DNA of 63,964 nt, the filler included, from Sanchytrium tribonematis (Eukaryota): the NCBI GenBank assembly GCA_018985235.1. It is 8 parts of 8 records of this genome, joined end to end, with 100 filler letters (N's around TTAATTAATTAA, not from the genome) between each part and the next. Parts side by side here need not be neighbours in the genome. Positions count along the whole stretch, not along the records: positions 16,183 to 24,160 come from JADGIG010000405.1; 7 more parts are not named here. One strand, written 5' to 3'. Below, piece by piece: positions 1-63,964 of the stretch. The notes below the pieces were generated by a model. That model was given only the letters and a program-made list of their open reading frames with translations, did no database searches and was not told the DNA's origin. Each line of letters begins with the position of its first letter. Position 1 is the stretch's first letter. The position numbers and the translations under genes are program-made.

Positions 1-26
1 TTAAATAAAGGAGATTTTTTGCAAAC

Positions 27-467
27 ATGATTTACAATGAAATGTTAAATGCTAATGGAAATTTACAAATCATTCTGCAAAAATTTTCTCCCATCGAATT
101 CATGATTACTGAGCAAAATGTACATCCAATTTCTGATCTCATTGAAATTAATAGGAAAATTAGATTGTTAGGCAAAAACATTGATATTATCGCAAAAAGT
201 AATATAAAAACCAAATACGAAGAGCTGCAAAAAGTAAGTATCGGAAAATTTTTGGCCGGAAGGCAGAAATCATTTAATTTAATATCTTCTAATTGGATAT
301 GTAAAGAATGCGCACCAAAATTTAATACATATTGTAATCATGTGGCAGAAATGCCAGTATTTTCAAGAGAATACACATTAGAAACTGAAGGCTTTTATGC
401 GTTTATTACCGAATGCTTCATTGAGTTACCAATTAAAGCTGTTGAAGATTGCAAAAATTCGTCATAA
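27..467 (+). CDS. hypothetical protein (possibly the last exon of a gene starting before the window)
   Basis: 146-aa ORF with no recognised motif; its stop overlaps the convergent IPK1 stop region (462-467). Confidence 0.4.
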   Translation: MIYNEMLNANGNLQIILQKFSPIEFMITEQNVHPISDLIEINRKIRLLGKNIDIIAKSNIKTKYEELQKVSIGKFLAGRQKSFNLISSNWICKECAPKFNTYCNHVAEMPVFSREYTLETEGFYAFITECFIELPIKAVEDCKNSS

Positions 468-1439
468 AATATTTTGGCAATACCTTGAGCTGCCTTTTGA
501 AAGTTTTTGCACCGCCTTAAATGCGCTATTATAGTATTCCTCAATTTTTTCCACTGATTTTATATCTAAATCTAGGATATCAACCGAGTAAAAAATGCTG
601 TTTTTTAACTTCCCTTTAATTGTATTTCGGGCCGGCATCTCATCATAAAAGTTAATTATGAGAGACAAATCTCTCATTGTTTTACCCATCAGGTAGGCGT
701 AGATCTTATCCACATCCTCCTCTACGGCTCCCAAGTTTATAATTCTTAAAATGTCCGAAGAGGTCGGTTCGCTAATGTTTGACTTGTTTTCTTGGTATTT
801 TTGATAAATTTGATATATCGGAAAATTGAGTGTGGATTGTACAGCTCGCAATCGAATTAGGATATTCGAATGTATTATAACATTTGCCAAGTTATCGATA
901 AATTCATTTCGGTCACATCCTTGATAGAAGTCCGAGAACCGTTTAACACCCTGTGATGTAATGACTTGAAAATGTTTTTGAGGGTTTTCCAAAAGTAAAA
1001 GCAAACCGTTTTTTACCACATTGAAATCATTTTCATAAAGTCGAAAAGGACAATAATCACCTTTGAAATCTCTTTCTCGACTATATAAACAGAAAAGGCA
1101 GGCATTTGACCCCTTTTCTTTATCAACAACGTCAATGACACCACTTTTAGGCTTAATTTCAATACTGCTTGTGTTTCCAAAAGTTACATCATCTAACAAT
1201 ATTCCATATTGATGAGCTGGAATTGGATCTAGTTTCAAGAGGCTCAAATCAACTATTGTCGCATCATCAAAGACTGTTGCTGTGCCGAGCAGAGAGCCAA
1301 GCAGTTTGGCTATTTCTAATCTCAATTTGATATCCACATCTTTATTCTTAGGAACTCGCAAAACCTTATTGCCTCCATTACTATACACTATGTTGGCATT
1401 GCCAAAAGATTTGACTTTCCAGATTTGATCTGATGACAT
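462..1439 (-). CDS. IPK1: inositol-pentakisphosphate 2-kinase
   Basis: GNANIVY, EIKPK, YCPFRLY, KTMRDLSLII and ILDLDIKS motifs in Ipk1 order; ATG at 1439. Confidence 0.8.
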   Translation of the reverse strand: MSSDQIWKVKSFGNANIVYSNGGNKVLRVPKNKDVDIKLRLEIAKLLGSLLGTATVFDDATIVDLSLLKLDPIPAHQYGILLDDVTFGNTSSIEIKPKSGVIDVVDKEKGSNACLFCLYSRERDFKGDYCPFRLYENDFNVVKNGLLLLLENPQKHFQVITSQGVKRFSDFYQGCDRNEFIDNLANVIIHSNILIRLRAVQSTLNFPIYQIYQKYQENKSNISEPTSSDILRIINLGAVEEDVDKIYAYLMGKTMRDLSLIINFYDEMPARNTIKGKLKNSIFYSVDILDLDIKSVEKIEEYYNSAFKAVQKLSKGSSRYCQNIL

Positions 1440-1639
1440 CGAGGAGATATCAACCAAAATGACTGTTGTCAATTATCTAAACACATGATTGATAGAAAGT
1501 GATGAGTGACGAGTCAAATATCTGCCTTTCGCAAAGGATCAAGTTTGGGGTGGTCACGTACGGTTGTATTGGTATAATGGTGTGATTTATAGTGTGTTTT
1601 GACAATCTGAAACCAATCAAATTGCGGACTTAATTTTGA

Positions 1640-2716
1640 ATGGGGATAAATAGAAACGCTCTCTCAAAAATGTACGACACTATGACTGTAGAACATAAAG
1701 TTTGTATTATTGGAAGTGGCAACTGGGCATCAACAATTGCGATGATTATTGGTGAAAATGTCAAAATTTTTGAACAATTCAACAAAGAGATTAAAATGTG
1801 GGTGTTTGAGGAACTTGTGAATGGAAGAAAGCTGACCGAAATTATCAATGAGACTCATGAAAATCCGAAATACTTGCCAGGATTTAAATTGCCTACTAAC
1901 ATTGTAGCCACCTCGAACATAGAAGATACAGTAAAGGATGCAGACTACATTATTGTCTGTTTGCCTCACCAATTTGTCAAGAAGACATGCGAGCCTATTA
2001 AATCTGTTGTTAAACAATCTGCTATTGGTATTAGTTTAGTGAAAGGTTTTGAGGTGACTGAAACTGGTGCTGAATTAATGACCGATGTGCTAGAAAACTT
2101 GCTTAATATTCCATTTGGTGTTTTATCAGGTGCAAACATTGCGAACGAGGTCGCTGCGGGACAATTTTGTGAGGCGACCGTTGCATTTAAAAATCTTGAC
2201 CGTGGATTAGAATGGAAGAAATTATTCAACACATCATTCTTTCACGTTCGAGTCATCAAAGACATTAAAGGACCACAAGTTTGTGGTGCTTTGAAAAATG
2301 TCGTAGCTATTGCAGCAGGAATAATCGAAGGACTAAAATATGGTGATAACACAAAAGCTGCAATTATGAGAATTGGGTTAGCCGAAATTAAAAGCTATTG
2401 TCACAAATACTATGACGGTGTTGATGACTCTACGTTTTTTGAGAGTTGCGGTATTGCTGACCTCATAACAACGTGCAATGGTGGGAGAAACAGAAAAGCC
2501 GGTATCGCAATGGTTGAAAAACAGATGTCTATAGAACAAATCGAGATGGAATTATTAGGTGGACAGAAGCTTCAGGGAACTCTGACCGCAAGAGAAGTGT
2601 ACCAAGTTTTAAGAAAATCTAATCAATTAGCTCATTTTCCCTTATTCACTACTGTTTACAAAATTTGTTATGAGCAATTATCGCCAAAGAAGCTCGTCAC
2701 TTTGTTTGAAAGCTAA
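1640..2716 (+). CDS. GPD1: NAD-dependent glycerol-3-phosphate dehydrogenase
   Basis: KVCIIGSGNWAS, HENPKYLPG, GALKNVVA, GDNTKAAIMRIGL, DLITTCNGGRN; true start may be ATG 1670 or 1682. Confidence 0.97.
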   Translation: MGINRNALSKMYDTMTVEHKVCIIGSGNWASTIAMIIGENVKIFEQFNKEIKMWVFEELVNGRKLTEIINETHENPKYLPGFKLPTNIVATSNIEDTVKDADYIIVCLPHQFVKKTCEPIKSVVKQSAIGISLVKGFEVTETGAELMTDVLENLLNIPFGVLSGANIANEVAAGQFCEATVAFKNLDRGLEWKKLFNTSFFHVRVIKDIKGPQVCGALKNVVAIAAGIIEGLKYGDNTKAAIMRIGLAEIKSYCHKYYDGVDDSTFFESCGIADLITTCNGGRNRKAGIAMVEKQMSIEQIEMELLGGQKLQGTLTAREVYQVLRKSNQLAHFPLFTTVYKICYEQLSPKKLVTLFES

Positions 2717-2847
2717 TAAATATTGTTGTGGCATCAAGTCAGTAAGTCAGTCTGATCATCTTAATAACCCCTTCGCCATGCTTTTATCAAAATGTGTTTT
2801 TAAGTGGGACAAATTTAATTATGGAGTGAGCTGAAACGATAGATTTG

Positions 2848-5800
2848 ATGCCGAGCAAAAAAGCCAAAGATGTGCATCATGCAGTGGATATAAGCAAAAA
2901 TCCCTATCAAGTAACGACTGAGACTTTGTCAAATTTGATTGATCCTAAAAATCCTGCATTATTAAAGGAATTGGGCGGAGTTGAAGGTTTGATGGCGAAA
3001 TTGAAAGTGGATAAAGCCAAGGGCTTAATTGAAACGGATAATGAAGAAAAGATTGCCGACGATATTGATCACTACGGTCCTTATAATTCATTACTTCATC
3101 ATGAACAGAGACCATTTGATAAGAGAAGGCTATGGTATGGTGAAAATTTTATTCCACCTGTTCCTGGTAAAACATTAATTTCAATTGTCCTAGATGCATT
3201 TTCCGACCGAATGCTGCAAATTTTAATGGTAATCGCTACAATTAGTACAGTTTTGGGTATTTTACAAGCACAAAATGTCATACCTACGGAAAATGCTGGA
3301 TATCATACTGCGCCATGGGCTGAGGGTGTCGCGATATTTATTGCTGTCATTGTCGTAGTTTTAGTTGGTTCTTTGAATGATTTTCAAAAAGAGGTTCAGT
3401 TCAGAAAGCTGAGCGCCAAAAAAGAAGATCGAGAGATTAAGGTTCTTCGTGATGGCATATCAAAAATTATTTCAGCAAAAGATGTTGTAGTAGGTGATGT
3501 CGTCGAATTGGAACCTGGTGACTTGATATTAGTCGACGGAGTTTTTTTAAGTGGATACAATTTGAAATGTGATGAAAGCACAGCAACTGGAGAATCTGAC
3601 TTAATTAAAAAAGGTCACGAACATGATTTGATAATGATAAGTGGCTCGAAAGTGGCCGAGGGTGTTGGAAAATACCTTGTTACTGGTGTAGGAGTAAACT
3701 CATTTCATGGAAAAACTATGATGGCTCTAATTGTGGAAGAAAAACCCACTCCTTTAGAGGAAAAATTGCTAAAACTTACTGAAATTATTGCGAAATTGGG
3801 CGTTGCTGCGGGCATAATTTTATTTTTAGCCTTGCTACTCAAGCTCTTGATTACAGAAGCTGTAGGAAACAAATTTAAAGATCCTGCAGCTGTTGGTATC
3901 GGATTTCTTGGTATATTTACAGAGACTATAACAATTATTGTTGTGGCAGTTCCAGAGGGTCTTCCTTTGGCTGTTACCCTGGCGCTTGTTTATGCTGGTA
4001 AAAGAATGATAAAAGATAATAATTTCGTAAGAATAATTAGTGCTTGTGAGGTTATGGGGCACGCAACTACTATTTGTTCCGATAAAACGGGTACTTTAAC
4101 TCAAAACAAAATGACTGTTGTTAGCGGAACAATTGCGAAATCTACTTCATGGGATGAGCAAAAAGACCAAGAAGCTAGTAAAACTGTGGACCGTAGAATC
4201 TGGGACATTTTGATGGAAAGTATTGCAGTTAATAGTTCTGCTTTTGAAGAAGAAAGTGCAACTGAGAAAGGCAAAAGGGTTTTTGTTGGCAATAAAACTG
4301 AAACCGCATTACTCGGTTGGCAGAAAAAGTATGGAGTCATGTTTAAGGAAATTCGAGACTCGTCAAAAATTGCCACACAGTTCCCATTTTCCAGTGAGCG
4401 AAAGTCCATGTCTACAATCGTTAAAAAAACTAATGAAGATGGATCTATTTTCTATAGATTACACACAAAGGGTGCGAGTGAAATTGTTTATAAGTTTTGT
4501 CAAAATATTGCTTCCGGCGCCAGTACAGAACCAGTATCTCCAGAAGTAACTCAAGATATTACAAAGCTAATTACAAGATACGCTGAACAAGCATTGAGAA
4601 CAATATCCCTTGCTTACCGAGATTTTTCAGAGCAAGAGTATGCTGAACTTAATTTAACTGACGGAGGAGATCCTCCAACTTCTCAAATGACCCTAGTTGC
4701 AATTGTGGGAATCGAAGATCCTTTAAGAGTTGGAGTAAATGAGGCGGTTAAGAAATGTCAAAAAGCAGGTGTAATAGTCAGAATGGTCACAGGTGACAAC
4801 GTTGTTACTGCAAAAGCGATTGCGACAAAATGTGGTATTTACGTTAAGGGTGGAGTTGTTCTTGAAGGGCCCAAATTCAGAAAGTTGAGCGAACAAGAAA
4901 TGGAGAGAATAATTCCAAAACTGCAAGTGTTGGCGAGATCCTCCCCACTTGACAAGCAATTGCTCGTTGAGAAATTAAAAAAAATGGGAGAAGTAGTTGC
5001 CGTGACAGGTGATGGAACTAATGATGGCGCAGCTCTCAAAACGGCTGACGTGGGATTCTCAATGGGTATCTCTGGTACAGAAGTCGCGAAAGAGGCGTCA
5101 TCTATCATCTTGATGGACGACAATTTTTCATCAATTGTAAGAGCGCTAATGTGGGGTAGAACAGTGAATGACGCAGTTAAAAAATTCTTGCAATTTCAAC
5201 TCACAGTTAATGTAACAGCGGTGGTTGTAACTTTCATAACTGGTATTGCTGGAGTAGCTCCGGCATTGGGCGCAATTCAACTTCTGTGGATAAATTTGAT
5301 TATGGATTCCTTTGCAGCACTAGCCTTAGCTACGGAAAATCCTTCTCTGGACGTATTAGATAGGTACCCAGAGTCTAAAACGGCTCCTTTGATAACTTTC
5401 AATATGTGGAAAATGATTATCGCCCAGTCTTTGTATCAAATTGTGATCTCATGTACCGTCAGTTTTGCAGGTCCGCTACTTTTTATTGGTAAGCCTCAAA
5501 GCGAGATCTCCGTCCAAGAGCAATTGGAGATTAATGGCATCGTTTTTAATACTTTTGTGTTTTTACAGCTTTTTAATGAAATTAAGTATATTTTAATTTA
5601 TATAGTTGCAGAAGATTAGACAACAAATTGAACGTATTTTATAACATCCATAAAAACTACTATTTTTGTGGCGTAATGGCATTTACTATTGTTCTACAGA
5701 TAATAATAATGATGGTCGGTGGCCCTATTTTTAAAATCGCACCAATAGATGGTGGTTATTGGGGCTTAAGCATTGGTCTTGGATTTGTTGGTTTATTGAT

Positions 5801-6062
5801 AGGAGTAATCGCAAGACTGATCCCAGATGAAGTATTTTGTTGCAAAAAGCATGAACCTGAAAGAATCGTGATGAATCCTGAAAGGATCAGATGGCAAAGT
5901 GCAATAAGTCAAGTCAGAACAGAATTACGGGTATTTAAAGCATTAAGGGGGTCTAGATTCATGAGCTCTAATTCGTCTTTACAACCTGGTGACGAGCCCA
6001 CTTCCATGGATTCTCCACCAATTGAAATGCAAGAAATGAAAGAGTTACATTTAAAAAAATAA
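2848..6062 (+). CDS. PMC1: P-type IIB Ca2+-ATPase (PMCA/Pmc1 type), two exons 2848-5585 and 5606-6062
   Basis: TGES, PEGLPLAVT, CSDKTGTLT, KGASE, MVTGDN, TGDGTNDG; splicing 5586-5605 restores FNEINCRRLD. Confidence 0.95.
5586..5605 (+). other. 20-nt spliceosomal intron
   Basis: GTATATTTTAATTTATATAG; removal joins ORFs 2845-5619 and 5628-6062 as EIN-CRRLDNKLNVF. Confidence 0.92.
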
Positions 6063-6064
6063 AT

Positions 6065-7769
6065 TTATGACAACATTGGATCTTCTTGTTTTACAGCTTC
6101 TTGGGCAATAGCAGCTTGAAGCCTCATACGTTCTTCTTCGAGCCTCACTTGCTCAAAAAATCTTTGGTATGCTGGCAACTCATTTAGTGGATCAATCTCA
6201 TTATAAAATGGCACTTGGTAAATTTTGTAGTCGATAGTATCCAAGCTCTGATTATTTAATTTTCGTTTCAAGAGTTTAGCAGGTATTTTCATATTACCTA
6301 AGCCCATTGAATCAAATCCGAACATATCCTCATCAAGAAAATTACTTATTAACCCTCCAGCTACAAATCCATCTTCACCAGCAATCAAATCTTCGTCAAC
6401 GATCAAAGAGTCTTTAAGGCCCGCTAAGACTTTCTCTATTTTCTCATTGACGGATATTAATTTTCTAGAGTAAGAGTAATTTTCATACAAATACTGCCAT
6501 AACAAGGAGACGGACTGGCCGTTCTCGTGTAACGATCTTTGGAGTGTGGTAAATGAATCTTTAAATAATAATGAATTTGTAACAAATGACTTGGCCAATT
6601 TCCAAATGTATTGCACAACGATGTCTACTAAAAGATCCACTGCAATCATACTACCTTGCTCAAATCCAACTGACAAAGATATGACGCAAAGGTACTGCCG
6701 TAGGACCTCATATAAATTTCTAAAATCGACTTCTCCGCGGTATAAATCATTTTCATCCAGGTCTACTTCGGCCCTTTGAAAGATCTGCATCTGATTTTCA
6801 TCTTTAAGCATTTCAAGCCTGGTATAATTCATGCGGATTTGATACAAAGATTGTATATTTTTAAAGGAAATCTCAGAAAAGAAATTACTTTATAAATAAA
6901 AATTTACGATTTAAATTCATCCGCTGCTTCTTGTGGTTTTATAGGAATCTGATAAAGCTCTGGGAGCACGTTCATTGTCAAAGGTGGTATAGTAACTGCA
7001 GGTGGTGAAGAAGTTTTGCTTAGAAATGATTTCGATCTACTAGTAATCCACTGCTTCAGTTCGTCGGGCGATAAAGTATCTCGATGCCTGATTTTAACAT
7101 CTGTCACATCGTGAAGCAGGAATGTTGCCTTTTCATTTAAAGATTCTGCGTACGAGCGAAAAATATTTTCGGGATGTTTGTTATACAACAAGCAATTTTC
7201 TACAATGAGTTTGATGTCTGCCGCAAAGTCTTGCTTACTTTTGTAAATTCCATCTTTTAATTGCCTCGTCACCTTTCCTAAATCCATCGGATTTAAAACT
7301 ATTTTAGAATAGTCGGGTGCCTTAGTTAATAAATGAGTACTTCTTTCGCCGTTACTTTTTGTAGAAAGCACTTATGTTTTGGTTCATTTTTCAGTTTGTT
7401 AAGCACTTTATCCAAATCCTCGTACAATTCTTCTTGGCCAATCCAAATGTCACTTGCGTATTTTGATTTGGAGTTTGCTAAAATGCAGGAAAATTCGTCA
7501 ACCTTATCTGGTCCACAATTTTGTGCGATAAATGATAGCAAGTATTTGTAATCATTAGACATTTTTTCCACATAATGGTCGAAAAAGTCTGTCTTTTCTT
7601 CTACAATTGGAAAAGGAACCAAGTCCTGGAGATTTTCTTTGGAATACATGCGAGCTTCTGCTGACATGTCGTCATCGTCTTGATCCATAGAATGGTCTCT
7701 TGAATGCACTTTGTGTCTCATAAAAAGAAAATACTCCGCTTGTGACAAACAATTTTGTTGAATATACAA
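6065..7769 (-). CDS. SPT7: SAGA subunit Spt7 (bromodomain plus histone-fold region), three exons, start uncertain (ATG 7721 possible)
   Basis: IGQEELYEDLDKVL...KVTAKE-APDY...PMDL...NCLLYN matches the Spt7 bromodomain; two 20-nt introns join three ORFs in frame. Confidence 0.85.
6888..6907 (-). other. 20-nt spliceosomal intron
   Basis: GTAAATTTTTATTTATAAAG; joins ORF 6904-7371 in frame to ORF 6065-6847 (EFKSNFFSEISF). Confidence 0.8.
7321..7340 (-). other. 20-nt spliceosomal intron
   Basis: GTACTCATTTATTAACTAAG; restores bromodomain KVTAKE-APDY. Confidence 0.92.
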
Positions 7770-7875
7770 GTCTATGTAGTTTATCTCTTGTAATTCTCCA
7801 CAATCTACTTCAATTACGCACTGCTTACGATCAGATCCAGCTTACAAGTCATATCGCAAAGGGGATAGTGATACA

Positions 7876-7994
7876 ATGCAAACAAGTAAAAGAGTTGCGT
7901 ATTGGATGTTTGGAACATCTGGGCTTGTGGCATCAATTATTGTAGTTGGAGGAGTCACGCGGCTCACAGAATCAGGACTTTCTATAACTCAATG
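7876..7994 (+). CDS. COX15: heme A synthase, 5' fragment cut by the contig end
   Basis: Manual translation MQTSKRVAYWMFGTSGLVASIIVVGGVTRLTESGLSITQ contains the Cox15 GGxTRLTESGLSIT motif; not in the ORF track. Confidence 0.88.
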
Positions 7995-8094
7995 NNNNNN
8001 NNNNNNNNNNNNNNNNNNNNNNNNNNNNNNNNNNNNNNTTAATTAATTAANNNNNNNNNNNNNNNNNNNNNNNNNNNNNNNNNNNNNNNNNNNN
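7995..8094. other. artificial contig linker
   Basis: N44-TTAATTAATTAA-N44 (stop codons in all frames). Confidence 0.98.
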
Positions 8095-8238
8095 AAGGCT
8101 TGGCACGCAAACAAAAAAGTATCCGTTGCTCTCAAGCTAGAATTTGGTTTGCTATCATAAATAGATAAAATCGTTTTTTGTAATTCGTTATAGTTCTGCT
8201 GAGAAGGTGTTTCCATAAACACGGAGGTAAAATTTAAT

Positions 8239-9491
8239 TTACTTTTTCATATTTTTGTCTATCTTTAAAACTTTTTCCATATACGCATTTTGAATGGACG
8301 GATCTCTACCTCTTTGGCCATCCAAGTATGGCCAACACTCAAATTCATCTGGCGGGGGTTTAAATTTTACCGGTTGATCCTCTTCCGGATCACGTTCTTT
8401 AAATGGCGGAAACTTCCGAGTGTAGGTATTATCGTGAGATTTCAACCGTTCGTATACCCATAATTCATATGCTACCTATCATAAATAAAAGCTACCTTCA
8501 CTCTAGGAACCATCATTATTTTCGAAAAACCATTCCTGATAAAATCTAGACAAAGAGACATGCACTCAGACCCTGCACATTCTCCGGGTTGGTTCATTTT
8601 CGGTCTAACATTATTGCCTCTTCTAAATCGAATACCTTTCTGGAAAGCTCCAATATGCATCACTGATATTCCATTCCAAACACAACTCATTTGTACCGGC
8701 AGCATTTTCGATAGTCTTTCATTTGATTCTGTATCATCCGATATCTGATCTAAAAATTCTTTTCTGGCATTTCTTCCACTTGTCAAATGCGCTACCCAAA
8801 CATCGTAAAAGTGTGGAAGTCCATTCGGGGCATCGTAGTCCATTCCTGAAACCATGGATGCATCATTTAAGGCTTGCTGGTATAGTAGTTCTAACACATC
8901 ATTGACACAAAAATACACATCATTTAGAAATATAACTGCATTGTAATTATTTGGATGGTCAAAAAATTTCGCGTTGCTCTCAGCAACCTCCATTTCCTTA
9001 AATAGCGGCTCTAGAGCCAAATTCCGTACGTAGGCCAGGTACTCTATCCTATTCATTGACCTCTTTCTTGAAAGTGGACTAGTGAAGATCTCAAATTGAA
9101 CGTTGAGTGGTTTGATTAGCTCAAAAAATTTTAGTAATATTCCCTTAGTCATATCATTACTTCCTGACTCAAAAATACTTAAAAATAAATTACTCGGCCT
9201 TATTACTGTCATCAGTTCCAATATATTGCCCAGCATTTGGGGCAGTATTTCCTGATTATCATGTAAATTAATTGCTATAAAATATTTTTTGGTTCGTACA
9301 AAGGAGTAACGCTTATCTTGAGATGGAGGTAAGCATGTCTTATGTGGTGAAAATTCTGATCCCATCTTATTAATAATAGAATCTTTCCATTCGGCCGACT
9401 TTGTGGATTTTGTAAAAAATATATTATATTCATGGACTCTATGAAATATCATTAAAAATAAAAAGTATATAACAGCGGGTTTGTTTATCAT
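8239..9491 (-). CDS. Cap59/Cmt1-like alpha-1,3-mannosyltransferase (GT69), two exons
   Basis: YFIAINLHDN, SIFESGSND, RIEYLAYVRNLALEPL, IFLNDVYFC, FYDVWV, SCVWNG, GSECM; intron 8476-8495 restores VPRVK-VAYE. Confidence 0.88.
8476..8495 (-). other. 20-nt spliceosomal intron
   Basis: GTAGCTTTTATTTATGATAG; in-frame join to ORF 8239-8445. Confidence 0.88.
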
Positions 9492-9585
9492 CTAGAAAAG
9501 AGCAGATCTTTATTATATATCACACTTCAGTTTCAAACAAGACCGTCGCAAAAGTAATTGCGGGCTGATGCCATATTTCTTTCCA

Positions 9586-10389
9586 TTACTTAAATCTCCA
9601 TTTTCCCAAAGGATCCAATATTTGTATCATGGTCTTAGAATCTAAAAGCCGCTCTACCATGACTTCCGATATACCACGGAGGCCTCTCAAATGTAAATGT
9701 TTGAGAGAAGGATGGTCAAATAGTTGAGAAACCACATGAGAAAACTGGATATTCAATGAAATGTCAAGCAAGACAAGTGAATCATTGTTTTTTAGATAGT
9801 CAAAAATACCGTCATCTAAATTATAACACTGACTCAAAATAATGGTTTCAAATTTAAGTGTAGGGGTGAATTTGCCACTATAAACATTAGTACGACTCAG
9901 ATTGATGGTTTTTAAAAACTTAAAGTCTTGGAGATTGACACAGTCTAAGTTGATCTGGTTATCAGTTAGGTCAAGTTCTTGAATGTCCTTAAAACAATAT
10001 AACCACTCCTTGGCCACTAAATTTGTTAAATTACAACTGATTAATTTGAGCGAATAGACGTTACTATTTGACATCTTGGGACAATCTGTTACAACAGTCT
10101 TAATAATAGTTAGTGCTCGCAAATGATATTGTGAATCGATCATGCTTGCTATATCTGACACATTCAAATGATTGCAATCTTCAATTGTTATTTCTTTTAA
10201 ACATTGAATTTCATTTATAAATAAATTTAAGCTTGAAATTTTGTAACTTTTAAACTCGATTTTTTGCCATAACAATGGAGATATTAGGGAACGACTGATG
10301 AGTTTACAAGTGCGCCTCATTTTTAAGCGCTCTTTGACATCAAGATACTCCAATATGATAACCCAAATGTCTTCATTTTCAGTTGACAT
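9586..10389 (-). CDS. F-box/leucine-rich-repeat protein
   Basis: N-terminal EDIWVIILEYLDVKERLKMRRTCK (F-box), followed by LxxLxLxxN/C repeats. Confidence 0.8.
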   Translation of the reverse strand: MSTENEDIWVIILEYLDVKERLKMRRTCKLISRSLISPLLWQKIEFKSYKISSLNLFINEIQCLKEITIEDCNHLNVSDIASMIDSQYHLRALTIIKTVVTDCPKMSNSNVYSLKLISCNLTNLVAKEWLYCFKDIQELDLTDNQINLDCVNLQDFKFLKTINLSRTNVYSGKFTPTLKFETIILSQCYNLDDGIFDYLKNNDSLVLLDISLNIQFSHVVSQLFDHPSLKHLHLRGLRGISEVMVERLLDSKTMIQILDPLGKWRFK

Positions 10390-10418
10390 CCCCTTTGTTC
10401 AGCTGAAAATAATATATT

Positions 10419-10799
10419 TTATTTCTTTTGAAGTGGACCATAATAGCGAAACCTACAAGCAATGGCACTTTTCCCAATTGCTTTCCCCAGTGGTACCCAA
10501 TCTTCAGTTACTACAGGCCTTCTTTCCATCCCAAATTTTATAATCAAATCATCTTCTTCCTCCGTGAATTGTGGGATATTTGTAAATTGTACAATTTTAA
10601 GATCGTTGGTACTGTAGCTAAACTTCCAATTAAGTGTGTCGACAGTCGCAGTTTCTTCTGGGTAATTGAAATGCGAAACTTTTTCTGCCTTCTTTGCATT
10701 CAAATCTAGACCTGGAATCATTTTAATGGAAGATTGTTTCTTAAATTTTCTCCTGATAAATGACTTTGCCGCCTCAAGGTTTTCTTGGATTGTTTTCAT
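10419..10799 (-). CDS. small Myb/SANT-domain protein
   Basis: FTEEEDDLIIKFG...WVPLGKAIGKSAIACRFRY; start ATG 10799 or 10721. Confidence 0.7.
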   Translation of the reverse strand: MKTIQENLEAAKSFIRRKFKKQSSIKMIPGLDLNAKKAEKVSHFNYPEETATVDTLNWKFSYSTNDLKIVQFTNIPQFTEEEDDLIIKFGMERRPVVTEDWVPLGKAIGKSAIACRFRYYGPLQKK

Positions 10800-12334
10800 G
10801 TATATCAACATCTAAAGGAAATCACTCAGTTTATTGTAAACAATTCAAAACTGAATCAAATATTTCCAAAGATAAAAGAAAGGTTTTGGAGCAATTGGCC
10901 AGCAATTTCATGATCCACTTAAGTGAAGCCCAGCAACTCGAACAGCCAAATAAGCCTTCTCATTTCAATCAGTCTTTTAATTTTCCTAAAGGAATTCTTG
11001 CTGATCTCTTGGTACCAACCAAAGCCGCTTGTGGAAAGAAGTATATTGTAAGTTTGGAACACTTGACTTTTATTTCACATCCAATTGAAATCAAGTCTGC
11101 TTCAATTCATTTCAGTAGTAGAGAACACAGAAGTGGTTCTACACCATCATTTACAATATCCGAGGATTCTACTGATGAAGTCACGGACTCTCAAACAATT
11201 TCAATAAGAAATATATCCAAACTTTTAGAGGTAAGTTCAGGACACATGTCTCACGATGATGACAGTGACCAGACCGCTCTTCACACTTTTAATATTGCGC
11301 TTGTAGTGGACAATAGGTTTATTGAACCAAGGTTTTACAATTTGATTCATGAGCAAATTGTCGAAAAGTTAATGAATATACTTGAAGAAGAGCAAATAAG
11401 TAATAGCTATATTTCTAAACAAGTTCAAAATTTACTGCAAAAAACTGAAAGACAAAATATTGCAATTGAGGATGGAGATTTAAATATCATTTTGGATTCT
11501 ATGATGGATCATATAAGAAGTGGTAGATCATATGCTTTTGATCTACATGGTAGAGTTCACACATTTCCCAACATTCGAAATTGTACTTCGGAAATTCCTT
11601 TGGTTCAACCTTTCCAAACTATCTTGCTGATTGAGGGAAGGTTACAAATTTTGAAAGTTTTAAACGAGGAATTTGCATCACAATACATAGAATACTTAGA
11701 CTATATCTCCCCTTTTATGTCTTTATCAGAAAGTTGCTTGGTGAATGATATATCATCAAATGCAATTTTAGATATAAGCCAATTGCTAATATCTTTAAAT
11801 TATGCAAAAACCATTGATCCGATTAGCCTTTATAACGTATATAGAGTCTCTGAATCTTGCGATTTGAATAGAGTCAAGCTTTATTCACCTAATTTTAAGA
11901 CGAAATTTGGATTGGACTTGTTCAATTTACTTTCTCGGCTTAAATTTACTAAACCATTAATGCAACATATTTATGATATGACAAATGCTACGAAAGATGA
12001 TCCCTACTCACAAATACTCTTGGATGCAACCCTGGATTTAATGAGAATGGATTTTATTACTCAAATCACTTCTCAAGTGTTTCTCAAGCTCTCAAATGAC
12101 AGCTCTTCATTATTATATGATCCTTTCACCTTGTCTACAAATCAGTTAGAATATATAGACATGCTTTCAAATCGACTGATTCCTCCGATGAACGAATATT
12201 TTAGAAAGGCATTTATGTATTTTAACTGTAAGCATAATCTTAACGAGATTGCATATCGAACCGACCTACCTATAACCGAATTGCACAAATTGTTGGAGCT
12301 ATTAGAGGATCACTTGATTGTCGTAGAGATTTAA
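10760..12334 (+). CDS. NPR3: Npr3/NPRL3-like SEACIT/GATOR1 subunit
   Basis: N-terminal LGLF..STSKG, LADLLVP..ACGKK...LTFISHP, FNIALV, PFQTILL, YFNCKHNLNEI pattern of Npr3. Confidence 0.65.
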   Translation: MTLPPQGFLGLFSCISTSKGNHSVYCKQFKTESNISKDKRKVLEQLASNFMIHLSEAQQLEQPNKPSHFNQSFNFPKGILADLLVPTKAACGKKYIVSLEHLTFISHPIEIKSASIHFSSREHRSGSTPSFTISEDSTDEVTDSQTISIRNISKLLEVSSGHMSHDDDSDQTALHTFNIALVVDNRFIEPRFYNLIHEQIVEKLMNILEEEQISNSYISKQVQNLLQKTERQNIAIEDGDLNIILDSMMDHIRSGRSYAFDLHGRVHTFPNIRNCTSEIPLVQPFQTILLIEGRLQILKVLNEEFASQYIEYLDYISPFMSLSESCLVNDISSNAILDISQLLISLNYAKTIDPISLYNVYRVSESCDLNRVKLYSPNFKTKFGLDLFNLLSRLKFTKPLMQHIYDMTNATKDDPYSQILLDATLDLMRMDFITQITSQVFLKLSNDSSSLLYDPFTLSTNQLEYIDMLSNRLIPPMNEYFRKAFMYFNCKHNLNEIAYRTDLPITELHKLLELLEDHLIVVEI

Positions 12335-12372
12335 TAAATTATACGAAAAAGGGGAAATTTGTCGCAAATAGA

Positions 12373-15300
12373 ATGAGTTTGAAGCCAGTTTGTCAAATGA
12401 AAGGCGATTGCGGTGGCTCTTTCTTCCAAAAAATACCCTGTGCGAATACCACAGAGCCAGACATACCGTCTTCAGATTTAAAAGTAGACCTGTTGGAATT
12501 CTGTCCCCAAAAGTTTGAAAATGGTGTTTGCTGCACTTTTAATCAATTTGAATCACTCAAGAACAATGTTAATAGACTTTCACCTTTTGTTTCCAATTGT
12601 CCTGCATGTATGAATAACCTAAAGCAATTTTTCTGTGAAATGACTTGTGGTGATCAGTCTATGTTTAATATAACAGAAACAGCTCTTGGTAACGAAGGTA
12701 AGCCTTATGTGGTCAACGCTACTCTCAACATTCAAAACACTTATGGTGAAGGCCTTTTTGATTCTTGTAAAGAGATTAAATTGTCAGCTGCAAATGCCAA
12801 AGTTATAGATTTTATAGGCGGAGGAGCTAAAAATTGGAAACATTTAGTGCGAGCTTTTGGAACAAAAAGTGCACTTGGGTCTCCGTATACTATTGTCCCT
12901 TCTGAAGATCCTAATTTACCTGCGTTGAATGGTACAACAGTTGCTTGTAGTGATCCATTATACAAGTGCGCTTGCCTTGATTGTCCAGTAGTTTGCCCTG
13001 ATTGCAGTGACATTTCCTTTTCGGATATACCCTATTTTGATCAAGTTTGGTTAATTAGTGTATTTTGCACTGGATTTTTAGTTGTTGCACTTTATGCATT
13101 ATTTATAGGTATTCGAAGATTTCGACAAAGACCCGAAGATACGCCGCTTTTGGCGGATGTGGACGATTATAATGAAGATGATTTAATTAGCGCAAGTAGC
13201 AAAACTAAGAGTATAATTCCTACCAGCCTGAGTGAGGTTACCGAGAAAAATATCTCAACGCCTCTTTGGTATCAATTGCAACGATTTGCGGGTTCCCTGG
13301 GATTTAAATGTTCTTTTTATAGAAATCGTCTTCTTTTTACATTATTGGGAATATTTATGTTGACAAGTCTTTGTTTGTCTCTTATTTTTCCAATTCCATT
13401 TGAAACAGACCCAGTTCATTTGTGGAGTTCGCCCTCAAGTCCTTCGAGAATTAACAAGGTTAAGCACGATAGAACTTTTGGCCCGTTTTACCGAATTCAG
13501 CAGGCTATCTTAAGTACTCCGAATTCAATTTTGAACGAAGAATCTATGAGACAAGTTGCGAATACTGTATTAGATATAAAGGGTATGACGGTTAATCACA
13601 ACAACTCCCGATACAAATTCGACGATCTTTGTTTAAAAATACAAAATGAATGTGTGGTCTACAGTGTATTTGGTTATTTTAAGCACGATTTGTTGAAAGT
13701 TGATGATCCTAATTGGAAATCTACTTTAAATTTATGTCTGAACCAGCCAACAGACTTTGAATGTTTACCACCTTTTCTCCAGCCATTGCAACCCAATATG
13801 GTTTTAGCTGACTACAAAGAAAATGATTATTTTAGTGCGAAAGGATTGCAAATTACTTTACCAATGCAGAATTTCATTGATTCTAATTTATTGCAAGCTA
13901 GTAAGCTATTTGAATTGAAGCTACTAGATTATTTTTCTGATAAAAACATTAAATATGGAAATGATTCTAGATTGAAAGAGCTCAAGTACAAACTTGTATA
14001 CAGCACAGAGTCGAGCATCGAGTTGGAGGTTGATAAAGCTACAAGTATGGATTTCAAGGCCATCTTTATAAGCTATTTTTTAATGTTTTTCTATGTTTTA
14101 GTTGCACTTTATAAACCTGTCCAAAGTGAGAATCATGTTGCAGTCAATCTCTTAAAACATTTGCCTTATCTCACTGTCTTATGCGGAATCGCCTTAATTA
14201 TCAACAGTATAGCCATCACTTTTGTGATAATGGTTGCAGTTGGTGTAAAACCGTCCTTTATTTTGTTGGAAGTATTACCGTTTCTAGTATTGGCAGTCGG
14301 TGTAGACAATATTTTTTTAATAACTAACAAATTCCACGCAATTCTTGTCAATGTCGACAGTTTTGAAGATTACGACAAGACTCTTAGTGATTGCATGTCA
14401 ACAGCGATGATCAAAGTGCTTCCCAGTGTTTTTGTTACTTTAGTTTTGGAGCTGTCTGCATTTCTACTGGCCATGCTGATGGCTACACCTGCTGTTACTG
14501 TATTTTGCCTTTACGCTGCATGCGCATTGTTCATCAATATGGTATTCCAAATTGTATTTTTACCTGCCATTTTAACTTTTGAAAAGAAGATTAAAAAAGT
14601 TCAATATCGAAGATCTCAACCTTGGGCTATTGATGCGCATTATACAAAAATTTTATTCAATACTAAATTTACGAATATTGCTCTTGTGTTTTTGGGAATT
14701 CTTTTTCTCGTATCCCTGGCAATGATGATGCAAATTAGTCTCGGTCTTGAACAAGTTGATGTTGTCCCAATAACGTCTTATTTAAAAGACTATTTTCAAT
14801 ATCTGTCGAAACTTAGTATTGGTGCACCCGTCTATTTTAGTGTCAATCATGTCGTATTTTCAGGAGAAACTTTAAAGCAGACTTGCGGAAGATTTCCTGG
14901 ATGTAAGAAAAACAACGTAGTGGATCTTTTGACTACCATTTCAAATGAATACGGTGTTTTGGCAGGACCTCCTTCGGCGCCTATGGATGATTTCATAAGC
15001 TGGCTGGACCCGCAATTTGGTTGTTGTGGTGTTAAAATTGACAATTACGATGAATCTAAATATTATATTCCAAATAACAAAACTAGCTGCATTCCTGATA
15101 CAATGACCTGCAAACCCTGTGTCCCCATGATGAATAGAAAGCTGGATCCTCTTCCAAATGATCATGATCTGACTTTGTTATTAAAAGAATGGCTCAAGGC
15201 CCCTGTAAGTGCAATGTGTATGTCTGCTGGAGAAACTTACGCAAGCGATGTCAAGATTGAAAATGGTACTGATGTTAATATAGCATACAGAACATATCAT

Positions 15301-16024
15301 TCAGCAATGAGCAGCCAATTAGATTTCATTGAGGCCTTACAAACTGATTTCAACATAATGGATTACATCAAATCAAAAGTGAGTTTTGATGTTGGCGTTT
15401 TTTCTTCATTTCATGTTTTCTTTGAGCAATATTTGGATATCAAATTCAAACTCGCATATGTTATGGCCTTGGTTATTGTTATAACAATTCTGATTAGTGT
15501 GTTAGTACTGGGAAGTATTAGAAGTGGCTTTATATTAGCTATATGCCAGGTCTTTGTGCTTTCTTTGCTACTAAACATGTCAGCATTATTGGGTTTGCAA
15601 CTTAACAGCATTTTGGCAGCCAATTTGATCATGAGTATGGGAATTACATTTGAATTTTGCTCCCATATATTAATTAAGTACTTGATACTTCCAATGAGTG
15701 ACAATAGGGAAAGAGTCAAAGAGTGTTTGATGGACGTCGGAAATATTATCTTTACTGGAATTGGAACCACAAAATTTGTAGGAGTTTTAGCTCTTAGTTT
15801 GGCATCTAGTGTAGTTTTCCAGAAGTACTACTTCATATTTTATTTCTGGTTTGTTGTAATTGTTTTATTTACAGGTAATTCATTCTAATCTAGCATTTTT
15901 CATTTTACCAATTTTATTAGTATATTTTGGTGAGCAAGGGTATTTGAGTGATTTAAGTGAGTTATTTGATTATTTAAACTACAACTCTCAAACAGTTAGT
16001 CAATATTCGGATGAAAAGGAATGA
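12373..16024 (+). CDS. NCR1: Niemann-Pick C1-like sterol transporter, two exons
   Basis: Cys-rich N-terminal domain, ETDPVHLWS, FGPFYRIQQ, EVLPFLVLAVGVDNIFL, GITFEFCSH; removing a 19-nt intron yields the last helix FFILPILLVYFG and stop TGA 16022-16024. Confidence 0.92.
15875..15893 (+). other. 19-nt spliceosomal intron (alternative candidate at 15856-15874)
   Basis: GTAATTCATTCTAATCTAG with CTAAT branch-like motif. Confidence 0.7.
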
Positions 16025-16082
16025 TTTATTAAATTTATATAGAATTTTCAATTTTCTTTCGCCAAGATCTCCAACTGGTGTA

Positions 16083-16182
16083 NNNNNNNNNNNNNNNNNN
16101 NNNNNNNNNNNNNNNNNNNNNNNNNNTTAATTAATTAANNNNNNNNNNNNNNNNNNNNNNNNNNNNNNNNNNNNNNNNNNNN
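16083..16182. other. artificial contig linker
   Basis: N44-TTAATTAATTAA-N44. Confidence 0.98.
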
Positions 16183-17559
16183 TTATATGTGCTGTTAAAT
16201 AACTAGCATGACTCCAAGTGAGATCTTTTGCACCCGTCATAAAACCATTGTTGAGATTGTATTGTTCGCTAAAGTGGCCTGATACACCGTCATTTGAGAG
16301 TTTAGATCCACCATGATATAAAAATCTGCGAAGTTGTTTATCAGCGTTGTCAAACAATGATTTTAAGATTTGGTCGTATAATTTATCACCTTGTTTCACA
16401 ACGGTGTTGTTGCTCGAGATGCTAAAATTTAAGGCAACATTCAAGAAATCTCGATTTTGGTCATCAATTTTGATCGACTTTAAAGAAAAGTATTCTTGAA
16501 TCAAAACATAATAATATTCTGCTACTGCAGCGGTGGCCAAAAACCAAGGATTTGCTAAATTAAAAATAAATTACCTTGAGAAAGTCCCACTCCGTCGTAA
16601 ATGTCCTCAGGGTATCTTCCAAAGGCTGATCCTAAATTTAATTTAATTGCTTCCTCAATCTTGTCTTTCTTATGGTTTAAAGGATATACATCAAAAAACG
16701 CAACTTTTAACTTTGCCAGAGTGTTTTGAATTGCAGGATGAGAAGCGTATATAACATCTTGCGATGTACAATTAGAATGTAACACAGCTAAAATAGTCGC
16801 GATGTCTAAATTTGATGTTTTCTTTAAACCTTTTTGTTTTTCAATTGTTTGCAAAACAGTATTATTTTTCAAATGCTTTTTAATATTATTTTGAGCAATG
16901 AGTGTCTGATGCTTATAATAAGTAGCAGCACCAGAATCTCCTTCCTTCTCTGCAATTTCTATACATGCTTGCAAAGCTTTATCGTAGATAACTGAATTAT
17001 AAAAATGTTTTCCTAAAACTTCTTCCCATAAATCATACGAGGCCGAGTTAAGTTTTTTGGATACATATTCACAATCTGCTTTGATGACACTACTAAAATC
17101 TGAAGTGTACCAGTCACTTTTTCGCTTGGTAAAAGAGAGATACTTTATGATGGAGAATGACCTTAAAGCTGGACCATCATTCTGCGGTCTACCCCAAGGA
17201 CCATTAAATGCGGTTCCATCAACATTAAATTTTGGCTCACCAAAATTGGAATCGTCAATTTCTTTTGATTTAGTAACTGTTTGTTGGTTTAAAATGGAAA
17301 AATCCACATATTCATTAAATTTAGTATCTAGAAAAGTCAAATTTTTAATACTTGATAGCTCAGGAACATGGTTTTTCTTTAAAAAGTCTTGAACTTGTGT
17401 TAGAACGTCCATTGTCAAGGCAGAATCGCGAGTCCAAGAATACCAATAATTTGGACTGGATTTGCTCACACTTGCTACAATTGCTCCAGGTATAGTTTCT
17501 GTAGGATGGATATTATTGATCATCAATTGATAACTTAAAAGAAACTGAGTCCATTGCAT
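16183..17559 (-). CDS. glucoamylase (GH15), two exons, 3' end cut by the contig edge
   Basis: YSWTRDSAL, GEPKFNVDG, WGRPQNDGPALR, YDLWEEV, GRYPEDIYDG, NPWFLAT (after splicing), SEQY, LTWSHAS. Confidence 0.93.
16555..16574 (-). other. 20-nt spliceosomal intron
   Basis: GTAATTTATTTTTAATTTAG; restores LSQANPWFLAT. Confidence 0.9.
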
Positions 17560-17706
17560 TCTTAATGTCTAGATGCAAGTAGATTCTTTTGTAATCTCCT
17601 CGTAATAATGACGACACTTGATTGGCCAAATGCTGTTACCATTGACTACAAACTACAACTTGGTGAAGTAATGAAACTATAACTAGTAAATTTAATATGA
17701 ATTAAT

Positions 17707-19584
17707 TTATTGTTGATTTTTTTCGAGCATGCTGATTCTATGTTGATGGTGCTTGGATTGAATTGCTTTAAAAACTTCAAGCAATTCATTAAAATCAATC
17801 CCTTCCTCGGCTCTTTTAGTTTTCCTCTTTGATATTTGTGGTTGATTCGCATTTGTTTGCATGAGCAAGGGATTGATGCAGCCAAGTCTACTTTTTAAAG
17901 TACCAAAGGCACTACTCTGTGGCAAAATCATCAATATTCCATACAATGCACGGAATAAATAAGGATTCATTTCAAGCAACTGAACACGAAGAAATGTAAA
18001 TATTGGAGATTCTAGTAATTGAACCAATTTATCTAGTTGTATTAGCATATTTACAGTGATTTCATACTCACTCATAATCACCAAAACATCGCAAGCGTGT
18101 TCATAAAGTTGGCATAATAAACAGAGACTAAACAAACAAACTGGGTGGTGGGCCCAGGCTTTATAAAGTACCAAAAATAAATCTGATTGCTGCATAGTAT
18201 TCAAAGTCATTCGAGTAGCTTGACAAGAAGGATGTGTCAATAAAATAAGATTCAAATTTTGAACCATAGTCTGGCACATTTCCAAATCATCTTCTTCAGC
18301 CAATTGAACACTTAATCCTTTTAAAAAAGTAGACATTCCGACATATTGACCATAAGTCGTTAAAATGTAAGCACCCTTATTTTGCAAAAGAGATCTGTCA
18401 ACTGAAAATAAAGCCAATACATGTTGAATGAAACTATGAAATGGAAAATTCTTGACTGATAGTTCTGCAGTTAATTTCATTACTTTTTTGCAGATAACTT
18501 CGTCATCGCTTCTTAGCAATTGAAACAATTGGGATTTAATGGGGTCCTGAACTTGTAAGTCTGAATTGATATAAATCATTTTTATATAATCTAATGAAAT
18601 TAGCTTCGAATCACTCAAATGTTTGTAAATACTGTTTAAAATGCCTTGCATTTGAGTCTGGGATGTGCAGGATTGAATTAGTTTATGAAGTTGGTCGTTT
18701 ACATGATGAAAATGCGGTAAAATCGTATTGCTTAACGGTATACTCAATAATACATCAATAAGCAATGTCAAATGGGGAGACAATTCATCTGGGTATTTCA
18801 TAAATGTGGAAAGCCAATTTAATGCAGTACAAGTCGTCAGCTCGTCTTCTGTTTGTATAAATGGTAACAATAAAGGCAACAAGACCGAAACGTCTTGTTG
18901 TTGCACCAAAGGATTCATAAGGTTTAAAAAAGAAAGAGTCAAACTCCGAATTTCTTCATGATCGTCACTTAAATACTTAAACAGCGTGCTTAAAATCAAT
19001 GGTAAATCTTGCATAAAATTTGCATTTGGTAGACTGCTAAGCACATGTAACCAATTCAGCATCATGGTTCTTACGTTAGGATGAATGGCGTGCATTCTTT
19101 CGCTCAATATTGGCATAATCTGTTTATAATTAATTTCAACATCCAGTATTATATCCTTCAAAAGTCTATCCAATAATTCTGCTGCTTGACGACAAGTTTT
19201 GTCAGGATCACTAGCCAATTTTGCAATGTTATCAATAGTTGTATGCAAAATACATGTTTTTGTGTGTTTAATTAAATTATAAAGGGCTTCACAACTATAG
19301 TATCTCATTTTAGGATCTAAATCATCAAAACATTGCATTATAACATGATTCCACTCCAAAATGTCCGTTGATGGAATTTCCATTGAGTAGCTGCAACTAA
19401 CTAGTGCTAGACATGCACCACTTTTTTGGTGAGTCGGACAGTTGGGATTAAGCCAAGACAAGAATTGATCTACTACATCTTTTGATTTACTATAATCTAA
19501 TTGTAATTTTTCAAGATCGACAGCTGCCAACTTCCTCTTCTCATATTGCTTATCTTGCAATCTTTTAATGAGCTGAACATCCAT
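17707..19584 (-). CDS. VAC14: Vac14 scaffold of the PIKfyve/Fab1 complex
   Basis: LQDKQYEKRKLAA, RYYSCEALYN, AAELLDRLLKDI, QLDKLVQLLESPIFTFLRVQLLE, LYGILMILPQSSAF; ATG 19584. Confidence 0.93.
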   Translation of the reverse strand: MDVQLIKRLQDKQYEKRKLAAVDLEKLQLDYSKSKDVVDQFLSWLNPNCPTHQKSGACLALVSCSYSMEIPSTDILEWNHVIMQCFDDLDPKMRYYSCEALYNLIKHTKTCILHTTIDNIAKLASDPDKTCRQAAELLDRLLKDIILDVEINYKQIMPILSERMHAIHPNVRTMMLNWLHVLSSLPNANFMQDLPLILSTLFKYLSDDHEEIRSLTLSFLNLMNPLVQQQDVSVLLPLLLPFIQTEDELTTCTALNWLSTFMKYPDELSPHLTLLIDVLLSIPLSNTILPHFHHVNDQLHKLIQSCTSQTQMQGILNSIYKHLSDSKLISLDYIKMIYINSDLQVQDPIKSQLFQLLRSDDEVICKKVMKLTAELSVKNFPFHSFIQHVLALFSVDRSLLQNKGAYILTTYGQYVGMSTFLKGLSVQLAEEDDLEMCQTMVQNLNLILLTHPSCQATRMTLNTMQQSDLFLVLYKAWAHHPVCLFSLCLLCQLYEHACDVLVIMSEYEITVNMLIQLDKLVQLLESPIFTFLRVQLLEMNPYLFRALYGILMILPQSSAFGTLKSRLGCINPLLMQTNANQPQISKRKTKRAEEGIDFNELLEVFKAIQSKHHQHRISMLEKNQQ

Positions 19585-19765
19585 TGTTTGAAAAATATTT
19601 GCCAATTTATTTGAAAACTCTAGCACAATTACACGATTGATTTCTTTAAATGCTTTATATAGTAAGTCGAATTTTAAATTGTTTTCATTAACATTCAATT
19701 GCTCAATGTGAGAATGCTATTACTTATGGATATAAACTTAAATTTTCAAAACTTCTCCGTTAGAA

Positions 19766-21727
19766 ATGATTTCCCAAAACAAATTCGTCCTTTCACAAAG
19801 TTTCCCAACTGAAGCAGAGTTGCAATTATCAGACAGTTTAGAAGCCTTTTTGAGATCAATGAATTTATATCCCACTTCTGATAGGCAAATGATCATATAT
19901 AAACTCGGTAATTTATTAAAAGAAGTTGGTGGGTTGCTTTATACTTTCGGTTCATTTAGATTAGGCGTTTATTCAGACACTTCTGATATAGATTCTCTTC
20001 TGATCTGCAATTCCAGACTTTCTAGAGAACAAATAAAGAATAGAATTGTTGAGTTAGTTAGTTCGTGTCCGGAGGCAAGCAACATTGCCGCCGTCGACCA
20101 GGCTTATGTTCCTGTTGTTAATTTCACTTTTAATAATATTCCCATTGATTTGGTCTATTGCAGATTAAATATGCTGGATTTAGAAGAACCACTTAATACT
20201 GAGGATAATCATATACTTGTTGGGCTAGATGAGCAATCAATTAGAAGTTTAAACGGTCATAGAGTCACTGATATGATTTTGAAATTAGTTCCTAGTGTGG
20301 AACAATTCAGGATCGCCTTGCGTGCTATCAAACTTTGGGCAAAACGAAAGGGTATATACGGAAATGTTATGGGATTTTTTGGAGGGGTTGCATGGGCAAT
20401 GTGTGTGGCTAAGATTTGCCAATTATATCCAAATGCCACAGCTAGTGTATTGGTTTGCAAGTTTTTCAAGGTTTTTTATCAATGGCGATGGCCAAGTCCT
20501 GTTACGTTGAGAGATATTGAAGATTACTCCACAGCTACCAACTTTGAATCTAAATCCACTCATCCTAATTTAAATATGCGAGTGTGGAATCCCACAATTT
20601 ATCCGAGTGATCGTGCCCATAGGATGCCAGTGATCACTCCTGCATATCCAAGTATGTGTGCCACGCATAATGTGACGCTTTCGACCCAACTAATTATGAC
20701 TGAGGAATTCAAATCTTCTGCCGAAACAGCAGAAAAAATACTTAATGATCCGCAAGCTGTATTAGCACTTGATCAAGGAATAAATTCGAAGGAAGAAAAG
20801 TTACCAACTACGTGGGAGCATTTATTCTCGCCAAATAATTTTTTTAGTCGCTACAAGTACTATTTGACTGTTATTGCAGTTGCAACAAACCCAGAAGATC
20901 ATCTAATTTGGAGTGGAATGGTGGAATCGAGAATAAGACAATTAGTTGCCAAGTTAGAATTAGTGGATTGCCTTCACTTGGCTCATCCACATACAAAAAC
21001 ATTTGAAAGGATTGTAAGGTGCGAAAGCGAAAGAGATTCTAGAGATGTTGATAGTGGGAGGTTTGATTTGTATTTTGAAAAATTGAGAAAAGAAGAAGAA
21101 GATAAAAAGGAGTCAGATGCCAAACTAGATTTGGCATCAGTCAAAACTGGTGGAAGCAGCGATTTAAGGGAATTTATGGACATTGACGAAAGTAACACTC
21201 CACCTCCGGATAATCAACCACAATCTGAGAAACACACTTCATCTACCGTAACAAAAGATTCAACCGAAATAATGTATACAACATCATTTTACATTGGATT
21301 AAGCCTAAATCAAGATAGAAAGACGAAAAAATTGGATATCTCATGGCCTATTTCTGATTTCACCCAAATGTGTAATGGCTGGGACAAATTCAGTGAAAGC
21401 ACTATGTGTTTGTCTGTCCACCATGTAAAAGCAAGTCAGTTGCATCCTGATGTATTTGACAAGCCTCTATCTGTTACCTTAGCTGAGAAGAAATCAAAAG
21501 AGTCAAAACGATCACAAAAAGAGCCACCTGCTAAAAAAAGGAAAGGTAGCGGAGAAGATGTGAAGGAGTCTAAAGTGTCCCCTGCTAACAGTAAAGATGA
21601 GTCAAAAGCTTCTCCCCCTAGTCCAAATACTGAACCTAAACAGCATGTTCCTTCTGCTAGAACTCAAAACATAAGACAAACAATACTTAAATACGTCAAT
21701 GAGGCTAATAAACCTTCTAGAACTTAA
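19766..21727 (+). CDS. PAP1: canonical poly(A) polymerase
   Basis: FGSFRLGV..TSDIDSL, RSLNGHRVTD, IKLWAKRKGIYGN..GFFGGVAWAM, HRMPVITPAYPSMCATHNV. Confidence 0.96.
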   Translation: MISQNKFVLSQSFPTEAELQLSDSLEAFLRSMNLYPTSDRQMIIYKLGNLLKEVGGLLYTFGSFRLGVYSDTSDIDSLLICNSRLSREQIKNRIVELVSSCPEASNIAAVDQAYVPVVNFTFNNIPIDLVYCRLNMLDLEEPLNTEDNHILVGLDEQSIRSLNGHRVTDMILKLVPSVEQFRIALRAIKLWAKRKGIYGNVMGFFGGVAWAMCVAKICQLYPNATASVLVCKFFKVFYQWRWPSPVTLRDIEDYSTATNFESKSTHPNLNMRVWNPTIYPSDRAHRMPVITPAYPSMCATHNVTLSTQLIMTEEFKSSAETAEKILNDPQAVLALDQGINSKEEKLPTTWEHLFSPNNFFSRYKYYLTVIAVATNPEDHLIWSGMVESRIRQLVAKLELVDCLHLAHPHTKTFERIVRCESERDSRDVDSGRFDLYFEKLRKEEEDKKESDAKLDLASVKTGGSSDLREFMDIDESNTPPPDNQPQSEKHTSSTVTKDSTEIMYTTSFYIGLSLNQDRKTKKLDISWPISDFTQMCNGWDKFSESTMCLSVHHVKASQLHPDVFDKPLSVTLAEKKSKESKRSQKEPPAKKRKGSGEDVKESKVSPANSKDESKASPPSPNTEPKQHVPSARTQNIRQTILKYVNEANKPSRT

Positions 21728-21747
21728 ATAAATTATCTGTTTATTCG

Positions 21748-23998
21748 CTATGGAGTTGCACCCCAACCGAAATCAGTTTTCGGCACTTTGATTTCCTTTG
21801 CTTCATTCCGTTGATTATCACTAACTTTCGAGTCGTCATATTTTAGTCTAATACCTGCATTATAGTTACTCTTGTTTTCTGAATTGCGTTGAGACATTGG
21901 TGAGGAATTTGTCTCAAAACTGTTTCCGGATGCCTGTCTACTGTGATTAGAATCGACAATTAAAGGGGGTGTAGCTCCCCAGCCAAAAGAAATTTTACCG
22001 CCTTCATTTTGAGAAGCAGAATTAACTTCTGATTTCGAACCGGCATCCAATGAGCCGTTCCTTGGTGGAGTAGCTCCCCATCCTAATTGCAGAGGCATCT
22101 GTTCTGTCCGGTGATTCGAGAAAGATCTATTAGAAGTATTTCGCGATCGAGATTCCTTTGCATAATGCGGTGTTGCTGAACGATCGGAAGATCCGCATCT
22201 TGAGCGATTAAAGTTTCCGGATAAATTGCGATTATCGTTATGTCTTGATTGTTGTCTTCGATGATAATAATTTCTGGGTTCTTCTTTTGCAGAGCGGTCT
22301 TGGAAATCATTATTCAAATTATTTTCTGTGCGAGGCTTTGGAGGCGGAGTGGCGCCCCATCCTAGTTCAACAAAACCATCTTTGTTATGATGATTATGAT
22401 TTTGATCTACATAGCGAGCTTGCGAGTAATTGGAATTTTCGGATTTGGATATGTGGTCAGTCTCAGAGTCATTTCTGGTAGGGGTGGCACCCCAGCCAAG
22501 TGTAGGCTGATTGCCTTTTGCTTCGTTCGTTGACCTCGATTTTTGTTCATATGGTGAATTTAGAGGCGGAGTCGCTCCCCAGTCAAATACAGGTTGTGAG
22601 GGATTCGACGCCCCGTCGATTCGCTGCGATGGCTGTTCGACTGTTGAATTCAAAGGCGGGGTAGCTCCCCATCCAAAAACAGATGGCACATTGTTCAAGT
22701 TTGGTCCGTTTTCGTTGTTTTGACTATGCGGATCGGTATCCTTGATTTTTTGAATCTTGAAATTATTGATCATTTCAATAGGCACCGAGGCTTCTTCGTT
22801 TGTAATTGCTTGCGATCTTCTTTTTCGTTTTTTGTGAGTAATGGTATATTTTTTAGGAATATTTTCTGGTTGAATTTTTTGAATAACAGGCTCAATGGGA
22901 ATGTCATTAATCTCAGGATTCAAACTTGCAATTTGACTTTTAATGAAATTTATACGTGTAACTGAATCACTGACCGTTGCCATTGAAGTATCACCCCAAG
23001 TGTTGTGTGGTATATCCTCGCTAGTTGTATCGGGAGCACGCTTATTTAGATTTGGAGTAACACCCCATCCTTGATGTGTCGATTGTAAAGTTTCGTCTTT
23101 AGATGGTGTTGCACCCCATTGATTGTGCAGATTAATATTTATAGCATCATTTTGTGTTGGTGTGGCACCCCAATTCTGATGAGGGGTCTGAGTAAGAATC
23201 TGCTCACTTTGTTGAGTGTCAACTGCGTCGGGAGTTGCGCCCCAAGATTGATGCGGGTTTGGTGCTGCATGTTCCCGTGTTTGGGTATTGTCCAAGGAAG
23301 GCGTTGCACCCCATCCGAAATCTACCGGTTTTGAACCTGTAGGCTCACTGTTATAAAATGCTGCTTTTTGTTCCTTGTTGTAGTCTTTGGGATCACAATG
23401 GTCCAAGGTGTTACCCCGAGTGTGTCCCGCCTGATTCGAAATTCCTTCATTGGTTGGTTCAACAGAACCCAAGCCATCATGCTCACTGGTCGCACCCCAA
23501 CCATACTGCTCTTGAGTTCCAACTTCTGCTTGCTGGGCAATTGGCGCTTTTATTTCTTTCACAGCATCTTGACCATCGACATGGCGGGAGATACCCAAGT
23601 CAAGTTCTTCTTGGGTGTAATATCTCAATTTAGATTTATATTTCGTCAAAACCACGAAAACGCCCTTATGGACACAATCAACTTCTAAAACTGAAGAGCT
23701 TAGTTTTGAAACTGGAATGATATACAAGTCTTTAATTTGTGGGAATAAATTGAACACCAAAGCGATAGACTATCAAATTATGGTATTCATTTTTTTTCAT
23801 TTCCTTCATGTAAGTAATCACACCGCCATCTCCATCTAACGAGATTGTTCCTTCTGCAAAAATGTGCTTTGCCAAATGATCTTTTAATGGGTAAGGCTGT
23901 GGATTCAAATCTGTGAGTTCGCATGGGTATTCCAAGTCTTCAAAATACAATGTAGCCGAATTATTACTTTTGCTTGCTGGAATCAAAGGGTCCTCCAT
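21748..23998 (-). CDS. putative SPOC-like domain protein with 14 WG(A)TP repeats; junction between ORFs 23732-23998 and 21748-23760 unresolved
   Basis: Repeats are read directly in the translation; the SPOC call rests on G.I...V..Y / IVYRF / KDLYIIPV resemblance only. Confidence 0.55.
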
Positions 23999-24160
23999 TG
24001 TATCGAAAAAAAATTTTAGTTAAAAATGATCACTTTCGCAATATTAGGCAGTCCAACAGTCGATATTAAATTTTAATAATCCATGCCTTAAAATCAAATC
24101 TAGAAGTTGTTCATTCATCTAAGAACGCCAATCAACGCACATTTTCGATGAAAGCTTGAT

Positions 24161-24260
24161 NNNNNNNNNNNNNNNNNNNNNNNNNNNNNNNNNNNNNNNN
24201 NNNNTTAATTAATTAANNNNNNNNNNNNNNNNNNNNNNNNNNNNNNNNNNNNNNNNNNNN
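24161..24260. other. artificial contig linker
   Basis: N44-TTAATTAATTAA-N44. Confidence 0.98.
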
Positions 24261-24425
24261 TGAAGTAAGAAAGCTGATAGTTCGTACTTATCCTAAATCA
24301 TGGGTGGCAAGAATTGCTTGGTAATTACAATAAATTTTTATTATCAAGTCAGTTTAAAGCCTCATTTAATTGGTTGGTTGTAACTTTTTCTATGAATCTT
24401 TAAATCCAAAAATATCAAACAAATT

Positions 24426-25181
24426 ATGAGAAACACAAAATCTGCTGATAACGATTCACTTTCCATACATTATTCCAGATTTTTAACCAATTTTTCAATT
24501 GATAAACAACAGTGGGAAAACATTGGTTCGACAGTCATGAAAACAACCGTACTTGACACAAAAAAGTTTGATTTTCTTGAAGATAGTTCTATGATACTAA
24601 AAATTGTCGTTGGTTGTAAAGAAAAGCATGTGATCCGAAATATTGGTTATTCTGGTGATATACAGAGAGCAGAAGAGTTAGTAGCCACTGTTCATTCGAT
24701 TCCTAATTTACAAGAATACTTGTCGTTCACAACAAATAGGACTACTTATAAACACAAATTAAGTGTATCAAAAGGAAGAAAGAAAAGAAAACTTACAGAT
24801 TTGCTCTTGTACCATGATTTTGTTGTATTTCCAGATGGGGATCCATTTCTTTTAATAGAGTTGACAGGTGATCCTTCAGAGTTATCTAAACACATCGGTA
24901 GCAATTCTAGGATGACTGTTTTTGAAGGCATATTTCGATACCATCCAGATGTCTATGACAAAATGTATAGGCTCAAGATAATTCCGTCTCCATCGAGTAA
25001 AGTCTATGAAAGTGATTGGAATGCGTGGGATTACCTACCAGAACAGACACATTCAAATGAAAAGGAACACCTGTTAACTTTAAGATTTCAGGGTAGGCTT
25101 TTTAGTGGAAAGAGACTAATGAAGGAAAGAGAAGAATACGCAAAAGCACTTGTTGTTCCGGAAGAAGATTTAAATAAATAA
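24426..25181 (+). CDS. divergent CYTH/thiamine-triphosphatase-like protein
   Basis: VLDTKKFDF, LQEYLSFTTNRTTY, DFVVF..GD.F.LIE and IFRYHPDVYDKM resemble the THTPA-like motif order. Confidence 0.4.
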   Translation: MRNTKSADNDSLSIHYSRFLTNFSIDKQQWENIGSTVMKTTVLDTKKFDFLEDSSMILKIVVGCKEKHVIRNIGYSGDIQRAEELVATVHSIPNLQEYLSFTTNRTTYKHKLSVSKGRKKRKLTDLLLYHDFVVFPDGDPFLLIELTGDPSELSKHIGSNSRMTVFEGIFRYHPDVYDKMYRLKIIPSPSSKVYESDWNAWDYLPEQTHSNEKEHLLTLRFQGRLFSGKRLMKEREEYAKALVVPEEDLNK

Positions 25182-25395
25182 CTATTTATTCAAGCGAGTC
25201 AATATATTTTTGAAAACTTGTTTCTGAAAATTAATTTTGCCTTTGATGGATTCGTATTAACATATAACAATTATTGATATATTTGTTTTAACTTGATTAT
25301 ATCTGTGACTTTTTTAAATTATACGACAATGACAGTGGGGGGGGGTTAGAATAGAGGATCAATTGTTTCAAATAAATGGTTTCATACTTTTCTGA

Positions 25396-27591
25396 ATGAA
25401 ATATATTACTCTAGCTCATTGCAAATTAATATCTAACTGTGACTTTGGGAGTTGCAAGTCTTATAAAGTAAAATTTGTAATGATTCTCCCTGAAATGACT
25501 TGGTTAGTCTCAGTTGCCGAACCAAAACCCAGCTTATTTCCAATTAATTCCTCAAAATTGAATTATAACGAAATAGACTTGGGTAAATTTAATGAAATTG
25601 TAGTCAGGAGAATAAAGTCAGCACGCAAAGTTACAATTTGTTGCGACAGTCCAATTTTTTTCACCCACAAATTAATTAAAAGTATAGCAGATGCGAATGA
25701 ATGCAGCACGCTGTTAATATTTCAAGATTACTCCAAATCTTATCTCTGGTCCACCCATCCTAATGATATAAAAGCATGGCAAAGTTTTGCATGTTTATTT
25801 TATAAACTATCTGAATTTGAGCATGTGGAAATAAAACTTGTGGATAAGCATCTACATAGAAATTTAGTTATAATAGATAATTGTCATTTTATAATTCCTA
25901 AAATTTGGGGAGTCGATTATGAAAAATACACTGCATTTCATTACGAGGAGCCATTTAGTGTAAGCGAATTTTGCAGGATTGAGCTTGCTATAAAAGAGCT
26001 ACAATCACTAGAGAATACAGCATATCCTGCCTTTTGTGATTTGAAGGTTTCTAATTATGAGGAATCGACATTTTTACCTTACTCTCAGCAATACGAGTTG
26101 GAAATTCTTGACAAAATTACTGATATAAACGAAATAAGACACATACAAGGAGTATCCTTGAAAGATTTCGAGCCAAGACTCATCAAATATATGCAAGAGT
26201 CTACAGAAATTTTGCTGTTGTCTGTTACTGGTTCTAAGTTTTGTGAGTTGATTCACAGCATCAAGACAATAGGGAAGAATGTTAAAATAGTATTAGCCAA
26301 TTTGAATAACAGCTTGGTACAATACCATCAGTCTGTCGATGATGGTATACGTCATCAAATTAAATGGACTGCAAAACTTAAAGAAAGAGCATTTATTCAA
26401 CTAACAAATGAATGCATCCATCAATCCCTTTTGATATTGTCAAGCTATAAATTCCAAATGACAATCACCAACAAGTATTTTTACAATCAACCAGCCTCAG
26501 TTTCCGATTACAGTATTATTTATTCAGAAGTTGGCAAATCAATATCAAATATGCATTCTTACGAAAGAAGTAGAAAAGAATTTGAAATGTATTGGAAAAA
26601 CAGTCTGCCCTTAGAATATGTAATTGAAGAGAAGTCGATGATGAGACCTTGTTCAAAATGGCAAGGACTGGATGGTCTACAAGAAATTGCATCAGATGCT
26701 ATCATTGTCCCTTTGATGAGATATGATGGTGAAAAGGGTGATTATGGCAAATTTATTAAAATTTTTGCACCATTTAGAACTTTGCTAAAATTACCAGATT
26801 ATTATGAAGGCGTTATGGTTTCTAAGGCTTTGAATATTCTACAATTATGTTCCACCGATAGATATCGAGGAAAGCGTAATATTATTCGACCAGGCTGCTC
26901 TATTGGAATTGAAAATAATCCAAGTACTTCAACATTAAGTCTATTTTTTGTATCCCATGGCAAAAGATACGGTCTTCTCAGCGGCCATTTATTTTCAAAA
27001 ATTGGCTTTGTGCAAGGTGCCAAAATTATGCACCCTGGTGGAATAAGCAATTCAAAAAGCGAAATGCCCGATCTTGGCCCACTTCATCTCGTTGAGTCAA
27101 ATACAATTGTGGAAGATCAAGTGGAAATTGGTAATTTAACTGAGCTGATCCAGAAAAATCTTCCAGATATATTTGATTTTGGTATATTTCAAATCAATAG
27201 TTCTATTAAAATTTCCAACAAAATTGATGAAGAAGGTTCACCCTTGAGTGAATATCTGGGGGATCCACCAGAAGAAGGAAATGTGAAATTTTTTGGCACA
27301 GCATCATTTGAGAAAACGATGCTATTGACAAGCTCTTTAATGGCAAAATTTAAGAGTCATAAATCTAATGCTTTTATAACAGTTTTAAACACAAAGGGTA
27401 GATGCAATAGTGATTTTTATTTCGGAGATTCGGGAGCTCCAGTTGTGGTCAACAAAACAGAATGCATGGGTTTTGTTCTTGGTAGCTATCCGCATGATTC
27501 CGACTTATTCTATCTCGTCAATATAAAATATTCCCAATTCAAAAAGTGGATGACGGACATTAATATGCCATTTTCATTATACCAGAAATAA
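25396..27591 (+). CDS. tandem PLD-like/DUF5919-like domains fused to a C-terminal trypsin-like serine protease
   Basis: RPGCSIG...LLSGHLF (His), DFGIFQI (Asp), GDSGAPV (Ser); the N-terminal domain call is inferential. Confidence 0.6.
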   Translation: MKYITLAHCKLISNCDFGSCKSYKVKFVMILPEMTWLVSVAEPKPSLFPINSSKLNYNEIDLGKFNEIVVRRIKSARKVTICCDSPIFFTHKLIKSIADANECSTLLIFQDYSKSYLWSTHPNDIKAWQSFACLFYKLSEFEHVEIKLVDKHLHRNLVIIDNCHFIIPKIWGVDYEKYTAFHYEEPFSVSEFCRIELAIKELQSLENTAYPAFCDLKVSNYEESTFLPYSQQYELEILDKITDINEIRHIQGVSLKDFEPRLIKYMQESTEILLLSVTGSKFCELIHSIKTIGKNVKIVLANLNNSLVQYHQSVDDGIRHQIKWTAKLKERAFIQLTNECIHQSLLILSSYKFQMTITNKYFYNQPASVSDYSIIYSEVGKSISNMHSYERSRKEFEMYWKNSLPLEYVIEEKSMMRPCSKWQGLDGLQEIASDAIIVPLMRYDGEKGDYGKFIKIFAPFRTLLKLPDYYEGVMVSKALNILQLCSTDRYRGKRNIIRPGCSIGIENNPSTSTLSLFFVSHGKRYGLLSGHLFSKIGFVQGAKIMHPGGISNSKSEMPDLGPLHLVESNTIVEDQVEIGNLTELIQKNLPDIFDFGIFQINSSIKISNKIDEEGSPLSEYLGDPPEEGNVKFFGTASFEKTMLLTSSLMAKFKSHKSNAFITVLNTKGRCNSDFYFGDSGAPVVVNKTECMGFVLGSYPHDSDLFYLVNIKYSQFKKWMTDINMPFSLYQK

Positions 27592-27723
27592 ACTTAAATT
27601 TGAAAAATTAATTTATTCCCACTTTTAATTTTTCAAAAAATTAAAGTACAAGAACTTATGATTTTAATAACTTTTGAGTTACAAAATTAGGTCCACCAAT
27701 TAAAAATCAATAATTAAATTTAC

Positions 27724-28815
27724 TTAATATACTATATTTGAAATTATGGAATAATATTCAACATGTGATTGAAATACAATGTCAATATAATCTTCCAAAC
27801 TATTATCATTATAAAATCTAACCCAAAGGCTAGATTTGTCCTTGGAATCAAGGTTGCCTGAATTCAACCAAACATACTTTTTCACTAAGCCTTCTTTAAG
27901 GTAGATATTTTTTAGGATATCTACATCGTAATCAATAAAGTTACTGCTGAAATCAACATAAGTCTTAACCTTTTCAATTACACCGACAAAACAATCATAA
28001 AACTCAGTTCTATATTCAAAAAGAATTCTGTTTCCACTAACATTTAATACCTCGACTTTTAGGTCTTTGAGGAATTTTAAATCTTCCTTTACAAGAGAAT
28101 TATTAGCAAGATCAAGATAATAGATATTATCAAGGTTGGCAAAATTTATGGACCATTGCATTATGAAATCAATTGGGATTTCATTTCTCTTCCCTCGGTT
28201 TTTCAAACTTGACTTGCATTTTCCATTTCTCAACGAAATAGACTTTATCCCTTTATCAACAAAAATCGTCGAATTAAACAACGTATAAAAAAAGTTTCTC
28301 GAGAGCAACTTGATATTATCTTTGAAAGGCAAATCCTCTATAATTATATCAAGGGCGGTGTTTTCCAAGAACTCAGCATCAAAAATTGACAAGAATGGTT
28401 GCAGTATTTTATAAGGTTCGTTATGCAACATGGAAGTCATTGCGTGATCCATTGATTCAAAAACGTTATCATACTTGCCAAACAATTGTCTCTTCTTTTC
28501 GTCATACAAATACTTGTGAATTGTTAAATCATTAATAGCACCCGTCTCTTTCAGTGATACATGCTCCAGCTGAGTCTCTATTTCTAGCAATTCACTATCA
28601 TTACCAACTCGTTCTATCAATTTAATACATTTTTCAATTAGATCACTTTCATTCATATTTAATTTTTGTAATAATATCTTAAAGCTGTGTCTGTAGCTAC
28701 TATTTTCATAATCATTTTGTAAATCTTTGAATGTTTTAATGAAATGGGCCTGAGAAGAGATCAAAATAATTTTTTCAAGCGTCAGAAATTTAAGGTTGTT
28801 CCATGTTATAAACAA
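27724..28815 (-). CDS. LRR-containing hypothetical protein
   Basis: YLDLANNSL, VLNVSGNRI, VDFSSNFI repeats; TTG start, so true start uncertain. Confidence 0.6.
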   Translation of the reverse strand: MFITWNNLKFLTLEKIILISSQAHFIKTFKDLQNDYENSSYRHSFKILLQKLNMNESDLIEKCIKLIERVGNDSELLEIETQLEHVSLKETGAINDLTIHKYLYDEKKRQLFGKYDNVFESMDHAMTSMLHNEPYKILQPFLSIFDAEFLENTALDIIIEDLPFKDNIKLLSRNFFYTLFNSTIFVDKGIKSISLRNGKCKSSLKNRGKRNEIPIDFIMQWSINFANLDNIYYLDLANNSLVKEDLKFLKDLKVEVLNVSGNRILFEYRTEFYDCFVGVIEKVKTYVDFSSNFIDYDVDILKNIYLKEGLVKKYVWLNSGNLDSKDKSSLWVRFYNDNSLEDYIDIVFQSHVEYYSIISNIVY

Positions 28816-29657
28816 AGTGCGACATTAATAACCTAGATTTCAACAAAAGAATCGACTGGAAAAGTTGGTATTGGGAGGATATGTGCTATTAAGTGAAGAA
28901 AAACATACAAGTCAGCGACACCATAGTTATAAGGTAATACCATATTACCTGGGGAAATAGTCTCGTACCATATTCCCAGATCATTTAATCCTCTTTGAAT
29001 TCCTTTAATTTAAACAAGACAACTTTAATATCTTTGCTTCTTTGCCAGTAAATGAGTTGATATATTTGCAAATAAATTTATAAGAATCTTTGGCATGACA
29101 ACATTTAATCAATTCAAAACTGCTTCACCATCTTATTTCCGAATAGGAAGGTGATTAAGCAGTTTCCAGTCCAAATTGATTTCTATATTGTTGATATTCT
29201 GTCTGAGTCAATTCTTTCATGACGCATTAATTGCAGCGAGCATGTCCTTGAAATACGTACAGCAATGCTCCACTGCACCTGTTAATTTGTTCTCAAAGGA
29301 TTTGCCATTTACAAGCAACTTTACATAATTGTTGAGTAAATGACATCCATAAGAAGTCATCATAAAGTTTTGATTTTCTGATTTGCTGTTAATGAGCTTA
29401 CAGCTTTTGACCATAACCCGATGCGGTACAAAACTCACAACCATGTTAATTTAGACTCTTTGTTTTAGATTGTCATGGTAATTGTCACGAAGTGGCATTC
29501 GTAAAATCCGCCTATTTGATATTGAATAGCGTCTCATGATTTACATGCTCAAATTAATTCATTTGCATTATTTTAGATTTATATTTTGCATTTCCACCAT
29601 CGTATATGAATAGCGTGATACACATTGAAACTAGAATTGATTGAAAGAGAAATAAAT

Positions 29658-31412
29658 TTAATTTTTAAAAGCATTCATTTTTCTTCCAATTACACACACA
29701 CCTAAGAGTCCCATATGTAGCTCTTTTAAATCTTTATCACTGAATTTAATTTTAGCATCTGGCACTAATTGAATACCATCCCATGATTGTGCTTGTCCTA
29801 CTCTAGCCGATTTGGTACTTTTTATTGTCTTTGATCTGTACGAAGCAAACTGGTCTTGATTTTCTGAAGAAATATTTTCACTGTTCATATGTCGATTAAG
29901 AGCGACAAGTTTTTTCAGTTGCGTATCATCCCGGATCTCTATATCTACAATAGATTTTTTGATTGCAAAACAAACAACCCCAACATATACATATTCGTTC
30001 TGATATTTTTTATCAGCCAATCGTCCGTCTTTCGAAAGTGCATAATTTATACAAGTCTCCATATTAATGCCGCAATAAAAACCATGACCCAAATCTGTAG
30101 CACCCTTGTTTTTAAATGGACTAATTTTCTTAATAATAGAGTCTACAGATTCTAAGTTGGTTGCATGATAAACAAATTCATAATCATCCATATTTTTCCA
30201 AGAAATCGCATCTAAACGCTTTTTTAGTTGAGATTCATTATTTGGCTTGCTATACTTCCAAATGAGTGTATTTTCATATTCTTTAAATAAATCATTTTTA
30301 ACATACCATTCAATTATGGCCGTACTAGTCTACTTAAGAAATTGTGGATTAGAAACAAAGACATCAAGATAATATTCCTCACTGGCTCCAGGAGCAGCTT
30401 GTTTTAAATATGATTCCCAATTTTGAAAGGATTTGGTGTTAAAAAAAGTACTTTTATCTTTAATTTCAACCAGAATAGACAGTATACCCCAGTGTTCTAT
30501 CATTAACGGATCCATGTCAGAAATATCTTGAATAAATTGCTCATTAAATAGCCCAAACTGTGATAAGAATACCCTGTTTTGAATTTGTTGCTTCTTTTCT
30601 TTATAATACATAAATGTTTTTAAATATATATTACCATGAAATATACATTCATTTCGTTCTTTGTCAGATTCTAATGCTGATTTTAAAATCATCTGCTCGC
30701 ACAAAGGACACCAAATTAAATCTTTAATATCTTGTTGATTAGATTCTTGTGCAAAAACATCAAAGTGATCTACAGTACAGAAAGATTTCAAATCAAAACA
30801 AGACAAGTCTAAGATATCTGCACCTGTTTTCTTCAAAATTACCTGACAGACAAAAAAGCAATGTCGACAGAAATGTGGTAATTTCTCATACTTTGTTTTT
30901 TGTTTTACTCGACGAAAAACGCCGTAAACTGAACAGCTACAAACCAATTCATTGTTCTTAATCTGGACAATTACATCTTGAAATTCCGTAATACCTTTCT
31001 CCATTTTCATTTCAGAAAGATAAATAGATTCTTTTAAAATGTCTACAACTTCAATAACTATCAAACCCGCAATAGAATTGATAATTTCTTGAACAGTTAC
31101 ATTTGGCAACTTCTTAAGGAAGCTATTTGGGAAATTAGTTTCGATTAGAGCAACACTATGAGTAACTGCTTTGAAAGCGTATTTATACTCCAAAATTCCT
31201 CTCAATCGCACATCTTCACTAATCCACAATGTTAAAGGTACATCATAATCTTTCTTTTTATAATTAGGAATGCTTATCCCTCTATTTGATTTCCAGAATT
31301 TGGACCTGGATATTAATTTAAAAGGGTCAACTTTTTTATCTTCTACTTCTGGTTCGGGTTTAATTTTTAAAAAATTGACCATAATTGTGAAACAAGGACG
31401 CGCGGCAGACAT
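29658..31412 (-). pseudogene. SWIM zinc finger plus DUF3990/ADP-ribosyltransferase-like fusion interrupted by one in-frame TAG (30330-30332)
   Basis: CSC...CRHCFFV (SWIM) and YHATN...DLGHGFYC...A; both ORFs share a frame and the 46 codons between them are open. Confidence 0.55.
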
Positions 31413-31694
31413 TTCATCCGTAAAAAATAAACAGCATTTTTCTATTTCCTTAGATTGCCCATTGCATTAACTAGCTTAAGCGAGAATATAGTATGGTTGT
31501 CCTTTTCGATAAGTAACAAAATCCCACTGCAACTTTGGATATTTTTCATTCCAAAAGATGATTCGATCAACTAAACAGTGAAAGATTAATGATGAATAAC
31601 TAATTTATTTATCAGTTCTTCATTAATTGGAAAAGAGTCAAAATTTGAAAGAATCAATAACTCTAATTGAGTTGAAAGTAGATACATGATATCT

Positions 31695-32235
31695 TTATAA
31701 ACTATTTTTAATCGCCGACTCGATATCTTCATAACCTATATGAATCACATCCGATATTTTCTCACCCAAAAGCCATGTATTTTTTGCCAACATAAAACTA
31801 TTTTTAGTTACAAGTTGTGTCGTAATGAAATTAAACTTACCCAACTTGTATCCTGGAAAATTAGATTTGATATTTTGCCAATTCCGAGCAGCCTTGACTA
31901 AAACAAGCTTCATGTTTCCTGCTTTTTTACCCTTTATTGCTAGAATGTCATTATTCCCAATCTTGTTCTCTTTAGGAATATTTCCATGTAACCCATCTGT
32001 CCATTTGTGGTTCTTATCTCCACATTTCACCTGAATAATATCAATTATATCTTGATTCACGATAAACCCATCCAAATCATTGTCATTGACACTCGTGATT
32101 TGATAAACACCATCCAATAGTGGCTGGGTTTTAATAACTTCGCGAAAAACACCTAAACTTAATACTTCAGAGTGCTTTCTCAAAATGACAGAGTCCATGT
32201 AGTGCCCCATTAACGTAAATTTCTCTTCTGCCAAC
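31695..32235 (-). CDS. PD-(D/E)xK restriction-endonuclease-like domain, 5' partial (Crinkler-type C-terminal domain possible)
   Basis: E...DLDGFIV.....IIQVKCG followed later by FITT. Confidence 0.5.
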
Positions 32236-32335
32236 NNNNNNNNNNNNNNNNNNNNNNNNNNNNNNNNNNNNNNNNNNNNTTAATTAATTAANNNNNNNNN
32301 NNNNNNNNNNNNNNNNNNNNNNNNNNNNNNNNNNN
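32236..32335. other. artificial contig linker
   Basis: N44-TTAATTAATTAA-N44. Confidence 0.98.
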
Positions 32336-32933
32336 AACATTTGTTTTATGATTTCATTCATTTGTTGCTAGGAGATGTCACTAAATTGCAAAAACGACAT
32401 TTAGAAAATAGAATTTCATCAAAATTGATTCATAAATTTGGAAAAGTAGCATTGATTTTAATATTAGCGGGTGGTGAATCTGGTTTAATGTATTATATTC
32501 GAAAAAGTTTTAAAGAAACCACAAAGAGATCAATTCAAATGAATCAAATTCACAATCAGAAATATGATTTACAAGATGAACAAAAGATGAACAAAAAAAA
32601 CATTGTTTATTTTTTGAGACATGTCTTGAAAAGGATTGTGTGGTGGACAATTCATGTGTAGACACAGCAACAGGAGTTTGTTCGACTCTACCTATAATGA
32701 AACAAGCTATTTGTTATGACCATTTAAATGATTGCTCAGTGATACCCTATTTAGATTGGAATTCAGATCAATGTGTTGCTTTTCAAAAGAACCATATTCA
32801 GAAATTGGATACAATGTATCATGAATTAAAGGTAAAGAATCAAAAACAATCCCAACAGGCTATTCCAGCTATTATTGCATCAATCATCACTGGATTTGTT
32901 TTAATTTGTGCTATTTGCAGTGCAATTCAATAA
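32336..32933 (+). pseudogene. Cys-rich membrane-anchored protein, 5' partial, frameshifted by an 11-bp tandem duplication
   Basis: AAGATGAACAA occurs twice at 32573-32594; removing one copy joins ORFs 32341-32661 and 32640-32933; C-terminal hydrophobic helix. Confidence 0.5.
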
Positions 32934-33526
32934 ATTCTATTTATTCATGATAAATCTGTTTCAATTGCGTATATCCACCAATATGTTTGCCATTCATAAA
33001 TATATTCGGGACTGTCTTTTGTTGATAAATCTCAATTAAATAATCTCTAATTGAATGTCCATATTCAATCTCATCAAAATCTACATATTTATAATCTTGA
33101 TCTAGCTGTTCTAATAATAATTTGGAATAATCACAAAATGGACATGATTTCTTACCAAATATAATAATGGGATATTGTAAATAATGTTCTATTTTATCAT
33201 AAATGGTGTATTTGAAATAATATGGGAATTTGTGGATAATGAGTGGATCTTTAAAATATGAGATCCATGGATCATGGAGTGGTTGAAGTGGATCAATGGA
33301 TGTATTAGTAGAATCAGTAGCATTTGTAGTATCAAGAGATTGTTTTATATCCATTTTTAATTTAAAAATATCCAAAATATGGTCAATTTGTGATTTTTGT
33401 AATAGTTTGGGTTGTCTGTTTAAAAACAATTGATACGCACAAATCTCTAAAAACAATAGTCGTCTATGTCTATCATTGATCTTAAATGCCATTTCAACTA
33501 GATGCAATTGATCTAATGTCAATAAA

Positions 33527-33544
33527 GAAGAAGAAGAAGAAGAA
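33527..33544 (-). repeat. (TTC)6 3' tail of the retrotransposon
   Basis: (GAA)6 on the + strand between the TSD and TTTATT. Confidence 0.9.
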
Positions 33545-33597
33545 TTTATTGATGGGGTCTAACACTGCCAATGACATTGATCAACACCAATTAATAT

Positions 33598-36500
33598 TTA
33601 ATGTAAGTTGTAAATACTAATAAATCTACGTATTCTTTCATTTAAAATTCTTATATTTCTATCAGTAAAATCATCTAAATTCAATGAATGATGAAATAAA
33701 TGAAGATGATTTTTCATTTTTGGTTTTTGACTAGAAACTGAATGAAATGTCAGAATTGGTGCGTTTTGAGTATTTTTTGCTAACCAATCTGCTCTTTCAT
33801 TATGAATATGGCCATTATGGCCTTTAATCCATTCAACTTGGGGTGGATTATTCAATAAATACTTGCAGTTTTTTAAATGATAACCAAGTGGATGTTTGGA
33901 CGGATCTTGATTATCTAGTAAGTAGTTGGTAATATTAACACTACCTTTATTGTCATTTAATATTCTGTAATTAATAATTGAGTTATTTTTTGCATATTCC
34001 ATGCAAAGATTAATGGAAATGCATTCCAATTCTGTACTTGAGGGGGTATTTTCACAATTTAGATTTATCATTTTGAAACGCTGTTCTTTAAAAATAGTGG
34101 CTGAATTAGGTGGAATAACTACAATTCCTACTCCCACGTTATTTGAATTGATAGATGCGTCACAAACAAAAGTATACCCATCAAACAAGGTGACATTATT
34201 TGGGTATTCATTATCATTAATTAAAACATTGGTTTTGTTTTCTGAGGTATTAGATGTGACTGTTGGAAAATGATTTAAAAATCCATAATTGGAAGTGAAA
34301 CAATACAATTTTTCTTTCAGATAAAAATGTTGGTTGGAACACATTCTACAATTTGGATTTCTGGTATTTGGTCTTAAATTCCACGTTAACAACTTTGATA
34401 TCATTGTTGTATTAGATTGATTTAGTTGCGGGTGAAATTTAAAAGCACCTGACTCTCTTTTGAAGTAAATATTTTCATAATGAATACCCCATCTCCATTT
34501 AAAATGTACTTGATGTTTTTTAAACATATAATCATTTCTTTTTTGCATATTTGGTATATGAACAACACGTTCAAACAGTGAATTAGGAATTGATGGGATA
34601 CAACCAATCACAAATTTTATCTTTTTTCGCAGTAATTTTTGCAATTTGGTAATTTGAGAATTTTTATATTTAATACATTGCATGCCAAAATCACAAATTG
34701 GGGTAATATGTGATGTTAGTAATGTTGCGCAAATATCCAGGGGTAATCCATTTTTAAAAAGGCCTAAATATTTCAATTGACTCATTTTGTGATTAATTGC
34801 ATTTATCTTTTTATTGAACATTGTATAAGTATCAATCCCTTGAATATTAATAATGTATCCCAAATATCGTTGAGATTGATTGGTAGTAGGGATATCGCAA
34901 ATTGAAGTATTTTTATAATAATTATTTGTAATAATTATGGATTTATGATAATTTAATTCTAAACCAATGTCATTAAGTTTGGCTTTTATTTGGTTGATTG
35001 CCTTTTCCAGTGATTTTCTATCTCGAGCAATGACACAAATATCATCTGCATAAAAAATTAATTTAAACATGTCATTTTCCAATCCATAAAGATCCATCAG
35101 ACAAAATCCAAAGAGTGAAGGACTAAAAGGAGATCCTTGAGGTATGCCTGATGTCGTATTAATAGATTCAGAAAGATGTTGAAGCAATAAAAGAGTTTGA
35201 TTTGTGATTCGAATTAAATTTAAAGATAACCGTACTAAATACTTGTTATAATGGTTAAATAATTTAAATAAAGAATGTCTATTTAGCGAATCATATGCTT
35301 TTTTGACATCCAATAAACAAATAAATTTGAAATTATTGTGATTACGATTTCTGGTTGTGAGGATGTTTTGCAAGTGAGAAATAGCATCGTGAATGCTACT
35401 CTTACTTTGAAATCCAAATTGATTTCGAGGAAATTTGATTTTCATTGTATTAAATAAGTATGTTTCAAACAATTTTCGAATTGTAAACAATAAAGAAATT
35501 CCCCTATATTGATTAATTCCTGATGGAGTTGGAGTTTTGGGAACTGGACACATTGTACTGTATCCAAATTGTTCTGGACAATAGCCCGTATTCAACATTA
35601 TCTGCAAAACATATTTTAAAATCAATTTCAAGGTATTGCCACCATACTTAATAGCTTCATTAGGTATATCATGAATACCATATGCCTTGTGTGTTGGCAG
35701 CTTATCAATGATATTTTCTAATATTGTTGTTTGTACGTCATGTTTTTCCCCTTCAAATTTATTGAATTCATTTTCGATTTCATCTATTGAAATATTAGAA
35801 TGTTTTGTCATTGGTGCACACAATTGATTATTGTACTCATTTATATTATGAACATCCATACTAGAAATGATTTTTCTATTAAACATTGTTGTTTTGACTT
35901 TTAAAAACGATAGCTGTTTTGCAGGTGGTAAAGTTTTTAAATACTCTTGATATTTTTTAATGCCATTAATCTTGTCCTTTTTAATTCTAGAAATATAATC
36001 AGGATAATTTATAGTATGCAAATCAATATTCTGCAAAAGATGAGGCATTTGCAAATCTTTAATTGATTTTGGTGATGATTTCCCCACGGACTCATTTAAT
36101 GCAGTTCTAATGGACTGCTGAATTATTTTTATTAAATGGCTCAAATCCCGGAATGATGAAATATTATTAGTCAAATTAATGACATTTTTGTTGATCAATA
36201 TTTTTTCCAATTTTGATTGATATTCTTCTTTTTTAGTATTTTCATTAAGTAATTTAACTCGAAATTTAGAAGTATTAATGGTAGTTTGGGTGATTGGTAA
36301 ATGGAGAGTGGCATGAATTATAGAATGATCACTTAAATATTCAGGCACATCATAGACATGACCTGTTTCTGCAAATGCCAACAAATGATTTGCTAAAATG
36401 AAATGGTCAATATCTGATGATCTGTGAGTTGCAATTCGTGCATGTCTTGTGATTTGTCCATCTTTTTCTAAAAACTCATAATTTAAATCTTGAATTGTTC

Positions 36501-38352
36501 TTGTTTGATTCAATTCATTTCTATTTCTGGGACTAAATGCACTCATATTTAAGTCACCTAGGGATATTTGATTAATGCTGTCAATTTGAAACAATTCTGA
36601 GCAAAATGAATCCACATCTGTACGATGTTTTTTATAAAAACCATTGAAAACATAACCATCAATCATTATGGATATTTGAGTTGGAGAAGTATGAAATCGG
36701 CTAATTCTTTTAGCTAAAGAAGTGTCTAAAACCATTAATGCCATGCCATAATGTGGTGAATTGTTTGAATCATATTCCACTGTAGATGCTGCTTTGACAC
36801 CCAATGGCAATCTATTATGTTTATCTCCATCAAACTGTGTTTCTCCAATAAATAAAATATCAATATTTTGCTCAATCATAAATGCTCTACAATATTGTTG
36901 TTTTTCATGGGTATTAAAACTGCCATCACAATTCCAGAATGCCACATTAAGATCCAGAATATTGATATTATAAAACAATGGAAATAGGTTTCCCAATGCC
37001 AATAATTTAAAAGCAAATAAATACCACAAAATATATTTTTCCAAATTATTGAATAATTTTTTGCAAAATAAAATTTTATATTTAAACCTAAAAGTAAAAT
37101 AATAGTTAAAATGATTTACTGACATGGATTGAATCTGTGCAGGTGGAATGTCAGTTATATTTTCAATTTCTTGACCATTTATTTTTAATTTTAATTCCCC
37201 TTTTTTAATTTGATCAATTTGAGTTGTGGTTAAAATATTATCCACTTTAATATCTTGCGGTAAATGCATTATCATTTCAGTTTCCATAATGTTTAATTTG
37301 CATCTGATTGTAGGAGTGTGGGGTTGCACAGCAATAATTTTCGCATTATTCTCAATTGGAACCTGTAAATCGTGCATCATTTCTCCATTCATGTAAACAT
37401 ATTTGTTCTCGGAAGGGCAAACATCCTTTAATAATTTGGGTGTAGATTCTGAGTTTACCATTTGCGAATCAACCGATACTGAATATTGAATTAAATTTGT
37501 TTCAGCCATATCAACGTCACGGGTTGCAATTGAGCGCGTATTGGGGATTGTATTGTTATCTATGACATCTAATTCATCCATTAATGTCTCAATAATAAAA
37601 TTGGAGTCATCTTCAGTCACCAAATGCATATTTTTATCGGCATTTTCAACCAATTTTTCAACAGCCAATAAAATGCCTTGCACATATAAATCCATATATA
37701 ACATACTTGTTTCTATATTAGGATAAAATAATTGATAATTTTCTGCCATACATTTAAAATAATGATGGATAATTACTGGGCATTTATTAGCTTGAATTGA
37801 TTTTAAGTAACGTTCTTTCTTTAACTCAATAGTTGCATTTTTAATTTGATTTGCTAAATCAATAATGGCCTGATATTTAGTAATAGTATTTCCTTGATAT
37901 TCTTTGGTAATATCATCAATGTAATTGTTGAATGAAGAACCAATAGAATTGATTGCGGAATCTTTAAAACCATTCTCTAAATCCAATAAATTTTTAACAA
38001 TTAATAGTCGCAATTGCTCATTTTTAGTTTTAGATTTTTCGATTTGCATTCTTTCAATATATCTTTTTGTTGAAATCCAAGTTAATTTTGTTGAGACGTT
38101 TTTGTGCACGTCATCTTGATCTAAAAATACTCTAAAAATATCAATGAATTTAGAGTCAATTAGAATTTGGTAAATTTGCATTTTTGGATCTTTACTTTCT
38201 TTTAAGGTCGTCAATTCTTTGACAACTATACCATTCAATTTTGGTACCTTACTGGTTCCGTACCAGTCTTTGAATCTCATATTCCATACTCTTTCAATTG
38301 GAATTCTTTCAATATCATTTGGTAAATATGAATTGAATCCCTTAAGAATCAT
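33598..38352 (-). CDS. 1584-aa retrotransposon polyprotein
   Basis: APE (FWNCDG, GET, GDLN, IDH, SDH), RT (YRGISL, QFGF, LDVKKAYDS, GIPQGSPFSP, YADD, YLG), RNase H (CDAS, ELE, NDN, WIKGHNGHIHNERADWLAK). Confidence 0.96.
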   Translation of the reverse strand: MILKGFNSYLPNDIERIPIERVWNMRFKDWYGTSKVPKLNGIVVKELTTLKESKDPKMQIYQILIDSKFIDIFRVFLDQDDVHKNVSTKLTWISTKRYIERMQIEKSKTKNEQLRLLIVKNLLDLENGFKDSAINSIGSSFNNYIDDITKEYQGNTITKYQAIIDLANQIKNATIELKKERYLKSIQANKCPVIIHHYFKCMAENYQLFYPNIETSMLYMDLYVQGILLAVEKLVENADKNMHLVTEDDSNFIIETLMDELDVIDNNTIPNTRSIATRDVDMAETNLIQYSVSVDSQMVNSESTPKLLKDVCPSENKYVYMNGEMMHDLQVPIENNAKIIAVQPHTPTIRCKLNIMETEMIMHLPQDIKVDNILTTTQIDQIKKGELKLKINGQEIENITDIPPAQIQSMSVNHFNYYFTFRFKYKILFCKKLFNNLEKYILWYLFAFKLLALGNLFPLFYNINILDLNVAFWNCDGSFNTHEKQQYCRAFMIEQNIDILFIGETQFDGDKHNRLPLGVKAASTVEYDSNNSPHYGMALMVLDTSLAKRISRFHTSPTQISIMIDGYVFNGFYKKHRTDVDSFCSELFQIDSINQISLGDLNMSAFSPRNRNELNQTRTIQDLNYEFLEKDGQITRHARIATHRSSDIDHFILANHLLAFAETGHVYDVPEYLSDHSIIHATLHLPITQTTINTSKFRVKLLNENTKKEEYQSKLEKILINKNVINLTNNISSFRDLSHLIKIIQQSIRTALNESVGKSSPKSIKDLQMPHLLQNIDLHTINYPDYISRIKKDKINGIKKYQEYLKTLPPAKQLSFLKVKTTMFNRKIISSMDVHNINEYNNQLCAPMTKHSNISIDEIENEFNKFEGEKHDVQTTILENIIDKLPTHKAYGIHDIPNEAIKYGGNTLKLILKYVLQIMLNTGYCPEQFGYSTMCPVPKTPTPSGINQYRGISLLFTIRKLFETYLFNTMKIKFPRNQFGFQSKSSIHDAISHLQNILTTRNRNHNNFKFICLLDVKKAYDSLNRHSLFKLFNHYNKYLVRLSLNLIRITNQTLLLLQHLSESINTTSGIPQGSPFSPSLFGFCLMDLYGLENDMFKLIFYADDICVIARDRKSLEKAINQIKAKLNDIGLELNYHKSIIITNNYYKNTSICDIPTTNQSQRYLGYIINIQGIDTYTMFNKKINAINHKMSQLKYLGLFKNGLPLDICATLLTSHITPICDFGMQCIKYKNSQITKLQKLLRKKIKFVIGCIPSIPNSLFERVVHIPNMQKRNDYMFKKHQVHFKWRWGIHYENIYFKRESGAFKFHPQLNQSNTTMISKLLTWNLRPNTRNPNCRMCSNQHFYLKEKLYCFTSNYGFLNHFPTVTSNTSENKTNVLINDNEYPNNVTLFDGYTFVCDASINSNNVGVGIVVIPPNSATIFKEQRFKMINLNCENTPSSTELECISINLCMEYAKNNSIINYRILNDNKGSVNITNYLLDNQDPSKHPLGYHLKNCKYLLNNPPQVEWIKGHNGHIHNERADWLAKNTQNAPILTFHSVSSQKPKMKNHLHLFHHSLNLDDFTDRNIRILNERIRRFISIYNLH

Positions 38353-39314
38353 TGTAGAATAGATTGATCTACTTAATTCTTGATTAATAAATGATTTTTT
38401 GATACTTTGATACGTTTGATACTCAATATTTTGTTTTTTATTTAGATTGTTATAGAGATTGCTCTCCTGTCGTTTCTAATGTCAATAATGGGGCTTCAAT
38501 TTGTTGAAATTCATCTAATTCATAAAATATATTCAAATCATCATGATCTTGTAATTCTAATAGGGTTCTCATAGGCCATGCTTTATATTTCTTGCCAATA
38601 AACGTATTAATACGAATATTGAGTATTTCTAGATGATAATCACCTTGTTGCGTGCAATTTCCAATTTGAAATGTTTCATTAAATTGTGATTTACAATCTA
38701 ATTCAATCAATTCTGTGGTATTTAATGGTGCTTTAATGGGATCTAACTGCTTTAATGTGTCTAATTGAACCAATTGAAAGGCATATAATGCATATTGAAG
38801 ATAATGCTCCGTATCTTCATGAAATATGACATCTATGATCATTTTCATTTGGATTTTGGTGCAATTATTGGAAATGCATTGATTCACAATGTCGTATTTC
38901 CATGTAGGATGTAATTGCATTTGAGTATGTAATCTGGATTTATGAGATGCATCCCATTGCGTATTAGGATGGATGAGATGGGAATAAATGTCATTTGGAG
39001 TGATGGATAATGCATAGAGTGTGATCAAATAGAACATTTCAAGGGGAATTGGCAGAATGAAACCAAATGGTCACCTGTGAAACATTGTGGTAGTACAATT
39101 GACTCCTTGTTAAATGGCATTTATTAGAGTTTGATGATAAAATGAATGATTTAAAATGATGGAGAAAATAAAGTGAATGATCTGAAAATGTATGATCACT
39201 TTGAAACATTGTGCGACCCCGCCATTGGCTATTTTTATCCATTTTGATTGGTAGAGATGATTGGTGATGACAATGATGATCTGGTACAAAACGGGACACT
39301 TGTTAGTCTTTCAG

Positions 39315-39932
39315 ATGATCTATTTGACTATTCTTAATGCCATTTTCACTTTAAATATTCCAAAATCAGACAACATCATAGAATTAGATGCCACCAATTT
39401 TGGAGAAATTATGATGAACAAGAAATCAACCACCTTGTATTTATTTGAAGGATATGTCAATTGGTGCTATTATTCCAAGAGATTAGGACCTGTATTGAAT
39501 GAATTGGCTGATGAATTGACTATGAAATACAATCATGATGAAGTCAAAGTGGTTAGATTAGATTGTGAATCAGAATTTGCTGTAAAAACAAAAGCATGTC
39601 GTGCCTTGTTGATTAAAGGTTATCCCACATTGTACACTATATTTAAAGGGGAGATTACAAATGAATACAGAGAATCAAGGACTTTAGAGGCATTAGACAA
39701 GTTTGTAGAGTCTGAATATGACAAAGTGCATGTGGATGATGTGTCTGATGAGATGCTTGGTAAATTAATGGCAGAAAAACCACAAGAAGAGACTTCATTT
39801 CACAAATTGAAGAAATTGAATCCCATTTATATTAAAATCACATTGGCGTCTTTCTTACTGACATTTGGAGTTGTATTTATGAAATCTAATGCATTTAAAT
39901 CCACATACAACTTATTGGGAGACTTGAAATAA
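39315..39932 (+). CDS. ER thioredoxin/PDI-like protein with CxxS site and C-terminal TM helix
   Basis: Hydrophobic N-terminus, IIELDATNF, WCYYSKRLGP, IKGYPTL, RTLEAL. Confidence 0.82.
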   Translation: MIYLTILNAIFTLNIPKSDNIIELDATNFGEIMMNKKSTTLYLFEGYVNWCYYSKRLGPVLNELADELTMKYNHDEVKVVRLDCESEFAVKTKACRALLIKGYPTLYTIFKGEITNEYRESRTLEALDKFVESEYDKVHVDDVSDEMLGKLMAEKPQEETSFHKLKKLNPIYIKITLASFLLTFGVVFMKSNAFKSTYNLLGDLK

Positions 39933-40147
39933 ATTACATTGATTTTCGACGATTTGAAAGTGTTTTTCTCAAAACCTAGTGATTAATTCATATTTTCATT
40001 CATTTGATCACAAGTTTACTTTGGTTTATTTCTACACGGTTCATTTGAAAGAGTTTTGCACAAAATCCTATTAATTAATTTAAATCCTTGCCATGATTAT
40101 TTGATTGGTTCGAAAAACTATAAATATTTGCTAGTCGCATCTCCTAC

Positions 40148-40280
40148 ATGATTACCTTGATCTCTTTTGCATTTTCAAAAACTATAGATTTGAGTCCTCA
40201 AAAGAATGTAACTACATTTGAAGGACTCCAAGCTTGCTTCAATTTTTACTCTGGGGGATGCGGAAAGTCAGAAGAAAAAG
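40148..40280 (+). CDS. possible secreted protein, 5' fragment
   Basis: ATG plus short hydrophobic N-terminus, open to the contig end. Confidence 0.3.
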
Positions 40281-40380
40281 NNNNNNNNNNNNNNNNNNNN
40301 NNNNNNNNNNNNNNNNNNNNNNNNTTAATTAATTAANNNNNNNNNNNNNNNNNNNNNNNNNNNNNNNNNNNNNNNNNNNN
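40281..40380. other. artificial contig linker
   Basis: N44-TTAATTAATTAA-N44. Confidence 0.98.
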
Positions 40381-40627
40381 TATAAAATACCACAGTGCGT
40401 GCACCAACAACTCCAGAACCAAATAAAGCCATAATAACCTTGCTCTAATTACTGTAAAAGGCATTAATTGTTTTTTAGGGCTCTGTGCGGTGTGCTTATT
40501 ATTAAAGCTTAGTTTAAATTTTATTATTAATTCAAATTTTAATCATCGCGCAGATTCAAGTATATGGATTAAAATCATAGACGACTTTTACCGGAATGTA
40601 AAGTCAATTATATTAACAATAGACTAG

Positions 40628-40701
40628 CGTTTAACCCTAATGAAAATGCTATGTTAAATTATATCAACAATAAATTAACGTTTAACCCTAATGAAAATGC
40701 T
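40628..40701 (+). repeat. 23-bp direct repeat, two copies
   Basis: CGTTTAACCCTAATGAAAATGCT at 40628-40650 and 40679-40701. Confidence 0.85.
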
Positions 40702-41666
40702 TCAAAGATTTAGTACCATATTAAAAATCAACTGGTCTTGCTGAGCTTAAATCAAAAAAATCTGTTTAAATTTAACATTGGGCATCAAATTAAAACTTCT
40801 TTTTTATGAAGATGCTCACGATGTACAATCAAGGACGCAAATGCAACGCATCGGAAAAAGTTTCAGATTTCCACCATCTCTTTGTAGCATAATTAAAACA
40901 ATTTTCTGAAATTAAAGATTTGAGCGTTAAAATCAGGAACTCATTCATGATTTATATTTTAAATTCAGTCATATGGATTTGGTGAAAAACTAAAAGATTA
41001 TTAGCACTGTGAAAGCCCTTATTAATGACACTAAACATTCACAAGATCAAATTAATCTTTTATGGCAAATATATGGAAATAGTGTGTCATTCCAATGTTT
41101 TGGGGATGATCAAAAGTGTTTCGGACTCCTTCAAAATATATAATGCATTTTCCTGCTTTCTTAATTTTCGAATTTTCAGTGACTTGCAACTTTACAAATA
41201 AAAAAACAAATTTATTATTACTTTTTTCTGGAACTTTATATTAAACATTAATTGAGAGACTTAAGCGGATCTTGCAATGAATGGTGAAGGGCTCTTTTGA
41301 ATTTCATAGACCTCTCTATTGTTCACTTCAAATGGGAATTTTTAATTGATTGACTAATAGTATTTAATGGTTGTTGATTGGTCAAAAAACACTTTTAATT
41401 TGAAATCTACATTTTCCGTCATGTGTCTGCCAGCAAAAAGAGATTATAAAATATGTCTTTCTTAAGTTTAAAAGTTGAACGAAGTGATCAACGGATTTAC
41501 TTGGAACATTTCATTGATTGAGTAGTTTTTTTCTTCTCTTAACTACTTTTTAATTGGATCTTTAGTGTGCCGACCATTGATCATGATGAAGTTACCATAT
41601 GAGTTTCTGCAAGGAGATTTGGATTTGCACAACGCGAAATCTAAAATTTCAAAAATTCCATAAAAA

Positions 41667-42893
41667 ATGGATATTACTATTGAAAATGATGATTGCAAAG
41701 AATTGGAAGAGTTGGATAAAGAACTGAGTGAGTACGGAAGCCGATTTAATGCACAAAGAAAGTCATCCAACAACTATAATTTCCAATCAAGGGAATTAAA
41801 TCGTATTTTTGTTGGGAATGTGTACCCATATAGTGAATTGAATAGAGAAATTGAGGATCTCTCCGAATTACAAAGCGCTGTAATCAGATCTACAAATTGT
41901 TTTATCAAAATTCACATGAAAGGAATTGAAAGTGAAATAAAAAAATGGAAAAAGATGATCAAAGCGCAAAAAAAGAAAGGGGAAAACGTATTGATGACTC
42001 AGAATTACGTTGTTACAAAGATCAGTCTATTGAATTTTTGCAAAAATAATTTTAAAGCATTTGGATTCATTTATCAGAAAAGATATCTGGAAATCATTGT
42101 ACCTAAAAAGTACAATCAGTTCATGAAATCAGGATTTCTCAGAATGAAAGATAATTTACGATTTAGGTCTATTTTGGGCGATGCAATTTTGTACAATGAG
42201 ATGGATTGGAGATTGGCTCTCCACAATGATCCAGATATGAGAAAAATGGAATACAAGCGACTTGAAGAAATGATCATTGACCGTGGTGGTCGTCACTTCA
42301 TTCGAACTGGTCAAAAATACTTCAATTTACATGTCAAATTCTACTGCAAATTGATTAAGGGCATTATGGGATACAATGATTTGCAGTATGAAATGGCAGA
42401 AAAGAAATGGAAGGATAAAATTATTTCAAAAATCAAAAGTCAAACCAAATTGGATGCCGATGGCATTATTTACACTGATGATGAGGAAGAAAAGGTGCCC
42501 ATGCACAAAATTCCAGTCCCAATGCCAAAAATGACTGAAGAAAGTCATGAAGAAATAGCATCATCAAAAATGGAAGTAGAACAGACAAAATATCAAATCA
42601 CACCCAAGCAACAAGTAGTTGATTCAAAAGACACCAATCAAGCACAATCTAAATCCTTGCAACCAATTAAATCATTGATTGAGCAAGACCCAAGCAATGA
42701 TCAAAAGGAACCCAAATTTAAATTGGTTGTCGATGGAGAAGAAAAATTGCAGTCTATTACATCAGAATCAACAATTGAGAAAATTGCAAATACTTGGAAA
42801 GCATTCATGAAGATTTACAACATGAAACCAGTTGTCAATTCTCAATACACCATCAAACCCAATTCAACTGTTTTTAGTGTCACAGCACTTTAA
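41667..42893 (+). CDS. retrotransposon ORF1-like protein
   Basis: 408-aa ORF directly upstream of and overlapping the APE-RT frame. Confidence 0.7.
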   Translation: MDITIENDDCKELEELDKELSEYGSRFNAQRKSSNNYNFQSRELNRIFVGNVYPYSELNREIEDLSELQSAVIRSTNCFIKIHMKGIESEIKKWKKMIKAQKKKGENVLMTQNYVVTKISLLNFCKNNFKAFGFIYQKRYLEIIVPKKYNQFMKSGFLRMKDNLRFRSILGDAILYNEMDWRLALHNDPDMRKMEYKRLEEMIIDRGGRHFIRTGQKYFNLHVKFYCKLIKGIMGYNDLQYEMAEKKWKDKIISKIKSQTKLDADGIIYTDDEEEKVPMHKIPVPMPKMTEESHEEIASSKMEVEQTKYQITPKQQVVDSKDTNQAQSKSLQPIKSLIEQDPSNDQKEPKFKLVVDGEEKLQSITSESTIEKIANTWKAFMKIYNMKPVVNSQYTIKPNSTVFSVTAL

Positions 42894-45800
42894 ATGTAGT
42901 AAAGTGTACTTCAGTGTAAACGGACAGGCATATGATTTGACGCTACCAATTGGATTTAGAATGAATCAAATTCTGCCATTGGGAATTACAAACAATTTGA
43001 CAGAATCCAATATCATTGTCAATGGCTCAACATGGGACTCTTCCACACCCACCCCAAAAGTCATTACGAGAATTGAAATCAATAGTGAAGCAATAAATGC
43101 TTTCATTTCTTATTTACGTAACTCGGGAATATTTGATGATGTTTACTTCAAATTCAGGTATATTTACAAATTAATCAACAGATTTATGCATAAGATGAGT
43201 CAATGTCGGATTATGTTACTTTATTTGTGCATCCATATGAATATTTTAAGCATCTATGGCATAAAAGTTAATTTTGCTGGAAATGTGTTCGATATTCGTG
43301 AGCCTATCCAATATGTCCAGGATCTTGGTATTGAATTTGCTGCTCGTGGTATTCCCAATGGTAAATTTCATTTCCAAGGCGAACCACTTGATTGGGGAGA
43401 AGAAATAGCCCCAGATCACAATGGCCAATTATTTTTCAAATTGGACCCTAGAGAGCCAAGAATTAATGCCCCAACTATCACAGAAGTACAGGATATGCGC
43501 ATATGTGGTTGGAATGTGAATGGAATTGCCCAAAACATCCAGGATATTCAAAATTTAATGATTACAGAGAATATTGATCTAGTTTTCTGCGCTGAGTGTA
43601 AAGTTAGACAAAATTTCCCAATGCCAGCCAATGTTAAGTACTTTAACAGCCAGAATTCGGCTTATGGATGCGCAGTGTTTTATCACCCACGTAAATTTAC
43701 ACAAGGCGACTTAAATGTTCATGGTTCCGAGTGCCATATACTTGTTAAAATGAGATCAGTGGATATTCTCTATGGATATAAAAAGCCAAAGTTGAATCCA
43801 ATTCTATGGTTTGATGAAATAAGGCCCCTCTTGTCTGGTAAAATCTTCTGCTTAGGGGATATAAATATATATCTATTACGCACATTAACAACAAGAGAAA
43901 TTGTATTCTTTGATCTGATGGCTAGTGAAGGATTGCTTAAATATGATGTGGATGATGATGAAAACTTCACTTTCCACAAAAATGGCTCAATTGCTTTATT
44001 GGATTATGCATTCTATAAGACAGATACAAGTTACACTGTAACAGATGCATATCATATAGATTTATTTCATTTATCTGACCACAAGGCCATTGTTTTTGAT
44101 TTGGCGCTGGATAATTCAGACGTTTTGATTTTGGGGAAAAGACCTCGTTGGAATGTCAAACTACTAGAAAAAGAGGATAATCTATGCAGATATCAAAATG
44201 AAATGGATGTTGAGTGTATTCGACGAATGCCAGACATGCAACAGGCTCTAATTGTCATGAATAACTCGAATTGTACTTTTAACGAGAGAATTGATAAATG
44301 TAATGATATTGCCAATGACCTCATAGCAATAATCAACAAATCCGCAAATGAAGGGTGCCCCAAAACCCGAAAATATCATGAAATTAGCTGTGCCAAATTG
44401 GCATCTCTTCAAACTAGTAGATTGAGTAATAATGATATTGCAAATAGAATCCTAAACAAAGCAAGGAAATTAGCACTAAAAAAATACAAATCTAATATGA
44501 ATAGCCTTGATTCCCCTCAGTTCATGAAAGTGATCAAATTAGCAGCACGCCGCAAGGGGATAAATTCAAAATATCTTGATAAACTGAAGATTGTCGATCA
44601 TTTTACAAAATGGAATGGTAAATGGAACCTGAATGATCAGACTCACGGTATTTACTATCCAGACAGAATGGAAAATGTAGAATGGCTTGAAATGGAATAT
44701 GAAAATTTTAACAATTTATTGATGAAAACACCCAAATCCAAGAGTAGTGGTCCTGATAACATCATGAATGAGCTTTTACACAATGCCACTGAGAGATTAA
44801 AGCAGTTTCTGTGTCAATATTTCAATGCAATTGGTAGAACAGGATTAATTCCTGATAATTTTCGATACAGCACTATTATCCCAATTCACAAAGGAAAAGA
44901 CACTGCTTATGATGATATCATGGGATATAGGCCCATATCTTTATGTTCGGTGCTTCGAAAAGCATTCGAATGCATGTGGAAACCAAAATTAATGGCATAT
45001 TTAGAAACAAGTCAAAATCAATTTGGATTCAAAGCAATGAACTCTACATTGGACGCCGCTTGGTTCTTTGAGTCTAAACTGCAAGAAATGAACTACAATC
45101 CTGAACAATTTGTCATTTGCAAGGGTGATATTACTGCCGCATTTGACAATTTAGATCATGAAAAACTAGTTATTATGCTATGTAGATTGGGAATTCCTGA
45201 CAATATGATGTGCCTATTTGTCATTTATGCACCAAACAAAACATCCAATTAATGATTGGAAATGAGAAGACAGACTTCAAATCGTGTCACAAGGGGGTCG
45301 TGCAAGGTACTTGTACTTCCCCAAATATCTTCACAAAGTTGGTAGATATGGTGATGCAGGATTTGGGTATTTTAAACGTATGGTTTTGTGATGACCTTTT
45401 GTTTGTTAGTCAGCGCACCCGGTTTGAAGCAGATAAAGCAAATTTCAAGCAAAGACTCTCTGAAATAGGATTAAAACTGGGAGAGGCAAAAACCTATCCA
45501 CTCAATGAACAGTTTGACAAATGGTTGGGCCTTAGTATAAATGAGAAGGGCCTAAATAGAGATAAACATGCTGCAAACAATTTACAAAATGCACGCTATA
45601 AATTGAGTGAGAGCCGGAACAAAGGAATATTTAATGGGGTTGTGAAAACAGCTCATTTACTGAGATATATTGGGACAGTAATCATGCCAACCCTTCATTA
45701 CGGCATGGCTTTGCATAAGCCAGATGTCGACATAGCCCACAAATTTGATGTATTCTTAAACACAGCCGTGAGATCACTAGCAGGAATACCGCACCACACC

Positions 45801-46915
45801 CCAATTGAAGATATTCATGTGTACTGTGGATATAACTCATATTTGTCACGCTGGCAGCACCTTTCATCAAAATTTATGAACAGAGTCTCTGTCAAAACAG
45901 ATGCATTTGAATTGATTGAATATGTTCCCAAAAGCAATTTCTCTTTCACCATGGATAGACAATTAGTAAAATATCAAGAGAAGCAACCAATTTTAAAAGC
46001 AGTATTTGGTCGGAAATATGAATGCGATGTATGTCATCAAACACATCGATTCATCAATCATATCTATCAATGTCACTCTAAAATCATAAAAAATGACGCA
46101 CAAATGTGCTCAAAAACACACAATCAGCGTGTTGTTTCACTCCCTGATTCATGGAGAATCCATTTGCAAAATTATCAAAGTTCTATGGATGACAATACGA
46201 CACATATTTATAGTGACGCAAGTTTTCACCAGCATCCCACAACACAAGCAACAGCCGGAATTATCATTATTAACAAATCCGATTATTATATTAAATCATT
46301 CAAATTGAAAAAATTGGCTATTGATGATTCAACTCGCAGTGAGATAGCTGCCATTTGCTGTAGTATCAAAGTAGCTGAACAGATATAAAGTACTTTAAAC
46401 CATTCCATTACCATTTTATGTGACAGCGAATCCGCAATAAGTGCTTTTGAGTACACCAAAGCAAATACGACACCATTCTACCATGTATACTGTAATGATT
46501 TGATAGCGCAAGTGTATTCAAGCGTGAATAGATATACATTTGAATATGTCAAGGGACATGATGATGAGAATCCAAATGGATTAAATCATGCAAGTAATTT
46601 ACTGACTCATTTTCACAGCAAATCCTTATTTGCACCAGGATTTACCTGATGAATTACATTTGGACGCAAATTCAATTCCTGAAGTGGGACAGCTAAACCA
46701 AATACCTAGTCTAGTTGTAAATATTACAAAAAACCATTGAGCATTATAGAGTTACGTTTAATAGAATACATTCAAAAGGTCGAAATGTTCAAAAATTTGC
46801 TTCAAAAATTTGATTCTGTCATGACTAAATTACAAGTTTTAGATGTTTATTAGTTTTCATTTTGGGGAAGTAAAATATCAACGGGGTCAACAGTCGTGGT
46901 TGATTGGTTAATAAA
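41667..46915 (+). mobile_element. decayed non-LTR retrotransposon related to the 33526-38474 element; ends approximate
   Basis: ORF1 41667-42893; APE (GWNVNG, GDIN, LDY, SDH); RT (YRPISL, QFGF, DITAAFD, GVVQG, FCDD); RNase H (YSDAS, RSE, CDS, YVKGH); frameshift near 45210, in-frame TAA 46386-46388 and further 3' frameshifts. Confidence 0.9.
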
Positions 46916-47276
46916 ATAACATATTAAAGAACCTTTAAATAACTTTTGAAAATTAAGGGCTTGACTCATCAGAAATATTTAAAGAAATAAGTTTAAGAGT
47001 TTCAATTTGGAGCTCCATCTAGCATGGAAACTGAGTCTATTGCTACTAATGAGTGTTTCAAGTATGCATGTACTCAAGACACTTGAAATTAGAAAACTAA
47101 TCATATTTATTTCAATACAATTATTTAGATTGTGTTACTGCGAATGCTAATATCTTATGGATCAGCAAAATTCGCATTCAAATTTGATGAGAGAAATCCA
47201 CTCGCTTTAACGCTTTTAGCAACAGAATCTTGCACCGTTGCTCTTTTTGAAAATATTAAGGTGTTTGAAATATCAT

Positions 47277-48278
47277 TTATAGAATCAATATTTTATCCTC
47301 TGTTAATTCTGAGGTAGAGATATCATCATTTGGGATCAAATCTCTCTGTTTAGATCCACCAAGTGGATCTATTAATACTAGTTGATATTTATTGCGAGGA
47401 ATTGTGATGTTTTTATGTGTTAGATGAATTATATCAAGTTTGGATTGTAGTTTAAAATCAAGGAAGTAATTCATGTTAAACATGGATTTGAGATAATAGA
47501 AGAAATCAGAGCTTCTGTGGAGACATGGCAAAATGTGTTTCATGAATTTATTGAATTTGAGAGCAGTAAATTCAATGTAGTTTGTCTGGTGGTTATATAA
47601 ACAGTCTTGGATTCTTGTTAAAATCATGTGGAAAATAGTGTGCAATGTGCTGCTGTGTAAATAGAGCAGTGTTATACCAGTAAAATATATGTGTATTCCG
47701 TTTGGGAGCAGTCCAGTGTAATTGACTCTGCTAAATTTCTTACATTTCAATGATTTTATTGCGCCAATTCTAGCAATTGGATAATTTATGGCGAATAGTT
47801 TGCAATATTGGTAAAATAGTGACAAATGAACTGCGTTGTTGGTGTAATCTACACATTTGCCTATGTAGCTAGCAAATATTGCCATTTGAGAAAATTTCGA
47901 AATTTCACAAAGAGATGCGTCAAAATCAATTACTGAAATATATAAAATGAATAACCCGGCTTTATTTGAGGACAATCTACGTGTTTTAAAAAGTATATCT
48001 TAGAAAAACTTGCAAATTTGAATGAATATATTTATTATTCTTGCATTGCCACAGGTATCCTTGCTAGGATTCTCTATGTAAATAAGTATTACCTCTGGTA
48101 CTGGTAGCACGTTTGAGTGTCCCTCTTCATCCAGTTCTCTTGCTGTTGTTTTTAATGTGATTGCAAACTCATTTCTAGCTTTATCATATGCGATAAATGT
48201 CCATGTGGCTACTATCAATAACACGGAAATTTCTGCCAGAACATGTCGAGTGGAAAAGATGTTATTAAGCGCACCCAA
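47277..48278 (-). pseudogene. hypothetical membrane protein with an in-frame TAA at 48000-48002
   Basis: ORFs 48000-48278 and 47277-47975 share a frame and are separated by a single stop. Confidence 0.35.
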
Positions 48279-48312
48279 GACGACCTACCGTCTGCAAACC
48301 CAGTAGGATTAC

Positions 48313-48412
48313 NNNNNNNNNNNNNNNNNNNNNNNNNNNNNNNNNNNNNNNNNNNNTTAATTAATTAANNNNNNNNNNNNNNNNNNNNNNNNNNNNNNNN
48401 NNNNNNNNNNNN
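48313..48412. other. artificial contig linker
   Basis: N44-TTAATTAATTAA-N44. Confidence 0.98.
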
Positions 48413-48547
48413 TTTGCTCTAAAATTATCCAATTTGCTATGTATTGATTCTCTCTATGTCTGAATGGATTAATCTATTGAATGTGGCAAAATTAAACGTA
48501 GTTTAATTACAAAAGAAGTATTAATAGTCAGAAGAATTTATTCTATA

Positions 48548-49651
48548 ATGGTTCGTCCAATTATTATTCCAACGACAAGTATTGATCAAACTAAGCTCGA
48601 CGCTATAAAAGGAAGAAAACTTGAAATAAGTGCAATCTCTAATAGATGCGCTAGTATCTCTGAAAAAAGAGATTCTTTGTTACTTTTCGCTATCGGAATG
48701 CCTGGTAGTGGAAAAACTTTAGCAATTCACCATGCAATTCAGGACTTGATTTTAAAGAATTATCATACGACTTTCAAATTCATCGGTATTGATGGCTTAG
48801 ACCAAGCGGATGAAGACCAACCATGGGTTCAATTTTGGCAAGACTTGACAGGCTCTAACGAATATGACAAAGCTTCAAAAAAGAAGGTTGCAAGATGGCT
48901 CGCATCGGATCAAAGACCCACCTTAATCTTGTTTGTTGACAATTCAGACGCCCTACTCTCTAGATTCCCACATGTCGGAATGGCCTTGTTGCGACTTGCT
49001 ACAGAATATCAAAATGTCATCTTAATTGCTTCCTCGGTTGTGGCAACAATTACCGACAAATTATTAAAGGAAGGCACTATCAAAGAAAACTCATTTGACA
49101 AATTGGTTTTTCAACCTTATAAGCCATTTGAATTAAACGATATCATTTTGATTTACTTGGAGGAAAACTACAAGTTTGAAGCAATTGAGAACGGATATCT
49201 TGTTGATGATGTTGAAGTAACGAACGATGGTCTTTTGACAGCTGCGACAATTGTTGCGAATAGAACTGGAGATCCAAGAGAGCTCAACAATTTTATGGAT
49301 GAGCTAATGCGATATGCAAAAAAGGCCCATATGCCAATTAACAGTTCTTTTGTGGAAAGATTGTCAGGTGAGATTTTCCAGCCGATTAAAGAGCAATTTC
49401 TTGCCACTTTGTGCGAGCATAATCCTGTCCATCGACCTATTTTGATGAGGATTATGAATAACACCATTGAAGAACCAGCTGAAATGGACCACTTATTGGA
49501 AACAGCAAGTCAAACGCACTTGGATTTGGGCTTGTCGAAAGTGGATGCGTTCAAATTCCGACCGCTGATTCAATTATTGATTGATTTTCAAATTCTTAAT
49601 GAAGAGAAGCAGAAATATCAATGGGCTGCAGGTGAGCATTGGTGTCAATAA
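48548..49651 (+). CDS. Cdc6/Orc1-like AAA+ ATPase, short and divergent
   Basis: Walker A GMPGSGKT, Walker B ILFVDNSD, FQPYKPFELNDII, GDPRE. Confidence 0.75.
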   Translation: MVRPIIIPTTSIDQTKLDAIKGRKLEISAISNRCASISEKRDSLLLFAIGMPGSGKTLAIHHAIQDLILKNYHTTFKFIGIDGLDQADEDQPWVQFWQDLTGSNEYDKASKKKVARWLASDQRPTLILFVDNSDALLSRFPHVGMALLRLATEYQNVILIASSVVATITDKLLKEGTIKENSFDKLVFQPYKPFELNDIILIYLEENYKFEAIENGYLVDDVEVTNDGLLTAATIVANRTGDPRELNNFMDELMRYAKKAHMPINSSFVERLSGEIFQPIKEQFLATLCEHNPVHRPILMRIMNNTIEEPAEMDHLLETASQTHLDLGLSKVDAFKFRPLIQLLIDFQILNEEKQKYQWAAGEHWCQ

Positions 49652-49673
49652 ATGGAGGATGTTATACAATTTT

Positions 49674-50324
49674 TTATTCTTTTAACAACAGACTACTCCA
49701 TTGCACTGGTACTTCTATGGTTTCTTCTCCCTCACTGACTTTAATAACTCCATTTTTGTACCCGTATTCAAATATTTCTTTCAAAATTTGAATTGTTTCT
49801 TCAGCATTTGTTTTTAATTCATCCATTTTCTTTTCTTTAAATAAATCAATTGGTGAAAATTGATTGTATTTCCCAACAGTCCCATTACTAACCGCTTCTA
49901 ATTTCAAAAATGGACCCCACATCATTGACTCAAGACTGACCATCATGTCAAAAAATCTACATTTGTTGATGTCAAGTCCATGGGAAGCTAAAATCAGTAA
50001 AGCCTTTCTTTTAATGCCAAATCCTACTACTAGCCTTTTATAACACAAATCAAATAGTTTTTCAATATCTTTGGCATTAAAAGTAATTAATTTGTCTTTT
50101 TTAGAATCATAAGCACTTGCGATAGATATTTTCAATTTGTCCAGATGTTTTGATCCGCCAACTTCTGAATCAAGTTGCTGAACATGTACGTCTAATATTA
50201 AATAGTGCTTTAATTTCTTAGAAGGAGTTGCTTTGTATGGAGCACAATAAAATTCCTTAGACTGTGTTGTATTTCTGTTGATTAATCTCATCTCCAAATG
50301 TATCACCCTTTTAAGCGTAGTCAT
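49674..50324 (-). CDS. bacterial-type RNase_H_2/YprB-like 3'-5' exonuclease-fold protein, probably inactive
   Basis: YLILDV..Q...EVGG....KL.ISIA.AYD, VVGF, KLE.V...T.G, IFEYG..NG.I...EVPVQW. Confidence 0.65.
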   Translation of the reverse strand: MTTLKRVIHLEMRLINRNTTQSKEFYCAPYKATPSKKLKHYLILDVHVQQLDSEVGGSKHLDKLKISIASAYDSKKDKLITFNAKDIEKLFDLCYKRLVVGFGIKRKALLILASHGLDINKCRFFDMMVSLESMMWGPFLKLEAVSNGTVGKYNQFSPIDLFKEKKMDELKTNAEETIQILKEIFEYGYKNGVIKVSEGEETIEVPVQWSSLLLKE

Positions 50325-50451
50325 TTCACTTTATAAATTTAGAAAATTTAACAGAACAACAACCCGATTGTCTTGGATTTAGTCCCGTCACACATTCCAG
50401 ATTTCGATCATTTGTAAATCTTTAAATTTCTTCTCCACTTGTAACAAAATA

Positions 50452-52282
50452 ATGCTTCGTTTTGCTCGCAAATTATCCAATATTAAATATACAGACCATC
50501 ACTTCGATGCACTAGTTGTAGGTGCTGGAGGAGCAGGTCTCAGGGCTGCATTTGGTCTAGCAGAGAAAGGATTAAACACAGCTTGTATCACTAAATTATT
50601 TCCAACAAGATCACATACCGTTGCTGCTCAAGGTGGTGTAAATGCTGCTTTGGGTAATATGACGGAAGATGATTTCAGATGGCACATGTACGATACAGTT
50701 AAAGGAAGTGACTGGCTTGGAGATCAAGATGCAATTCATTACATGACGAAAGAAGCTGTTAACGCTGTAGTCGAATTGGAACATTATGGTGTGCCATTTA
50801 GTAGAACTAAAGATGGTAGGATATATCAGCGTGCATTTGGTGGTCAATCTTTACAATTTGGAAAGGGTGGTCAAGCATATCGTTGTTGTGCAGTTGCTGA
50901 CAGAACTGGACATTCTATTTTACATACTTTGTATGGACAATCATTGAGACACAATTGCAATTATTTTATAGAGTATTTTGCATTAGATTTGATGATGGAA
51001 GATGGTATATGTAAAGGAGTTACCGCCATTTGTATGGAAGATGGCTCATTACATCGGTTTTTTGGTAAAAATACAGTCCTAGCAACCGGAGGTTATGGTA
51101 GAGCTTATTTTTCATGCACTTCAGCGCATACTTGTACTGGAGATGGAACTGCTATGGTTGCAAGAGCTGGTTTGCCATTACAAGATATGGAATTTGTTCA
51201 ATTTCATCCTACCGGAATATATGGTGCTGGTTGTTTAATTACTGAGGGCTGCAGAGGAGAAGGCGGTATATTACTAAATAGCGAGGGAGAACCATTTATG
51301 AGAAGATATGCTCCAGTTGCTAAGGATTTAGCTAGTCGAGATGTGGTTAGTAGATCTATGACTATCGAAATCAAAGAAGGACGTGGATGCGGTCCTCAAA
51401 AAGACCACATTTATTTACAGCTTAGTCATTTGCCTAAAGAAGTACTTCATGAGAGGCTGCCGGGAATATCAGAGACTGCTGCAATATTTGCTGGTGTAGA
51501 TGTCACAAAGGAACCAATTCCTATTTTGCCAACAGTTCATTATAATATGGGTGGAATTCCTACAAAATACACCGTACTTTAATTTTATTTAGGGTCAAGT
51601 TATTGGTGTTGATAAAGACGGAAAAGACATCATTATTCCAGGACTTTATGCTGCTGGAGAAGCTGCATGTGTAAGTGTTCATGGAGCTAATAGACTAGGT
51701 GCCAATTCTTTGCTTGATATTGTTGTATTTGGACGTGCCTGTGCGCTTCATATTGCAGAGAATAATAAGCCAAATACAAACGAAAAGGCATCTTCTGACT
51801 TGGGGGTGGCCTCATTTAAAGATCTTGCTTCTTTGAAGGATAAGAAAGGAAAGGTTGGAGCTGCTAAAATAAGACAGAATATGCAAAAAGTTATGCAGAG
51901 TGATGCTGCTGTATTCAGAACCCAGTCCACTCTAGAAGCAGGTTGCAAATCTATCTCTGAAGTTGCAAAGTCTTTCGACGGTGTTGTCGTTAATGACAAA
52001 AGCAATGCCTGGAACACAGATTTAGTAGAAACGGTGGAACTTCGCAATTTACTTACAAATGCTGTTCAAACTATGTATTCTGCAGAAGCCAGAAAAGAAA
52101 GTAGAGGAGCCCACGCTAGAGATGATTTTCAAGAAAGAAATGACAAAGAATGGATGAAGCACACTCTATCGTGGCACGACGAAAAAACTGGAGAAGTAAC
52201 TCTCAAGTACCGCGAGGTTGCTATGAAAACTTTGGATGAAAAAGAATGCAAATCCGTTCCTCCATTTAAGCGAGTCTATTAA
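50452..52282 (+). CDS. SDH1: succinate dehydrogenase flavoprotein subunit, two exons
   Basis: [33 protein letters not shown]; splicing gives KYT-GQV...[20 protein letters not shown]. Confidence 0.98.
51574..51592 (+). other. 19-nt spliceosomal intron
   Basis: GTACTTTAATTTTATTTAG. Confidence 0.93.
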
Positions 52283-52665
52283 AATAAAATTTATAATAGT
52301 TTTACCGCTCTTTAGGGAATTAGAAACAATCATGTCATCGACTACATCTGTCTTGTGACTCTGACGTCAAAAATGGCTGCGCTCAAAATGCAGAATTCAA
52401 AAATAATTTTATAAAATAAGGGACAAGCCGGGTGGATTATTTAGGACTTTTTATCCAGGTTGTGAGAAAAATTAAAATTATTATAAAAAAATTGTTTTTT
52501 CTGATTGATTTTATTTTTAATATATAAATTTATCCGTTTGACTGCTATTAAGCCATCTAACATTTACCAAATCTCTTTGCAGTATTTTGGTTGATCATGT
52601 TTCCATCATTTGGTACGTCTCATTTTCTACGTATATAAAACTTTGATTCCAAACAATCGCAAAAC

Positions 52666-53148
52666 ATGCTTCAGAGTTCTTCATTTGAAAACTTTGATAA
52701 CCTGGAAAAGATAGCCTGTATAATGCTGGTCAAATTACAAAAAGGAGATCTTAGAGTTGATTCAAAAGAACCAAGTGTAAATAATCTATATCGGTTAAGT
52801 AAAGAATCCGATGAAGACTCAGTCCAAGAAAAGAGAAAAACAAAGAGTATTAGGTCGAGCCCGTCAAAAAGCAGATCTATTGAGAAACTTGATCAAATAG
52901 GAGAGTCCGAAAAATCATGTTGCTCGCTATGTCTTCGAACTTTTAACAGAAAGTACGAACTGGAAAGACACTTAAAAACTGTACATGTAGAGCCTGTTAA
53001 GTGCGCATTTTGTTTAAAAAATCTTAAATTAATGAATCGTAAAGATATGCAGAAAAAGCATTTGATGTTCAGATGCAATGAATTCATATCCAGTGGCCAG
53101 GACATTGATATGGTCGATCTTGATGCTGTATTCACCAGAGTGGAGTGA
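52666..53148 (+). CDS. C2H2 zinc-finger protein
   Basis: CSLCLRTFNRKYELERHLKTVH and CAFC...RKDMQKKH...C. Confidence 0.8.
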   Translation: MLQSSSFENFDNLEKIACIMLVKLQKGDLRVDSKEPSVNNLYRLSKESDEDSVQEKRKTKSIRSSPSKSRSIEKLDQIGESEKSCCSLCLRTFNRKYELERHLKTVHVEPVKCAFCLKNLKLMNRKDMQKKHLMFRCNEFISSGQDIDMVDLDAVFTRVE

Positions 53149-53602
53149 TTTTATTATTGTAGGAATAAATATGTTTATGTGATTTTCGATCCTGACAAGC
53201 TCACTGGCAACAAAAAACAACCAGAAAGTATGGAAGATGAATATGATTATCCAAATGATAGGCGGATGTTACATGCTTTTAGGGCTTCTATTCTCCAACT
53301 ACACTGGACGGGAAAACAGAATATTCAAAGGCCATAAAGTTTAAATGAGCTCTGCTAAAAAAATTTGTCAGACGGATATGAATTACGAGCAGTTCGATGC
53401 AATATTAAAAAAGGCAGAAGACTATGACAGAAAAGAAAGACAGGTTGAAGAGGAGGCAAAAAGGATGGTTCAGAATTTAATAATGCAACTCAAATAAATA
53501 ACTTAATAATAAGAAGCTCAAACGATATTATTAGGCTGGAAAACTTAAATTTTGCCTCAATTTTATACCGCAATCCTAGAATTTTTCAAACTCTGTGTGA
53601 AA

Positions 53603-63964: not shown

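Follow-up and report, generated by a model that had tools for sequence, protein, structure and literature searches.

A gene of Sanchytrium tribonematis encodes, within a long polar tail, 14 copies of a W-G-x-T-P/S motif, and this array is both real and selected at the protein level. We tentatively predict that the product is a nuclear, multivalent Argonaute-hook adaptor, a reading to which we give somewhat less than an even chance. Its observed basis is the motif array, the conservation of the motif as protein, a KKRKRR stretch, a hydrophobic N-terminal region of about 135 amino acids and coding signal on both sides of a break in the reading frame. The window (the whole 63,964-nt stretch of DNA that was analysed) consists of eight contigs of about 8 kb joined by seven identical 100-nt linkers (44 N, TTAATTAATTAA, 44 N) at 7995, 16083, 24161, 32236, 40281, 48313 and 56344. 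Because these linkers join separate contigs, genes beyond 24160 are not neighbours of the WGATP gene, whose own contig (16183–24160) also carries glucoamylase, VAC14 and poly(A) polymerase genes (Table 1).

Table 1 Features of the WGATP gene and its surroundings, in window coordinates
Feature	Positions	Strand	Remarks
Frame A, ATG at 23998 plus 88 codons	23732..23998	-	First ~2/3 of a putative globular (SPOC-like, unconfirmed) N-terminal domain
Frame B, 673 codons, stop to stop	21748..23769	-	Completes the N-terminal domain (up to about 23590); a polar tail of ~590 aa follows
Overlap of frames A and B, with a frame break of 3n+1 bases	23732..23770	-	
Repeats 1–7: two [YF]GWGAT[SP], then five H-[QN]-x-W-G-x-T-[PS], spaced 17–24 aa	22984..23505	-	
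Middle segment without repeats, more hydrophobic and basic	22735..22986	-	Its Met is the start of database protein P0001
KKRKRR, putatively NLS-like	22816..22833	-	Between the two repeat clusters
Repeats 8–14: [FL]-[GD]-W-G-A-T-P(-P)	21751..22677	-	Last copy is the protein end
Arg/Ser/Asn-rich low-complexity stretch	22111..22272	-	Between repeats 11 and 12
Canonical poly(A) polymerase, convergent neighbour	19766..21727	+	Pfam PAP_central, PAP_RNA-bind, PAP_NTPase
Artificial contig linker	24161..24260	.	Part of the joined stretch, not of the genome

A motif array conserved as protein

All 14 tryptophans of the 673-codon frame fall within W-G-x-T-P/S, whereas the count of WGxT[PS] never exceeded 2 in 100,000 shuffles. 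W, G and T are invariant in every copy and T-P is present in 12 of them; the array holds 14 WG, 9 GWG and 8 G-W-G-x-T-P. The copies form two sub-types, H-[QN]-x-W-G-x-T-[PS] (n = 5) and [FLY]-G-W-G-A-T (n = 8), plus one FDWGATP, and are dispersed at distances of 17–109 aa. The sequence-only reading had listed 14 such motifs in unrelated spacers, and inspection bears this out: all are found, in the order given, in one minus-strand frame, with the last copy immediately before the stop. The other window ORFs of at least 150 aa (46 ORFs; 17,395 aa, 169 Trp) contain nine WG and no GWG.

The codons of W-G-x-T-P are 86–100% identical among copies at positions 1 and 2, and only 36–57% identical at position 3 of G, x, T and P. 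Pairwise codon comparisons over the four columns after W gave 225 synonymous, 49 non-synonymous and 90 identical pairs. With positions 1 and 2 fixed and position 3 free to vary, it is the peptide that is under selection, as had been proposed from the sequence. The same pattern sets the array apart from DNA repeats of prokaryotic genomes, CRISPR-like or palindromic, which often translate as WGAT(P). A DNA search for two WGATP returned 2 viral and at least 128 prokaryotic stretches; the 131 loci from this search hold 83 open frames with at least two in-frame WGATP (maximum five), which by inspection are mostly CRISPR-like or tandem DNA repeats. Such a repeat, read by chance as WGATP, has next to no prospect of explaining the present array: it is refuted by the codon-position pattern, and the copies moreover share one open frame and are separated by unrelated spacers.

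An adaptor had been proposed from the sequence, and the anatomy is adaptor-like in outline, with a hydrophobic N-terminal region, a polar tail and the KKRKRR stretch, which presumably resembles a classical nuclear localisation signal. Order-promoting residues make up 10–25% of each 40-aa block in the tail against 28–53% in the first 160 aa. The tail carries multiple WG/GW motifs in a polar, likely disordered region, as expected of WG/GW Argonaute-hook proteins. Its composition is less typical (Gly 7%, Pro 8%). In our own implementation of the GW-platform (dos) score of Table 1 in PMC2910046, whose matrix is plant-trained, the mean is −0.43 half-bits per residue, with 13 small islands of 5.4–15.1; 10 of the 13 reach 6.99, largely since GWGA contributes 7.08 by itself. 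The four Arabidopsis domains that head the published list score 64–108 (PMC2910046). The tail scores as isolated islands and not as a GW platform, lacks the usual Gly/Ser/Asn-rich composition, and has no Pfam match in itself or its repeats.

Gene model, frame break and genomic setting

The region 21748–23998, which the sequence-only reading described as domain plus tail with no mention of a break, is not one ORF: the 88-codon frame A runs to a stop at 23732, and from 23769 the repeat frame continues with a shift of one base. Under a codon-usage model for which neighbouring genes supplied 5,004 training codons, frame A scores +16.3 bits over 76 codons with no stops, against −38.6 and −22.3 bits, with 8 and 5 stops, for the other frames; frame B is likewise coding-type in three segments (+9.0, +54.5 and +46.9 bits). 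Because both sides show coding-type usage, frames A and B most likely belong to one gene, although codon usage cannot place the exact switch point. Frame A is preceded by an in-frame stop just upstream of 24019, at a distance of 7 codons from the ATG; no micro-intron is seen in the 162 nt between the ATG and the contig end. At the other end, only 20 nt (21728–21747) separate the stop codons of the WGATP and poly(A) polymerase genes, so the 3′ ends of these convergent genes probably overlap; the polymerase is used here as a lineage marker, not as evidence of a functional link to the WGATP gene.

No GT–AG excision of 19–25 nt restores the frame at the break. The shortest that does so spans 28 nt (23757–23730), starts with GTG and lacks A at −6; among 11 frame-restoring, AG-ending excisions of 19–28 nt, none has a GTA start or A at −6, and this 28-nt excision is the single one with GT. 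Introns of the genome's own type (19–20 nt, GTA…A at −6…AG) thus fail to repair the frame, which leaves an error of assembly or amplification, an intron of atypical form, recoding or a genuine lesion as the cause of the break. A gene recently broken by a genuine frameshift would yield no full-length protein and at most an 88-aa product or a 411-aa product from the Met near 22983. Besides the want of a consensus intron, this would agree with the database protein P0001, which is the 411-aa form of frame B, and with the frame changes in the identified host genes examined, which are explained by micro-introns, so that indel errors look uncommon. We nevertheless regard such a loss as quite unlikely: codon usage is coding-type on either side, 673 codons remain open, errors can arise in whole-genome amplification, and the break may instead reflect a 28-nt GT–AG intron or, at AAT TAA A, +1 recoding. 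P0001 itself fits the intron-blind ORF calling described for sanchytrids (PMC8371127).

Sanchytrid genomes have about 35% G+C, 10–11 Mb and accelerated rates, and their ORFs were called directly on contigs (PMC8371127). The low G+C, high gene density, long branch and 411-aa entry seen here fit these published traits. The poly(A) polymerase has three metagenomic relatives (P0003, P0004 and P0005; 59–72% identity, on contigs up to 13–35 kb), and its best named matches, among those listed, come from chytrids and other fungi, with identities near 40%. A quick tree built from 46 of the 120 matches listed, with no outgroup and no sanchytrid identified by name, leaves the lineage unplaced; in it the polymerase and its three relatives join in one clade with full support and a very long stem. 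These relatives mark uncultured members of the lineage's kin, and two of them share with the polymerase its C-terminal motif ending KPSRT; a polymerase profile found no match in viral and GTDB contigs.

The window also holds ten predicted introns of 19–20 nt, all GTA…A at −6…AG, at 5586+, 6907−, 7340−, 15875+, 16574−, 51574+, 55350+, 57325−, 59580+ and 61509−, in or beside Pfam-identified genes (glucoamylase, succinate dehydrogenase-type flavoprotein, PMT, RFC1 and PHO4). They are predicted from DNA, where 10 of 12 GTA-start candidates of this length carry A at −6. The fixed A at −6 is reminiscent of Stentor introns. An identical 19-nt intron occurs in two different genes of one contig (51574–51592 and 55350–55368, +), by chance in a tiny AT-rich sequence space or by intron copying. 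Ciliates, Microsporidia, dicyemids and myxozoans are listed as the lineages with introns under ~30 nt (2026 paper, PMC13644364), and the literature searched yielded no report of 19–20-nt introns in sanchytrids. The predicted micro-introns would be a notable finding separate from the WGATP array. Elsewhere in the window lie two reverse-transcriptase elements, at 33601–38475 (−) and 42826–46385 (+), one a 1,625-codon open frame and one with RVT_1 split over two frames near 45201–45249. On a different contig from the WGATP gene, a 731-codon frame (25396–27591, +) whose C-terminus gives a weak trypsin-like hit (E 3.7e-4) adjoins frames at 24396–25181 and 27724–28824, to which no family is assigned.

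N-terminal domain and relatives

The N-terminal domain had been described as SPOC-like, which the profile searches do not confirm. Pfam gave no family for frame A, frame B, fragments or two read-throughs (E up to 1 or 10), a blank to be read with the weak matches that HMMER filters drop and the query sequence uncertain at the break. Residues ~12–135 are hydrophobic enough to fold, and we take the succession E-G-T-I-S-L, V-I-T-Y-M…L-I-V-Y-R-F, I-K-D-L-Y-I-I-P and V-F-V-V-L to follow the order of PHF3/Bye1 SPOC motifs, with about 20 residues presumably missing at the break and, apparently, Thr of E-G-T-I-S-L in the position of the key PHF3 Arg (R1248). In SPOC domains this conserved Arg and a basic patch accommodate phosphoserine. 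On the likeness in motif order we put the chance that the domain is SPOC at about even. The fold prediction proposed as a check, single-sequence AlphaFold2 of the N-terminal region, reached pLDDT 36.5 and 31.8; with these models the best Foldseek match had E 0.56 and the best VIA-align match Z 2.6 (rmsd 2.9, 56 aligned). SPOC was not listed, and the models are too low in confidence for this to exclude it. The SPOC fold is a seven-stranded distorted β-barrel, canonically in PHD-TLD-SPOC or RRM-SPOC architectures (PMC10111866). Pfam detects no PHD, TLD or RRM domain on either frame, on a contig that ends 162 nt upstream of the ATG.

The frame-B protein matched only itself among 7,997 scored candidates and again among 1.84 billion representatives, and the read-through N-terminal 149 aa had no relative among 145 longer candidates. 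ESM Atlas gave no usable match, PDB sequence searches none or chance matches only, NCBIfam none, and frame A had none in viral contigs. The single metagenome match is a chance one (26% identity, running across a stop, on a bacterial contig). Simulated relatives give the measure of these searches: those keeping 14 bare WGATP cores were recovered in 0 of 20 cases and those keeping 8-residue motifs in 14 of 20, and a 58-aa N-terminal piece was found in 7 of 20 at 50% identity and 0 of 20 at 40%. Because relatives sharing only the WGATP core would be missed, the blank searches say little about conservation. By sequence, the WGATP protein appears to be an orphan that belongs to no family tested; by analogy, its mode of action would be that of a multivalent Trp-hook scaffold, a known kind. 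We found no mention of 'WGATP' in the literature searched, nor of Argonaute or a WG-array architecture in the portion of the SPOC review covered (PMC10111866).

Binding partners and known systems

In the Argonaute-hook reading, frames A and B would form one protein, and the break would come from faulty assembly or amplification or from a lesion of recent date. Its presumably disordered tail, with tryptophans at least 17 residues apart, would act multivalently, the Trp of the 14 motifs docking into the Trp pockets of Argonaute as partner. Spt5 and SF3B1 suggest by analogy that the near-invariant T-P may let a proline-directed kinase switch the binding. The N-terminal domain, probably SPOC-like and perhaps a degenerate PHF3/Bye1-type barrel in which, as in SPOCD1, the ability to read phospho-CTD may be lost, would tie small-RNA silencing to chromatin or transcription, with transposon silencing as the presumed target.

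Argonaute had been among the partners suggested from the sequence, and this option fares unevenly: it gains a precedent in human TNRC6A, whose Ago-binding domain peptide reads GWGQTP (PMC7917804 Table 2), but is weakened by the low composition score. Eight of the 14 copies are in the G-W-G-x-T-P register of this site, a likeness that rests on one 6-residue site. We take it to be the one crystallised with Ago1. Fungal Argonautes keep at least one Trp pocket, TRP3 being distinctly conserved and TRP2 less so (10.1101/2024.10.10.617571); fission-yeast Tas3 binds Ago through a WG/GW hook (PMC2965232); and SPOCD1, a SPOC protein lacking the key Arg, is brought to transposons together with MIWI2 (PMC10111866). 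The eggNOG table of Amoeboradix gromovi (PMC8371127 supplement file 4; 3,755 rows, searched by term) lists one each of Argonaute, Dicer, RdRP and an SUV39H1-like (Clr4-like) protein and lacks any BYE1/PHF3/DIDO1/KOG1634 term, the Argonaute having an oomycete protein as its best match (PMC8371127); this gene list may not apply to the window organism. The two reverse-transcriptase retroelements of the window count in favour too. Against the Argonaute reading stand the non-canonical tail composition, the lesser conservation of TRP2 in fungi, the absence of a Pfam SPOC match and the broken frame in the assembly. Known hooks mostly conserve only WG/GW (PMC2910046), and because the invariance of A-T-P exceeds this, it suggests a more specific reader than the usual hook partner.

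The prominence of Thr-Pro invites comparison with Spt5. A CDK-controlled Trp/Thr-Pro array, set on a Bye1/PHF3 remnant and recruiting Pol II-associated RNA-processing factors (capping enzyme, the Paf1 complex, Pin1/Ess1-type readers), seems to us rather unlikely. The Trp of the S. pombe Spt5 repeat (TPAWNSGSK) occupies a capping-enzyme pocket, and the affinity drops 18-fold when the Thr is phosphorylated (PMC4066402); here T is invariant in 14 of 14 copies with T-P in 12, NLS-like and Arg/Ser-rich stretches are present, and the A. gromovi table has no BYE1/PHF3/DIDO1/KOG1634 term, an absence that is weak since the TFIIS term is missing too (PMC8371127). The order is reversed, however, with W before TP, the copies are dispersed over 17–109 aa instead of tandem, the tail has no Pfam match, and of the 12 TP sites in the repeats just 2 fit the full [ST]P-x-[KR], with repeat 5 as a third match. 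GW/WG repeats can also act without Argonaute, as in Drosophila GW182, where they repress mRNA without AGO1 binding (PMC2965232), so that the motifs might instead be effector sites recruiting deadenylase or repression complexes (CCR4-NOT, PAN2-PAN3). For such recruitment, which we consider improbable, the NLS-like stretch points to the wrong compartment, the nucleus, and the Pfam search found no PAM2, UBA or RRM. CNOT9 and PAN3 do have Trp pockets, which speaks for it.

Still less probable, indeed very doubtful, are ligand motifs for UHM domains like those of the SF3B1 N-terminus, adapting U2AF-type factors to 19–20-nt introns. We presume that the W-x-x-T-P register is common to the SF3B1 ULM region and the array. 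The ULM consensus has basic residues just before the Trp and an acidic or amide residue after it. In ULMs the basic tail contacts the acidic helix of the UHM (PMC12871736). K/R occurs at −1 to −3 of 0 of the 14 tryptophans (at −1 to −5 of 2) and D/E/N/Q at +1 of none, which tells against the splicing option of the sequence-only reading; nor did we find a link to the micro-introns, for which relevance had been proposed. On the other side, TP sites of SF3B1 adjoin ULM tryptophans and their phosphorylation releases U2AF2 (PMC12871736), and U2AF1, U2AF2 and SF3B1 are in the A. gromovi table (PMC8371127).

Among these binding readings the Argonaute hook has the most specific support. In its boldest form, which we think rather unlikely, a reduced parasitic fungus would have independently built a SPOCD1/Tas3-like protein in which a stripped Bye1-type SPOC barrel is joined to 14 phospho-switchable GWGATP hooks and a transcription kinase toggles Argonaute recruitment to chromatin. 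If the Argonaute reading is true, it would give an Argonaute adaptor for a fungal lineage that diverged early, one whose novel combination of domains has a parallel in mammalian SPOCD1, and the near-invariant hook with its built-in Thr-Pro would be a clean reagent for asking if a phosphate beside the Trp governs Argonaute docking. Its value is limited for now by a single orphan copy, a broken frame and a putative fold.

Comparison with known systems places the WGATP protein beside several families and within none. Like GW182/TNRC6A, it has many WG/GW in a long polar region; TNRC6, however, is Gly/Ser/Asn-rich with loosely conserved repeats and UBA, PAM2 and RRM, whereas the WGATP protein has one near-invariant motif, an N-terminal globular domain and no detected sequence homology to it. 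Tas3 (S. pombe RITS) and NRPE1/SPT5L resemble it in that their nuclear WG hooks bring Argonaute to transcription (PMC2965232, PMC2910046), SPT5L being the known case with highly conserved repeats (PMC2910046); it has none of the Pol V, Spt5 or Tas3 domains, and its composition score is far lower. To SPOCD1 and PHF3/DIDO/Bye1 (TLD-SPOC) it is likened by the putative N-terminal strand motifs, but it has no PHD, TLD or Pfam SPOC match and seems some 20 residues shorter. In SPOCD1 a SPOC protein is connected with transposon silencing and a member of the Argonaute family, and the text covered mentions no WG array for it (PMC10111866). With the C-terminal repeats of S. pombe Spt5 it shares a repeated Trp and Thr-Pro docking motif, phospho-regulated in Spt5 (PMC4066402); those repeats are tandem, with T-P before W, on an NGN/KOW protein, and none of this applies here. 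With the SF3B1 ULMs it has in common a Trp near TP in a disordered region (PMC12871736), whereas the basic and acidic flanks of the ULMs are missing in all 14 copies.
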